64,000 bases of DNA. Origin: a bacterium (GTDB taxonomy: Bacteria; SAR324; NAC60-12). Within the stretch, counting starts at the first letter, position 1. Every line of letters starts with the position of its first letter. The notes beneath the pieces were generated by a model. It was not told the origin of the DNA. It was given only the letters and a program-made list of their open reading frames with translations, and ran no database searches. The position numbers and the translations under genes were made by a program. Of this stretch, positions 1 through 64,000 are shown piece by piece. The stretch covers positions 160,001 through 224,000 of the forward strand of contig CBDBHR010000027.1 of NCBI GenBank assembly GCA_965205865.1, in the 5' to 3' direction.

Positions 1-1078
1 GGTTCAAAGGAGCCAGAACGATTGCCTGATTGAGCGAGAAATCCCCTTGGAGAAAATTCCTCAACTTAAAAAAAAGTGACGCCTGGAGAAAATAGGCCTG
101 CGCCTGTCGATCGATTTCCAAACTGCGTTCCAACCATGTCAAGGCTTCCTGAAACGCTCCCTGTTGAATCAGGAGGGTTGCATACTCCACCATGATTTGC
201 GCGTGCAGTGGATTGGATCGCAAAAGCGATTCCAGTATCTTTTTTGCCTCGTCCAATTTGCTTTGACGAAGCAGGATTTGCACGTGAATCAACTGATCAT
301 TCAATTTTTGGTAGTGGTCCGATTTTTCAAGCATCCGGAGGGCGGTTGTCCATTCCTGCCGGGCAAATAAAATTTTTAATCTTTCATGCCATGCTTCATA
401 GGAATTGGGATGTTTCTCCAGAAAACGATCTGTCAGGATTCTGGCATGGTAGTAATTGCCTTTTGCGGAATGTATTCGAATCCGTAGCAGCAGAATTTCC
501 TGATTTTCGGGTTCCAGCGCCAAACCCGCCTCCACAGCCTCTTGGGCAGGATCATATTCTTGCTGAACAAAGTGCAGGCGTGCCAGATGATAGAGAGCTT
601 CCACATATTGGGGTTCCCTGTTTAATCCTTCTTCAAGAGTGGCAATTGCATGTTCATTCTGACTGATTTTTTCATAAACCAGTGCCAGTCTCAAGTAGGT
701 AGAAAGAAGATCCGGCTGCAAACGGATGGCTGATTTGAAGGCATTGATTGCCACGCTATAGCGCTTTATACGAAATGAAATGTCACCCAGCACTTCATAG
801 AAAACACCGTTCGGAGGAGCAAGTCGCACTGCTTGTCTGATATGCTCTTCTGCCTTGACATAGTCTTGTTGTTCCAGAAAGGACAGCGCCAAACGATAAT
901 GCAAAGTGGCATCTTTGGGATTTTCTTCCAATAACTTACTTTGCGTTTCAATGTTGTTTCCCGCTTGTCTGTTTGCAGGAGGGAGATTCGCAATGGTCGA
1001 TTGGGAAGAACGACAGCCACTCAAAAGGACGAAAGCGCTACCTGCAAATATTAATGACTTGAAGAAGATGTTATGCAT
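1..1078 (-). CDS. TPR-repeat lipoprotein (3' end runs off window start)
   Basis: Not in ORF track. Manual minus-strand translation from ATG at 1078 gives MHNIFFKSLIFAGSAFVLLSGC (lipobox LSGC), then TPR-like repeats (e.g. ATLHYRLALSFLEQQDYVKAEEHIRQAVRLAP); the frame is open to position 1. Confidence 0.85.
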   Translation of the reverse strand, partial: MHNIFFKSLIFAGSAFVLLSGCRSSQSTIANLPPANRQAGNNIETQSKLLEENPKDATLHYRLALSFLEQQDYVKAEEHIRQAVRLAPPNGVFYEVLGDISFRIKRYSVAINAFKSAIRLQPDLLSTYLRLALVYEKISQNEHAIATLEEGLNREPQYVEALYHLARLHFVQQEYDPAQEAVEAGLALEPENQEILLLRIRIHSAKGNYYHARILTDRFLEKHPNSYEAWHERLKILFARQEWTTALRMLEKSDHYQKLNDQLIHVQILLRQSKLDEAKKILESLLRSNPLHAQIMVEYATLLIQQGAFQEALTWLERSLEIDRQAQAYFLQASLFFKLRNFLQGDFSLNQAIVLAPLN

Positions 1079-1111
1079 TGTATGACGAGCATTTGAAAAA
1101 AGTCGACGGTG

Positions 1112-1960
1112 TTACCTCGATGACGGAATAGAATAAGTGATTGATGGTCTGCTTTCATTGCCTCGGGAATCCACCAATCTTATTTGATAGAGAAAATCAT
1201 GTTTGGTTTTCATTTGAAAACCAATATAGAAAGGCTCAGCAACAGGATTCACATTGATAGGACGTTCCGGCCAGGACTGTCCCGGCAGGGTTTGGTAGAG
1301 GTTGACTCGGTAAAAAACAGGGCGTTGAGCAACTGATTTCTGGTTGGGAAAATAAAATTCAATTTTCTCTTGTAGAGGTTGCCAAGCAAAGCGCAGCAGT
1401 TGAATCCCTTCCAGGTTCGAGGGAAGCTGATCTGACAAATGCTCCAGTATCGGAAAAGAGTCAGTCGGCAACCAACTCCACAGTAGCACCGGAAGTGAGG
1501 GAAAATCCACGTATTGTGAGAAATGAATGGCCTGCGGCTCACTCAAATCTTCTCCTTCCAAATTTTGATGAGTGACAGTAAAAATATGAATTTTGAGTTC
1601 TTTTTGCAGAGATGACCGAAAATAGACACGTTGTCGCTCCACGACGAAATGACGTGACGGGAAGGGAAGGCTTTGGGTTCTCACCAACTCAGGTTGACAA
1701 GAGATACACTGGGGATCGAGTTCCATTTCTTCAATGAGAAATTGCTGCAGACCTGTTTCCTCAGGAACGGCCTTTTGCATCTTCCAGGAAAGACGGACAT
1801 GCTCTCCCCGTTGAATCGCTTCCAAACGAGCAAAAGTAGGAACCGGTTTGACCGGATGGGGTGGCGTACGGCGACCACATGCAGTCACGAGGATCAAACC
1901 AAAAAAAAACCCAAGAATAATAATTTTTGCGTAAACCCAGTGCAATCTCAGATCGACCAT
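1112..1960 (-). CDS. Putative lipoprotein, possibly fibronectin type III-like
   Basis: Hydrophobic signal ending LVTAC-GRRTPPHP; C-terminal YQIRLVDSRGNESRPS resembles an FN3 strand motif. Confidence 0.65.
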   Translation of the reverse strand: MVDLRLHWVYAKIIILGFFFGLILVTACGRRTPPHPVKPVPTFARLEAIQRGEHVRLSWKMQKAVPEETGLQQFLIEEMELDPQCISCQPELVRTQSLPFPSRHFVVERQRVYFRSSLQKELKIHIFTVTHQNLEGEDLSEPQAIHFSQYVDFPSLPVLLWSWLPTDSFPILEHLSDQLPSNLEGIQLLRFAWQPLQEKIEFYFPNQKSVAQRPVFYRVNLYQTLPGQSWPERPINVNPVAEPFYIGFQMKTKHDFLYQIRLVDSRGNESRPSITYSIPSSR

Positions 1961-2141
1961 TGCGGTGAAACGCTTAGAAATTTGTGAAAAAAATCATACG
2001 TACAAATGTCTTGGAATTGCCAACAATGAATTTGCCAAAACGATTTTTATATATTCCAATAGCTTGTCATTCTCAAGTTATTAGAGAAGAAAAAATGAAA
2101 TAATTCCTGTATGAGCAGTTCGTGAACTGATGCCAGATCAT

Positions 2142-2795
2142 TCACGCATCTTTTTTGATATAGAGGGGATTGACGATAGGAAAGTTGCCATTATAATGCT
2201 GATAGTAGTCACGACCAAGCTGCAATAGAGGATAGCCATCGGCAATGGCGTATTGCAAACCATGGAGGGGGAGTTGCTCAAAAAGGGCATCAGCAGAAGT
2301 TTTTCGAGTTACCAATCTTTTCAGCACGATCGTTTCTCCGGCTAGCCGCTCCCAAAGGGATTCGAGGATTGTCAATTGAATTTCCGTGTGTTGCTTCGGT
2401 TTGTGAGATTGATATTGAAAGCGAGCGTAAAACACTTCAGAACGGGCGCAGTTGAGCAGTACATAGAAGGGTTTTTTCGAGGGAGCTGCCATTGCCGCTA
2501 ACATCTCCAGAGATGTGATTCCAATCACGGGCTTCCGATAAATCTGCCCCAAAGTTTTTGCCACTCCCATGCCAATTCTCAGTCCCGTATAGGAGCCTGG
2601 GCCTTTGATGACCACGTAGCAATCGATTTGTCCCAATTCCATTTGTGCGTTTTCCAACAAACTTTGTAACGTTTGAAAAATCAGTTGCTCGCTTTGTCTG
2701 TTGCTGACGGAATAATAATTGGCAACTAATTCGTCATTTTTTGTCAAACTTATCCCCAGATAGAGAAAAGCTGTGTTCAGTGTGAGCATGTTCAT
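2142..2795 (-). CDS. tsaB: t6A biosynthesis protein TsaB
   Basis: GPGSYTGLRIG motif and PVIGITSLE; directly downstream of tsaE. Confidence 0.92.
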   Translation of the reverse strand: MNMLTLNTAFLYLGISLTKNDELVANYYSVSNRQSEQLIFQTLQSLLENAQMELGQIDCYVVIKGPGSYTGLRIGMGVAKTLGQIYRKPVIGITSLEMLAAMAAPSKKPFYVLLNCARSEVFYARFQYQSHKPKQHTEIQLTILESLWERLAGETIVLKRLVTRKTSADALFEQLPLHGLQYAIADGYPLLQLGRDYYQHYNGNFPIVNPLYIKKDA

Positions 2796-3255
2796 AGTGT
2801 ATGAGCGCTTTGAGTAAGGAATCGAAGGAGCCTTGCACCGGTTGAACTTCCACTATCCGAGTCTCGTCTGGCAAAGAATGCAAGGCCATCCATAGCTGTG
2901 GTTCGTTGGTCAGTAACGATCTGAGCAGTTCAGGCCATTCGACCAGGGTAATGCCATTCTCACTGATCAAATCGTCCCAGTCGAAATCCTCAAGATCCTC
3001 GGTAGAGGAGAGTCGAAAAAGATCCACATGATAAACTGGCCATAGTCCTTCGTAAATATTCACAAGAGTGTAAGTTGGAGAAATCACAACATCCGGATTT
3101 ACGCCCAAAGCCGCACAAATGCTTTTAGCCAGTCTGGTTTTTCCAGTACCAAGATCTCCTGACAATAACACGATAGACCCGGGTGTCAAATGGGTTCCAA
3201 TCAGCTTGCCAACGATTGCTGTTTCTTCTGGAGAATTCAGAATGAGCGAAACCAT
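2734..3255 (-). CDS. tsaE: t6A biosynthesis ATPase TsaE
   Basis: LSGDLGTGKT P-loop, SPTYTL, YHVDLFRL, VEW motifs; likely start is ATG at 3255. Confidence 0.92.
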   Translation of the reverse strand: MVSLILNSPEETAIVGKLIGTHLTPGSIVLLSGDLGTGKTRLAKSICAALGVNPDVVISPTYTLVNIYEGLWPVYHVDLFRLSSTEDLEDFDWDDLISENGITLVEWPELLRSLLTNEPQLWMALHSLPDETRIVEVQPVQGSFDSLLKALIHYEHAHTEHSFSLSGDKFDKK

Positions 3256-3486
3256 TGATTTTAAGCAGCGGAATATCTTAACTTTCAATTGAAAACATAC
3301 CAACCAAATATTTACTATGGCGTAGGAGGCTGAGAAATCTCAAGGCAAAGAATGAGAACGGTCCTCCATTTGCTGATAGTAGTTGCATCGCAACGACAAA
3401 TATTGTATTCCTTCAAAAATCCATGTATAGAATGGACTCGTGTTTGACTGGCAGAACAAGGAAATTCTCATGGCAGGATTTGATGT

Positions 3487-5262
3487 ATGAGATTCAGTGC
3501 CGATTTCATTGAAAAAGTGTTACAGGCAGCTGACATTTTGTCCGTTGTGTCAGACCGTGGTATTCAATTAAAGCGCATCGGCGCTAATTATAGAGCTCTT
3601 TGTCCGTTTCATACTGAAAAAACCCCCTCATTCAGCGTCAATCCGCAACGAGGCTTCTTTTATTGTTTTGGCTGCGGCAAAGGAGGCAATTCAATCCAAT
3701 TTGTCAGGGACTTTGACAAACTGTCTTTTATCGAGGCAGTCACTGAATTGGCAAATCGCTTTGGCATCCCTCTGGAAGAGAGCCTCTCGACCAAATCCAA
3801 ACCCGACGATCGAATACTGCAAGCACTGCGTCAAGCGTCAAAATTCTATCATTCATTTTTGCTGCAGCAAGCGAATACCTGTCCTGGTGGGGATTATTTG
3901 CAAAAACGAGTCATTCCTTTCAGCACCTGGCAAACATTTCAATTGGGATTTGTGCCGGATGAGTGGCAATTGCTGTTTTTGCATTTGAGAAAGCAAGGAT
4001 TCAGTCAAAAAGAACTCCTACAGGCAGGAGTGATTAAAATCTCTCAAAAATCCGAACGCCCTTATGATACGTTTCGCAATCGTATCATTTTTCCTATTCG
4101 AGATATCCAGGGGCGTTGTATTGGTTTTGGAGGCCGCTCTATCGTTGCGGAGCAGCCGCCAAAATATTTGAACAGCGCTGATACGAAATATTATCATAAA
4201 AGCCAAATCTTGTACGGCTTTTATGAAGGGAAAGATGCCATTAAACAAAAAAAACAACTGATCTTGGTAGAAGGCTACCTCGATGTGATCCGCCTTCATG
4301 AATATGGGCTTAAGCACGCCGTGGCCACTTGTGGAACATCATTGACAGCAGAGCATGTGAATTTTGCCCGGCGATATGCTGATAAAGCCATTCTACTACT
4401 CGACGGGGACCAGGCCGGGCAAGCAGCAGCTTGGAGAAGTTGCCCCTTGTTTTTGTCAAACAAAATGGACGCCAGCGTCGTCGTTTTACCTCCCGGAGAA
4501 GATCCTGATTCTTTTTTGCTGAATCAAGGAATTGAAAAACTTTCTGAATTATTACAACAGGATCATCCTGTATTTGAATATTTGGTACAGCAATGTCTTG
4601 TTAAACATGGTCGCAATGTGCAGGGTCGTATTAAAGCAATTGAGGAACTCTTGCCACTAATTGAAGCAATTCAGGACGAAATGACACGCAATTTGACCAT
4701 TTCATACTTGGCAGAATTGGTCCATATTAGTGAAAAGGATATTTTAAAAAAAGCAGCAAAAACTTTGCATCGTTCACTAAACCATGATAGAATACTCGAT
4801 CTGAATTCCGTTGCGCCTGCAGCCGCTGAAAATCGGGATGAAAAGAGGATTTTACAAGTATTGCTGCATCTCAGAACCCCCATTGCTCTCGTGCGGGAAT
4901 TTCTGCGTATCATTGAATTTCACACGCCACATTTCCGACAAATATATGAACAACTGCTCCAGTTTTCCACCGAGGAGTTTCAAAGAATTCGCATCGAAGA
5001 GTTAGAGCAGCAGTTCCCAGAGCTTTATGTTCGATTGATGGAGCTCTATATGGAAGAGCTGCCTCAGGATCTGGAAGAGGCCACTGACGAAGTTAGAGAA
5101 ATGGAGATCAAACGATGGATACGACGCATCAAAGAAGGGTATTTAAAAAGGGAGTACGATGAGAAGTACGCCATACTGCAAACCGATGAAGAGCGATTCC
5201 GCGCTGGGAGAGATTTTCGAAAACAGAAAGAAGCCATGGATCAATTTTTACCACAGCGATAA
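3487..5262 (+). CDS. dnaG: DNA primase
   Basis: [11 protein letters not shown]...CFGC zinc finger, PKYLNS, VEGYLD, DGDQAG TOPRIM motifs; upstream of rpoD. Confidence 0.98.
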
Positions 5263-5288
5263 TTTCAAATTTCAGAAGAGAGATATCT

Positions 5289-7085
5289 ATGAGCAAACAG
5301 AGTGCGCAATCAATTGTTGACACGGCACCCACTCCGAAAAACCATGCAAAAATAATCAAAGACCTCATTGCTGAAGGAAAGGAAAAAGGATTTATCACGC
5401 TTGATGAAATCAATGCTCATTTAGGAGCCGATACTCCCAACGCGGATCAATTGGAGCGTATTTTTGATATTCTGGCTGAAATTGATATCGAGGTGGTCGA
5501 TTCCGCCAAAAATATCAGTCTGACCAAAGAGAAAAAAAGTTTTGAATTGGAAAACAAAGATGAGTTGGATCTGGAACCAGGTATTGATACTTCCACCGAT
5601 GACCCGGTGCGTATGTATTTACGGGAAATGGGAGGCATTGAACTCTTGAACCGAGATGGCGAAGTGGATGTTGCCAAGCGGATAGAAGAAGGGCAGTATG
5701 AATTGATTGCAATTTTTTCTCAATCGAATCTTGTGATCACTTATCTGTTTGAATTATCCAAAAAACTAAGGCAGAGCACCATGCGAGCGCGTCATATTGT
5801 TTCGGGGCTGGATGACGATGACAATGTGATTGAAGATGAAGCGGCTGCCGGTAAGCAACTGATTACAGTTTTGGCGAAAGCTCAAGACCATTATGAAGAA
5901 CTTCAGGCCATTCGTGCCAAGAGAAGCAGGTTAACCGACAAACAGAAGAAGAAAGCCAAGGAGTTGCGGGAGCAGATTGAGGGGTTGACGAAGAGCATCA
6001 ACTACAATTCCAGGCAGGTGGAAACCATGGGCAATGTGATGCTTAAGCATAAGGAAAAGATCGATCTCACTTATAAACAATTGCAATACTATAAAAAAAA
6101 TTTCCGCATTTCTCCTGCAGTGGCCAAATATCTTTTTAGTAGGTGGCTCAATACCACGAGCATTGATGAGAAAAACAGAATCTTGGAAATAATTGAAACG
6201 AAAAGCGGTTATGGTTTTAAAATCGCGCGACGCATTTTTGAAAAAATCCAAGCCTGCCAAAATCGAATCGACACCATGATTGAAGCAACCGCCCTCACTT
6301 GGCCTCAATTTAAAGAAGAAGTCAAACGCCTCAAGATTGCCGAGCGAAAGGTCAAGTTGGCTAAGAGCCAGTTGGTAGAAGCAAATTTACGATTGGTTAT
6401 CAGCATTGCTAAAAAGTACACCAACCGGGGATTGCAGTTCCTGGACCTCATCCAGGAAGGCAATATTGGACTCATGAAAGCAGTGGATAAATTTGAATAT
6501 CGGCGTGGTTACAAGTTCTCCACCTATGCCACTTGGTGGATTCGCCAATCGATTACCCGGGCTATTGCCGACCAGGCGCGCACTATCCGGATTCCCGTGC
6601 ATATGATCGAGACGATCAATAAGCTGTCCCGCACATCTCGGGCCTTGGTACAGGAATATGGTCGTGAACCGACTCCGGAAGAATTGGCAAAAAATATGGA
6701 CATGCCTCTCAATAAAGTACGCAAGGTGCTCAAAATCGCCAAGGAGCCTATTTCCCTGGATACTCCAATTGGGGATGACGAAGATTCACAATTGAAGGAT
6801 TTTATTGCTGATGAGAAGGCCAGCAATCCGGGAGATGCCTCCTCCTATTCCAATCTCAGCGAACTGACTCGCTATGCCTTGAGCACCCTGACACCTCGAG
6901 AAGAAAAAGTGCTGCGTATGCGTTTCGGTATTGATGAAAAAAAAGATCATACGTTGGAAGAAGTGGGGCAGGATTTTGACGTCACTCGGGAGCGCATCCG
7001 TCAAATTGAAGCCAAAGCGCTTCGCAAACTACGTCATCCAACTCGGAGCCGCCTATTGCGCTCCTTTTACGAAGGAGGACGTTGA
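5289..7085 (+). CDS. rpoD: Primary sigma factor RpoD
   Basis: Region 1.1, [51 protein letters not shown]. Confidence 0.98.
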
Positions 7086-8777
7086 TTCGAGAGTCCGGAC
7101 AGCATTTGTTTCCAATTTGACCCATGAATTCCGTAAGGTAACGATCCGATTGAATACGGGGGCTTTGGGTTGGGAATCAACAGGGTCCACAAAGAAATAT
7201 CCTTCTCTTTCAAACTGGTAGCGATCTCCAGGTTTCGCATCTTGAAGGTTCCTTTCCAAATGGCCTTTCACGATTTGCAAAGAGTGAGGATTGAGCATGG
7301 CGGCGAGATCCGTGTTTCTTTCTGCCGGATTTTTACTAAGCAAGAGCCGGTCATATAGGCGCACCTCGGCCACAAAGGAGTAGCTTGCCGAAACCCAATG
7401 AATAACACCTTTGACATTGCGGCCTTTTGGTTTCTTTCCCAGGGTGTCCGGATCATAGATGCAACGTAATTCGGTTACGTCCCCATTTTCATCTTTGATC
7501 ACCCGGTCACAGCGGATCACGTATCCATAACGAAGTCGCACTTCTTTGCCATGGGAGAGGCGCTTATATTTGGGAGGTGGCACCTCAACAAAATCATTGC
7601 GATCGATATAGATTTCCCTGGTAAATGGAAGGATGCGAGTTCCCATCTTTTCATTGGTCGGATGAAATCGGGCTTCGAGTTCTTCTACTTGATCTTCCTG
7701 AAAATTCTCGATGACGACCTTCAAAGGGTGTAAGACCCCCAGCACACGAAACGATCTCTCTTCCAGGTTCTGACGAACGCAGTCTTCCAGAACATACATT
7801 TCCGTGAGGGACTCGCTTTTGGAAATGCCAATGCGCTGGCAAAAGTTTCGAATTGATTTCGGTGTGTAGCCCCTCCGGCGAAATCCAGCCAGAGTCCACA
7901 TTCTCGGATCGTCCCACCCTCGGACGTGTCCTTCTTCCACCAATGTGATCATCTTGCGTTTGCTCATCAGCGTGTGTTCCAAATAGAGTCTGGAAAACTC
8001 TATCTGACGAGGATGACAAGTCGTTGCCAGTTCATCCAGAAACCAATCATAGAGGGGACGGTGATCTTCAAATTCCAGAGTGCACAAAGAGTGGGTGATT
8101 CCTTCGATGGAATCGGAAAGGCAATGAGTGAAGTCGTACATGGGATAAATCACCCACACATCTCCGGTTTGATGGTGAGACATGCGTCGAATTCGATAGA
8201 TAGTCGGATCGCGCATATTAAGATTAGGGGATGCCATGTCGATTTTGGCACGCAGGACATGAGTGCCGTCTTGAAATTCACCGGCCCTCATACGTTCAAA
8301 CAGATCCAGATTTTTTGTCACGCTCCGATTGCGATCGGGGCTGTCTTTTCCAGGCTCTTGCAATGTTCCACGGTATTCGCGAATTTTGTCAGGGCTCAGA
8401 CTGCACACGTATGCTTTGCCTTTTTTGATGAGAGTTATCGCGTGGGCATAAAGCTGCTCAAAGTAAGCGGAGGCAAAACGCAATCGGTCCTCCCAATCAA
8501 AACCGAGCCATCGTATATCTTCTTTAATGGCTTCCACGTATTCCGTGCGCTCCATACCGGGGTTGGTGTCATCAAACCTCAAATAACACTGACCTCCGTT
8601 TTCGGCTGCCAGACCAAAATTCAAACAGATTGTTTTGGCATGTCCAATATGCAGGAAGCCGTTGGGTTCGGGTGGAAAACGAGTAATCACCCTACCTCCA
8701 TTTTTACCGGCTTTCACATCTTCATCAATGATATTCCTGATGAAATTAGTAGCAGCGACTGATTCAATCCTGTTCAT
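7053..8777 (-). CDS. glnS: Glutamine--tRNA ligase
   Basis: [17 protein letters not shown] (HIGH), LMSKRK (MSK), [16 protein letters not shown]. Confidence 0.97.
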
Positions 8778-9319
8778 GGTTTCAATCCTTTCATGACCCT
8801 GCTACAGCGCATCGTCTACAGAAGGTGAAAAATATTTTAGTCTATTCAGAAAATCAAACATGTCGTAAGACGGAGTTGAAGGGTTTTGTCAATTTAGAAT
8901 ATAAATTGTTGCATCTTATCCTATCCATGAAAAGATCTTTTTTCAAAATCCGCTTATTTTTCAAAATCGTGATATTTAAAAGCCCTAACTGGTCTCTATC
9001 ATTTCAATCTCAAGGAAAATATTGTAGATTACGAAGATATATGGCAAGTCCATACATGGGATTTGAGAAAGCAGTTCACGCGCAACCGATGAAGGCGTTA
9101 ACAGAGAACAAAAATTTGTAGTTTCTCATTTGCAGAAAAGCAGAGGTTGGGCGGAGAATCTCAATCATTACGCGATCTAAAATCGCTTGTGGTTCGTTTT
9201 TAAAAAATTCCGGGGAATAATTGTGGAGGGATTGGTCTCCGTTTTCGGGTCAGGAGGACATCTAACTGACGGGAGATTCAAATAGAAGTCTATTCAACCG
9301 TACGTGGGGAGAGAAATTT

Positions 9320-10078
9320 ATGAATTCATCCAATAAAGTTGCGATTATAACAGGAGGGGGCACGGGAATTGGTAAGCACAGCGCATTTGCCCTTTTGAGA
9401 GAAGGATACTGTGTTACTCTGGCAGGGCGCCGTAGAGATCCTCTGGAAACGGCCATGAAGGAAGCGGGATCAGCTGAATCACAAATGTTGGTGGTACCCA
9501 CGGATGTATCTGATCCGGCGTCCGTACAAGCTTTGTTTGCCAAAACGAAAGATCGCTTCGGCCGCATTGACGTGTTGTTCAATAACGCTGGGACTGGAGC
9601 ACCCTCCATCCCTATGGAAGATCTTAGTTATGAACAGTGGCAATCCGTCGTGGATATAAACCTGACCGGAACCTTTCTGTGTACACAGGAAGCATTCAAA
9701 TATATGAAAAACCAGCATCCCCAAGGAGGTCGTATTATCAATAACGGTTCTATCTCTTCACAAGTTCCGCGGCTGAATTCTGCTCCTTATACTGCCACCA
9801 AACATGGTATTGCGGGGCTGACCAAATCAACTGCCTTGGATGGTCGCAAATATGATATCGCATGCGGTCAAATCGACATTGGCAACGCCATGACGGACAT
9901 GGTAGCCAAAATGAAAGAAGGAGTTCTCCAGGCAAATGGATCCATTGCCGTGGAACCAACGATGGACCCGGAAAATGTGGCTCAGGCGGTGGTGTACATG
10001 GTCAATCTTTCCTTGGATACAAATGTACTTTTTATGACTGTGATGGCGACCAAAATGCCTTTTGTGGGACGAGGGTAA
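9320..10078 (+). CDS. Short-chain dehydrogenase/reductase
   Basis: [12 protein letters not shown] and YTATK catalytic motif. Confidence 0.92.
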
Positions 10079-10212
10079 ATTTTAAATCTCAAAGGGTCTG
10101 ATTTTCTAAAACTGGCTGGGTTGAAAAAAAAGACAATCCTGAACATACCCTGCTACTTGACGCGGGATAGTTCATTACAATAAATAATCTCATTGATAAG
10201 AAGGAGAGTCTT

Positions 10213-10499
10213 TTGTTGAAAAAAATAATGGACTTCTTTTTTCCAGCCCCCCAACGACTTCCAGCCCCGGATTTTTTTTAAAAGTCCGCTGTGGAAAGTG
10301 CGAGGAAGAATTCAGTCTTTTTATTGATACGATCACGGGGCTGGCGCAAGATTTTGATTCATCAGGTAAAATTTCTTATATTTTAAATAAAGAAATCATC
10401 GGCAGTCGATGTCCCAATCGAATGCAAGTACGGATGGACTTTAATTCCAAACGGAAACTAATCTCCCGCAGCATCGAAGGGGGTGATTTCCTGGACTGA
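10213..10499 (+). pseudogene. Small Cys-containing hypothetical protein split by a -1 frameshift in a T-run
   Basis: RBS AAGGAG at 10201. Frame 0 from TTG 10213 (MLKKIMDFFF...) stops at TAA 10279-81. The -1 frame continues FLKVRCGKCEEEF...KEIIGSRCPNRMQVRMDFNSKRKLISRSIEGGDFLD to TGA 10497-99. Confidence 0.6.
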
Positions 10500-10964
10500 C
10501 GGACCTTAAACATTCCTTTCAACGTCCCGGTTAACCAGCGGTCTGCTCCATGAAGAATTTGAGGAGCGCTTGTTGCCGCAACACTGATTGGCATGGCCGG
10601 ATTTTCATATTCTTCCAAACTGGTTGTTTTATCCCAAGCTCGTTTTTTAGAACGGTTTTCCTTGTTTTTCCAACTATTTACAAACTGGGGAATATTTTAG
10701 AAATCCCGGAATTTTTATACGGTTCGGATTGTAGTAGAAACGTTTTTTGTGGCTATAGTTCCGGCTAGCCTCATTCTCACTGTTGACAATTTCCGGAGGC
10801 GGATCACTCTTGCCGCCTAAATTGCCACTGCAATTTACGCCTATCTCAAAATGGCCTCTTTGAAATTCTTCATTGAGATTTACAGCTCATATCCGTTGGT
10901 GAAAATTGAGACAGAAGTAACGAACAGAATAAAATTCTTTTTGATCGGCGATCGAATACCCTAC

Positions 10965-11576
10965 TCAAATCACAATTTGAAAAAAACCACCAAATTCTTG
11001 ATTTTTCATGGGTTCCAGCTCAATGATCTGCAATGGTACTTGTTCCGGCCGAAATCCTACGTTTTTATTTCGCGGATGATTCTTAAAATAAATCTGGCTT
11101 GTCAGGCGAGTTTTATCATTGATCCAAACTTTATAATGAATATGAGGTGGACGGCCGTAGTAATCGCCGGGGATCACTGTTTTGAAAAAATATATACCGT
11201 CCGTTTGCACTGTTGTTCTTCCCCAATACTGAAAATTCGGATCCCGCTGGCCCAACTTGGAGTCACCAGGATGGTTGTATTTGCCCTCCGGATCGGCCTG
11301 CCAGATTTCAACAATTGCGCCTTTTTGTGGATTACCTGTTTCGTCTACTAACGTTCCCCGTAAATTCAAAACATACCCTTTTGCTTTCCCGGTCTGACCA
11401 AAGACATGTATCAAATCAAAATCTTCATCATTTTGTCGCCGAATCGGATAATAAGGACCTTCCGCGTCCCAGGGAGTTTTGGGGTATTGGTTAGCTGCTG
11501 GGGTTTCCTTAGTTTGCAATAAAAACCCCATCAACGGGAATACCAGGATGGATTGGATCAAAGTTCGTCGTTTCAT
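10965..11576 (-). CDS. Intradiol ring-cleavage dioxygenase family protein (protocatechuate 3,4-dioxygenase-like), possible Tat signal
   Basis: EGPYYP, VEIWQADPEGKY, PGDYYGRPPHIHYKV; N-terminus MKRRTLIQ. Confidence 0.85.
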   Translation of the reverse strand: MKRRTLIQSILVFPLMGFLLQTKETPAANQYPKTPWDAEGPYYPIRRQNDEDFDLIHVFGQTGKAKGYVLNLRGTLVDETGNPQKGAIVEIWQADPEGKYNHPGDSKLGQRDPNFQYWGRTTVQTDGIYFFKTVIPGDYYGRPPHIHYKVWINDKTRLTSQIYFKNHPRNKNVGFRPEQVPLQIIELEPMKNQEFGGFFQIVI

Positions 11577-11807
11577 TTGAATCTCTTTTGTTTTCTGTGA
11601 ACCCATTGTTTAATTACAGAGAACTATCGTTGAATTAAATAATTCGCTCATTGCTTCCATAGACAGGCAGCCACGATTTTGTCTTTTTGGTAAGGTTGTG
11701 CTTGCTGGTCTTCCCACAAATTGTCCATATTGGCCTTGTTGAGAACTTTCCTTACAAAAAAGTTCCACGCGTTTTCTGATCATGACGAAACCGGAGACAT
11801 TCCTTAA

Positions 11808-12037
11808 CCAGAGTTCGAGATAAGAATTTAATAAATTCAATATGTTATGGAATCTTCATATCTTAGAGAAACCTTGTCATTCCTGCGAGATCCCTGCGTA
11901 CGCAGGGAAGGAATCCGGAGGTATGCAGCCATACTGAAATCCGGATCCCCGCTCCCCGCTTTCGCGGGGACAAGTTTCGCGAGGATGACATATACACTAG
12001 GATACTCATATTATTGAAGATTTATGTCGAACTCAGG
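11808..12037. mobile_element. 230-bp MITE-like element with terminal inverted repeats and 8-bp flanking direct repeat
   Basis: Left end CCAGAGTTCGAGATAA vs reverse-complemented right end CCTGAGTTCGACATAA (14/16); TTCCTTAA at 11800-11807 and 12038-12045. Confidence 0.7.
11875..11990. repeat. REP-like palindromic element (TGTCATTCCTGCG...CGCGAGGATGACA) with internal hairpin insertions
   Basis: Same termini as the copy at 15066-15135; extra palindromes TCCCTGCGTACGCAGGGA and CCCCGCTTTCGCGGGG inside. Confidence 0.75.
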
Positions 12038-12276
12038 TTCCTTAAGAATCAAAGAATCATACCCAACTCTCGGAACAGTGGCAAGTTCTCTACAGTCAGG
12101 AAAGAATCCGCAAAATTTTAATTTGACTTTTTCTTCATTACCTGCTTACCTATTAATGTACGTTTAATCCAATATATAAATTCAAGGACAGCAATATTGA
12201 AAAGTTGACGGACACGGAACGAATGTATGTCCAATTATTTTGTCTCGAACTCAGTTTGATCTGAAAATAAGGAGAA

Positions 12277-12738
12277 ATGAGAAGAATTGCGCAAAAAGGG
12301 CTCTTGCTTCTGGTAATCCTGACCCTGATACATCCGAGTGGAATGCTTTCAGGAAAAGCATTCGAGGTCAAGGGGCGAATGGTCACCAAGCAAGATGAAG
12401 CTGCGATTCGGAAAGTCATTCGACAACAAATCGAGGCTTTCCAGCAGGATGATGAAGAAGCTGCCTTCGCGCTCGCTTCTCCCGGGATTCGAGCAAAATT
12501 TCGAACGGCAAAAATATTCATGAAAATGGTACGGGAAGGATACCCGCCGGTTTACCGTCCCCGGACAATGGATTTTTTGAGTTTAGAAATCATGCAAGGC
12601 AGTCCCGTGCAAATATTGCGGATCAGCGGATCAGATGGTGGGGTTTATAAAGCATTTTATCCCATGGAATTGCAACCGGATCTAACCTGGAAGACAAATG
12701 GATGTTTTCTGCTCCGTACTAAAGAGACCGACATTTGA
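12277..12738 (+). CDS. DUF4864-like exported protein
   Basis: Signal peptide; IRQQIEAFQQDDEEAAFALASPGIRAKF...FMKMVREGYPPVYRP pattern; RBS AAGGAG. Confidence 0.75.
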   Translation: MRRIAQKGLLLLVILTLIHPSGMLSGKAFEVKGRMVTKQDEAAIRKVIRQQIEAFQQDDEEAAFALASPGIRAKFRTAKIFMKMVREGYPPVYRPRTMDFLSLEIMQGSPVQILRISGSDGGVYKAFYPMELQPDLTWKTNGCFLLRTKETDI

Positions 12739-12816
12739 AAACGTGAGAAGAAATCAGGAAAAAGAATCTTTCATTTTTCACGGTTTCCTGCTCCATGACT
12801 ATGGAACCGCCTAAAG

Positions 12817-14310
12817 CTACTCTGGCCTCATTGTTGGAAATAGAATGACGTCTCGGATGTTGGTTTGGTTGGTCAACAGCATCACCATGCGGTCAATTCC
12901 CATACCGATCCCTCCCATGGGAGGCATTCCGTATTCCATTGCTCGAATATAGTCGTCATCAAATGGATGAGTATCCGCTTCTCCGCCTCGTCCACGTTTC
13001 GCCTGTTCTTCCAGCAATTCCCGCTGACGGATCGGGTCATTGAGTTCTGAGTAAGCATTGGCCACTTCCCATCCATTGATGAAGGCTTCGAATCGTTCCA
13101 CCAGAGTCGGGTCTTTTCGATGCATTTTACATAACGGGCTGCTTTCCACAGGGTAATTGAGAACAAAAGTGGGTTGAATGAGTAAATGCTCACAAGTTTC
13201 TTCAAAGATGCGTTCCAGAGCCCGACCACGAGTAAAACCGCCTTCCAAAATCCATTCTTTATCCCGAAATAGATTTTGCAATTGCGAGTCTTTGAGCCGA
13301 GAAAAAGGAATACCGCCAATTTTTTCCACAGCTTCCACCATTGTTACACGTGTCCAGGGTGCCTTGACATCGATAATGGTGCCTTGAAATTCAATTCGAG
13401 TGGTACCAAAAAGTGCCAGTGCGCATTTTTCCCAGATTCGTTCATTGTGTTGCATCATATTCGTGTAGTCCGCATACGCCTGATAAAATTCCAAGGCGAG
13501 AAATTCCGGGTTATGCGTCCGGTCAATTCCTTCGTTGCGAAAATTTTTGCCAAATTCAAAGACACGATCAAAGCCGCCGGCAACCAATCGTTTGAGATAA
13601 AGTTCGTCAGAAATCCTCAGAAAAAAATCGATACCCAAAGATTTATGGTAGGTTTGAAAAGGCGTGGCATTTGCTCCTCCGTAAATCTCTTGCAGGATGG
13701 GTGTTTCCACTTCCAGAAAATGCGAATCAATCAAATACTGCCGAATCGTTTGAAGGATCAGAGTCCGACTCTGAAAAACAGTGGCCACCTCTTCATTGAG
13801 TACCAAATCTACATATCGTTGGCGATAACGAAACTCTTTGTTCGAAACTTCATCAAAGCGACGTTTTTCACCCTCGATTTCCTTCTCTTTGATAACAGGA
13901 AGTGGGCGTAGAGATTTTGCCAGTAATTGGAAAGTCTGAACTCTCAAAGTCAACTCACCGGTTTGGGTATGCATAAGGAAACCCGTCAATCCAATATAAT
14001 CCCCAATGTCACATAAACGGACTACTTGATATACCCCATCGCCCACTTCGTCTTTTCTTACATATATTTGCAGGCGTTCGTGTTGTCCTTGAATATGCGC
14101 GAAAAGGGTTTTTCCTTTTCCCCGAATGGCCATCAATCTTCCTGCAATGCGAATTTGCCGCTGTTTTTCCAGTAGCAAGGTTGCCTGTTCTTTCACTTGA
14201 GGAATCGTATGGGACCATTCGAAAGAATAAGGATACGGATCCACTCCCAAATTTTTGATTTTATTCAATTTTTCATGTCTGATTTGTACTTGGGTATGGA
14301 TTTCAGTCAT
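12817..14310 (-). CDS. lysS: Lysine--tRNA ligase (class II)
   Basis: [38 protein letters not shown]; likely start ATG 14310 (MTEIHTQ). Confidence 0.97.
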
Positions 14311-15065
14311 AAATCGCTTTCTCGAAAAACAGGTTAAATACCAATGCGCAATTGAAATGTACTTGCTATGATTGGGTCTGATAGTATTTACATGGACCGC
14401 TCCATAGAGACAATCCAAAATTGTTAATTGGGGGAAAATTTGGCACGAAATCTACAGATGGGTGTTTGGAATGAAATCATAATCTCGTTTTCGTGCGTTT
14501 TCAGGCTCACCGTTTCAAAAAGAATCGTACAGAATCTTAAACGCAATCAACCTTCGGGGGCGCAATTGAACTAAAGAGACAAATGAAGTGCGCTACTTCG
14601 AATTGTATCATTCTCATTCCCCGGTAAAACAGACAGAAACTAGTGATTTCCCGGAGTGGGGGGTTGCAGTTTCCCGCTCACTCCACAGGCCACGGACAAC
14701 CAGGACCATCTATGGCATTTTAGCATACGCTCCTATTATCAGCGTCAAAATGAAAAAGATCAGGTATTTCGTGATTTCAAGCTGATTTTACCTTATACTA
14801 CAGCCAACGAAATCAAAGGTATTTTGCATCACCCTCTCAAAGTCAAATAGTGTCAAAAAATCTCTGTATGCAACTATGGGATCAGTTTCTCAGTCTGGTC
14901 GTTTGGAAGGAACCGGTATATATTGGACAACAAGCTTTAATTCAGCTACCTCGTCTTTCTCCGAGCTTGTACGAATTGCGCTTGTCTCGTGATTGCAAAG
15001 AGGTATCTGATTTTTTGGGACCCTTCAAAAATAGAAAAAAGTAATTTTCAGTTTGCCGCCTTTGT

Positions 15066-15135
15066 TGTCATTCCTGCGCAGGCAGGAATCCAGTGGTAGT
15101 CACGAAGATGGATTCCCGCCTTCGCGAGGATGACA
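15066..15135. repeat. REP-like palindromic element, minimal copy
   Basis: TGTCATTCCTGCGCAGGCAGGAATCCA...TGGATTCCCGCCTTCGCGAGGATGACA, an imperfect inverted repeat. Confidence 0.8.
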
Positions 15136-15375
15136 GAGGAACTGTAAACTGGAAAATGAAAGGTGCCGATTTTTTAATAAAATTGACGGTTGTTGATGAA
15201 TGGCTGGAGCTTCGCAGCAACAATCCCAAGACAGTTCGGTTGCAGCGATTGAAAAATTCAACTGGAGGACAACTGATTGAAATTACTAATTGAAACAAGT
15301 GGCAGGTATGCGAAAAAGGTCTTGTCTCCCTTACAATCAAATCTATTCAATAACTGATCCGCGTTTGGAGGTTCA

Positions 15376-16470
15376 ATGACCGAAGGGATGCTTATCTTGA
15401 GCAACGGCCAATTCTTCAAAGGTCGTATGCGTGGGGCGGTCGGTCCAGCAGAGGGGGAAGTGATATTTCATACCGGTATGACCGGATATCAGGAAATTCT
15501 GACCGATCCTTCTTATGCCGGACAAATCGTGACAATGACATATCCCCATATTGGCAATTACGGAGTCAATCCAGTGGATATGGAATCAAGGAAAATTTTT
15601 GCCAGAGGATTGATTGTCAAAGAATTGAGTGAAGTGACCAGCAATTGGCGGGCAGATCAAAGTTTGGAAGAATGGCTCACATCCTTCAACATTCCTGTCC
15701 TCGAACGAATCGATACACGAGCTCTGGTGAAAACTATCCGGGAAAAAGGTGCCTGCCCGGGGATAATTACTTCAGTGAAAGGGCAATCCGACAATCTGGC
15801 GCACTTCCGGCAAGTTGCAATGATGCTGCCGGTTATGGAGGGCCAGAACCTTGTAAAAACCGTTTCCACCCTGGAACAATATACTTGGAAAAGCAAGGAG
15901 GGACCGCCCCTTTATCGGGTAGTTGCCTACGATGCGGGGATCAAGTTCAACATTTTGCGCTCAATGGCTCGCTTGGGCATCGAAGTGACCGTTGTACCTT
16001 ATGCCACACCTATGGAAAAGGCCCTGGAGTTTGAACCCGATGGCATCTTTCTTTCCAACGGCCCTGGCGACCCGGCTGCCGTTCACGAAAGCATTGCTAC
16101 CGTGAAACAACTATTGGGACGGGTTCCTATTTTTGGGATCTGTCTGGGACATCAAATCCTTTCCCTCGCCTTGGGTTGTCGAACCTATAAACTGAAATTC
16201 GGACACCATGGCGCCAATCATCCCGTCATCGACTATGCGACGGAAAAAGTAGAGATCACTAGCCAAAATCATGGCTTTGCCGTGGAGGAATCCTCCCTGC
16301 CTGCCAATGTCCGAGTGACCCATCGCAATCTGAATGACCAAACCGTGGAAGGGATTGAATCCCTCGAACATCCGGCTTATGCAGTTCAATATCACCCGGA
16401 AGCTGCACCAGGACCGCATGATGCCGCCTATTTGTTTAACCGTTTTGTTGAGATGATGAACGCCTGCTGA
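15376..16470 (+). CDS. carA: Carbamoyl-phosphate synthase small subunit
   Basis: [39 protein letters not shown]. Confidence 0.97.
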
Positions 16471-16507
16471 CGCCGATTCGATTAATCGCAAACAGAAGGA
16501 AAAACGA

Positions 16508-17275
16508 ATGTGGTTGAAAAAGAAAGACAAGATCATTTTTGAGACCAAATCCATGGGAATGCAAATCCAGGTTATCGACAGAATGGAACGTCGCGAATTA
16601 AAATTCGGGAATCACGTCGTTCAAAGCGCTTTCTCCAAGACGAATCCGGATTTTTTATTGCTCTCATACACCCAATACATGACACTGGGGTTAGTCTTAT
16701 GCGCATCACCCGAAATGTTCCTCCATATTGGTCTGGGAGCAGGAAATATTCCACGTTTCATTCACAAACACTACCCTTGGGTTTATCAGGAAGTCATTGA
16801 ACTCAACCCCGAAGTGATTTCAGTTGCATATCGCTATTTCAACTTACCACAGAATGAGCGTATCCGCGTACTCCTAGGTGACGGTTTTGGCATAATGGCA
16901 TCTTGCAAAAAGAAATATGATTTAATTTTTTTGGATGCCTTCCAAGCTGACGGGACACCTTCCCATTTGAATACGATAGAATTTTTCAGGCGCCTATCTC
17001 GCAATCTCAAACCAGGCGGCTGGGTGGTGGGTAACCTTTGGACTTCACAAGAAAAGTTCTCTGATAAAATCAAAAAATGGCAGGAAGTATTTGAAGTCGT
17101 GTGGGAGGCTCCTGTTCCCATTATGGGAAATGTGATTTTATTTGGCGCAAACCAGAAACATCCCTTTGATCAAGCCATGTTGCAAAAGAAAGCACAGGTA
17201 ATTCAACAGCAAATTCCACTGAAATTCTTCGATTTTTTAAAAAATTTGGTGCCCGTTCAACCTTCTGAGGCTTAA
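16508..17275 (+). CDS. Spermidine synthase-like SAM-dependent transferase
   Basis: LHIGLGAG, IELNPEV, YDLIFLDAF, LKPGG. Confidence 0.8.
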   Translation: MWLKKKDKIIFETKSMGMQIQVIDRMERRELKFGNHVVQSAFSKTNPDFLLLSYTQYMTLGLVLCASPEMFLHIGLGAGNIPRFIHKHYPWVYQEVIELNPEVISVAYRYFNLPQNERIRVLLGDGFGIMASCKKKYDLIFLDAFQADGTPSHLNTIEFFRRLSRNLKPGGWVVGNLWTSQEKFSDKIKKWQEVFEVVWEAPVPIMGNVILFGANQKHPFDQAMLQKKAQVIQQQIPLKFFDFLKNLVPVQPSEA

Positions 17276-17292
17276 AATGAATTAATGAACTT

Positions 17293-18810
17293 TCATTCGG
17301 TAAGTGTCGAATCCGCTTCGATCACAGGTGGCATGATTTTAATCGAATTGCTGTAAATTGGGCTCACGCAGTCGGGAAGATTAAAAGAAAAACGGACTCC
17401 TGCTTTTTGAGGCAGATTTTCCGCAGTAATCCGTCCTCCATGGGCTTCAATAATTTTTTTGCAGATGGTAAGCCCCAACCCCGTTCCCTCCGCTTTACCC
17501 TCCGTATGAAAAGGACGAAAAAGATTACTGAGAATGGAGTCGGGTATGGGAAACCCGTTGTCTGTCACCGCGATGGTAATACCTGACTGTTCATCCGGGA
17601 TAAATTCTACTAAAATCCTGCCCTTTTCTTCCTCGAGCTTCTCCCAGGCATTTTTGACCAAATTGACAATGACGCGGATGATTTTATTGTCGTCGATCTT
17701 TAAGTTCAATTCCGCATCTCCAGGGTATTTATACTGGATGGGAAGATCTGTGATAAATCCCAAATTCACCTCTAGTTGAGCCACACAATCACGGAGGCGG
17801 TGCTGGCCAATCCGCAACTCCGTTTTTCCTTTAGCAAATTCCAAGATATCGCTGGTCAGCCCACTGACAGTCGTCGAAGCAATTTTTATTCGGCGTATAA
17901 ACATCAAGCAACGAGTCAGGTCCATGGCATTGACGGATTTTTTCTCCAAAGTTTTCAAGAGTAGTCCGACAAAAGAAGTAACCGCCCCGTTGGCATTGCC
18001 TATGTCGTGTCCGAATTCGGCCAGTGCATGACCCAGTTCCACCAATCGTCTTTCCTGCTCCTTGGCCCTTTCCAATGCTTCTATGGTTTTTTCTTTTTCA
18101 GTTTCAGATTGTTTGAGGGCCTCCACTTTGTCAGCCAACTGCTCCTGAATTGAAAAAAAACGGCTCCAAAGATCTTCCAGAATTTCTATCCTCCGTTCCA
18201 GGGGGCTCTGTTTCAAACGAATACGGGGCAAATTGATGTCGGTAGTCTCCTGTTCACGCCGATATTTGGTGAATTGCTGACACAATCGGTCGATGGGGTT
18301 GACCAGCACCCGAGCTTTGTTCCAGATCACCAAACCCAGGATCAGAAATGTTGCTGCCAAACTGAAAAGCGTTTGAAACAATAGAAGACCGAAGGGATGC
18401 TCCAGAAGAATCAGCGGACGGGTGGCAACAATAATTCCTTTGACCTGGTGTTTACCCACTGGAATGGCTAGTGAAAATTGGAAATTTTCAAGCTGATCGA
18501 AGAATATATTATTGGGTTCAGGTTCCATGTTACCGGTTTTGTACTGCTTGATACTCCAATCACGGTAAAGTAACTGAAACTCTCCAAATTGCCCGCCATC
18601 AAGTAATTCCTGGATAATCCGGCTTTTTTCCGGTTCATTCTTTTCCAGCAAATCACTGATCGTCCGGGACAACTCATTGAGCTGATTTAATGTCTCAACA
18701 GGTATGACACGCTTTGTTGAAGGGCGCTCGAATAGCAAAAAAGAGAGACCAAATACGCCCAAAAAACACAAGCCCGCCATCAATATAAAAGATGATTTTT
18801 TCAACACCAT
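17293..18810 (-). CDS. Membrane sensor histidine kinase (no adjacent response regulator)
   Basis: Two TM segments; H-box FGHDIGN; N-box NLVKNA; DNG; GTGLGL. Confidence 0.9.
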   Translation of the reverse strand: MVLKKSSFILMAGLCFLGVFGLSFLLFERPSTKRVIPVETLNQLNELSRTISDLLEKNEPEKSRIIQELLDGGQFGEFQLLYRDWSIKQYKTGNMEPEPNNIFFDQLENFQFSLAIPVGKHQVKGIIVATRPLILLEHPFGLLLFQTLFSLAATFLILGLVIWNKARVLVNPIDRLCQQFTKYRREQETTDINLPRIRLKQSPLERRIEILEDLWSRFFSIQEQLADKVEALKQSETEKEKTIEALERAKEQERRLVELGHALAEFGHDIGNANGAVTSFVGLLLKTLEKKSVNAMDLTRCLMFIRRIKIASTTVSGLTSDILEFAKGKTELRIGQHRLRDCVAQLEVNLGFITDLPIQYKYPGDAELNLKIDDNKIIRVIVNLVKNAWEKLEEEKGRILVEFIPDEQSGITIAVTDNGFPIPDSILSNLFRPFHTEGKAEGTGLGLTICKKIIEAHGGRITAENLPQKAGVRFSFNLPDCVSPIYSNSIKIMPPVIEADSTLTE

Positions 18811-19030
18811 TTTCGACCTCCATGACGAAAATTTCGTTGTCTCCCCATGCTTCTATCTTGAATGTTGAAATTATTCAAGTTTTCCTGAAAAAAAATATGA
18901 ATATTGTTCATATCGGCATATGCGCATTTAGTGATTTATTCTTGAATTTTCTTTGATTTTCTGATTTATTGTTGGAAACAAAACATATTTTTATAAACTA
19001 TGAAAAATTAAAAGAAAGAAAAAGGAAATC

Positions 19031-20329
19031 ATGGGAGATTACAAAGTTGCAGATATCTCTTTAGCGGATTGGGGACGGAAGGAAATCACAATAGCAGAAA
19101 ATGAGATGCCGGGGTTGATGGAATTGCGCAGGGAATATGGAGAATCACAACCCCTGGCAGGAGCGTACATCACGGGATCATTGCATATGACGATTCAAAC
19201 TGCCGTTTTGATTGAGACACTGCTAGCGTTGGGTGCAAAGGTACGCTGGTCATCCTGTAATATATTTTCGACACAAGACCATGCTGCCGCTGCTATGGCG
19301 GCGCGGGGCGTTCCTGTTTTTGCTTGGAAAGGAGAAACGGAGGAGGAGTATTGGTGGTGCATCGACCGGACATTGCAATGGTCGGATGGCAAAGGACCCA
19401 ACATGCTCTTGGATGATGGTGGAGATTTGACCGGAGTGGTCCATCATAAATTTCCCGAACTGATCCCGGTTATCCGTGGTCTGTCTGAAGAAACCACCAC
19501 TGGTGTTCATCGCCTCTACCAAATGGCGCAGCGGAATGAATTGAAAATGCCGGCGTTCAACGTCAATGATTCGGTAACAAAAAGCAAATTCGACAATTTA
19601 TATGGCTGCCGAGAATCCCTGGTCGATGGGATCCGGCGGGCAACAGACGTGATGATTTCCGGAAAAGTTGCAGTCGTTGCTGGTTACGGAGACGTGGGCA
19701 AAGGTTGTGCCCAATCCTTGAGAGGATCGGGAGCAAGAGTATTGGTGACTGAAATCGATCCGATCTGCGCTTTACAAGCTGCTATGGAAGGATTTGAAGT
19801 AGTACGCATGGCCGAAGCCGCGGCTAGAGGAGATATATTTGTCACGGCAACCGGTTGTGCCCAGGTGATCCGTAAAGAACATTTAAATGCGATGAAACAT
19901 CAAGCCATTGTCTGCAATATTGGACATTTCGACGTTGAAATTGCTGTCGATTCTTTAAAGGAAGATTCAAATCTGATTCAAAAGGAAAATATCAAACCCC
20001 AGGTGGATCAATATATCTGGCCTGACGGCAAACGAATCACGCTATTGGCGGAAGGACGACTCGTCAATCTGGGATGCGCGACCGGACATCCCAGCTTTGT
20101 CATGTCTGCTAGTTTTACCAATCAGGTGATGGCCCAAATTGAGCTTTGGAAAAACCATGAAAACTATGACAATCAAGTTTATGTGCTTCCTAAAATCCTG
20201 GACGAAAAGGTAGCCCGCCTGCATTTGGCGAAGCTTGGAGCAAAGCTGGAAACCTTGACGGGTGAACAAGCATCATACTTGAAAGTTCCCAAGGAAGGGC
20301 CATACAAACCAGATTATTACAGATATTGA
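19031..20329 (+). CDS. ahcY: Adenosylhomocysteinase
   Basis: [39 protein letters not shown]. Confidence 0.98.
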
Positions 20330-20358
20330 CAGGACGATTGAAAAGTTGGTATAAGAAA

Positions 20359-20940
20359 ATGCTTTCAAAGGAATCGATGAAACTTACCATTCGGCAGACC
20401 ATGTTGCGGCGCCGCGTTCGATTTCCTGCCCGTGAATGGAAACAATGCTCTCAACAGATTCAAACTCATCTCTGGCAATGGCCGGTTTTTAAAAACGCCC
20501 GGATTGTTCACATTTATGTTAATATACCCCAAGAAGTAGAAACAAGGTCCATTATCCGCCATTGTTGGCAATCCGGAAAAACCGTCATCGTACCTTATCT
20601 TGTCCCCCAGTCTCCCGTCCTCGGGCATTCGGTTTTGTCCAGTTTTGACCAGCTCACCTCCGGAACATTTGACTTGCGGGAACCTCTCCCGGAGTCTCGA
20701 GTATCAGTTGATTTGGGAATTATCGATCTGGTCATCGTACCAGGGGTGGCCTTTGATAGAAAGGGAGGCAGGTTGGGTCATGGAGGAGGATATTACGACC
20801 TTTTTTTAAGTAGAATCGACGCAATCATGTTGGGGATCTGTTTCTCCTTCCAGATCGTAAGCGAACTCCCTCAAGCCTGTCATGATATTCCGATGCACGC
20901 GATATTGACCGAGGAAGGATTTGCTGTTCATCGAGCCTAG
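20359..20940 (+). CDS. 5-formyltetrahydrofolate cyclo-ligase
   Basis: VPGVAFDRKGGRLGHGGGYYD motif; start at 20359 or 20326. Confidence 0.93.
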   Translation: MLSKESMKLTIRQTMLRRRVRFPAREWKQCSQQIQTHLWQWPVFKNARIVHIYVNIPQEVETRSIIRHCWQSGKTVIVPYLVPQSPVLGHSVLSSFDQLTSGTFDLREPLPESRVSVDLGIIDLVIVPGVAFDRKGGRLGHGGGYYDLFLSRIDAIMLGICFSFQIVSELPQACHDIPMHAILTEEGFAVHRA

Positions 20941-21968
20941 AAGGCGGCCAGTTTGTTTTCTAATTCTTGGAGCAAATTGAGATTATCTTCCACTTCTTTG
21001 GCAATCATGTCGTTCAGTTCCAAATCGATACACTGCTGGGCTTGTTTGATGGCACTGCGGATGGTTCCAGCCTCAGAATCACCATGACAAACAATTACGG
21101 TACCTCGGATTCCCAACAACGGTGCGCCACCGAATTTTTTGTAATCCACGCGCTCCTTCAACGCCTGTAAAGAACGCCTCATTCCAGGATAGCTTAATTT
21201 TGCTAAAAAGGATTGGGAGACCTCTTCCCGAAGGATTGCTTGGATGAAATCCGCTGCTCCTTCTGCCACCTTGAGGGTCACGTTTCCCACAAAGCCATCG
21301 CATACTATGACATCCGCTTTCCCTTGAAACATGTCTTTGCCTTCTATATTGCCTCTAAAATTGAGCGTACTTTTCTTGAGCAACGAATATGCCTCTTTGA
21401 CTAAGGCGTTCCCCTTTCCTTCTTCCTCACCATTGTTTAAAAGGGCGATTTGAGGGAACTTGTGATCAAAAAGGAATCGAGCATACGCATCTCCCATCAG
21501 GGCAAATTGGAGCAGATACACTGGTTTACAATCTGTATTTGCCCCCATGTCCAGTATGATGAATGGATCTTTAATAGAAGGCATAACTACCGCAAAGGCT
21601 GGACGGGTAATATGTTTGATCGCTTTTAAAACGAATTTGGCCGTTGCCATGGTAACCCCGGAATGACCAGCAGAAACAACGGCATCCACCTCTTTGTTCT
21701 TATGCAGATCCAGAGCGACACGGATTGAAGAATCTTTTTTCTGTCGAAGCACAAGTGCTGGAGATTCCTCCATCTCCACCGTTTCCGAACAATTCACAAT
21801 TTGAAGTTTGCGATGATCGTAATGGTGTTTTTTCAGTTCAGCTTCCAGTTCCGGTTGTTTGCCAACCAAGATTACTTCAATGCCATATTCATTGAGTGCA
21901 GCAACGGCTCCTGCAATTGGAACGGCAGCTGTGTAGTCACTTCCCATTGCATCTATCGCAATTGCCAT
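20937..21968 (-). CDS. plsX: Phosphate acyltransferase PlsX
   Basis: IAIDAMGSD, LDMGAN, VCDGFVGN; in yceD-rpmF-plsX order. Confidence 0.96.
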   Translation of the reverse strand: MAIAIDAMGSDYTAAVPIAGAVAALNEYGIEVILVGKQPELEAELKKHHYDHRKLQIVNCSETVEMEESPALVLRQKKDSSIRVALDLHKNKEVDAVVSAGHSGVTMATAKFVLKAIKHITRPAFAVVMPSIKDPFIILDMGANTDCKPVYLLQFALMGDAYARFLFDHKFPQIALLNNGEEEGKGNALVKEAYSLLKKSTLNFRGNIEGKDMFQGKADVIVCDGFVGNVTLKVAEGAADFIQAILREEVSQSFLAKLSYPGMRRSLQALKERVDYKKFGGAPLLGIRGTVIVCHGDSEAGTIRSAIKQAQQCIDLELNDMIAKEVEDNLNLLQELENKLAAF

Positions 21969-22012
21969 GACTCTCCTTAATCGCCTTCGTGAATTGAGTA
22001 GCTCTGCAAAAA

Positions 22013-22195
22013 CTAGTTGCTTTCAGTTTCTAAAACAGCGATTCCTTTATAATATCCGCAATGTGGACAAACTCGATGAGGAAGGATCAATGCGCGACAA
22101 TTGGTGCAGACACTCAATCCGGGTTCACGCAGTTTGATATGCGCCCTTCTTGAATTTCGTTTCCATCGCGACGTTCTGCGCTTGGGTACGGCCAT
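22013..22195 (-). CDS. rpmF: 50S ribosomal protein L32
   Basis: MAVPKRRTS...CTNC...HRVCPHCGYY. Confidence 0.97.
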   Translation of the reverse strand: MAVPKRRTSRWKRNSRRAHIKLREPGLSVCTNCRALILPHRVCPHCGYYKGIAVLETESN

Positions 22196-22276
22196 GATTT
22201 ACTCCAAAGGTGATGAATTATGTTAAGAATCCAGTTCTGAAATTGGCTCCATGCCGATAGGACCAACGTTTATCGG

Positions 22277-22801
22277 TCACTGGATTAAACAGGAAAAAGG
22301 ATGATGAGCATTGTCCGGTGGGTGACAAACGCATGTCTGAGTATTGAGATTGTTGCCACATTGGGGACAGATACCCCGACAATCCTCCGAACAGACCCTT
22401 TTCATCGGAAGTCCCAATAAGATCTGCTCTTCCACAATTTTTTGTAAATCCAAGCATTCGCCTTGATAAATCCCCACATCCAGTTCTTCGCCGGATAACA
22501 TGACGTCCCCCGACAGCTCCTTGTCTGATTCGGCTGGGGACAGCGTCAACTCCAGGGTTTCATTTTGAAAATATCGATAGGATTCCAAACATCGATCACA
22601 ATTGAATATCATCTCTCCTTCGACTACCCCCTTGACAAAAAAGAATCTGTCTTGGCGCGAAATTTGGAGCCGAAATAGTGCTCCATGGGGCTGATTCCCA
22701 ATTGCAGTGAGAATATCTTCCATGTTCTCATAAGGAATCTTTCCTTGATATTTGAGAGATTTCCCTTCACCAATATCCCGAATGCGTACCTGTAAATCCA
22801 T
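22277..22801 (-). CDS. yceD: DUF177/YceD family protein
   Basis: CDRCL and CSEDCRGICPQCG motifs; upstream of rpmF. Confidence 0.92.
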   Translation of the reverse strand: MDLQVRIRDIGEGKSLKYQGKIPYENMEDILTAIGNQPHGALFRLQISRQDRFFFVKGVVEGEMIFNCDRCLESYRYFQNETLELTLSPAESDKELSGDVMLSGEELDVGIYQGECLDLQKIVEEQILLGLPMKRVCSEDCRGICPQCGNNLNTQTCVCHPPDNAHHPFSCLIQ

Positions 22802-22869
22802 TGGTCTCGTTCACCGGCTCTTTTCGTGGCAATTTAAGAATATCTCTAATGACGGAAACAACAGCTCCG

Positions 22870-23175
22870 TCAATAACCCAATTCCGCCCGTCTTTCGTCG
22901 GCAGTGGGCAAGGGATCTTTCTTTTCTGTAATTACAGGGTATTTCTCACACATTTCCGCATTGAGTTCCGTCCATTCTTCCCAATTTTGAGGAACATCCA
23001 CATCCGCAAAAATTGCTTCTACGGGACATTCTTCTACGCATGCGTTGCAGTCGATGCAAGTCTCCGGATTGATATAGAGCATTGTTGGCCCTTCGTGGAA
23101 GGCTTCTACCGGACATACTTCAACACAGTCCGTGTATTTACAATTGTTACAGTTATCAACTACCGTGTAGGTCAT
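22870..23175 (-). CDS. 7Fe-type ferredoxin (FdxA-like)
   Basis: CNNCKYTDCVEVCPV and CIDCNACVEECPV; RBS GGGAG 6 nt before ATG 23175. Confidence 0.93.
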   Translation of the reverse strand: MTYTVVDNCNNCKYTDCVEVCPVEAFHEGPTMLYINPETCIDCNACVEECPVEAIFADVDVPQNWEEWTELNAEMCEKYPVITEKKDPLPTADERRAELGY

Positions 23176-23376
23176 GCTCAACTCCCAACAGATATGAAGA
23201 ATTTTTCAGATGATAAGAATGTTCGTTGATGAGCGATCAATGGGATACGCCAAACCGAACGATTTGCAGGTTTCAATCGAGGTAATTTAGGGCAACTTCA
23301 ATAAAGATGCAATGCTTATTTAGATGGATGTGAACCGGGAATAAAGAAGATAACAAAGTAATTCACTGTTCGAACT

Positions 23377-23451
23377 TGGCTGGGGTGGCAGGGATCGAAC
23401 CTGCGTATGACGGGATCAAAACCCGCTGCCTTACCGCTTGGCGACACCCCA
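23377..23451 (-). tRNA. tRNA-Gln (anticodon TTG)
   Basis: Minus strand TGGGGTGTCGCCAAGCGGTAAGGCAGCGGGTTTTGATCCCGTCATACGCAGGTTCGATCCCTGCCACCCCAGCCA: cloverleaf, TTCGA T-loop, encoded CCA. Confidence 0.96.
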
Positions 23452-23774
23452 AAATGAGAAGACAGATTAGTGAAATTCCGAGTTTTTGTCAAGATTTACA
23501 GTGCTCTCGGCAATGCTAATTCTGAAATCTCGACAATCTTGGTTTAAAATTTAAAATTATTTATCATGAATTCATACAAGAAATCACATTCACATTGAAT
23601 TTGAAGGACTCCATCCAGTTTTTACCCACATTGGAGTTCCTTTTCCCTGAAAATTGATTCTTGCCGATAGATCCAAAATGTTCTCCCTCATAGAGCTTTG
23701 CTTGTGAAATAACAGCTTATATGAGATAAATTGCTGATGGAATACAAGATTGAAGAAAGACTCGCAACAAAACA

Positions 23775-24548
23775 GTGCTTTTTTTTATGACAGGTCGATC
23801 AACTCTCATTCAGAACGGGATGTTTTTCATGTGGAAATTCTCTCTTTTGCTCACGATTTCGGTGATTCTGCTCCCCGCGGCAACTCATTCTTTTTTTGAT
23901 AGATTCGTACAAGATGATTTGCAAAAGAAAATACTTCCCATGCTGGATGATCCTTTGCTGGAAAATCGATTTTTTGCCACTCAGTCACTGTTGAATTTTC
24001 CGGAATGGTCTCTTCCCCTCATTCGCAGAGCTATTCAGGATCCACAGTTTCAAACCATCCATTGGCGCCTGGCTTATTTGTTGAGTGTTCTAGGTGCGCA
24101 AGCAGACATTCCTTTGCTGTTAAAAGGAATGCCTGCAGAGCATTTTTCCTTACAAAGCAAAATCTGGAAAGGGGCTGCGGAACGTCTTTTTTGGAGACAC
24201 CGACGGAGTATGAGTCGGCGTTACATCATTTCCCGTCTTCGGTTTTTGCCAGAGCAGCGCAGTGAAGAGATTGTGAAAGGCAAATTGCTCTATAAGATCG
24301 TCAATCCCGACAGTGAAGGACGCTTGGTGCATGTACATTTTGATTTATGGCATGCCCGCTTGGAAGAAGCATCCTTCCCCTCTTTTTATTGGATCGAGGC
24401 AGGTCGTGATCTTGAAGCGGAAATCCCCCTCACTATTAGCACGTCGCCCGGGTCGAGTTCCCTGCGAATTGACTTGAAAGTGGAAGAAGTCGGTACCAAT
24501 CAGGGCTTCGTCCATCACAAAATACGGATCCCTCTCCCTCGTCAATAA
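23775..24548 (+). CDS. Hypothetical exported protein with HEAT-like N-terminal repeat
   Basis: Signal-like segment then a helical LDDP..NRFFA..L pattern; start uncertain (a later Met is likely). Confidence 0.55.
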   Translation: MLFFMTGRSTLIQNGMFFMWKFSLLLTISVILLPAATHSFFDRFVQDDLQKKILPMLDDPLLENRFFATQSLLNFPEWSLPLIRRAIQDPQFQTIHWRLAYLLSVLGAQADIPLLLKGMPAEHFSLQSKIWKGAAERLFWRHRRSMSRRYIISRLRFLPEQRSEEIVKGKLLYKIVNPDSEGRLVHVHFDLWHARLEEASFPSFYWIEAGRDLEAEIPLTISTSPGSSSLRIDLKVEEVGTNQGFVHHKIRIPLPRQ

Positions 24549-24757
24549 ATGAAGGACTATCCGTTCTCCGATTTTTTCCAAGTACGAAAACAATAAATTA
24601 ATTCTAAGGTGCTGCCAGATTGTCGGAACATACGTAATCGTGACTTTTGTAGAAAAAAGTGAGAAATAAAAAAGAGAGCAAGAAGGTCAGGCCATTCAGA
24701 CTTTGAGGGAATCAAACACTGGCAGTACATTTTCCGCACATCGTACGCATCTCAATA

Positions 24758-25804
24758 TCACTTCGTTTGCGTTTGTCTTTCCAATTCTCTGATGGGAAGA
24801 AAGGGAAGAAAATTCCTGCCTAATTGGGGATCCGCAATCACTTTGTTTACATGAGGCAGGATCTCCTCCATGGTTTCGATCCGAATCCTTTCTTTTGTAA
24901 TTTCTTTCGCTTCTTTATACTCTTCATAAATAGAATTGAACCGTTGTGCTTTTCCGGCGGCGATGAGGACCGTTTTTTCTGCGTAGGCCTGTGAATCATT
25001 GAGTAGTTGAGCGGCTTCCCCGCGAGCTTTAGGTATCAGATTGTTCCGGTATCCATGGGCTTCATTAATCATTTTTTCCCGGTCTTCTTTAGCGCTGGCA
25101 ACATCTTTGAATGCTTCTTTTACAGGATCAGGCGGATGCACATCCTGCAATTTGACATTCTCGATTTTTATACCAGCAATATAGGTGTTCAAAACTCTTT
25201 GTAACAATTGAGCAGTTTCTAACTCAATGGCACCCTTTCCCGTAGTAATGGCATCGTCAACCGTCGTTCTGCCAATCACTTCACGCATGGCCGCTTCCGA
25301 AGCAGCGCGCACGGTATCCAGAGGATCCGTGACATTGAAGAGATATTCAGGCAATGAAACAATCCGGAACTGAACAATGAAGGAGACGTCAATAATGTTT
25401 TCATCACCTGTTAACATCAATGCTTCTTTGGTAACTCGCCGGTATCGCGCCGGTGGTCCTTGTTCAATCGTCCGGAAACCAATTTCAATACGACGAACTT
25501 CCTTGACGTTTTCTATTAAGACAGATTCAAAAGGGACGGGAAAGGCTATATGAGGTCCGGGTTCCTCGATTCGGTTGAATTCACCAAATCGTTTTACCAC
25601 TGCCTGTTCCGGAGGTTCTACAATGAAAAATCCCGTCATGATCCAGACGATCAATGCTCCAATGACAATCAAGCCAAGAAAGCCACGCCCTTGAAAACGA
25701 TTTTTGAATCGGTCTTGAAGATTGTTCAAAATCTCATCCACGTTTGGTTGTGCCGGTTTTTTGCCCCACGGCGATTTATCGGGCGGTTTATTCCATGAAT
25801 CCAT
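24758..25804 (-). CDS. hflK: FtsH modulator HflK
   Basis: SPW N-terminus, TM helix, MLTGDENII, VHPPDPVKEAFKDV, PKARGEA. Confidence 0.95.
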   Translation of the reverse strand: MDSWNKPPDKSPWGKKPAQPNVDEILNNLQDRFKNRFQGRGFLGLIVIGALIVWIMTGFFIVEPPEQAVVKRFGEFNRIEEPGPHIAFPVPFESVLIENVKEVRRIEIGFRTIEQGPPARYRRVTKEALMLTGDENIIDVSFIVQFRIVSLPEYLFNVTDPLDTVRAASEAAMREVIGRTTVDDAITTGKGAIELETAQLLQRVLNTYIAGIKIENVKLQDVHPPDPVKEAFKDVASAKEDREKMINEAHGYRNNLIPKARGEAAQLLNDSQAYAEKTVLIAAGKAQRFNSIYEEYKEAKEITKERIRIETMEEILPHVNKVIADPQLGRNFLPFLPIRELERQTQTK

Positions 25805-26195
25805 ATTTTCCGACTAATTAAAGTTGCTCTCTATCGATCTCACCCTTCCCCTGCAGGAGTTGGGTGTCAGCTTTAGCAATTTCTCCACTGCTGGCGAGTA
25901 AATCAGAGGAAGGGAAACGATTAGTCTTCTTTTCCGCCTTATTCATTTCTGTATACCAATTGACTTCTCGTCCGGAAGCGATTACTCGTTTCATAATTAA
26001 GAGAATTACATATTGGAGAAATTTACGCAAGTTTTTTGTTCGTGAAGGAAAGTTTTTGAGATTGCCGTTTTTATTCTTGCAGTGGTAACGTATGCCTTAT
26101 GCTCTGTTTTACTGCATACGGAAACCACAACAAAAGAAATGAAAAAATTTCGTCGTACCGTTCAATGAATCCTCTTACCGCCATCAGGGAAATCA

Positions 26196-27101
26196 ATGAC
26201 AGCGAAAATTATATCCGGAATCCGCTTGCGTGAAGTAATTCTGGAAGAAATTACCGGAGAAGTCCGGCTGATACGGGAAAAACATGGCGTGGTTCCGGGT
26301 TTGGTCACTATTTTAGTGGGAAATGACCCTGCTTCAGTCTCTTATGTCTCCTCGAAAATAAAAACGGCTCACCATGTGGGCTTTCATGAAATTCAGGATA
26401 GTCGACCGGAGATCATCACTGAAGCAGACTTGTTGGCATTGATTGATCATTACAATCACGATGAGCTTATTCACGGAATTTTGGTACAACTCCCCTTACC
26501 GAAACAGATCAATGAATCCAATATTATCAATGCAATCGATCCGGACAAGGATGTCGACGGCTTGCATCCCATTAATACAGGTCGACTCGTCATCGGAGGT
26601 GATATGGTTCGCTTTCCTTCCTGCACGCCTGCTGGGATTCTGGAGATGATCATCCGCTCAGGCGTGCAAACCCAAGGGGCCGAAGTGGTGGTGGTGGGAC
26701 GATCCAATTTGGTGGGAAAGCCCATTGCCAACATGTTGCTGCAAAAAGCAAAAGGCGCTAATGCCACCGTCACCGTCGTACACACAGCCACAAAAAATAT
26801 GGCAGTGCATTGTAGACGGGCTGATATTCTGATCGTGGCCGCCGGTGTCCCGAACCTGGTACAATCCGACTGGATCAAACCCGGTGCCTGTGTCATAGAT
26901 GTGGGCACGAACAGAGTGGGGCTGAAAATAAGCAAAAAAACCGGAAATTCAGTCGCGATTTTAAAAGGAGACGTGGACTTCGAAACTGCAAAAGAGGTGG
27001 CAGGTCATATCACTCCCGTGCCTGGTGGAGTTGGACCTATGACCATCACGATGCTCATGAGGAATACATTGAACTCCTTAAAGTTCAAATTGGGCATCTG
27101 A
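26196..27101 (+). CDS. folD: Methylenetetrahydrofolate dehydrogenase/cyclohydrolase
   Basis: LVQLPLP, KDVDGLHP, GRSNLVGKP, TPVPGGVGPMT. Confidence 0.97.
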   Translation: MTAKIISGIRLREVILEEITGEVRLIREKHGVVPGLVTILVGNDPASVSYVSSKIKTAHHVGFHEIQDSRPEIITEADLLALIDHYNHDELIHGILVQLPLPKQINESNIINAIDPDKDVDGLHPINTGRLVIGGDMVRFPSCTPAGILEMIIRSGVQTQGAEVVVVGRSNLVGKPIANMLLQKAKGANATVTVVHTATKNMAVHCRRADILIVAAGVPNLVQSDWIKPGACVIDVGTNRVGLKISKKTGNSVAILKGDVDFETAKEVAGHITPVPGGVGPMTITMLMRNTLNSLKFKLGI

Positions 27102-27128
27102 ATCAGTTGTCTGAAAGCAGGACGATTT

Positions 27129-28136
27129 CTATCCGTTTTGTGATCTGGTTTTGGCTGGAGAGTCCCTGTGGTCAAAAATCCAGCGCAAAACGCCGCCAAG
27201 GCTGAATCGGGAGGTTTGTTCTTTGAGGTAGGTCGTCGTTCCCGTGATTTCTCCCGCAACCAGTATACCACTTTCAACGGCAGGGCCGATTCCCTCTCCT
27301 AAATCGACCGAAGCCAGTCCCGCTGAATCGCCGACGAGAAAACAGCGATCTTTTTTTACGCTCCCTTCATAGGCAAACAAATAATAAGGATGCCCCTTGT
27401 CCTTGATTTGTCCAGCCGTATCCGGGTCTAATAAATTTCCTTTTACCAAATCCTTTAGAAAAGAGCGATAATGGTCATGAATGTTCGTTGCGGATTCTTT
27501 AAAATAGCGGCTCATACCTCCTAGTCCAATATTCACAAACCCATTACCCTTTGGCACATACCAGGCGTATCCTTTCAATCCCCGGGGAAAGAAATATAGG
27601 TGACAGATGTCTTGACGGGCAGGATATTCAAATTCATATTCCAGCGTGGCGATTTGGAGTTCTTTATTGTGGACATCAGGAAAAAAACTTTTCCTTACCG
27701 GGCACATAGTCCCTCCGGCACCCACTAAATTATTACAGGAATACTGACCGTCAATGATGTATTGTCCACCTATTTTTCCGATTTTTTTCACGTGATGTCG
27801 CTCGACAGGAGTTCCGGAACGTTTTAACAGCCACTGATCAAATTCAATACGCCGGATGGAAAAATTGGACCAACGTGTGGGAAACCAGGAAAGAGAAAAA
27901 GGAAGAAAAGGGAGATGTATTCTGGTATCCAATTCCGAAATGGGGTGAGGATAGTCCTCCGTGGTGAATTTCAGATCCTCCATCACCTTGGCCGTAATCC
28001 AGCCTGCGCACAGTTTTAGGCGGGGAAACGTCTGTTTATCCAGAATCAGGACATCACTCCCGGTATTCTTGAGTTTCCAGGCACAACTACTTCCGGCAGG
28101 GCCCCCGCCTACAATAATGGTTTCATGAAATTTCAT
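27129..28136 (-). CDS. Geranylgeranyl-reductase-family FAD oxidoreductase
   Basis: IVGGGPAGS, FPRLKLCAG, IRRIEFDQWL, GYAWYVPKG, VGDSAGL...GEGIGPA. Confidence 0.85.
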   Translation of the reverse strand: MKFHETIIVGGGPAGSSCAWKLKNTGSDVLILDKQTFPRLKLCAGWITAKVMEDLKFTTEDYPHPISELDTRIHLPFLPFSLSWFPTRWSNFSIRRIEFDQWLLKRSGTPVERHHVKKIGKIGGQYIIDGQYSCNNLVGAGGTMCPVRKSFFPDVHNKELQIATLEYEFEYPARQDICHLYFFPRGLKGYAWYVPKGNGFVNIGLGGMSRYFKESATNIHDHYRSFLKDLVKGNLLDPDTAGQIKDKGHPYYLFAYEGSVKKDRCFLVGDSAGLASVDLGEGIGPAVESGILVAGEITGTTTYLKEQTSRFSLGGVLRWIFDHRDSPAKTRSQNG

Positions 28137-28151
28137 GGTCCCCTTTGCGCA

Positions 28152-29357
28152 TTAGCGAATGGTTTGGTAACCCCCTAAAACACCTTTGCGGGATAAGACC
28201 AATTGCCAGAGCGAAATATATCTCGAGCGAAACCCTCCGGCAACTGACATTAAATAATATTTCCACATCCGGTAAAACATGCTCCTGCTCATCCCTTTCA
28301 ACTCTAAATAGTTGGGGATCTTGGCACTGCTTTGCCAATCATTGTCGAAATTCTCAAACCATGCCATCAAGGTAGTATGGTAATCCACTCCAAAATCATG
28401 CCAGTCCTCTAAGACCAGGACATTGTCGATGGCGTTGCCCAAAGATTTGGGAGAAGGAAGAGTGCTGTTAGGAAAGATGTATTTGTTGATCCAGGGATCG
28501 ACCTCGACGTCATATTGATCGGTGCCGATGGAATGCAATAAAAACAAACCGTGATCTTTCAACTGTTCTGCAACCAGACGCAGCCATGATTTGTAGTTTT
28601 TCACTCCTACATGCTCACACATCCCGATGGAAACCACTTTATCAAATTTTTGGCTGGTAGGGTTATAAATATGTCGATCTCTGTAATCACAAAGATGAAA
28701 TTCAGCCGCGTCTTTGCAGTATTCGCGCGCAAACTTGATTTGCTCTTCAGAAATGTTGACCGATACAAGGTGACAACCATATTTTTCGGAGGCATATTTT
28801 GCAAATCCTCCCCAACCGCACCCCATCTCAAGCACTTGTTCTCCTTCCTGCAGTCCGAGTTTCCGGCATATCAAATCGTATTTTGCATATTGGGCTTCAT
28901 CGAGGGTTTTGGCATCTTTCCAGTAGGCACAGGTATATGCCATGGTTTTTCCCAGCATCTCCCGGTACATTTCGTTGCTCAAATTATAATGAATTTCAGC
29001 AACTTTTTTTGATCGTGTCCGAGATTGACGATTGAGCAAAAAAGCCTCCGTCCATGTCCGCAGGTAGCGTAAAGGATGGTCCAACAAGTTGCGTTTGTGC
29101 AGCAGAGTAATGCGATAGAAAAACTCGTCCAACTGTTCGCAGTCCCACCACTCTTCCATATAGCATTCACCCAGACCAATGGAACCCTGAGTAAACAAAC
29201 GATTATACAAACGCTCATCCTTCACTTGAAGGTCCCAAGGATTGCTTCCGTTGATCTGAATACCAGCCTTATTAGCAATCTCATGGATCAGTTCTCTTGC
29301 TCTTTTCTTCCTTCCTATTTGAGTAGTTAGTCCTTCTACTAAAACCTTTGCATCCAT
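28152..29357 (-). CDS. cfa: Cyclopropane-fatty-acid synthase family SAM methyltransferase
   Basis: HYNLSNEMY, MAYTCAYW, LEMGCGWGG, SIGMCEHVG, WINKYIFP, RMWKYYL. Confidence 0.9.
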   Translation of the reverse strand: MDAKVLVEGLTTQIGRKKRARELIHEIANKAGIQINGSNPWDLQVKDERLYNRLFTQGSIGLGECYMEEWWDCEQLDEFFYRITLLHKRNLLDHPLRYLRTWTEAFLLNRQSRTRSKKVAEIHYNLSNEMYREMLGKTMAYTCAYWKDAKTLDEAQYAKYDLICRKLGLQEGEQVLEMGCGWGGFAKYASEKYGCHLVSVNISEEQIKFAREYCKDAAEFHLCDYRDRHIYNPTSQKFDKVVSIGMCEHVGVKNYKSWLRLVAEQLKDHGLFLLHSIGTDQYDVEVDPWINKYIFPNSTLPSPKSLGNAIDNVLVLEDWHDFGVDYHTTLMAWFENFDNDWQSSAKIPNYLELKGMSRSMFYRMWKYYLMSVAGGFRSRYISLWQLVLSRKGVLGGYQTIR

Positions 29358-29381
29358 AACATCACTCCAAACATTTTTTTA

Positions 29382-30314
29382 TCAATTGCATAACTCCATC
29401 AATTCACGAAGATCCGCTACCCTTCCCGGGCTTCGGGATGATTTTTGACAATTTCCAGAATTTTCTGAGAGAATTTGACCAATCATCTTATCTTTTTCCT
29501 CCCAGAGGGTCAGAACCCATGGTTTGAGTCTGCCATGCGGGATAGGCAACTCACGCACATGGATGATGATCACAGAAACCTTACCACACAACATGTCCCA
29601 TAAACGGGGAGAGGGGCGGTTTGGATAGACAATCGTGATATCCAGAATTGCAGTGAGATATTCCCTCAAGTTTGACAAAACAATAGCCGCAGTGCCAAAT
29701 CGTGGCTTTAGCAGATATCGATAAGAAAAGGATTGTTCTTTCTGCTTTGCTTCGCTGAAGCGAGTGCCTTCCGGAAAATTGAGGATGGAAAAGGGAGCTT
29801 TTTTCAACTTCCGACAAACTTTGCGAGTGGTTTTCAAATCCCTACCGCGCAATTCCGGGTGCCGTTTTAAACTATCCGGAGAATAGCGTTTCATCATGGG
29901 AAAATCCAGAGCCCACAGAGAAGTGCCAATGAAAGGTAACCAAATCAATTCCTGTTTGATAAAAAACTTAAGAGGTGGAATCCGATGGATCAAGCTGCAT
30001 TGTAATCCGAGAATGTCAATCCAACTAAGATGATTGGAGATCACCAAATAAGACCCATGTGGATTGAGCTTCTCCATCCCTTGGATTTTCCAATCAATTT
30101 TTTGAGTGAGCCTGAATACGAGGCGGTTTCCATCCGTCCATGCCGTTAAGAGCTTTTCCAGAGTGTGAGTCAAATGGTTTTGCAATTTTGCATGAGGAAT
30201 TGCAATTTTGAATAGAGTGACCGTGGAAATCGGAATGAACCAAATTATGGTATTACAGCAAATTAAAAAAATGGTAACACAACCCAATATCCATGGTGGT
30301 AAGAAATGCAGCAT
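29382..30314 (-). CDS. PlsC/YihG-like acyltransferase
   Basis: NHLSWID (HxxxxD), FFIKQEL, FPEGTRF. Confidence 0.9.
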   Translation of the reverse strand: MLHFLPPWILGCVTIFLICCNTIIWFIPISTVTLFKIAIPHAKLQNHLTHTLEKLLTAWTDGNRLVFRLTQKIDWKIQGMEKLNPHGSYLVISNHLSWIDILGLQCSLIHRIPPLKFFIKQELIWLPFIGTSLWALDFPMMKRYSPDSLKRHPELRGRDLKTTRKVCRKLKKAPFSILNFPEGTRFSEAKQKEQSFSYRYLLKPRFGTAAIVLSNLREYLTAILDITIVYPNRPSPRLWDMLCGKVSVIIIHVRELPIPHGRLKPWVLTLWEEKDKMIGQILSENSGNCQKSSRSPGRVADLRELMELCN

Positions 30315-30500
30315 CGCACGATTGTAGTTGGGACTTGAAGCAAAAATGTGTGTAAAAAAATATCGAAATCAGTTATTCGACTTGAATTTAATTTCCGGAT
30401 TTTCCTTTAATTTTTATGCCGAGGAATTATTTTCTCCCACACAATAAAGGAAAATCAGTGCTGATCAAAATTATTCAGTTCGGCTAACCTCTCCAGTCCA

Positions 30501-30767
30501 TCAGTCTAGTTTACTACACCATCCCTGTAGGGTTTCAGTGACCTTAAAATATTCCAGTTGTTTGGTGATTTCCTTGGATACGGAGGATTGCGCAGTTTCT
30601 CCAATGTGGGTCCAACCATAACTGACTCCCCATACGCCGACCAGCATGAGCACAACCCAAGGCAATAAGGGCAGTCCCTGCCTGGCAAATCGGTAGAAGC
30701 CAAATATAGCTAGCAGACCTCCCGTCGTCAATAGAACCAGTGAAATCAGATCAACGTTTTCCAGCAT
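30501..30767 (-). CDS. Small membrane protein
   Basis: Two hydrophobic helices; co-oriented with neighbours. Confidence 0.6.
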   Translation of the reverse strand: MLENVDLISLVLLTTGGLLAIFGFYRFARQGLPLLPWVVLMLVGVWGVSYGWTHIGETAQSSVSKEITKQLEYFKVTETLQGWCSKLD

Positions 30768-30844
30768 ACCTTGCCCTTTCTTTGTAGAGGTTGATGTGAT
30801 TTAAAGATGAATTCGGTACCATCTTTTGTCAATTCAATGTTCTG

Positions 30845-33067
30845 TCAGTTGACTGTTCTATTCCCGGGTCCATCTTGCCCGGAAATCAAATTCAGTGGAT
30901 GATCGCCGCCCAGTATCGCTTCGAGTTTGCGTGCGCAGGTTCCCAGGGATTGTTCTACAAGTAAAAAACTGGCAAATCCTTGTCCTTGGGCTGGGTCGGT
31001 CGTGAAAAGGAGACCTTGACTTATTTTTTGAGGAGACGACGTCGTAAAAAGAGGAAAACGATCTTCCAGGTTCCTGGCAAAATCCGGAATATTGGCAAAT
31101 CCTGCTGCTTGAATCTCCTTCGCAGTGAGGATTAACCATACGCCCACCCGACGTTGCTTCAGGTGTTTTGACAGTTCGAGAGACAATCGTCCCATGGAAA
31201 ATCTGGGATTGATTTCCACGATCGGTTTGCAACGCAAGAATGGCTTTCCCTTTCTTGCGTCCCGATAAACCAGCAAGTCCACTCCCACTGGTCCCGCATA
31301 CCCTGCCTGCGCAATTGAGGGACTGATGTGTTCAGCAATAGAACGAAGAAAGGAAGGAAGGGATTTGGGCTGATGACGATGGGGTTTATGATGCAGAAAT
31401 TTGAGGAGTTGGATCTCCATCCCCACATCAAAACGACCTACCACCGATCCCCGGTACCTTCCCCTTTTGTCTGTAAAAAAGCGGGTAATCCCCGCAATGG
31501 AAAACTGTTCTTCAGATTGCAAATCAATGTGAAAAGAAAGATCCAGCGCCTTATCCAACCATGGCTCCAGAACCACGCATTTTTGTTGTTCCAGAATTTT
31601 GTCGATTCGTCGTTTTTCCCGGGTGAGGCTATCTCGATTGAACAGCTGAATCATGTTCCGTCCCGAAGCGCCCCAAGCTCCTTTGAGAACCAAATGTTCA
31701 AATCCTTGATCTCTGAAAGCATCGCTTTGTATTTGAAGGTCTTCAAAGCTGCTGGAAACCTTTCCAACTATCGCAGGATCACACCTCCAATGAGAGTCGG
31801 GTGGATCGAATTTCAATAAATCCGCCAATTGTGCCACACTCCAGGCTTTGGAAAAAATAGTCTTTAATCTCCCATTCCATACGGGAACGCATGGCGGGGG
31901 GGCTCCAGGGAGCAAATTGTGAAACAGGGGTTTGAGCAGATGCATACTTTCCGGACTCCATCCCCAAGGGCTTAGTTTAGCAATTTTTCTCTGATAGATC
32001 CCTGTTTTTTCAAGGAATGGCTTACCAGAATTGGAATACTCGACAAATTCAGGAAGCGTCAATCCGCTTCTTTTGAGTTTTGTCAGAAAAGCGGAGGTGG
32101 GCCTTTTCTCGACCAGGACAACATCTCCCTGTTTGCAAAAAAAAAGAGGAATTGCCGTAAAATCTTTTTGCAACTGACGGGCAGACTTGGTCAACGTCCT
32201 CCCAGGTTTACCCCGGGCGATCTCGGCTTCACAGGCAGGATTGAAAAAAAAGACGTTGGGAACCCTCCCTTTTGAATGAGAATACAGAGCCAATTCAGAA
32301 ATGAAATTCTCGGAGAATCCCACCTTTCTGCGGATCCGGACATCAAAACCAATACCTTTGGCCCGAGCCGGAGTCAGAGGAAAACGCAGGGCGTCTTTGT
32401 AAGAATTCCATTCGCTTTGTTCCGTTTCCTTCCACTGGTTGAACCATTGCAAGCCATGCCGTACGTGATTAATTTCGTCTCGAAGAACCTGCTCTAAAAT
32501 ATCCGCGGTTTCCATATCACCAATTTGCCGGAAGATCCTCGCATAATATTGCGCGTAATCCAGGTTTGCTTGTTCAAATGTCAAACTCATGCCCACTACA
32601 AAGTCCTTGGGACTCTGCATGGGAGAAAGACACTTCCAGAAAAAATCATTGACCGGAATTTCACCAAATTCGACCTGAAAGCTACTCATACGAGCTTCAT
32701 AAAGCTGCAAGTGCCGCTGTTCTTCCAGAAGAGTGTTGAGCAAACCCAATCTGAATCTTTCAGGGGCTTCCGGGAATTTGAGAAGCGCCAGTGCGATCAA
32801 TTCCAAGGCCAAAAGCTCATGATTCGCAAAGAAATGCAACACAATCCCCCGCTGTCTGATATCCTCCAATTTCCTGACATTGGGAAAAGGAATGCGTTTG
32901 TCCCGATGCCCTTTTTTCAAGGAAAGATCGGCTGGACGATCAGGAAAGGGGGGAAGGGGACTGCTTTGGTATCCAAGCGGACTATCTTCAAAGTGACCCG
33001 GACAAAATAGCTTTTCCGAGAGAGTCTTGCCTAAAAGGATCCTTTCGGCAAATTCCTGAATTTTCAT
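30845..33067 (-). CDS. DUF455 ferritin-like di-iron domain fused to an ATP-grasp-like domain
   Basis: N-terminal HFFANHE, EEQRH, EQANLD, DEINH; C-terminal PWGWS, KGAWGASGR, VLEPWLD, GPVGVD, VEINPR. Confidence 0.75.
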   Translation of the reverse strand: MKIQEFAERILLGKTLSEKLFCPGHFEDSPLGYQSSPLPPFPDRPADLSLKKGHRDKRIPFPNVRKLEDIRQRGIVLHFFANHELLALELIALALLKFPEAPERFRLGLLNTLLEEQRHLQLYEARMSSFQVEFGEIPVNDFFWKCLSPMQSPKDFVVGMSLTFEQANLDYAQYYARIFRQIGDMETADILEQVLRDEINHVRHGLQWFNQWKETEQSEWNSYKDALRFPLTPARAKGIGFDVRIRRKVGFSENFISELALYSHSKGRVPNVFFFNPACEAEIARGKPGRTLTKSARQLQKDFTAIPLFFCKQGDVVLVEKRPTSAFLTKLKRSGLTLPEFVEYSNSGKPFLEKTGIYQRKIAKLSPWGWSPESMHLLKPLFHNLLPGAPPPCVPVWNGRLKTIFSKAWSVAQLADLLKFDPPDSHWRCDPAIVGKVSSSFEDLQIQSDAFRDQGFEHLVLKGAWGASGRNMIQLFNRDSLTREKRRIDKILEQQKCVVLEPWLDKALDLSFHIDLQSEEQFSIAGITRFFTDKRGRYRGSVVGRFDVGMEIQLLKFLHHKPHRHQPKSLPSFLRSIAEHISPSIAQAGYAGPVGVDLLVYRDARKGKPFLRCKPIVEINPRFSMGRLSLELSKHLKQRRVGVWLILTAKEIQAAGFANIPDFARNLEDRFPLFTTSSPQKISQGLLFTTDPAQGQGFASFLLVEQSLGTCARKLEAILGGDHPLNLISGQDGPGNRTVN

Positions 33068-33092
33068 GATTTGATTCAGTGGTGCCCGGACT

Positions 33093-34595
33093 TCAAGTCT
33101 TCCAATTGTTGACGAAATCTATCAATAACCGCACTCCCACTCCGGTTGCTCCGGAATTTGGCAAATAATCGATCCCTTTCACGTTCCATGCGGTTCCCGC
33201 AATGTCCAAATGGACCCAAGGCGTCTTTTCCACGAAGTTTTTCAAAAACAATCCAGCCGTGATGACACCTGCTGCCGGTCCGCCGATATTTTGTAAATCT
33301 CCATATTTCCCCTTGATCGCTTCTTCATATTCGGAGAAATTGGGCAACGGCCAGATCCGGTCTCCACTGGATTTTCCTGCGGCAACCACTTTCTGGCAAA
33401 GCGCTTCATCATTGCTGATAGCGCCTGAAGCATAAGATCCCAATGCCACAACACAGGCGCCGGTTAAAGTTGCCAAATCAATCATAGCGCTTGGTTTGAA
33501 TTTTCGGGCCGCGTAGGTTAGCGCATCCCCCAAAATCAATCGCCCTTCCGCATCCGTATTGAGTATCTCCACCTGATTCCCCGCATAGGACTTGACGATG
33601 TCTCCGGGACGTTGGGCCTGACCACCAGGTAGATTTTCAGAGGTCGGCACCACCCCGATGACATTGAAATTGGGCTGCAAACTGCCAACTGCCTTCATCG
33701 CGCCCAATACCGCAGCTGCGCCACACATGTCAAACTTCATCTCATCCATATTTTTGCCGGGTTTGAGAGAAATTCCCCCTGAGTCGAAAGTGATACCCTT
33801 GCCTACAAAGGCGATCGTATCGCGAGCGTTTTTCCGCTGGTACTCCAGAATGATCAGTTTCGCCGGCTCGCTGGAACCTTTGCTCACGCCGAGCAGCATA
33901 CGCATACCAAGCTTGGCCATGTCCTCTTCTTCAAGCACGGTGATCGCTAAATTGTGTTCCTGAGCCACCTCCTGCGCCTGTTTAACCATGGCGGTCGGGG
34001 TGAGATCGTTAGGAGGGATGTTGCCCAACGTCCTGGCAAAATTCGTGGCCTCTGCGCGGATTTGACCCGCTTGCACCGCTTTTTTACCGGAATTTTTCAG
34101 CGGATCGTAAATCGTGACGTTCGCGGCTTTTACTTGTTTCTCCTGCTGATCCTGGCTTTTATATGCTTTGAATTCATAACACCCCAAAGCAAGCCCTTCT
34201 GCAAAAGCCGTACCTGCAAAAAATTTGAGCGTCTTTTTCAAAAAAGATGGAAGCTGAAGACTGAGTTTGCTCAGTTTCAATTCCAGTAATTTTTTACCGA
34301 CTTTTCCTCCGGCACGTCTCAACCTTTCCTGATCGATTTCTGCCTTTGGTCCCAATCCAACCAGCAATATGCGGGGAATACTGGCGGAACTGGATATCAA
34401 TAATTGCGTTTCTCCTATTTTCCCGGAAAAATCACCCAAATCGAGCAATTGCTGGATCGTACTACGAGTTGGCCCCGGCAATTGATTCAGCTCGCGTATG
34501 ATATCCGCACTTTTTTCTTTGGGAAAAAAAACTATCAAACACTCGGTGCTGGCTTTATTTATCGACTGAGCCCTGTATTCAAATGTAATTTCCAT
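33093..34595 (-). CDS. pepA: Leucyl aminopeptidase (M17)
   Basis: GKGITFDSGG, MKFDMCG, NTDAEGRL, DLATLTG, HLDIAG. Confidence 0.96.
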   Translation of the reverse strand: MEITFEYRAQSINKASTECLIVFFPKEKSADIIRELNQLPGPTRSTIQQLLDLGDFSGKIGETQLLISSSASIPRILLVGLGPKAEIDQERLRRAGGKVGKKLLELKLSKLSLQLPSFLKKTLKFFAGTAFAEGLALGCYEFKAYKSQDQQEKQVKAANVTIYDPLKNSGKKAVQAGQIRAEATNFARTLGNIPPNDLTPTAMVKQAQEVAQEHNLAITVLEEEDMAKLGMRMLLGVSKGSSEPAKLIILEYQRKNARDTIAFVGKGITFDSGGISLKPGKNMDEMKFDMCGAAAVLGAMKAVGSLQPNFNVIGVVPTSENLPGGQAQRPGDIVKSYAGNQVEILNTDAEGRLILGDALTYAARKFKPSAMIDLATLTGACVVALGSYASGAISNDEALCQKVVAAGKSSGDRIWPLPNFSEYEEAIKGKYGDLQNIGGPAAGVITAGLFLKNFVEKTPWVHLDIAGTAWNVKGIDYLPNSGATGVGVRLLIDFVNNWKT

Positions 34596-34757
34596 AGAGT
34601 CCTTTTATTATACTGATTTGAAGCTGGATCTCTGCAATGACGAGTTTTTAATCATCTCAAAGTAAAAACGATATACTGGATTGCTTTCCACAGACAAGGC
34701 GAAAATCTTGATTCTCCCCTTTCCGCTGGACCTTTTCCAGGCGCCAGACAGGACTTG

Positions 34758-35459
34758 TTAATCTGCCACTTCAAGAGCGAGTTCAATCATGGGTGTCAAG
34801 ACGCTTTGACGCGCTTCGGATGTTTCTTCTTCCTGGGTGATCAAGTTGTCACTGACAGTCAGAATGGTCAGGGCGTTTACCTTGAATTTGGCTGCCAGAG
34901 TATAAAGAGCCGCCGTTTCCATTTCAATTGCCAGAACCCCATATGCGGCCCAGGTTTTCCAGTGTTCCGGATCGTCATGATAAAACCAGTCGCTGCTCAG
35001 GATATTGCCCACTTTGACATCGATTCCTTTTTGTGAGGCAATGGCAACTGCTTTTTTTAAGAGATGAAAACTGGCAGTAGGCGCAAAGTTCCCTCCGGGA
35101 AAACGAAGGTTGTTCATGTTGGAGTCCGTCGAAGCAGTCATGGCCAGCAATAAATCTCTCAATTGAATATCCGCATGGATCGCTCCACAGGTGCCGACCC
35201 GAATTAAATTCGACACCCCATAGGAAGCAATGAGTTCATGGACATAGATGGAATGGGAAGGCAGCCCCATGCCAGTTCCTTGTACGGAAACTTTTTTCCC
35301 TTTATAGCTGCCGGTGAAACCATACATTCCCCGCACTTTATTGTAACACACGGCATTTTCCAGCATCGTCTCTGCCACATGCCTGGCTCTCAAAGGATCT
35401 CCTGGCAGCAAGACGGTTCGGGCAATATCTCCGGGTTTTGCGCCAATGTGAATACTCAT
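34758..35459 (-). CDS. deoD: Purine nucleoside phosphorylase
   Basis: [29 protein letters not shown]; start MSIHIGA at 35459. Confidence 0.96.
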
Positions 35460-35632
35460 CTTCCGAACTTTCTGATTTCTCAAAATAATCATTGATACAA
35501 ACTATATCCAAGTTTCTCTTCGAAGCGTTGCCTAATCATCACAAGTGCGATAAATTGAGAAAAAATATAAAGGAGACTTTGGGGAATGGCAAGTGGATTG
35601 TCGACTGCGCATTTATTGAGGATGAGGCTTTT

Positions 35633-36547
35633 ATGAAAATCATGGTAACCGGTTCTTCCGGGCTGGTTGGATCACGGTTGGTATCTTTTCTTTCTGAAAA
35701 TGCGCACTCGGTTTTTTGTCTGGTTCGCACTTCCGAAAACAAGAACTCCAACGGTATTTACTGGAACCCTGCTCAAGGAAAACTGCAAGCGAATCTCTTG
35801 GAAGGCCTTGACGCAGTTGTCCATTTAGCGGGCGAAAATATCTCCAGCGGACGTTGGTCAACTGCTAAAAAGGCTCGTATTTTAAACAGCCGGATACAGA
35901 GCACTCAACTTCTATGTAAAACTCTGGCCACTTTGAAACAACCGCCCCATACGCTGATTTCAGCCTCTGCAATGGGTTATTATGGTCATCGAGAGGAGGA
36001 AGTCCTCGAGGAAAACAGTCTTGCCGGCAGCGGTTTTCTCGCTGAAGTTACAAAACAATGGGAAACTGCAACCACGGCAGGTCGGCAGGCTGGTATTCGT
36101 GTGGTCTTATTGCGCTTTGGTATGATTCTCAGCACGGATGGCGGCGCTCTGAAAAAAATGCTGACGCCGTTTCGATGGGGGTTGGGAGGACGAATCGGAG
36201 AAGGTGGGCAGTATATCAGTTGGGTTATGCTGGAAGACGTGATGTCTGTGATTACCCATGCTTTGCAAACAAAACGACTTCAAGGGCCGCTCAACGTTTG
36301 CGCGCCGTACCCTGTCACCAACCTGGAATTCACGAAATCCCTGGGCCGGGTGCTTGCCCGTCCGACAATTTTTCCCATCCCTTCTTCCCTGTTACGACTG
36401 GCTCTGGGGGAGATGGCAAACGAGCTTCTGCTTGCTAGTATCCGTATGCAGCCAAAACGCCTGCTTGAAAGTGGTTATCACTTCCAATATCCGCGCCTCG
36501 AGGCTGCCTTGAATAAGTTGTTAAATGATTCTGAACCCATGGATTGA
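35633..36547 (+). CDS. TIGR01777/YfcH-like NAD-dependent epimerase
   Basis: VTGSSGLVG, HLAGENI, SASAMGYYG, GLGGRIGEG; start 35633. Confidence 0.9.
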   Translation: MKIMVTGSSGLVGSRLVSFLSENAHSVFCLVRTSENKNSNGIYWNPAQGKLQANLLEGLDAVVHLAGENISSGRWSTAKKARILNSRIQSTQLLCKTLATLKQPPHTLISASAMGYYGHREEEVLEENSLAGSGFLAEVTKQWETATTAGRQAGIRVVLLRFGMILSTDGGALKKMLTPFRWGLGGRIGEGGQYISWVMLEDVMSVITHALQTKRLQGPLNVCAPYPVTNLEFTKSLGRVLARPTIFPIPSSLLRLALGEMANELLLASIRMQPKRLLESGYHFQYPRLEAALNKLLNDSEPMD

Positions 36548-36556
36548 GGATTCACA

Positions 36557-37738
36557 ATGGACGGGACCATTCGAGTTGTGCCGGGCTTTTCCTGGTTTGG
36601 AAAAAATATAGGAATCAAGGACGACACCCTGGATTTTGGGGGAATCTTGTCCTCGAAACCTTGTCAGGCAGCAGGCGTATTCACCCGCAATTCCATGCCG
36701 GGAGCTCCCATTCTTGTGGGGAAAGAAAATCTTGTTGATGGCCTCCTGCAGGCAATCATCGTCAATTCTAAAAATGCCAATGTGGCCACAGGCGCGCGAG
36801 GTATCCGGGACTCCAGGACCCTGTGCCAATGGGTGGCGGAGATTTTTGATATCGCCCCACAATTGGTTCTTCCCTCTTCGACCGGAGTGATTGGCCAATA
36901 TCTGGTCATGGAAACATTCAAGAACGCCTGTCATACCTTGCCTTCGGATTTCGGGCAAACCCCGCAACACGTTGAAGACTTTGCCCGCAGCATCATGACC
37001 ACCGATACCCGGCCTAAATGGGCAAGCGCCACCATCAATGGCGCGACCCTGCTCGGAGTGGCCAAAGGGGCTGGTATGATTGAACCGAATATGGCTACCA
37101 TGTTGTGTTATTTTATGACGGACGCCGGTATCGAGGCATCTCTCCTGCAGCCAATGCTGCAAAATGTCGTCAACCACTCTTTCAATCGCATTTCCGTGGA
37201 TTCGGATATGTCCACCAGTGACACGGTCGTGATTTTGTCGAATGGACGGGCCGGCAATGTCGATGCGGAACAATTTGAATCAGTTTTGGCGGACTTGGCC
37301 ATTTTCCTGGCAAAAGAACTGGTACGCGATGGGGAAGGAGTGAGCAAATTGATCGAATTGACGGTTTCCGGCGCCGCCACTGCTGAGCAGGCGCTGTTGA
37401 CGGCAAAGTCCGTGATCAATTCGCCTTTGGTCAAAACCGCAATTTATGGCGCAGACCCGAATTGGGGACGTTTCGTAATGGCAATTGGAAAAGTCTTCCA
37501 ATATTCGGTGTTGTTGGAAGATTTGAAAATCTTCTTTGGAACCGGCACTCAACGGCTCAGTATCGATGCGCAAATAATCAACGAAGATGCCGTTCCTTTG
37601 CCCGAAATTTCGGAAATCCTCAAACAAGAAGAAATCCACATCGAAGTCGTCCTGGGCCATGGGCCTCATTCAGAAAGAGTGTGGGGTTGTGACCTGACGG
37701 AAGGATATATAGAAGAAAATGCCTGCTACACGACTTGA
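36557..37738 (+). CDS. argJ: Ornithine acetyltransferase ArgJ
   Basis: KGAGMIEPNMATML, DGEG, DPNWGR, C-terminal ENACYTT. Confidence 0.95.
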   Translation: MDGTIRVVPGFSWFGKNIGIKDDTLDFGGILSSKPCQAAGVFTRNSMPGAPILVGKENLVDGLLQAIIVNSKNANVATGARGIRDSRTLCQWVAEIFDIAPQLVLPSSTGVIGQYLVMETFKNACHTLPSDFGQTPQHVEDFARSIMTTDTRPKWASATINGATLLGVAKGAGMIEPNMATMLCYFMTDAGIEASLLQPMLQNVVNHSFNRISVDSDMSTSDTVVILSNGRAGNVDAEQFESVLADLAIFLAKELVRDGEGVSKLIELTVSGAATAEQALLTAKSVINSPLVKTAIYGADPNWGRFVMAIGKVFQYSVLLEDLKIFFGTGTQRLSIDAQIINEDAVPLPEISEILKQEEIHIEVVLGHGPHSERVWGCDLTEGYIEENACYTT

Positions 37739-37929
37739 ACTACCCTTTCAGCCGCTAAACTGGCGATCGGGAAAGTTTGCCATCTCGATTGCCTTGCTGC
37801 CGCTAAAGTTATTCCGGTGTATTTCATTTTGAGATTCAATGCTACAATGCCTGTCAAAACTCCTGTCATGCTCTATTGACAGATCCGGTCTGCATTTCCG
37901 GCAGATTCCCTCATCCAATAAAGGTCTCT

Positions 37930-38490
37930 ATGCGTGCCCTAATCCTTGCCAGCCTCTTAGTCTGTTGTTTCTCGCTTTCCTGGCCCTTGTGCGGACAGGC
38001 CGATCAGAATGATCCGGAACTGGTTTTCCTTTTTGAGCGATTGCATGCCATTCCAGGAAGATTTGAAACCCGCAGAATCGAATCGAGAATTTGGGAAATC
38101 TGGATCGAGCATGAACACGGGGAGGTGAACAAACTGATGCGTCAAGGCATACGGGCCATGCGCATCCGTCATTATCGAAATGCATTGTTTTTTTTCGACA
38201 AAATCGTCAGATTGTTTCCCGAATTTGCGGAAGGCTGGAACAAGCGTGCCACCGTGCATTATCTCCTGCAAAACTATGAAGCTTCGCTTGCTGATATTGA
38301 ACGCACTCTGGCATTGGAACCTCGACACTTTGGCGCGATTTCCGGATTGGGACTGGTCTATATGGCTCAAGAAAAATATGTGGATGCCTTGCAAGCATAT
38401 GAAGACGTCCTCAAAGTCCATCCCACTGAAGAAGGCGCAAAAATCAATAGTGCCAGGTTGCGGGTGTTTCTCGAGAAACAGATACTTTGA
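37930..38490 (+). CDS. Exported TPR protein
   Basis: Signal peptide; PEFAEGWNKRATVHYL and LALEPRHFGAISGLG TPR motifs. Confidence 0.85.
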   Translation: MRALILASLLVCCFSLSWPLCGQADQNDPELVFLFERLHAIPGRFETRRIESRIWEIWIEHEHGEVNKLMRQGIRAMRIRHYRNALFFFDKIVRLFPEFAEGWNKRATVHYLLQNYEASLADIERTLALEPRHFGAISGLGLVYMAQEKYVDALQAYEDVLKVHPTEEGAKINSARLRVFLEKQIL

Positions 38491-38645
38491 ATTTTATCAA
38501 AAGGAACGGTAATAAATCATGAATGACATTAAGAGAAAATGCGATAAAGGGAATTCAACAGGAACGTTGCGGACTCTCTCCCGGGAACAGCGGCTCCAAT
38601 GGGCCGCGCCTTCCCACACCACGGGAACGACCCGGTGATTGCCGC

Positions 38646-38975
38646 TGGAGCATTGTTGAGGATTCTCCCTTCAACCGCAGAATAACAGCGGATACTCCCA
38701 TGGAAATCACCGGTCCGGCACGCGGACACGATTTGTTGAAAACCGCCGCCGATCCATCAGGAACTCATTCTCTGGGAACTTGGAACAATTGTGGAAACGG
38801 TCGCACCCCTTGGGGTACTTATCTGACTTGTGAAGAGAATTTCAATTGTTATTTTTCAAGCAGTGATCCCGACCTCGCACTGTCACCGTCAATGAAGCGT
38901 TACGGCATCGGCATTGAAGACCGGGGCTACGCCTGGGCTACCACTGATGAACGATTTGAAGAAGAGAGAACTTAA
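38646..38975 (+). pseudogene. phoX: Internal fragment of PhoX-type alkaline phosphatase
   Basis: FNRRITADTPMEITGPA...GTWNNCGNGRTPWGTYLTCEENF; both termini of the much longer PhoX are absent. Confidence 0.8.
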
Positions 38976-39214
38976 AGGTCTTTTCGATGTTTGTCGCAGG
39001 TAAGGGATTCATGCGTTTTCTTTGTCGGGCTTTGTCTTTGCCGTTTTTTAAGTAGAAAATCTTCTGAGATTGTCGTCCATAAAAATTGTTGTGACACATT
39101 CGAAGTTGACTTTTAAAGGGCAAGGAATTAACTTACGTTCATTTAAAAAGTTCCGATCTTCATAAGAGTTAATTTGTTGGGACTGATTTTTTCAATTTTA
39201 GTTGGAGAAACAAT

Positions 39215-40894
39215 ATGAGCCACGACCTTGTTGTCAGGGGCGGCACCGTCGTTGACGGTACGGGAACAGAACCTTTTCTTGCCGATGTTGCGATCGAGGG
39301 TGACCAGATTGTCGAAATCGGCAAAGTCGGCGGGAAAGGCAAACGGGAAATTGAAGCCGGCGGTCTTACCGTATCACCGGGTTTCATTGATTTGCACACG
39401 CATCTCGACGCGCAGATCGGCTGGGACCCTCAAGTCACCTCGGTGAGCTGGCATGGCGTCACCACTGCCCTGCTCGGCAACTGTGGGGTTACCTTTGCTC
39501 CGTGCAAAGCCTCCGACCGCGAATTCCTGGCTGAAATGATGGAAGCCGTTGAAGACATTCCAAAAAATGCAATTCTACACGGGCTGCCCTGGACCTGGGA
39601 GTCCTATGGCGGCTATTTGGAAGCGCTTGAAGCGCTGAAACCTTCGATCAACATCTGCGGGTTGGTGGGCCACTGCGCAATACGCTTTTACGTGATGGGT
39701 GAGCGCTCAGTTGAAGAACCTGCGACGGAAGAGGAGATTCGCCGGATTGCCGAATTGGCAGGACAATCCGTACAAGAAGGCGCGGTCGGTTTTTCCACCA
39801 ATCGCTATCCCCCGCATCGTTTGCCAGACGGCCGTTCTATCCCGGGTACTTTTGCCGGGCGTGATGAACTGCGTGCCGTTGCAAAAGAAGTGGGCGCTCA
39901 CGGGGGTATCATGCAAACCGTATCCAACTTCGGCGATTTTGAAGCTGAAATGGATCTCATAGCCGATGAAGCTCGTATGGCGCGGGGGGTATTGTTCAGT
40001 TCCGCGCTCGAGTTGGGTTATGAACGCCTCAACGAACGTGTGATGGCGTTGCGGGCCCAGGGTCTCAATATCACATCCATCACGCCACCCCGTAGTGGAG
40101 GCTTCGTTACCGGTCTCTCGACGAAAAATTTCTTTCGCACACCCGCGTGGAACAAGCTTAGAGAACTCGATTTTGAGGAACGTTTGCAAGCAATTCGTGA
40201 TCCCGAAAACCGCCAGTGTTTGCTGGAGGAGGCAAAAGCGCAGGAAGCGGAAGGGAACGAAGTGTTTTCGGCATCCATATTACAGCATGGCTTCTATATG
40301 GGCAATGCCGCTCGGCCGTGCTACACCGGTGACCGCTCGCAAAGCTTGTTCGCATTGGCGGAAGCTGCTGGCGAACACCCTGTGGAAACGTGGCTGCGTA
40401 TCAGCGATGAAACGAACGGGAAAGCGCTGTTTCACATACGCCTCTTTAACAAAGACCTGGACATGCTTCCCGAATTGATTACCAGTGATTGGGCAATGCC
40501 GGGTCTTGGTGATGCGGGCGCTCATGTCAGCCAGATGATCGACGCCGGTTGGGCTACGTTTGTTCTCTCACACTGGCATCGAGATGTTGGCCTTTACACG
40601 ATCAAGGAAGCAATTCGACGGATCAGCGCCATTCCGGCCAATGTCTTGGGTCTCGACGACCGCGGCACTTTAGCGGTTGGAAAGCGTGCCGACATCAACG
40701 TCATTGATATCGACCGGGTTGAAGAACGCATGCCGGAAATTGTCTACGACTTCCCCTTTGGGGCGCCACGTTTCATCCAACACGCAGTTGGATACAAAGC
40801 GACCGTATGCAATGGTCGGGTCGTGCTGCTTGACGATGAATTGACAGGCGAACGCGCGGGGCGCGTATTGCGCAACAATGGAGGTCAGCTATAA
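39215..40894 (+). CDS. N-acyl-D-amino-acid deacylase family amidohydrolase
   Basis: PGFIDLHTHLD, GVTT..GNCG, GDAGAH, RGTLAVGKRAD. Confidence 0.88.
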   Translation: MSHDLVVRGGTVVDGTGTEPFLADVAIEGDQIVEIGKVGGKGKREIEAGGLTVSPGFIDLHTHLDAQIGWDPQVTSVSWHGVTTALLGNCGVTFAPCKASDREFLAEMMEAVEDIPKNAILHGLPWTWESYGGYLEALEALKPSINICGLVGHCAIRFYVMGERSVEEPATEEEIRRIAELAGQSVQEGAVGFSTNRYPPHRLPDGRSIPGTFAGRDELRAVAKEVGAHGGIMQTVSNFGDFEAEMDLIADEARMARGVLFSSALELGYERLNERVMALRAQGLNITSITPPRSGGFVTGLSTKNFFRTPAWNKLRELDFEERLQAIRDPENRQCLLEEAKAQEAEGNEVFSASILQHGFYMGNAARPCYTGDRSQSLFALAEAAGEHPVETWLRISDETNGKALFHIRLFNKDLDMLPELITSDWAMPGLGDAGAHVSQMIDAGWATFVLSHWHRDVGLYTIKEAIRRISAIPANVLGLDDRGTLAVGKRADINVIDIDRVEERMPEIVYDFPFGAPRFIQHAVGYKATVCNGRVVLLDDELTGERAGRVLRNNGGQL

Positions 40895-41145
40895 AAAATC
40901 TTTAGCGGTACATCTTCGGCATGAGCCAAAAAATGAGGAGTTCTAATCGCTCTTGCCCTCATTGCTCTCGTTCTTTTTCAAAGAGTTGACATGCTTCTTG
41001 AAGTGCCTCGAGGTGGGGAGTCGATGAAAGGGAATCAATATATTATTGAACTTTCGAGAGCATAAAATCCTTTCCGGACTTTATGCCGCGCAAAATCCGT
41101 GCTTGAATCGAAGAGGTCTCTAAAGAAAGCGGAACTACCTCGACA

Positions 41146-41943
41146 TCAGGAAAATAGCAGGGCTGAGCCGCAGGTCAGGCAGACCATGATGAATAGCACC
41201 CACTTTATGACCTTCTGACTCACATTCAGCGCGAACCTCACGCTGGAGAGCGCGCCCAACGTCATACCGATAGCTAAAACTATGGCTGGAACCCAATCCA
41301 CGTGATTTGTGCTAATGAACACCAACAACGCCGCAACGCTAAACAATGCCGTGCACACTACTTTCAAGGCGTTGGCGCGTACCAGATCGTAGCGAAGTCC
41401 CGCCGCCAGTGCCGCAATCAGAATGAACCCCACTCCAGCCTGGGCGAATCCTCCGTACAACCCGGCGCCAAACAGCATCAGAAACCCGATCGGACGCTCT
41501 TTAAGGCTGTAAGCATGGACCCCTTCCGGCGGCGCCATCACATCCGGGAACACGAGCATGGACAACGCTATCGCAATCATAGTGCCCAGCAGAAATGGTT
41601 TGAGGGTGTCGGGTGGCAGCCAAATTGAAACCAAAGCGCCCAGCACTGCGCCCAAAACCGTAGGTAAAAGCATCGGCAGGATTGCTCTCTTGTCCAGCTT
41701 CCCGGATTTGTTGAAACCTCTTACGCCCGTAAGAGACTGCTGTAAGATTCCAACTCTGTTCGTTCCGTTTGCGTAGTCGGCCGGCATCCCGAGCAGCATC
41801 AGTGCCGGCACCGTAATCATCGACCCACCGCCGGCGATGGTGTTGATGAAACCTCCAAGAATTCCGGCAAAAACCAGTACCGCCGCCTTCCACCAAGTCA
41901 GGTCGATCTCCGCAGCAGTCAACCACTCTGGCAACAAATCCAT
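41146..41943 (-). CDS. TauE/SafE-family (TSUP) membrane transporter
   Basis: GFINTIAGGG, ANGTN, GLYGGFAQAG, ANALK; multiple TM helices. Confidence 0.88.
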   Translation of the reverse strand: MDLLPEWLTAAEIDLTWWKAAVLVFAGILGGFINTIAGGGSMITVPALMLLGMPADYANGTNRVGILQQSLTGVRGFNKSGKLDKRAILPMLLPTVLGAVLGALVSIWLPPDTLKPFLLGTMIAIALSMLVFPDVMAPPEGVHAYSLKERPIGFLMLFGAGLYGGFAQAGVGFILIAALAAGLRYDLVRANALKVVCTALFSVAALLVFISTNHVDWVPAIVLAIGMTLGALSSVRFALNVSQKVIKWVLFIMVCLTCGSALLFS

Positions 41944-41961
41944 TCTCACTCCTGAACGCTA

Positions 41962-42128
41962 CTTAGGAACAAACCTTAAATAACCTGTAATTCTTCCAAT
42001 GGTGTGAGCAAAATTGGGGGACATGTACACCGCTGCAAATCCCAACTCTACTGTTTTATGCCTGCTGTTACGTGTCCCCTAATTTTGCGTATCCATACTT
42101 CTAACTTATTTAAATTTCATTCCTTAAG
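41962..42128. repeat. Nested inverted-repeat element (MITE/REP-like)
   Basis: Outer IR AGGAACAAACCTTAAATAA vs reverse complement AGGAATGAAATTTAAATAA (15/19); inner IR 42008-42027 / 42069-42088 (18/20). Confidence 0.65.
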
Positions 42129-42233
42129 AAAATCAAAAATTTGCTGAAGAAAGTAACATCGGTAAATTGCGGTGTAAAGGAAATTTCAGGGGTCGGTTTG
42201 GCGCATTTCCTTACTGAATCTCAGGGAAGTTTT

Positions 42234-45200
42234 TCATAAACTGTTTCCATAACCCCCACCACCCGGAGTCATGATGCGGATGCGGTCTCCGGCATGAGCC
42301 CGGATTTCATTCTTGCCTCCCAGATTGAGCACCTGGCCATTTTTCCGAATGAACAGATTCTGTCCCCGCTGTCCCGGCGCGCCTCCCTCCAGTCCATAAG
42401 GGGCGAAAGTACGGCGTTCCGAGAGAATGGCAACGTTCAGCGGTTCCAGAAATTCTATCTCCCGGATCATACCATCTCCACCCTTGAAATTTCCTGAGCC
42501 ACCCGTTCCTTTGCGGATGCTGAATTCCCGTAAAACCACGGGATAGCGCCGTTCCAGAATTTCAGGATCGGTGATGCGAGTATTGGTCATGTGGGTATGG
42601 ACCGCGGACTGTCCATGCCAGGAAGGTCCGGCACCGGCGCCTCCGCCGATGGTTTCGTAGTAACCGAAGTGGTCGTTGCCAAAGGTCAAATTGTTGGTAC
42701 AACCCTGAGAGGCTGCGGCAGCCTTGAAGGCCTTCAACACAACGTCCGTGATGCGTTGGGAAGTCAGCACATTGCCTCCCACCACGGCGGCATGTTCCGA
42801 AGGAGCCAACAACGAACCTTCTTCGATGATCACCCTGATTGGATTCAAACATCCCTGATTGAGCGGGATATCCTCTTGGATGAGACAACGCAGGGAATAG
42901 ATGAGGGCCGATTGCGTCACTGCTCGTGGCGCGTTCAAATTGCCCCACAGTTCCGGACCGGTACCCCTGAAATCAAAAATGGCGCTGCCGTCTCGCCGGT
43001 CGATCGTCAATTGCAGCGCAATGGGGCTGCCGTCATCCAGAAAATCCTCTGCGCAAACCGTATCCACCTCCGCCAGTCCCCGGGAAAGCGACAATTGTTG
43101 AAACATGTTTCGCACCGCCTGCTCCGCATTGCTTTGGATATGATGCATGTAGGCTTGCGTAACCGGCAAAGAATAATGGTCGATCATTTCCAAGAGAAGG
43201 TCCACGCCAGTTTGATTGGCCGCTACCTGTGCTTTCAGGTCTGAAATATTGTCTGAGATCCGGCGGGTCCCGCTGATGGCGGCTTGATCAGGAGCGCGCC
43301 GGATCATGCCGGGGGCAAAAAGCAATTGACGGATTCCTGCTTCATTGAATGATCCCTTGCTTACCAGTTTGAAACTCTTGATGCAGGCCCCTTCCTCTTC
43401 CAGGAGTCGTGAAAAAGGCGGCATGGATCCTGGAGAAATGCCTCCGATTTCCGCATGATGGCCCCGGCTGGCCAGAAAAAAGATTGGCTTTTTGTTTTGC
43501 CAGAGAGGAGTGATCACGGTTATATCGGGAAGATGACTGCCTCCCGCGGTGGGATGGTTCGTCACCAGCGCGTCGCCTGCTTTCAAATTGTTCCCCTGCA
43601 ATCGAATCTGCTGGCGGACGGCTTCGCTCATCGCCCCGAGGTGTACCGGCACATGAGGCGCATTGGCCACCAGCCCCCCTGTCTCATCGAAAATGGCGCA
43701 GGAAAAATCGAGACGCTCCTTGATATTGACCGAGATCGAAGTGCGCTCCAGAATTCGCCCCATTTGTTCGGCAATGGACATGAAAAGGTTACTGAAAATA
43801 GACAGTTGAATGGGATCGACTCGAGTGCTGCTTATCAAGCGGCTGGTTTTTCCGCGGCGGCCGACTTGCGCGCCGCCATATCGTAAGTCGCGATCCGCTT
43901 TACCGTCTTTGGCGCTCACCTTGATAGATACGTCTCCATACTTGGTTATTTCTGCCTGGCATCCGGGTTCGATGAGAATGGTAGAGGTTTCTTGCATGAG
44001 GATTGCCGGTCCCGCCAGGGATTGCCCGGCCTGCAGACTTCCCAAACGGTAAATCGGCGTTTCCAGCCAAGCCTCCGCAAAATAGCAGCGCGTGGTGGCG
44101 TCGATTCGAGGGAGGACGTTGCGGGACTCGATGGGGAATTTTTTCAACTGCGGAGATTTGGCAACAGCTCGCACGCGCAGGTCGTCGATCAGAATCGCGC
44201 GATCGAGCAGATCAAATCCGAATTCTCTCAGATACGATTGGCGAAAAACCCCTTCGAAATCATTGTCTTCCGGTTGTTCGGTCATGCGGGCCGTGTCGGT
44301 TCCCTGGTAGCGGAGATTGAGATAGCGCCGCAAACGGATTTGTTCACGAGGATATCCCTGGTCTTGAAGCTCTTTTACGGCGGCTTGCGCCAAAGCTCGT
44401 AACCGTGGCATTTCCACTTCTTGAAATGAGTCGTTTTGGTAAATGGAAGCTGACGGTTCTTGCTTTTCCAGCACCACGTCGGCCAGCCCCATTCCATAAG
44501 CTGAAAGAATTCCGGCAAAACGGTGGATGAAAATTTTGGAGATGCCCAATTCCCTGGCAATCGCGCATGCGTGCTGTCCACCCGCGCCTCCAAAACAGGC
44601 CAGCGCGTGTTCCTTGCTGTCATAGCCTCGCATGACGGAAATTTCCCGGATCGGACGAACCATCACCTCGTTGGCGACTTCCAGAAATCCCAAGGCGACT
44701 TCCTCCACTGACATCGGGTCCAGTCCCTTGATTGCGTATTGAGCGTTTATTTCCTCCGTCAACGATTCGAAAGCTTGCCGGGAAGCTTCGTAATCGAGGG
44801 GTTGGTTTTCACTTTCGCCAAAAATCTGGGGGAAATAGTCGGCATGCAGACGACCGAGGAACAAATTGGCGTCGGTGATGGTCAAATGCCCGTGTTTACG
44901 GTAACAAAGTGGTCCCGGATGAGCCCCTGCGGATTCAGGGCCCACTTCAAACATGCCATTGCGAAAAAACAAACGAGATCCTCCTCCTGCCGCCACTGTC
45001 TTGATTTGCATTTGAGGCGCCTGGATGCGTACTCCTGCCGTTTCCGTTTCGTGGACGAGTTCGTACTCTCCTCCGAAGCGGGAAACATCGGTGGAAGTGC
45101 CACCCATGTCAAACCCGATGACAGCCTCTCCGGTCCCTTGATTCCCCGTTGTCATTGCGTATCCCACCACTCCGCCCGCTGGTCCGGACAAGATGGCATT

Positions 45201-46085
45201 GCTGCCTTTGAAGTGATCGGCTCCGACCAACCCGCCGTCCGATTGCATGAACAACAGCGGGGTATCGCTCAGCTGGTCACTGAAACCCGAACGGAAACTA
45301 TTCAAATACTGGTGGATATGCGGGGTCAGGTAGGCATCCACGCTGGTGGTGTCACCACGGGCTACCATTTTGACCATCGGCATCACTCGATGAGAAAGGG
45401 AAATCTGCGTAAACCCGATTTCTTCGGCAAGGCGGCCCACTTGTTTTTCGTGCTCATGGTAAGTGTAACCATGGATAAAGACAACCGCCACACTGCGAAT
45501 ACCGGCAACATGCGCATCCTGGAGTTGACGTCGCGTCTTTGCCAAATCCGGTTTTTGCAGGACCAGCAATTGTTCTCCGGAAATTCCTCTTACGACCTGC
45601 GCATCTCCCACCTCTTCTTCTTTTTGCAACAGCCGCACTCGTTCGTCCACCTCGATCACGGATTCGTACAGCAGTTCCGGTTTTTTAATTTCCAGGTCAA
45701 AGATCCGCGGGCGGTTTTGATTGCCGATCCGTAAAAGATCGGCAAATCCCCGGGTGGTCACCAGAACCGTTCGCGCGCCTTTGCGTTCCAGCAAAGCGTT
45801 GGTAGCCACCGTGGTGCCCATACGTATCCATTCGATAAGGTCCGCGCGCACCCCCGTCTGCCGGAAATACTCATTCGGCAGTGCAGCGCCGGTCACTTCT
45901 TGCAGAATACGGCGGATGCCTTCCCGTGGCGCATCCGGGTAGTTTTGAGGGTCTTCCGAAAGGAGCTTCACAACCCGAAACCCCGGCTCTCCGGGGATCT
46001 CAGCATACACGTCGGTAAACGTCCCTCCCCGGTCAATGGAAAAACGAAATTTTGAGGATTCAAAACCAGTCAAGAATGATCCCAA
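42234..46085 (-). CDS. oplA: ATP-dependent 5-oxoprolinase (fused hydantoinase A/B)
   Basis: [61 protein letters not shown]. Confidence 0.92.
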
Positions 46086-46161
46086 TGTCTTGTAAAGGTT
46101 AAAATCGGCCTGTGGATAAAATGGCCAACCTTTTTATTTTTTACGGGGTCGGTTTTTCGGA

Positions 46162-46539
46162 TCAAGCGGTGACATAGGTGTGGGTGATCACTTCCCAAAC
46201 ATGACCATCATCGCAGTCGAAATAAAAGCCCCGTCCTTGATGCAGGTGGTTGATTTTCCCATCCGCGCGTCGCATGGGACTGCTACCGAAAGAGCGCTTC
46301 TCTTCCTTTAACCTTTGGAGAATATCATCGAATTCCTCGTCTGATGCGAGAAAGGCATAATGATGAGATTCGAAGTTTTCCCTGTCAGTGAAGTCGAGTG
46401 TCAGGAAATCATTGATTCGCACCGGGGCAAAGCCCTTCCAGAGACCCTCGTACGTCAGGCCCAGCGTGCGCGCGATGAAGGCGGCCGACTTCTCCTTATC
46501 GTAGGCGGGGACTATCGTATGATCGAGTTGCAGAGCCAT
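46162..46539 (-). CDS. VOC/glyoxalase family protein
   Basis: LDHTIV, HHYAF, GFYF...DGHVWEVIT. Confidence 0.88.
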   Translation of the reverse strand: MALQLDHTIVPAYDKEKSAAFIARTLGLTYEGLWKGFAPVRINDFLTLDFTDRENFESHHYAFLASDEEFDDILQRLKEEKRSFGSSPMRRADGKINHLHQGRGFYFDCDDGHVWEVITHTYVTA

Positions 46540-46674
46540 CTTTGATTTTCTCCTGAATGCTTCAAGTAAACGAGAACGTCTTCTGACGTGTTATACAAGG
46601 TAATTTTGCAGACGCGGCGCAAACCATCTGCTTGAGGTGCTTGAGTGGCAGTATAAAAAATGATCCCCACTTTA

Positions 46675-47055
46675 TTATTTTACAAGGGCCGATGGAATAT
46701 CAGGACTTTTAGGATTGACTGTCACTTTTTGTAAACCGGGATTGATGATTAAATCCATATCTTCCATAGGAATTGCCCCCAATAATACGGAATCCCCCAT
46801 AACAAAGGCGCCCGTGAAGCAGTTACGGTTTTCAAAATGAATCTGAATGGGCCCCACGTAAGGAACCGCAATCACTCTGCCATCTGCCGTTGTTACCTGA
46901 CGTTTTTCCAACTCCTTCAGTTGTAGTTGAAGAGCAACCCGTTCTGAAATACAAATGGTAACGGCACCCGTATCGACAAGGGCCTCGACTTTCACCGGAT
47001 TCAAGGCGCTCTCTCTCGGATTTATCAATTCAATATCCGTATAAATCAATCCCAT
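46675..47055 (-). CDS. Clan AA aspartic protease (AF_0612-like)
   Basis: ALVDTGA, TADGR, LLGAIPMEDMDL. Confidence 0.88.
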   Translation of the reverse strand: MGLIYTDIELINPRESALNPVKVEALVDTGAVTICISERVALQLQLKELEKRQVTTADGRVIAVPYVGPIQIHFENRNCFTGAFVMGDSVLLGAIPMEDMDLIINPGLQKVTVNPKSPDIPSALVK

Positions 47056-47452
47056 CGGTCTTCTCTTGAAATACCCCTTGTCGGTCTGAAACTCGTGTTA
47101 CCATCACCCTTTCAGGTACTCAATTGCATCTGCCTGTCAATCCCTTTGATTTTGTAGCAAAATGCTGCCACTTGAACCAGTCGGTGTGGCATTTCCCAGC
47201 ATTACTTTTTTGTGTTTTATTGGAAAATGCAGGCCCATGTCAAGGGATTTTTCAAGAAATATAAAAATTTTGTGGCAATAGATATGGTTGTATTTTCGTG
47301 ATTCCAAGTACTGATAATTGTGATACAAAACTTGACATGTCCTCGACTCAATGGAAGCTTAATTTCAAAGTAGATTGCCATGGCTGTGAATGCGCATATT
47401 TCTACCAAGGTAAATCGTACTCCATTGCGTAAATTTAAAGACATGCAACCCT

Positions 47453-48667
47453 ATGAAACCGAATTATTCTCCGCCTGACTTAGTGCCCTTGGCCAATCTT
47501 TTACCTGCCGAACCCTTGTTGTTGATGGGTGCCGGTCCGGTTCCTCTCCCCCATGCCGTTGCCCAGGCGAACAGCGTCGTCATCAATCATCTTGGTGAAA
47601 CCATGGACGAGGTGGTGCAAGGGGTCAAATCGATGGCGCAGTATGCCTTCCAAACCAAATCGGACAAAATCATCGGGGTTGCGGGTCCTTCTTCAGCATC
47701 TATGGAAATGGCCATTACCAACTTGTTGTGGCCTGGAAGAAAAGCCCTGGTGCTGGCCATCGGCACCTTCAGCAGACGTTTTGGGGAGATGGCGATCGGC
47801 GTGGGAGCCGAGGTCACTGTTTTGGAAGCTCTGAGCGCCCATCCGGTGACGGCTGAAATGCTCGGCTCGGCTCTCGAAAAAGACCACTATGACGTGGTGA
47901 CCCTGGTGCAGGGAGAGACTTCTTCGGGGGTATTGAACAAAGAGATGTCTGAAATCACTCGTCTCGCCAAGCAGCATGGGGCATTGGTAATTGTCGACGC
48001 GGTCTGCACGCTCACCACAATGCCCATGCCCATGGATCAATGGCAAGTCGACGCGCTGATCACCGGAGGACAAAAAGGACTGTCTTCGATCCCCGGCGTT
48101 TCCATTCTGGCCTTTTCGACGGAAGCCTGGGAGGTGATTGAAAAACGCGCCGCGCCTGTACCGCACTGGTGTCTCAATGCCAAGCTGGCTCAGCAGTTTT
48201 GGGGAAATCAGCAGTACCATTACACGGCGCCCGTTCCTGGGATACTGGCTCTTCATGAGGCATTGCGATTGATCTGTCTTGAAACGCTGGAAAAACGCTT
48301 TGAGCGTCACCGCATGAGTTCCAACGCCTTACAAGCCGGAATCGAAGCCATGGGCCTGCGTTTGTTCATTCCCCGTGAATACCGCTTGAATGCTGTTGTA
48401 TCGATCGCGCTGCCTGCGGAAATTGATAGCGTCAGCTTGCGCAAATACATGTCGGACGTCTTTCACGTGGAAATTTCCGGTGCCTTCGGTCTCGATATCG
48501 TACGCATCGGGCAGATGGGAGAACAGTGCCGCTCGCATAATCTGTTCAAAGTCTTATACGCCCTGGGGATGAGTTTCAAACACGAAGGATTGGATTTGAA
48601 TGTCAGTGCGGGTATGGCTACTCTGGAAGAAAACCTGGTACAGGATGCCGAACATTTTGTGGACTGA
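47453..48667 (+). CDS. Class V PLP aminotransferase (alanine-glyoxylate/serine-pyruvate type)
   Basis: LLMGAGP, ETSSG, VDAV, TGGQKGLS PLP-lysine motif, RIGQMG. Confidence 0.88.
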   Translation: MKPNYSPPDLVPLANLLPAEPLLLMGAGPVPLPHAVAQANSVVINHLGETMDEVVQGVKSMAQYAFQTKSDKIIGVAGPSSASMEMAITNLLWPGRKALVLAIGTFSRRFGEMAIGVGAEVTVLEALSAHPVTAEMLGSALEKDHYDVVTLVQGETSSGVLNKEMSEITRLAKQHGALVIVDAVCTLTTMPMPMDQWQVDALITGGQKGLSSIPGVSILAFSTEAWEVIEKRAAPVPHWCLNAKLAQQFWGNQQYHYTAPVPGILALHEALRLICLETLEKRFERHRMSSNALQAGIEAMGLRLFIPREYRLNAVVSIALPAEIDSVSLRKYMSDVFHVEISGAFGLDIVRIGQMGEQCRSHNLFKVLYALGMSFKHEGLDLNVSAGMATLEENLVQDAEHFVD

Positions 48668-48729
48668 GGAGATCGTCTCTTCAACTAACGGAATGGCCTG
48701 CAAGTACCATCTCTCAAAGATTTGCGACA

Positions 48730-50127
48730 ATGGAAAACGTGGGCGCCGTACAACTTTTCTTTGACAAGGGGACCCTCCTGCTCACCGATTTGCCCGGGGC
48801 TCTCCTCCCCCTGCTTCCGGGAATCGAATGGGACAAACGAACTCAAAGCCACCGCGCGCCGGCCTATTGCTACCGTAATATCGTGCAGGTTCTGATGAAT
48901 CAAAATACGGTCTACGAGGACCACGCCCGTCAATTCCAATCCCAAGTCTTTTCCCTGCAAAAAACGATTGAGCCACGCCCCTATCAACAAGCAGCCATGC
49001 AAGCCTGGCTGGATCAGGGATCTTACGGCATTGTGGCACTCCCGACAGGATCCGGTAAAACAATGCTGGCAGTCTTGATCATCGAAAAAACGCAACGCCC
49101 CACCATGATTCATGTACCCACCATCGATTTGATGCACCAGTGGCATTCGGTGCTCCGCCAGTACTTTGCGGGAGAGATCGGCTTGTTGGGTGGCGGTTAT
49201 CATGAAATCCAAGCCTTGACGATCGCTACCTACGATTCGGCCTTACTGCAAGTACCCCACAAAGGCAATCGATTCGGGCTGGTGATTTTTGATGAATGCC
49301 ATCATCTGCCGGGAGAACAGTATCAATACGCGGCGATCAGTTCCATCGCTCCCTTTCGTCTGGGTTTGACCGCCACTCCGGAAGGCGATGATGCGCGTAC
49401 TTCATTGTTGTATAAGCTCTCCGGTCCCCTGGCTTACCAGGCGCACATCCACGAATTGAAGGGAAAAACCCTGGCCCCCTATATCGTGCTCACCCTGAAG
49501 GTGGAAATGAACGAAAAGGAATGGAAAGATTATGTAATCGCCCGCACGTGTTACACTGATTTTTTAAAGATTGAAAAAATCAACTTCGGCCATCCAAGCG
49601 GGTGGAATTATTTCCTCTGGAAAGCAAGTCGCACTCCACATGGACGCCAGGCCTTCAAAGCCTACCTCACCCAAAAACGTCTGAGCCAGGCTTCTGAAGC
49701 AAAAATCGAAAAAATCTGGGAATTGATTCAGCAGCACCAGGGAGATCGCATCATTGTTTTCACGCAAGACAACGAAATGGCCTATCGCATCGGCAAACTT
49801 TTTTTTCTTCCCGTCCTCACCCACCTCACTAAATTGAAAGAACGGGAAAACTTCCTGCAAGCCTTTCGCCAGGGAGACTATTCGATACTGGTGACCTCTA
49901 AAGTGCTCAATGAAGGGGTGGATGTCCCGGATGCCAACGTGGCCATTGTGGTTTCCGGAAGCGGCAGCGTGCGGGAGCATGTCCAGCGTCTCGGGCGCAT
50001 CCTGCGCGGACGGCCGGGAAAACAAGCATACCTTTATGAACTGGTCTCCAAGAGTACGAGTGAACACTTCGTCAATGAAAGACGACGCCGTCATCTGGCC
50101 TACCAACAATCCAAAATCTCTCCCTGA
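48730..50127 (+). CDS. XPB/Rad25-like SF2 helicase
   Basis: PRPYQ, LPTGSGKT, DECHH, LGLTATP, EGVDVPDA, QRLGRILR. Confidence 0.88.
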   Translation: MENVGAVQLFFDKGTLLLTDLPGALLPLLPGIEWDKRTQSHRAPAYCYRNIVQVLMNQNTVYEDHARQFQSQVFSLQKTIEPRPYQQAAMQAWLDQGSYGIVALPTGSGKTMLAVLIIEKTQRPTMIHVPTIDLMHQWHSVLRQYFAGEIGLLGGGYHEIQALTIATYDSALLQVPHKGNRFGLVIFDECHHLPGEQYQYAAISSIAPFRLGLTATPEGDDARTSLLYKLSGPLAYQAHIHELKGKTLAPYIVLTLKVEMNEKEWKDYVIARTCYTDFLKIEKINFGHPSGWNYFLWKASRTPHGRQAFKAYLTQKRLSQASEAKIEKIWELIQQHQGDRIIVFTQDNEMAYRIGKLFFLPVLTHLTKLKERENFLQAFRQGDYSILVTSKVLNEGVDVPDANVAIVVSGSGSVREHVQRLGRILRGRPGKQAYLYELVSKSTSEHFVNERRRRHLAYQQSKISP

Positions 50128-50171
50128 TGGCCTATGCCGGGAAACATGGCAACGTCAGTCCCCGCAATATG

Positions 50172-50224
50172 GTAGGTAGGGGTTTCGGCCTCTGAAAACA
50201 GTAGGTTGGGGTTAAGGCCCCAAC
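50172..50224. repeat. Two tandem GTAG-initiated hairpins (REP-like), possible terminator
   Basis: GTAG-GTTGGGG-TTAAGG-CCCCAAC at 50201-50224 and degenerate GTAGGTAGGGGTTTCGGCCTCT at 50172; lies between convergent genes. Confidence 0.5.
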
Positions 50225-50262
50225 TTGGAAGAAACAACAAACCTGTTCATTCGTAATAAGAG

Positions 50263-50637
50263 TTAACCCAGTTTATTGGAAATCTCCTGCAGGAGTTTGC
50301 CGATATTGTCGAAGCCTCCCTGGGTTACTTTCTCCAGGGATTGGATCGCCAGTGTATTGGCGTCCACCTTGCTTTCCAAATCTTCGAACTTGTTTTCCAC
50401 ATTCCCGAGTTTACTTTCAACGTTCCCGAGTTTACTTTCCAGACCGTCGAATTTACGCTCCAATCTCTGCAAGCCTTCCCGGCTCTCTCTGCGGAAATGA
50501 GAGATTTCCTCAAACATTCCAACATCTCTCACCGTTTCCCGTTCTTCGATTTCATTGAATTTGTCAATCAGAAGATTGATCTGAGTTTTGGTGTCTTCAA
50601 GCGAGTCGAGCGACTCCACTTTCTGCAATACGATCAT
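50263..50637 (-). CDS. Small coiled-coil protein with heptad repeats
   Basis: ERKFDGL-ESKLGNV-ESKLGNV-ENKFEDL-ESKVDAN; RBS GGGGAG upstream. Confidence 0.75.
   Translation of the reverse strand: MIVLQKVESLDSLEDTKTQINLLIDKFNEIEERETVRDVGMFEEISHFRRESREGLQRLERKFDGLESKLGNVESKLGNVENKFEDLESKVDANTLAIQSLEKVTQGGFDNIGKLLQEISNKLG
50372..50455. repeat. Four imperfect 21-bp tandem repeats within the coiled-coil gene
   Basis: ctttccaaatcttcgaacttg / ttttccacattcccgagttta / ctttcaacgttcccgagttta / ctttccagaccgtcgaattta. Confidence 0.8.
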
Positions 50638-50776
50638 GGTCTCCCCTTTTTGATTTTCGTCGGATTTTGTAGTATCGTATGATTTCCTGAATTATCCTTT
50701 ATACCTCAGCAGAGAAGGGAAATCAATGCTTTCCCGGAACCGACCGTGTGCACCATGCGCCAAGCGTTTCGCATAA

Positions 50777-51775
50777 ATGGAGGAGCAAAAGATCGCTATG
50801 AAGTACGCCAAATTCGAGATCCGAAACCGGTTTCACCAGGACACCACTCTACCTCGCTTCAAGGGTTCCATGCTCCGTGGCGCTATGGGTCATGCCCTCA
50901 AGGCCACTATCTGCGCGGTACGGGTGAAAGTGTGCGAACCCTGCATCCTGCGCCCGACCTGCCTCTATGCCCGGATCTTCGAGGTGAAGCCGGATTACCA
51001 AAAACAAACCAAACAGGTCAACTTTCCACATCCTTACGTCCTGGAATGTTTGGAGGAGCAAACCTTTTTTCAAAAAGACGAGCCCTTTGATTTTTCCCTG
51101 ATTCTCTTTGGCGACATGACGCAGTATCTGCCTTATTTCGTATATGCCTTCGAGCAGATGGGCGAAGGAGGAATCGGCAAAAAGGTCAATGGTCAACGTG
51201 TCACTTTTTCCGTGATCGACGTGTCCTGTAATGGAGAAAGGATCTACGAGGAAAACCGGCGCACTCTGCCCGAGGTCATTCCTTTTGTACAACTCGCGCT
51301 TCCTGAGTCTCCGGAACAGGAAATCACCGGAATGCGGGTACATTTTGAAACCCCGCTGAGGGTCAAGAACAGGGGACAGTATGCCAGAACCCTGGATTTC
51401 GTGACCCTGCTGCGCACCCTGCTGCGCCGTGTCCAACATCTATGGCAGGAATTTGACGGTATGCCCCTCGATCTCAACGAAAAAGCCCTGCTGCAAATTG
51501 CGGAAACCGTGAAAACTCAAAATCAACATCTTCACTGGGAAGAACAAACCCGTTTTTCCAACAGACAGCAAAACCGGCAAAACCTGGGTGGACTGAAAGG
51601 CAATATTGAATTCAAGGGGAACCTGACCCCTTTCATACCCCTGCTCGACCTGGCCCGCCTGCTCCATATCGGCAAAGCCACCAGCTTCGGCCTGGGAAAA
51701 CTGGACTATGACATCATCGCAAAAACGAACGGTTCGCTGGAGATTCCCGTGAAACAGGTCACGGCGTTCTACTAG
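50777..51775 (+). CDS. cas6: CRISPR pre-crRNA endoribonuclease Cas6 (Cys-cluster type)
   Basis: GSMLRGAMG, C..C.PC....C cluster, PHPYV, FETPLR, C-terminal Gly loop HIGKATSFGLG; heads the cmr operon. Confidence 0.9.
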   Translation: MEEQKIAMKYAKFEIRNRFHQDTTLPRFKGSMLRGAMGHALKATICAVRVKVCEPCILRPTCLYARIFEVKPDYQKQTKQVNFPHPYVLECLEEQTFFQKDEPFDFSLILFGDMTQYLPYFVYAFEQMGEGGIGKKVNGQRVTFSVIDVSCNGERIYEENRRTLPEVIPFVQLALPESPEQEITGMRVHFETPLRVKNRGQYARTLDFVTLLRTLLRRVQHLWQEFDGMPLDLNEKALLQIAETVKTQNQHLHWEEQTRFSNRQQNRQNLGGLKGNIEFKGNLTPFIPLLDLARLLHIGKATSFGLGKLDYDIIAKTNGSLEIPVKQVTAFY

Positions 51776-51817
51776 AATTTATAATTTGTGGCAATATGAT
51801 ATGAGAAAAAGGTAACC

Positions 51818-52876
51818 ATGACAGTCTCTGTAGCACGATATTATCAGCGGGAGAAAATCTCTCTCGATTGCACTATTTTAACTCCTATGTTCTTGGGAAA
51901 TGCCGACCAACATGCTGCGCTTTCTGCTGCCCCTATCAAAGCGGCTTTGCGCTACTGGTGGCGCGTCAGCGGGGTGCATAATGCAAAAAATTCGGAGGAA
52001 TTGTTTAAAAAGGAAAGTTGTCTTTTTGGCAGTGCCGATGAAAAATTTGGCAGAAGTAAAATCTCGGTTTCAGTGGAAGGCATAGTTCAGGCGAGTGATA
52101 ATCAATTCCGCTCACCTCACAAAATACAACATCCCGAAGTTCAACTAGGAAAAATCAGTTCATTACTATATCTGGCAAACATGGGAATATTGCATCCATA
52201 CCTCAAACCAAAATTCAATTATTTTCCAACCCTGCAAACATTCAAAATCCACTTATCGTTTCCTGAAAATCTGAACGACCAGTTTCTTCCAACTTTATTT
52301 TTATTCCAACATCTGGGAAGTCTCGGAGCACGGTCGAGAAATGCTTGGGGAAGTGTCGGTATTTCTTCTGGATACACCTCTAAAGAAATTCCAGACAATA
52401 TTCCCATACAACCTTGGGAAGTCCTTTTTGAACAGGATTATCCTCATGGAATAGGCAAAGACGAGAAAGGGGTTTTGTTGTGGGAATCGAAAAACACATT
52501 CTCAAAGTGGGAAGAAGCTATGCATATCTTGGCAGAATCTTATGTAGAACTGAGAACCAATGATCCTTTCAAATTCCCTCAAGCATCACTTCCACACAAA
52601 GATCCACAACCTCGGCACTTGCTCGGATACCCTGTTGGAAAAACTCATCGAGTAAAAGATTGGCCAAATTCCGCGCGAAGCGCATCAGAACTGCGCTTTT
52701 CACTCAAACCAAGAGAGAATCGGTTAAAAATAGTTATTTTTCATGTCCCCCATTTGTTTGACAGATCTATGATTAAAACACGACCTCTCAGCCTAAAAGA
52801 AGAACAAATTAAAATCTGGAAACAAGTTCACAACTATTTTGACCAATCTGACCAATTCCAACGAGCGACTCTTTAA
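51818..52876 (+). CDS. cmr1: Type III-B RAMP Cmr1
   Basis: LTPMFLG, IKAALRYWWR, LFGS, GSLGARSRNAWGS. Confidence 0.88.
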   Translation: MTVSVARYYQREKISLDCTILTPMFLGNADQHAALSAAPIKAALRYWWRVSGVHNAKNSEELFKKESCLFGSADEKFGRSKISVSVEGIVQASDNQFRSPHKIQHPEVQLGKISSLLYLANMGILHPYLKPKFNYFPTLQTFKIHLSFPENLNDQFLPTLFLFQHLGSLGARSRNAWGSVGISSGYTSKEIPDNIPIQPWEVLFEQDYPHGIGKDEKGVLLWESKNTFSKWEEAMHILAESYVELRTNDPFKFPQASLPHKDPQPRHLLGYPVGKTHRVKDWPNSARSASELRFSLKPRENRLKIVIFHVPHLFDRSMIKTRPLSLKEEQIKIWKQVHNYFDQSDQFQRATL

Positions 52877-52885
52877 AGGAAAATT

Positions 52886-55807
52886 ATGCCATTAACCAAA
52901 CCAACTGCGGCCTATTGGGACGAAAAGCTTTCGGTGTATCTTCATGATCCTTTTACCAAGTCTTTCCGCATTCAAGGGCATGAACAGGTAGCTAACGAAA
53001 TTTTGAATGTCATGGGGCTTTCTCTTCCTGACAAAGATGTCTACAAGGCGGCAGATCAAATTGCATCAGGGATGGATCGCGCCCAAGTTCCAGGATTTGA
53101 CCGTGATCCTCAGAAAAATGGAGCAATCGATTTTACCACGACTGCTCGTCTTACACATCCGACTGGAAAAAATGGTAGTCTTCCCGTCCGACTTCCGGAA
53201 AAATTACAAAACGTGACACCGGCCGCTGTGGCACAACTCAACCAGGAAGTGATGCATTTTCTCAATTCGGCCAACTCTATTGGAAGTCAAGCCGATCAAG
53301 GAAGTCTTTCTGATCAGTTCAAGGAAGACCCTGAAAAATTCGCGTATGTACGTTTTACGTATGTACATCTGTTGCTGCGACATGAATTGACGAGACACAA
53401 CATCAGTCAGATTGGACCACTATGGGCGCGCCTTCCCGCCGATACCCGCATTCCGGATCATAGCATCTGGCAGCACAATGGTCTGGTTTCCGCTCTCCAT
53501 TCCAGCATGCGGGAAAGCCGGGATCACAAAGCAGCATTGATGGTGTATTCTCTGACACCAGTGCAGGGGTTTATTGCCAGGGCCCGAAAACTACGGGATT
53601 ACTGGACGGGATCTGTTATCTTATCCTGGCTGGCATTTTGCGGGATTCGCGCGGTGATGGAATACTTGGGAGCCGATCATATCCTCTATCCTTCCCTCAT
53701 TGATCAGCCCCTGGTGGAAAATTATTGCGACCATCAATTTGATCAATGGGAAAAATTGGAACACAACAAACATGCCAATAAATCCATCGCATCCTTTCCC
53801 AACAAATTTGTCTGTCTGGTCCCCAAAGGCAAAGAACAGGATTGCGCAGAAACAATCCGCGAATCTATAAATGGCGCATGGCGGGGTCTCACTGAAGAAA
53901 CACTGAAATTTCTCAAGCAAGTTACCCAACAGGATCATTGTAATCTTCAGAAATTGTTCGACAGACAAAGCAAATCATTTTGGGAACATCAATGGGCGTC
54001 AACTCCTCTGCTGAGCAAAAAGGAAGCAGATTTGTGCGAGGAGTTGTTGGGAAAAGAAAGAACTCAAAAGGATCTGGAATTCATGAAGAAAAATGTGCAA
54101 TTTTCAAAAGATCGTTATGGATCATACGATGAGGGTTTTTCTGCACTTTACGGGTTGTCACACAAACTGGCCCAATCCGGCTTGGCATCCATCAAGAGTT
54201 GCAAATTCGATGAAAGAACCTGTGAGCCCGGCATCAAGTGCCAACAATGTGGAGAATTTGAAATTGTAACGGTGCAACCGGGTGAAAACCCATCTTCGAA
54301 AGAAACGGTGCAACCGGATGAAAATCCATCTTTGAAAAAAGATATATTTTGGTGTCAATTACGAAAAAACTGGCAAAAACGGTACAACGCTACCGATTTC
54401 AAGGTTACTGAACGATTGTGTTCGATTTGCTTGACCAAACGTATTGCCTACCAGGTTTGTGAAGAAAACCAACCCAACTCCTTATCTTCTCTGATGCAGC
54501 TGAAATATATTTTAACGAGAGAAAAATCCTTCGCCTCTTCAACGGACGTCGCGCTGTCTGATATGTTTGATTTTGCTGAAACGCAAAATATCATAGACAA
54601 AGAACAGCGCAAAAAACTGGCTCAATATATCCATCAACGTGAAGGGGGAACTCAGGAGGAAAAAGTTAATGAAGAGAGACTGCTCGAAAAAGAACGGTAT
54701 AAATTATTTGCCGATTTGAAAGAGAAAAATAGACCGTATACGGAGGCTGACAACTACTACGCTATTCTCTTGATGGATGGAGATCACATGGGCAAACTGG
54801 TCAATGGCGAAACCGTTGCTTCCACATGGATGAGCGTTTTGCATCCTGATTTAGCGAAGCGGCTTGATTCTCCGGAATTCGATACGGATTTCAAAGAATA
54901 TTGGGAAAGCCAGAAATTGCTTTCGCAAAGACGGTTGGCTCCTGCCCTTCACGCCTCCATTTCGGAATCCTTGGGTGATTTCTCGATTTATGGAGTCCCA
55001 GCGATCATCAAACGCCACCGAGGGCACTTGATCTACGCCGGTGGTGATGACGTTTGCGCAGTGATGCCGGTTTCCTCCGTCCTGGCAGCGGCTGAAGAAA
55101 TTGCGAAATTATACTGCGCAGGATTCGTAGGTTACAAAAACGCATCTCGGGAGCAAACAGGAAATCATGAAATTTTTAATGGCAGCATTCCATTGAATGT
55201 TCAAAATTCCGAATTCCAGAAACTATCAGTCCATTTGGGTAAAGGATTTAGCATCTCAGCGGGCATACATATCTGTCATCATAAAAAACCTCTGACCACT
55301 GCCTTGCAGCGAGCGCATCAACTCTTGGATGATGAAGCGAAAAGGAAGACGGAACGAAACGCAGTCGCAATTGAATTGGACAAGCGCAGCGGAGGAAGTC
55401 GGGTGTATTCCAGCAAGTGGGAAGGATCCGATTCAACCCTGGAAGATTTCAAGTCCATCGGGAAAGCACTTGGGAAAGATTCGCGGGATCTGAGTTCTTC
55501 CCTGGCATACCGTCTGGAAACTTTCAAAGAGGGTTTGATCAGCATTTCCGAAAGTGAGAATTCCTCGAAACGGATGGCCAATTTTATTGCTGCCCAAATG
55601 GACCGGTCCGAGGTGACTTTTGAAGCCGAACCCACTCTCTCTAAAATGGAAAAAGAATCAGAAAAAAGAAAAGAACAGCATAAGCTGGCTCAGAGCATTG
55701 TCCGTGTGATTCGGAAATCCAAGGACGCCCTGGCGCTTGAATCTCTGATTGTCGCCAAATTCCTTGGAGAACGGGTATGGAGAAAAGAACAAGATGATAA
55801 AAAATAG
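52886..55807 (+). CDS. cas10: Type III-B large subunit Cas10/Cmr2
   Basis: LHDP and AADQIAS..DR (HD domain), PADTRIPDHS, PVQGFIARARKLRDYW, CQQC/CSIC, MDGDHMG, YAGGDD palm motif. Confidence 0.96.
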   Translation: MPLTKPTAAYWDEKLSVYLHDPFTKSFRIQGHEQVANEILNVMGLSLPDKDVYKAADQIASGMDRAQVPGFDRDPQKNGAIDFTTTARLTHPTGKNGSLPVRLPEKLQNVTPAAVAQLNQEVMHFLNSANSIGSQADQGSLSDQFKEDPEKFAYVRFTYVHLLLRHELTRHNISQIGPLWARLPADTRIPDHSIWQHNGLVSALHSSMRESRDHKAALMVYSLTPVQGFIARARKLRDYWTGSVILSWLAFCGIRAVMEYLGADHILYPSLIDQPLVENYCDHQFDQWEKLEHNKHANKSIASFPNKFVCLVPKGKEQDCAETIRESINGAWRGLTEETLKFLKQVTQQDHCNLQKLFDRQSKSFWEHQWASTPLLSKKEADLCEELLGKERTQKDLEFMKKNVQFSKDRYGSYDEGFSALYGLSHKLAQSGLASIKSCKFDERTCEPGIKCQQCGEFEIVTVQPGENPSSKETVQPDENPSLKKDIFWCQLRKNWQKRYNATDFKVTERLCSICLTKRIAYQVCEENQPNSLSSLMQLKYILTREKSFASSTDVALSDMFDFAETQNIIDKEQRKKLAQYIHQREGGTQEEKVNEERLLEKERYKLFADLKEKNRPYTEADNYYAILLMDGDHMGKLVNGETVASTWMSVLHPDLAKRLDSPEFDTDFKEYWESQKLLSQRRLAPALHASISESLGDFSIYGVPAIIKRHRGHLIYAGGDDVCAVMPVSSVLAAAEEIAKLYCAGFVGYKNASREQTGNHEIFNGSIPLNVQNSEFQKLSVHLGKGFSISAGIHICHHKKPLTTALQRAHQLLDDEAKRKTERNAVAIELDKRSGGSRVYSSKWEGSDSTLEDFKSIGKALGKDSRDLSSSLAYRLETFKEGLISISESENSSKRMANFIAAQMDRSEVTFEAEPTLSKMEKESEKRKEQHKLAQSIVRVIRKSKDALALESLIVAKFLGERVWRKEQDDKK

Positions 55808-55826
55808 CACGATATAAAGGAGAACG

Positions 55827-56930
55827 ATGAGCATACAGTCTATTGACCTGACGCCGGTGGATACCCTTTTCTTCCGGGGTGCGGAGCCGATGGTGACAGG
55901 AGAGAATCATCATGTCACCATTTTGTTTCCGCCTATGCCTTCCACCATCCTGGGAGCCTTGCGCACAGGGATGCTGGTTCAAATTCAAAATCCAAAGATC
56001 TCTTTTCAAGACTTTACAACAGGGAAGACAATTGACGGGATCGTGGGAGAGCTTTTGGGATCACCGGATCAACCAGGATTTTCCCTGACAGGTCTCCTGT
56101 TTTCCGTCCGGCAACATGGCAACGAGTTACTCTTTTTTCCGGCTCCTGCTCATTGGTTCGTGTGCAAACAGGAGTTGGACCGGATAAAGGAAAGAACCAC
56201 AGCACCCGTTCAAATCCAAATCATTCCAAGCCGACCTTTGCCTGCGAGGGCAAAAGAGTTCGGGCTTTGTTCGTCCTTAACGAAGGAATGGCATTGGGCT
56301 ACAGCCAGGGATGGTCAGGAACTGGTTTCTTTAGAGGGGTATTGGGTCTCTGAAACTCTGTTGAAATCGCCAGACACCGGGAAAGCACTTTCTAAATTGG
56401 ACCAATTGAAAGATCTAACTTCTACGGAAAAGATAATTCTTCCGTCACAGGCATTCTATGTTTCCGAAACGAGAACCGGCATTGCGCGTAAAAGGGATAA
56501 AACGGTAAAGGATGGACATTTATATTCAACCACCCACATCCGTTTGTATCCGGAAGTGAGTTTGAAAGTATTTGTCGACAAATCTCTGGAGAAGGCTTTG
56601 TCTCCTTCAGGAATCCTGCAACTTGGAGGAGAACAGCGAGTGGTTCATTACCACCTGGAGCATTCCCCCCAATTGCTGAACGAATCAACCATGGGAAAAA
56701 CCTGGCTGGCCTTATCTCCTGTCACATCCAAAACAGTGGCACGGCTGAATCCTGATGGGATCGCTTCCGGCAAACTGCAACGCATTGGAGGCTGGGAGAT
56801 GAAAAAGGGAAACGATACAGATAAGACACGAGGATTTCACCGTCCTATGGAAGGCTGGTATCCCGCGGGAACAGTCCTGTTTTTTAAAGAACCTCAAAAA
56901 GTCGCTGACAGTTTTTTTGTCATCGATTGA
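55827..56930 (+). CDS. cmr3: Type III-B Cmr3 (Cas5 group)
   Basis: PVDTLFFR, FPPMPSTILGALR, ETRTGI, LGGEQR, IGGW, PAGTV. Confidence 0.9.
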   Translation: MSIQSIDLTPVDTLFFRGAEPMVTGENHHVTILFPPMPSTILGALRTGMLVQIQNPKISFQDFTTGKTIDGIVGELLGSPDQPGFSLTGLLFSVRQHGNELLFFPAPAHWFVCKQELDRIKERTTAPVQIQIIPSRPLPARAKEFGLCSSLTKEWHWATARDGQELVSLEGYWVSETLLKSPDTGKALSKLDQLKDLTSTEKIILPSQAFYVSETRTGIARKRDKTVKDGHLYSTTHIRLYPEVSLKVFVDKSLEKALSPSGILQLGGEQRVVHYHLEHSPQLLNESTMGKTWLALSPVTSKTVARLNPDGIASGKLQRIGGWEMKKGNDTDKTRGFHRPMEGWYPAGTVLFFKEPQKVADSFFVID

Positions 56931-56968
56931 TAGCACCGAATCTATTTTGTTTAAAAGGAGAACAAACT

Positions 56969-57940
56969 ATGTTTTTAGCTGATCATTCTGCAATTCTGAC
57001 ATTTTACACAATCACACCCATGCATGCCGGCTCCGGTAGTGCAACCGGCGCGGTTGACCTGCCCATCCAAAGAGAACGGCATACCGGAAGACCCATTGTA
57101 CAGTCCTCCGGAGTCAAGGGAGCTTTGCGCGACGCAGTTGAACAAAAGATTTGTTATGACTGGAAACAGGCGAACCATAAAACCAAGCAGGATTGCATCA
57201 ACAAAACCAAAGAAATCTGTGCGATTTTTGGTGCTGAGAACGAATCAAATGAAAATGGGGATCGAATTGACCAAGCTGGAGCTTTGTCTGTTTCAGATGC
57301 GAAAATCCTCCTGTTCCCAGTACGTTCTTCCCATGCTCCATTTTTGTATGTGACGTGCCCTTCTATTCTCAGACAGTTGAATAGTGACCTGAAAATCGTT
57401 GGTATGCACACACTGAGTGAGCTTGTAACAAATGATCAAAAGCAGGGTTTCGGACTGGGAAAAAACTTGGTCAACAGAGCTTGCGATACAGGGGGAATGA
57501 TCCTGGAAGATATGAGGGTTGGAGTCGAGGAGCACCCTAAAGCTGAAAAGCTCAAAGAGGGCTTATGTCGCTTTGCAGTTCCTTATGGTGAAGATGTTCT
57601 GGAAAAGACAGTGCTGCTTCGCGACGAAGATTTCAATTACATTATTGAGAGCACCTGTCCCGTACAAACCCGCATCAAACTAGGTCCAGGTGGCACGACT
57701 TCAGAATCAGGAGGAAATCTCTGGTACCAGGAATTGTTGCCCAACGACACGCTTATGTATGCGGTCGTTTTTCTTTCAGCAGAAAAGACACTTCAGGAAA
57801 ATGCTAGAACTGCAGATCATTTATATGATTGGCTGACAAAGAAGGGAAATTTACCGGAACATATTCAAATGGGTGGAGACGCCTCTCTAGGTAGAGGTTT
57901 TTGTGAATTGAAATGGATTGAAAAGGAGAACAGATTATGA
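56969..57940 (+). CDS. cmr4: Type III-B Cmr4 (Cas7 group RNase)
   Basis: TPMHAGSG, GAVDLPIQRE (catalytic Asp retained), SSGVKGALR, LLFPVRS, QMGGDASLGRG; RBS AAGGAG, start 56969. Confidence 0.94.
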   Translation: MFLADHSAILTFYTITPMHAGSGSATGAVDLPIQRERHTGRPIVQSSGVKGALRDAVEQKICYDWKQANHKTKQDCINKTKEICAIFGAENESNENGDRIDQAGALSVSDAKILLFPVRSSHAPFLYVTCPSILRQLNSDLKIVGMHTLSELVTNDQKQGFGLGKNLVNRACDTGGMILEDMRVGVEEHPKAEKLKEGLCRFAVPYGEDVLEKTVLLRDEDFNYIIESTCPVQTRIKLGPGGTTSESGGNLWYQELLPNDTLMYAVVFLSAEKTLQENARTADHLYDWLTKKGNLPEHIQMGGDASLGRGFCELKWIEKENRL

Positions 57941-58311
57941 ACTTGTCACAAAAACGTTCCAAATTTGCTTTAGACAAGTTGGATAAGTTAAGCGCGCATG
58001 GATCATTAAAAGAAGCAGGATTTGATAGTTACACTGCTGGTCTACCTTCAATGGTATTGAGCAATGGGTTAGCTCAAACCTTTGCATTTATCCTGAGCAA
58101 GGTGTCAGAAAAGCCAAAAGGAAAGGAGGTGCTTAATTGGACAAAGGAATGGCTGGAGGAACAAGGGAAAATTAAAGAAACAGCAGATCACAAAGATTTC
58201 ATGAAGGAAATTTCCTCAATGCCTCAAAGCCAGTATCTTGCCAGCCAAAAGGAATGTTTATTACTTTGGGAATGGATCAAACGATATTCAAATTCAAACC
58301 TTTTTAATTAA
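57937..58311 (+). CDS. cmr5: Type III-B small subunit Cmr5
   Basis: QKRSKFA, LPSMVLSNGLAQTFAF, WIKRY; 124 aa between cmr4 and cmr6. Confidence 0.92.
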   Translation: MNLSQKRSKFALDKLDKLSAHGSLKEAGFDSYTAGLPSMVLSNGLAQTFAFILSKVSEKPKGKEVLNWTKEWLEEQGKIKETADHKDFMKEISSMPQSQYLASQKECLLLWEWIKRYSNSNLFN

Positions 58312-58319
58312 GGGGTTGT

Positions 58320-59735
58320 ATGACAGAAGTTACCGGAAAAACGCTTCAAGAGAATCCTTATCTTTGGCGAGCTGTTTCTAAAGAAGTTAATGAAGTTTTA
58401 CATAAGGTATTAAATGGTTCAGAGCCTGCTTTCAATTTAGGACTTTATGCCAGAAAATGGTCTGTTTTTGCTTTTAATGTGTTGAAAGATAAAGATCGTT
58501 GGCGTTGCCCTTCCAACAGCGAAAATATTTGGTGGGAAAAAAAATACAGAAATGAGCAAAAACCTCAAGAAATCAAGCAGGCAGAGGAGAGAGGAAATAA
58601 CTTAAATTCCATACAGAAATGCTTTAATAAACAACAATACCCTGATGCAATTCAATCTGCCGAGAAAGCCTTAATTCAAATTCATATACGATTTTCAGGT
58701 ATCATTCAAACATATAAACAACAAGGATACAAAACCTATCTTCTCTCACTTTCAATGCGGTCCCCTTTGGTGCATGGTTTGGGAGAAACCCACCCGATGG
58801 AAAAATTTCTTACCTTTGACCGGAATACAGGCATTCCTAATATTCCTTCCACTTCAGTAAAGGGAGTCTTGAAAACCCGTTTAATGATTCAGGAATTGAA
58901 TAACTGGAGCTTGAAGACAACTGATGAATGCTTGGCGGCCAAGAAAGAAGGATTCTTAATAAAAAACAAAGAACACGAATATCTGGTCAATGAAAATTAC
59001 CCACTTTTCAAAGAACTCTTTGGTGGTGCAGAAGAGCAAGGGAAAGCAGAGAGCCAGGCACAACGGGGAAAAATTATTTTTTTAGACGCATTTCCTGCCA
59101 CCTTTCCCCGCTTGAAAAAGGAGATCATGACACCACACTATGGTAATTATTATTCTGGAAAAGGAAAAATCGGCCCCACTGAATCCCAGCAACCGGTTCC
59201 TAATGCTTATCTCAGCGTTGATCCGCAGCATGGTCAGCAAAAATGGAACTTTGTGTTCTTGATCCATCCCGATCTATCTCAAAAACATCCGGAATATATC
59301 GAAAAATTCATGCGGGTTTTTGAAAACAAAGATGTGTCGGATATTGGCTTTGGTTCCAAAACGGCTATTGGATTCGGACAATTTGCTCCCATTTCTCTGC
59401 AAAAATGGAAAGAAGAAGAGGAAAAACAGAAGGAAAAAGAACAGATGGAAGCAAAACGAAAAAAAGAGGAAGCCCGGTTGGCAGCAGAGGCAAAGGCTCA
59501 AGAAGAAAAACGGGCACTAATGTCCCCTGTGGAAAAATTGATTGAAGCATTGAAAACCATCCCCCAATATAAAGACCGTTTCCATGAATTGGAAAAATTT
59601 GAAGGAGGTGACAAAATCAAACTGGCTCGATTCTTCAAAGAAAAATTCATGGAAAACCAGGAATGGGACGTCAAACCTAGAAGGGAAAAGCAGTTTGACA
59701 AAGTACAGAAAATTCGAGGGATTTTAGGGGAATAG
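58320..59735 (+). CDS. cmr6: Type III-B Cmr6 with C-terminal extension
   Basis: LVHGLG, GIPNIPSTSVKG, GKIIFLDAFP, IMTPHY, GFGSKTAIGFG. Confidence 0.92.
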   Translation: MTEVTGKTLQENPYLWRAVSKEVNEVLHKVLNGSEPAFNLGLYARKWSVFAFNVLKDKDRWRCPSNSENIWWEKKYRNEQKPQEIKQAEERGNNLNSIQKCFNKQQYPDAIQSAEKALIQIHIRFSGIIQTYKQQGYKTYLLSLSMRSPLVHGLGETHPMEKFLTFDRNTGIPNIPSTSVKGVLKTRLMIQELNNWSLKTTDECLAAKKEGFLIKNKEHEYLVNENYPLFKELFGGAEEQGKAESQAQRGKIIFLDAFPATFPRLKKEIMTPHYGNYYSGKGKIGPTESQQPVPNAYLSVDPQHGQQKWNFVFLIHPDLSQKHPEYIEKFMRVFENKDVSDIGFGSKTAIGFGQFAPISLQKWKEEEEKQKEKEQMEAKRKKEEARLAAEAKAQEEKRALMSPVEKLIEALKTIPQYKDRFHELEKFEGGDKIKLARFFKEKFMENQEWDVKPRREKQFDKVQKIRGILGE

Positions 59736-61898
59736 ATGAACCTCCTCCTCACCACCTTGGGCATGTCTTGGGCGATAGTGCCGGAACTGCTGGGTTTCAG
59801 CAATCCGCAACAGCTTGATTTGTATGCGCATCACCCGGAAGCTGAAAAGATTGTTACCGACCGGGAAAATTATGACATCCAGTCGGTGGATGAGATTTGG
59901 ATTGTGACGACCGGAGGATCACAGGCGGCTCAAAGCATAGCGACGCTGCAATCCTGGCATCAGGCACTGGGCTTGATGCCTCCTCTCCGTATCTTCCAGG
60001 CAGAAAGCACGGATCATCTGAGCAGCCCGCAGGAATGCCGGTGGATGAAGGAGTTGATTCTGCGTGTGGTGCTACAGGCTCAAGCGCGGGTTGGTGAGGG
60101 GCAGGTCCTGCTTTCCCTGACAGGAGGTCGTAAGACTATGAGTGCCGACATGCAGCAAGCGGCCTTGTTTTTTGGATGCCATGCTCTACTGCACGTCATT
60201 GACCAGGAAACCATCCCGCAAGCCCTGCGCAGGCCGGAACCGTCATATTTTCTAACGCCTTTCCCGGAACAATGGGCCTCGATTTTTATGCCGGTCGTGG
60301 TAGGTGGTCAATATCCGAAAAGCATCGTCCTTAGTTACCAGTATCCTGTTGCAGGGATCCATGAGCGATTTCCGCTGCCGGAATGTCCTGAAAACGGCCT
60401 TGTCTCGGTCCCGCCTCAAACCGAATTGGGGGAACACGTCAATCAAATGCAGAAAGAATCGCAATATGTCTTTGTCAACCATTCCCGCCAGCTTCGACAG
60501 GAATCCCCGGCATCCAACTTCCTGGCCTTATATCATCTTCCCCCGCAGCAGATTCAAGCCCTGAAAGAACAAAAATTTGGAGTGTCCCCGGAGAAAAAAC
60601 GGGATGAACGGGAGTGGCTTCATCAGCTTCCCAAAGCGGAGTTGCACTGTCACTTCGGAGGTGCTGCCAGTGCTGAAGACATGATCGCGATTGCTCGCGC
60701 CCATGAGATGCATTTAACGAAGTATCACAAGGCTTTGCAAGCCTGGCGTCAGGAATGGGAGCCTTTGGTGCGGCAAGGTAATGCCGGTGGAATTCGGGAT
60801 CGCCTGGAAAAACAAATGAGGGTGAAAGAATCCAGCGTTCTCAAAGTAATCAGACAGTCAGTGAAAGGTGTGCCCGGATATGTTTGCGTCTCGGCGTTTA
60901 TCCTGCTTTTCTCGGAGTCCCCGGAGTTGTTGGATGCCGTGATCTTTGGCCCTTTTCAGGAGGAAAAGAATTTTTTCAATATTGGCATTGATCGCTATGA
61001 AGCATTGGGAGATTTGCAAGGTTCGGCCCTCTTGCAAACCAGAGTAGCCATTCAAATGGCCTGTCGGCTCCTGCTGGAAAAAGCCTGTCAACATCGAGTA
61101 CGCTATTTGGAAATTCGTTGCTCGCCTGTGAATTATACGCATGGTGGGTTGGAAGCAATCGAAGTGGTTGGGGCCATTCAGGAAGTTTGCCAGCAATATA
61201 AGGACAGATTGACAACCAGATTGTTGTTCATGGCCAGCCGCCATGGAAAGATGAGTACAGTCTACCAGCATATCGAACTGGCAGAGGAGATCTGGAAGCA
61301 GGAAAGCCACTCCTCGGATGAGTCTTTTTTAATTGGCTTTGATCTGGCGGGAAATGAGGAATTCCGCAAGGCTGCAGAAATGAGGAGCGCCTTCATGCCT
61401 TTGCTGCAACGCTGCGCAAGATTGACCATTCATGCTGGTGAGACCGACGATGCCACCAGCGTTTGGGAAGCGGTGTATCTTCTAGGTGCGGACCGCATTG
61501 GACATGGACTCACTCTAAAAAATAAGCCGGAGTTGCTTCAACGTTTCATAGACCGGAGGATTACCCTGGAGATGTGCCCTTCCAGTAATTTTCAGATTGT
61601 CGGATTCCGGGACAACTATGTGCCAGAATCCATCAGTACGGCAAAATATCCTTTGAAAGAATATCTGGAGAAAGGCTTGAAAGTCACCGTCAATACGGAC
61701 AATCCTGGCATTTCTCGCACTGATTTCACTAACGAACTTCACCGGGCGGCCCGGCTCACACCCGGAGGCTTGAGCGCCTGGGAAATTCTCCAATTGGTCC
61801 GCAATAGTTTCCGCGCGGCATTTGTTTCACATAGCATCTCCAAAAAACTCATTCTCAAAGCCGAAGAAGAGATTCTGGAAATTTTCAATAAAACCTGA
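59736..61898 (+). CDS. cad1: CARF-adenosine deaminase fusion (Cad1/CAAD-type type III effector)
   Basis: CARF motifs LLTTLGMSWAIVPE and SLTGGRKTMS; deaminase motifs LPKAELHCH, GFDLAGNE, TIHAGE, DRIGHG, EMCPSSN, VNTDNP; starts immediately after the cmr6 stop. Confidence 0.9.
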   Translation: MNLLLTTLGMSWAIVPELLGFSNPQQLDLYAHHPEAEKIVTDRENYDIQSVDEIWIVTTGGSQAAQSIATLQSWHQALGLMPPLRIFQAESTDHLSSPQECRWMKELILRVVLQAQARVGEGQVLLSLTGGRKTMSADMQQAALFFGCHALLHVIDQETIPQALRRPEPSYFLTPFPEQWASIFMPVVVGGQYPKSIVLSYQYPVAGIHERFPLPECPENGLVSVPPQTELGEHVNQMQKESQYVFVNHSRQLRQESPASNFLALYHLPPQQIQALKEQKFGVSPEKKRDEREWLHQLPKAELHCHFGGAASAEDMIAIARAHEMHLTKYHKALQAWRQEWEPLVRQGNAGGIRDRLEKQMRVKESSVLKVIRQSVKGVPGYVCVSAFILLFSESPELLDAVIFGPFQEEKNFFNIGIDRYEALGDLQGSALLQTRVAIQMACRLLLEKACQHRVRYLEIRCSPVNYTHGGLEAIEVVGAIQEVCQQYKDRLTTRLLFMASRHGKMSTVYQHIELAEEIWKQESHSSDESFLIGFDLAGNEEFRKAAEMRSAFMPLLQRCARLTIHAGETDDATSVWEAVYLLGADRIGHGLTLKNKPELLQRFIDRRITLEMCPSSNFQIVGFRDNYVPESISTAKYPLKEYLEKGLKVTVNTDNPGISRTDFTNELHRAARLTPGGLSAWEILQLVRNSFRAAFVSHSISKKLILKAEEEILEIFNKT

Positions 61899-61917
61899 TG
61901 ATCTCCACTGGAGTCAA

Positions 61918-63237
61918 ATGATGCAAAAAATCCTTTTTGTCAGCGTGGGAGGTTCATACCAACCTATCGTCAAAGCCATTGAGTCCCTTAAGCCAGAGCG
62001 AACTGTTTTTTTCTGTTCCACCGGAAGCCATTCCCAGGTTATCGGGAAAGGTAAACCTTGTGAGCAACGGAAAGGTTCCGAGATAGTAAAAAAGCTTCCC
62101 AATATCCCGACACAACTGCAAATGGGAGAGCAATTCAATCCGGACCAGGATGTTCTGGAGGTCCGGAACCCCGACGATTTCCAAGAGTGCTACGAGGCGC
62201 TTAATGAAAAGATTCACCAATTGCGGCGGATGCCTGGCGACTACCAATTCATGGCTGATTACACAGGGGGCACCAAAACCATGTCGATGGCACTGGCGAT
62301 GCTTAGCATGGATCAAGGCATTCCACTCTACATCACCACCCGTTCTACCCGAGATAACATAATAAAAGTTGAACATGGTGAATTTACTGAAAGAGTGCCT
62401 GTTTCTGCAATCATCGCCCAGCGAAAATGCGAGCAAACACTTCCTTTATTATTGGAAAACTACAATTACGCTGCTGCTGTAAACGAGCTGCAAGGTCTGC
62501 TGCGAGGAATGGAACTAATTCCGGAACTCAAACAGAAATTGCATAAACGCAGGGATTGCTTTGCGGCATTTGAATGCTGGGACCGTTTCCAACACATTGA
62601 GGCCCTGCACCTGTTAGAACCTTATATGCGCTCTTCAGAGATCCAATCTTATGGAATATTCCTCAGGCAGGTCATCCACAGCCGCAGGCAAATCGACATG
62701 CCCTTTGAAGCAAAAGGAGGAACCAAAGGACATGGGTATGAGTTGATCCTCGATTTGCTGCTCAACGAGGAACGCTGCAAAGCACAGAAACGTTTCGACG
62801 ATGGAATTGCCCGGATTTACCGGGCCGTGGAATTGCTGGCGCAGATGAGATTGGCATATAAATATGGAGTCAAAACCGGGGAGGTGGATCTGCAATGCAT
62901 TCCGGACAAGTTGCATGAAAAATACAACCAATATCGTTCTCCCACAACCGATAAGATCGAACTGGGTTTGGACAAAAGCTATAAATTGCTGGAAGATTTA
63001 CAAGACCCTTTAGGGCAGCACTACCAGAAAAATCTTCAAAAGGTTCGTAACGCATTGACCGGTAGAAATCATTCCTTTCTCGCCCACGGCTTCACCCCGA
63101 TTTCCGGAGAGGACTACGAAGCTACAAATAAAGTACTGACAGGGTTCATCCGGGAGGCGCTGCGTTTGTTGATTCCATCAAAATACATATTTGAATTTCC
63201 TGAACAATTTCCACGAACTCTCGATTTTCATCCGTAA
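61918..63237 (+). CDS. CARF-HEPN ribonuclease (TIGR02710/Csm6-Csx1-like)
   Basis: ILFVSVGGSYQPI and DYTGGTKTMS CARF motifs; RIYRAVE; RNHSFLAHG HEPN motif; start 61918 or 61921 after GGAG. Confidence 0.85.
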   Translation: MMQKILFVSVGGSYQPIVKAIESLKPERTVFFCSTGSHSQVIGKGKPCEQRKGSEIVKKLPNIPTQLQMGEQFNPDQDVLEVRNPDDFQECYEALNEKIHQLRRMPGDYQFMADYTGGTKTMSMALAMLSMDQGIPLYITTRSTRDNIIKVEHGEFTERVPVSAIIAQRKCEQTLPLLLENYNYAAAVNELQGLLRGMELIPELKQKLHKRRDCFAAFECWDRFQHIEALHLLEPYMRSSEIQSYGIFLRQVIHSRRQIDMPFEAKGGTKGHGYELILDLLLNEERCKAQKRFDDGIARIYRAVELLAQMRLAYKYGVKTGEVDLQCIPDKLHEKYNQYRSPTTDKIELGLDKSYKLLEDLQDPLGQHYQKNLQKVRNALTGRNHSFLAHGFTPISGEDYEATNKVLTGFIREALRLLIPSKYIFEFPEQFPRTLDFHP

Positions 63238-63255
63238 TTGAGGAGTCTTTGTCTT

Positions 63256-64000
63256 ATGATCGTCTACGTCAAACACCAGGGAGCGATCATTTCCCGCAGG
63301 GGCACACCCTGCAGGTCCGCAAGGACCATGCGCTGTGCCAGACCATTTTTGTCCACCGTCTGCAACAATTGGTGATCCTGGGCAATGCCATGCTGACGCT
63401 TTCGGCCATCAATCTGCTCTGTCGGGAAAAAATCGACACGATCTTCCTCACCCTCAACGGCCGCTACAAGGGGCGTCTGGAAACCGAAGAGAGCAAGAAC
63501 GTCTTTCTGACCAAGAAGCAGTTCGATTCCCTGACCGACCCGAGCTTCGGGCTCAAGTTCGCCCGGGCAATCGTGGCAGGCAAGCTCAGCAACATGGCCA
63601 CTCTCTTAGGGCGCATCAAAAGACGCAACAAACACCTGCGTTCCCAGGACTTTGACAAGCAGGTCAACGCCATCCGTCTCCTGCTCCCGAAGGTGGCCTG
63701 CGCTGACAGCCTGGAATCCCTGCGAGGTTTCGAAGGGCATGGCACCGCCACCTTTTACCAGGGCTTTCGCAACGGATTCAAGCAGGACTGGAATTTCCGC
63801 AAGCGCATCCGACGTCCGCCCACCGATCCAGTCAATTCCATCCTGTCTTTCCTCTACACGCTGCTGTTCAACCGGGTGTATGCAGCAGTGCGGGTAGCAG
63901 GTCTCTATCCGGCGGTGGGCTACCTGCACTCACTGGATTACGGACGCTATTCTCTGGTATTGGACTTGATGGAGGAATTTCGCTCCATTGTCGTGGAAAC
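63256..64000 (+). pseudogene. cas1: CRISPR integrase Cas1 with 1-nt frameshift near 63298; runs off window end
   Basis: ATG 63256 gives MIVYVKHQGAIISR; the -1 frame continues GHTLQVRK...NGRYKGRL...LRGFEG...RRPPTDPVNSILSFLY...GYLH...SLVLDLMEEFR. Confidence 0.9.

Follow-up and report, generated by a model that had tools for sequence, protein, structure and literature searches.

How does a CRISPR locus that appears to feed two effectors with cyclic oligoadenylate (cOA) bring its own signal to an end when no stand-alone ring nuclease accompanies it? The question is raised by positions 50777-64000 of a 64,000-nt stretch (the window) of contig C27 from an uncultured bacterium. Judged from the sequence, this segment is an intact type III-B (Cmr) CRISPR-Cas locus that appears to be functional, and we put the probability of the best explanation as a whole, including its effector and shut-off logic, at roughly 0.78. 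Read on past the window, it is composed as follows.

50777..51775, + strand: cas6, crRNA-processing endoribonuclease, 332 aa (Pfam CRISPR_Cas6 65.4 bits, cut-off 25; PADLOC Cas6 3.8e-90; TIGR01877 27.5 bits, under its cut-off of 58.65)
51818..52876, + strand: cmr1, RAMP subunit, 352 aa (TIGR01894 33.4 bits, cut-off 28.65; Pfam RAMPs; PADLOC Cmr1 2.2e-16)
52886..55807, + strand: cas10/cmr2, 973 aa (TIGR02577 225.5 bits, cut-off 79.4; Pfam Cmr2_N and Cas10-Cmr2_palm2)
55827..56930, + strand: cmr3, 367 aa (Pfam Cas_Cmr3 127.3 bits, cut-off 21; TIGR01888 88.2 bits, under its cut-off of 100.4)
56969..57940, + strand: cmr4, backbone RAMP, 323 aa from ATG, in an ORF that opens at TTG 56927 (TIGR02580 196.3 bits, cut-off 87)
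57937..58311, + strand: cmr5, small subunit, 124 aa (Pfam Cas_Cmr5 97.3 bits; TIGR01881 55.5 bits, cut-off 27.9)
58320..59735, + strand: cmr6, 471 aa (TIGR01898 104.4 bits, cut-off 51.1)
59736..61898, + strand: cad1/CAAD, CARF-adenosine deaminase, 720 aa (PADLOC CARF5--CARF_ADA 2.1e-217; Pfam A_deaminase 165 bits, and Cas_NE0113)
61918..63237, + strand: csx1/csm6-like, CARF-HEPN RNase, 438-439 aa (TIGR02710 185.1 bits, cut-off 83.9; Pfam "Csm6 HEPN domain" 111.5 bits; PADLOC CARF1--CARF_HEPN 2.8e-130)
63249..64000, + strand, cut by the window end: cas1, 386 aa in full, the ORF ending at C27:224410 (Pfam Cas_Cas1 241 bits)
C27:224412-224696, past the window: cas2a (ORF and PADLOC evidence)
C27:224706-224990, past the window: cas2b (ORF and PADLOC evidence)
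Between cas2b and the array: leader, 238 nt
C27:225229-227837, 1.2 kb past the window: CRISPR array, 36 identical 35-nt repeats

The original prediction had described cas6, the six cmr genes, the two CARF genes and cas1 as a single tight run on one strand. Pfam, NCBIfam and PADLOC scans bear this out, as all ten genes lie on the + strand in the order given, with intergenic distances from -4 to 42 nt. The two CARF effectors stand immediately 3′ of cmr6 and are followed by an adaptation module of cas1 and two cas2 genes. Curated NCBIfam cut-offs are passed by Cmr1, Cas10/Cmr2, Cmr4, Cmr5, Cmr6, the TIGR02710 protein and Cas1; Cmr3 and Cas6 fall under theirs but exceed those of Pfam.

The catalytic equipment of the Cmr complex looks complete. 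Cas10 had been said to retain its HD and GGDD motifs, and both are present (H20 D21; GGDD 719-722), together with palm-1 D631-G-D633 and two CxxC pairs (452, 512), all of which align with their counterparts in the solved Cmr2 9l7c_B. Within the assembly, the palm-2 search returns a single match, the cas10 gene of this locus, and no second Cas10. The aspartate that Cmr4 was expected to keep is D30 in VDLPIQRERHTG, which pairs with IDLPIQRERHTG of the solved Cmr4 3x1l_C and which we take to be the catalytic residue; the DLPIQRERHTG block is likewise conserved relative to 3x1l_C and 9x25_D. In Cmr6, the RAMP core spans approximately aa 143-355; the remaining C-terminal residues (aa 356-471) make up a charged helix and a module some 70 aa long. 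This C-terminal part matches no Pfam family above cut-off. Other type III loci show the module conserved in the same place, where their last RAMP gene ends.

The prediction had also been made to depend on a cognate array in the genome, and the array listed above provides one, with 35 unique spacers of 35-41 nt. Its repeats end in ATTACGAC, which resembles the 5′ tag of 8 nt that type III crRNAs carry. None of the spacers is matched over its full length elsewhere in the assembly (the best partial match covers 28 nt with 3 mismatches), and no protospacer turned up in the phage collection searched. Read on the strand that is transcribed together with the cas genes, 29 of the 35 spacers exceed 50% pyrimidine, the overall content being 61% versus about 50% for the genome, a bias that would fit crRNAs antisense to purine-rich mRNAs.

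The first effector, Cad1, carries N-terminal CARF motifs (G9-x-S11; G130-G-R-K133-T) and C-terminal adenosine-deaminase motifs (H304-x-H306-F-G308-G; H566-A-G-E569; H590; D655-N656). An alignment of 18 homologues shows no variation in the metal ligands of the deaminase, in the pair of Cad1-specific substitutions G308 and N656 (TaqCad1 G264 and N549) or in motif-II Lys133. Lys133 corresponds to K106 of the Thermoanaerobaculum aquaticum protein, which PMC12669630 (EMBO J 2025) describes as required for cA4 binding and cleavage. The ligands, the G/N pair and the Lys are shared with TaqCad1, which is the best PDB sequence match (9ebt, 4.7e-60) and the nearest relative of the CARF domain (8.6e-09); the latter also bears a weak resemblance to the Crn1 protein Sso2081 (E ~0.1). 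The AF2 model (pLDDT 88) finds only Cad1/CAAD structures as best Foldseek matches, at an identity of just 23-28% over the alignments (26-28% for TaqCad1). The protein is longer than TaqCad1 (720 aa against 625 aa), with around 24 additional residues at aa 21-48 of the CARF domain and around 67 at aa 319-415 of the deaminase domain, and it is a long form of the family without a solved representative. A further difference concerns the adenine-stacking position, where its subfamily has an invariant Arg (R132) instead of the Tyr of TaqCad1; in PMC12993439 (NAR 2026), replacement of this residue (TaqCAAD Y105) by Ala is reported to abolish activation.

The second effector combines CARF motifs (G11-G-S13; D114-Y-T-G-G-T-K120) with a HEPN motif, R383-N-x-S-x-x-A-H390, whose R...H is invariant. 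The originally assigned start of this ORF (TTG 61822, overlapping cad1 by 77 nt) should be revised; the likelier start is the MM pair at 61918/61921, because homologues are usually 438 aa long. Searched against PDB sequences, which include no TaqCsx1, the protein has no phmmer match at E<=0.01; its AF2 model (pLDDT 86) best matches Thermus thermophilus Csm6 over the full length (8jbb, 8jh1 and 5fsh; TM 0.57-0.65), at a sequence identity of 16-18%. Outside the host's own group, cyanobacterial TIGR02710 proteins come closest in sequence, at approximately 50%.

By homology with characterized systems, Cas6 and the array would supply crRNAs, and binding of a complementary transcript would lead Cas10 to turn ATP into cOA. 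At the CARF dimer of a hexameric Cad1, cA4 (possibly also cA6) would trigger deamination of ATP to ITP, while the Csx1/Csm6-like protein, on binding cA4 at its own CARF dimer, would have its HEPN RNase switched on; jointly, both activities would arrest infected cell and phage. The earlier proposal that one cOA drives both nucleotide-pool attack and RNA degradation agrees, by analogy, with the homologous T. aquaticum Cad1-Csx1 pair as presented in PMC12993439 and PMC12669630.

As to how the signal is terminated, a stand-alone ring nuclease, which had been reported as not visible, is indeed absent from the window and from the 91.9%-complete assembly as far as models for Crn1, Crn2, Csx3, Csx16 and Csx20 can detect it. 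The search covered 4.74 Mb with six family models and two general CARF models, and the assembled DNA ends at the array; besides Cad1 and Csx1, no further CARF family was detected in the assembly. The one weak PDLC01038 match (E 0.002) sits in an aspartyl-protease-like ORF adjoining recA. In the apparent absence of such a ring nuclease, termination of the signal most likely falls to Cmr4, to the CARF sites and possibly to the HEPN site. Cutting of target RNA by Cmr4 ends cOA synthesis and thus constitutes a further shut-off route, and it would operate here alongside cleavage of cA4 in the CARF sites of Csx1, probably also of Cad1, and perhaps by the HEPN site. The claim that shut-off must come from a CARF domain or an outside gene is supported with qualifications: CARF cleavage of cA4 holds for the T. 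aquaticum pair, but "must" is too strong, because cA4 was still processed by TaqCsx1 constructs without the CARF module and by those without the HEPN module. According to PMC12993439 and PMC12669630, each of the two T. aquaticum proteins degrades cA4; in that system, this settles the shut-off question. T. thermophilus Csm6 is likewise self-limiting, since this cA4-binding CARF-HEPN RNase (PDB 5fsh; 8jh1 with cA4) has been solved by crystallography together with A2>p, the product of cleavage (8jbb). By analogy with both, self-limitation through cA4 cleavage is most likely in the present locus. On the other hand, not every Cad1 acts as a ring nuclease: according to PMC11645235 (Cell 2024), the Bacteroidales enzyme cleaved neither cA4 nor cA6.

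The effectors might instead respond to separate signals, Cad1 mainly to cA6 and Csx1 to cA4, giving two partly independent arms of which only the cA4 arm limits itself. This is a less probable arrangement, but it draws on several observations: TaqCAAD responds to cA6 as well as to cA4, TaqCsx1 to cA4 only (PMC12993439), TaqCad1 cleaves cA4 and leaves cA6 intact (PMC12669630), and LngCAAD was solved with cA6, as the titles of 8z3k and 8z3p indicate. In addition, the residue following the GG of CARF motif II varies among Cad1 proteins (Y, F, I, or R in the present one), so ligand preference may differ. Among the sequence features examined, none discriminates cA4 from cA6, and the affinity of TaqCad1 for cA4 is about 100-fold above that for cA6 (13 nM versus about 1.4 uM; PMC12669630), which speaks for the shared cA4 signal.

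A dedicated ring nuclease could also exist unseen: beyond the array, in DNA whose place the folded-back contig end has taken; in the ~8% of the genome that the assembly misses; or in a family lacking a model (Crn4, Csx15 proper or one as yet undescribed). Further families are anticipated by the authors of PMC12409355, and in related loci a Csx20 ring nuclease occupies this very position, separating the last RAMP gene from the CARF effector (L069, L070 and L080) or lying directly 5′ of cad1 (L027). We regard this as unlikely, as the models returned only the two effectors, the gaps within the operon do not exceed 42 nt, and just 39% of the loci that bear effectors, and 34% of those with Csx1, have a known stand-alone ring nuclease (PMC12409355); its absence is the commoner state and nothing unusual. 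A hidden gene is also favored by the completeness of 91.9% and by the contig end, where an inverted copy of the locus is joined inside a repeat and conceals what truly follows the array on its trailer side. This copy occupies the last 7 kb and is probably an assembly fold-back. Were it real, there would be two convergent cmr6′-cad1-csx1-cas1-cas2-cas2 sets with an array start, the second csx1 being frameshifted. The copies do differ at two places, with a G/T substitution at window 60086 in cad1 and an indel at window 62123 in csx1, and the deposited proteins of the contig include Csx1 of both 438 and 318 aa. Nevertheless, a genuine duplication is doubtful: identity reaches 99.97% over 7081 nt, the junction falls inside a truncated repeat 4 nt past a complete one, the ten spacers beyond it reproduce spacers 1-10 exactly in reverse complement, the contig terminates within the mirrored cmr6, and the indel affects a run of G (GGG/GGGG), which is what a low-coverage consensus error would look like.

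Among known systems, the self-limiting locus proposed here most resembles type III-B of T. aquaticum (PDB 9ebt, 9ubl and others), in which the genes of a Cmr complex likewise precede those for a CARF-adenosine deaminase and for a CARF-HEPN RNase, with adaptation genes (PMC12993439, PMC12669630). The host differs, its best named relatives being SAR324-cluster genomes. For T. aquaticum no Nudix partner has been reported, and the Cad1-associated Nudix gene is also absent from our locus and the whole assembly, unlike the CAAD-Nudix hydrolase pairing cited in PMC12993439; in 21 of 44 related loci with flanks examined, this Nudix gene follows cad1. LngCAAD (PDB 8z3k, 8z3p and 8z40; named as in PMC12993439) belongs to the same effector family and shares its fold. 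The fold of Bacteroidales Cad1 (PDB 9c67 and others), a CARF-ADA fusion described in PMC11645235 as a hexameric ATP-to-ITP deaminase activated by cA4/cA6, also matches our model, but that protein has 600 aa, comes from a type III-A locus and has Ile after the GG of motif II, as opposed to 720 aa, III-B and Arg. The family tree of that study comprises only homologues of 550-650 aa and so leaves out the long form. With the Cad1-Csx1 type III-B architecture already published for T. aquaticum, the present locus represents a good but ordinary example of it.

The CRISPR locus in the final 13 kb of the window, which spans positions 160001-224000 of contig CBDBHR010000027.1 (C27) in a 4.74-Mb assembly (30 contigs, 91.9% complete), is a well-preserved representative of a recently characterised design. 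In this design, a type III-B Cmr operon is followed by the CARF-adenosine deaminase Cad1 (also named CAAD) and by the CARF-HEPN RNase Csx1. The locus consists of ten plus-strand ORFs, starting at window position 50777 and separated by intergenic gaps of -4 to 42 nt, whose identities were assigned with Pfam, NCBIfam and PADLOC profiles.

Genes of the locus in their order along the plus strand, with the profile evidence for each
50777-51775, plus strand: cas6 (Pfam, NCBIfam and PADLOC)
second ORF, plus strand: cmr1 (TIGR01894, above cut-off)
third ORF, plus strand: cas10/cmr2 (TIGR02577, 225.5 bits against a cut-off of 79.4; Pfam Cmr2_N and palm2)
fourth ORF, plus strand: cmr3 (above the Pfam cut-off, below the NCBIfam cut-off)
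fifth ORF, plus strand: cmr4 (196 bits against a cut-off of 87)
sixth ORF, plus strand: cmr5 (Pfam, NCBIfam and PADLOC)
seventh ORF, plus strand: cmr6, 471 aa (Pfam, NCBIfam and PADLOC)
eighth ORF, plus strand: cad1 (PADLOC CARF5--CARF_ADA, 2.1e-217 over aa 1-718)
ninth ORF, plus strand: csx1, CARF-HEPN (TIGR02710, 185.1 bits against 83.9; PF09670, 111.5 against 27)
tenth ORF, plus strand: cas1, 386 aa when complete, ending past the window

The gene order and identities put forward in the original prediction are borne out by these three profile collections, and Cmr1, Cmr3, Cmr4, Cmr5 and Cmr6 are all present in the single operon. The call of csx1 as a gene also stands, on its TIGR02710 match, but the overlapping TTG start proposed for it at 61822 is probably not the right one; since its homologues are 438 aa long, the start most likely lies at 61918/61921. 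Just upstream of cas6, the window encodes an XPB/Rad25-like SF2 helicase of 465 aa (48730-50127, plus strand; ResIII, Helicase_C and XPB damage-recognition domains) and a 124-aa coiled-coil ORF (50263-50637, minus strand).

Cas10 contains H20-D21 of the HD motif, D631-G-D633, the GGDD motif G719-G-D-D722 and two CxxC pairs, all of which coincide with the motifs of a solved Cmr2 in a phmmer alignment, and a search of the whole assembly with the palm-2 model returned this cas10 as its sole match. In Cmr4, the block 'VDLPIQRERHTG' aligns with 'IDLPIQRERHTG' of a solved Cmr4, where D30 falls on the Asp that we take to be the RNA-cleaving residue. Retention of the Cas10 HD and GGDD motifs and of the Cmr4 Asp, both of which had been claimed, is therefore supported by alignment to solved proteins. 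Judged by these motifs, the complex would be competent for signalling and for cleavage of its target RNA.

Cad1 is a protein of 720 aa in which an N-terminal CARF domain is fused to a C-terminal adenosine-deaminase TIM barrel. Its nearest sequence in the PDB is TaqCad1 of Thermoanaerobaculum aquaticum (4.7e-60), deposited as 'CRISPR-associated ring nuclease and adenosine deaminase', and its AlphaFold2 model (pLDDT 88) matches every solved Cad1/CAAD over the full length, the best 30 Foldseek matches all being Cad1/CAAD chains. The HxH, H and D metal ligands are retained, and H304, H306, G308, H566, H590, D655 and N656 are invariant in an alignment of 18 homologues. These include the Cad1-specific Gly after HxH (G308, equivalent to TaqCad1 G264) and the Asn that replaces the second Asp (N656, equivalent to N549), and PMC12669630 describes these two substitutions as distinguishing Cad1 from ordinary adenosine deaminases. 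In the CARF domain, K133 lies within a GGRKTMS block, is also invariant in the alignment, and corresponds to TaqCad1 K106, reported to be required for cA4 binding and cleavage (PMC12669630).

Compared with TaqCad1, the window protein is longer by about 24 residues within its CARF domain and by about 67 within its deaminase domain. This long form is common, as the best 120 of 562 Cad1 homologues measure 683-797 aa. All five distinct sequences among solved Cad1/CAAD proteins are 600-635 aa long, and the Cad1 tree published in Cell in 2024 was restricted to homologues of 550-650 aa (PMC11645235). The long Cad1 of this locus thus belongs to a form covered by no structure and excluded by its length from one published tree. 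The two proteins also differ at the position of TaqCAAD Tyr105, where the window subfamily has an invariant Arg, LngCAAD (another solved CAAD) a Phe and the Bacteroidales enzyme an Ile; activation is lost when Tyr105 is changed to Ala (PMC12993439).

The Csx1 HEPN motif reads R383-N-H-S-F-L-A-H390. In all 19 sequences compared, R383, N384, S386, A389 and H390 are unchanged, and so are the CARF blocks GGS and DYTGGTK. A search of PDB sequences with Csx1 gave no match. Its AlphaFold2 model (pLDDT 86) has a CARF, helical and HEPN fold, and Foldseek aligns it full-length with Csm6 of T. thermophilus (TM 0.57-0.65, E 6e-13), the matched entries including those solved with cA4 and with the cleavage product A2>p.

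The original prediction proposed that one cyclic oligoadenylate (cOA) signal drives both nucleotide-pool poisoning by the deaminase and RNA degradation by the HEPN protein, and that shut-off of the signal has to come from a CARF domain itself or from a gene outside the window. Observation and reasoning were both correct, and the mechanism is already in print for the T. aquaticum pair, since two papers report it for the Taq Cad1-Csx1 locus. According to these papers (PMC12993439, PMC12669630), the Taq III-B locus has the same architecture as the window locus, a Cmr operon followed by Cad1/CAAD and Csx1. Either cA4 or cA6 switches on Taq CAAD, which turns ATP into ITP, and Csx1 has cA4 only as its activator (PMC12993439, PMC12669630). 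Both Cad1 and Csx1 degrade cA4, the ring-nuclease activity of Cad1 damps Csx1, and co-expression of the two effectors produces an additive, target-dependent growth arrest (PMC12993439, PMC12669630). Further CARF effectors are reported in 76% of 121 CAAD systems (PMC12993439).

It is reported that cA4 is cleaved by TaqCad1 but not by Bacteroidales Cad1 (PMC12669630; PMC11645235), the latter being described as not cleaving its ligands (PMC11645235). No sequence rule tells ring-nuclease-active from inactive Cad1. By analogy with the Taq protein, Cad1 probably contributes to signal shut-off in this locus, and this share is put no higher than probable because Bacteroidales Cad1 leaves its ligands uncut.

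The claim that no stand-alone ring nuclease is visible was upheld beyond the window, as none of Crn1, Crn2, Csx3, Csx16 and Csx20 was found in the locus or elsewhere in the 91.9%-complete assembly. Across the assembly, the Crn1 model (NF040581) matched only the CARF domains of Cad1 and Csx1, both below cut-off, the general CARF models PF09651 and PF09623 matched Cad1 only, and Crn2/DUF1874 (PF08960) and Csx20 (PDLC01659) had no match. Csx3 (PF09620) and Csx16 (PF09652) were also without a match in the assembly; the control genomes were silent for these two models as well, hence these blanks are weaker. The profile TIGR02619, given without a name, had no match either and carries no weight. Csx15 is represented only within the mixed model PDLC01038 ('Csx15/20/peptidase'), whose single weak match, on contig C30 (E 0.002), is not taken for a ring nuclease because its ORF is only weakly aspartyl-protease-like (E 7e-4, below the Pfam cut-off). 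This ORF (C30:768063-768614; positions 4064-4615 of the C30 stretch L085) has a PD-(D/E)XK transposase-family gene on one side and an ORF with no annotation on the other, and recA is about 2.5 kb away. Similarity to retroviral-type aspartyl proteases is shared by this small ORF and by another within the window (46675-47055, minus strand), and the two probably have no connection with CRISPR.

In related loci from other genomes, a Csx20 gene separates the last RAMP gene from the CARF effector (L069, L070 and L080) or directly precedes cad1 (L027), so that a slot occupied elsewhere is empty in the window locus. Such a lack is the majority condition, because when 38,742 genomes were surveyed, just 39% of the type III loci with effectors, and 34% of those with Csx1, had a known stand-alone ring nuclease (PMC12409355).

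Relatives of the locus were examined through 61 Cad1 loci from one-genome-per-species contigs. In a tblastn screen with the window proteins, which is insensitive to diverged Cas proteins so that its blanks are not absences, a TIGR02710-like csx1 was detected near cad1 in three of the 61 (L051, L053, L064). Usable flanks were available for 44 loci, and the scan of these flanks covered 116 ORFs. In 21 of the 44, the gene immediately behind cad1 encodes a Nudix-family protein of about 200 aa (L007, L014, L015, L018, L020, L026, L032, L033-L035, L037-L039, L041, L042, L044, L047, L050, L053, L054 and L062), ten of these ORFs matching Pfam NUDIX at E<=1e-4, and Card1 is a neighbouring gene in seven loci. 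A tblastn search of the whole window assembly with the Nudix family gave no match, and csx1 holds that position; the locus is therefore of the Nudix-less, Csx1-bearing kind, like that of T. aquaticum.

Close relatives are present in metagenomes, at 80-89% identity for Cad1 and 75-95% for Csx1. One contig of 489,513 nt is common to the lists of Cad1 and Csx1 relatives, and two contigs carry members of both 90% clusters. Of 40 host relatives, two have a full-length Cad1 (50% and 46% identity), and the single same-genus genome lacks it, indicating a patchy distribution of the locus. For ArgJ of the host, the best matches with a name come from SAR324-cluster genomes (75%).

C27 extends 10.9 kb past the window, where cas1 is followed by two cas2 genes, a 238-nt leader and a CRISPR array. 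The tandem cas2 genes (C27:224412-224990; positions 2413-2697 and 2707-2991 of L001, the C27 stretch running past the window end) encode 94 aa each and share 29% identity. Paired cas2 matches at separate positions were also obtained in the related loci L006, L007, L011 and L064. The possibility that the genome holds no cognate array, raised along with the original prediction, falls away, since this array (C27:225229-227837) comprises 36 identical 35-nt repeats and 35 unique spacers of 35-41 nt. At its end the repeat reads ATTACGAC, similar to the 8-nt 5' handle that type III crRNAs carry, and its orientation is consistent with the cas operon. On that strand, the spacers are 61% pyrimidine in a balanced genome, more than half pyrimidine in 29 of the 35, which would be the expected look of crRNAs antisense to purine-rich mRNAs. 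All spacers are T-rich, and some neighbouring ones are alike, with 68-83% matches across whole repeat-spacer units in Tandem Repeats Finder (C27:225264-227802, L001:3265-5803); related targets may have been sampled repeatedly, or the likeness may be one of composition only. In the rest of the assembly, no spacer is matched over its full length, the best partial alignment spanning 28 nt and including three mismatches. The whole array had no BLAST match in a phage collection, and Rfam returned neither CRISPR-DR nor any other family on the array at E<=0.01.

A crude array finder flagged 23 repeat regions in total, five of which were inspected, the one on C27 being the CRISPR array. In the other four the period is constant (50-74 nt), which gives them the appearance of tandem repeats. 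An orphan mini-array with the same 35-nt repeat is located on contig C26 (C26:~235721-235900, minus strand; ~6222-6400 of the C26 stretch L092), and holds two spacers; two of its repeat copies are perfect and a third is degenerate. The mini-array is flanked by DDE transposase genes, and no cas or accessory gene was found within about 6 kb of it.

The end of C27 is peculiar in that C27:227842-234922 (L001:5843-12923; 7.08 kb) is the reverse complement of C27:218911-225990, which begins at window position 58911, with 99.97% identity. The inversion junction lies 4 nt past repeat 36, inside a truncated reversed repeat, after which ten spacers repeat spacers 10 to 1 in reverse, and the contig terminates within the mirrored cmr6. 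The copies differ only by a substitution at window 60086 and, at window 62123, by a G-run indel, which frameshifts the mirrored csx1. The inverted copy is probably a fold-back artefact of assembly, and with such a contig end the far side of the array is hidden from the assembly. Owing to this copy, the deposited protein set holds duplicate and broken versions of the proteins concerned.

The locus further points to an uncharacterised module at the C-terminus of Cmr6. Residues 356-471 (window 59385-59735) form a single helix of about 45 residues rich in Glu, Lys and Arg and, behind it, a basic helical domain of about 70 residues, and match no Pfam family above cut-off. The consensus of the module is ...MSPE..I...L..F....K..LA.ALK.....GKW..K...KQ..K.QKIK..L.E. 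In other type III loci, too, the last RAMP gene closes with this module, which in L027 stands as an ORF of its own. Its profile retrieved, among 1.84 billion, 349 cluster representatives at E<=0.001, of which 106 reach E<=1e-10, and in almost all of the 150 representatives listed the match is at the extreme C-terminus. The ESM Atlas gave only an uninformative match (0.77) to an unnamed cluster, and nothing was found in a literature search for a C-terminal extension of Cmr6 in type III-B systems. Specificity for Cad1 loci was considered and rejected, because, of 209 genomes of one class, 17 encode the module and 10 encode Cad1, only 4 encoding both, and the module is absent from three of five Cad1-bearing genomes. 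It has also been considered that the module might be a flexible tether that keeps cOA-responsive partners (Cad1, Csx1, Csx20) or nucleic acid by the cyclase, and that long-form Cad1, where both a Nudix partner and a stand-alone ring nuclease are absent, as in this locus, might then serve as both effector and main off-switch, local at the complex; we regard this proposal as improbable.

This locus alone settles no open question. It adds a natural and intact example of a dual-effector Cad1-Csx1 type III-B system in a lineage far from T. aquaticum, and indicates that the combination of Cad1 and Csx1, free of a Nudix partner or ring nuclease, recurs outside that species. Its practical use is as a second, divergent Cad1-Csx1 pair in which ring-nuclease activity and cOA preference can be compared.
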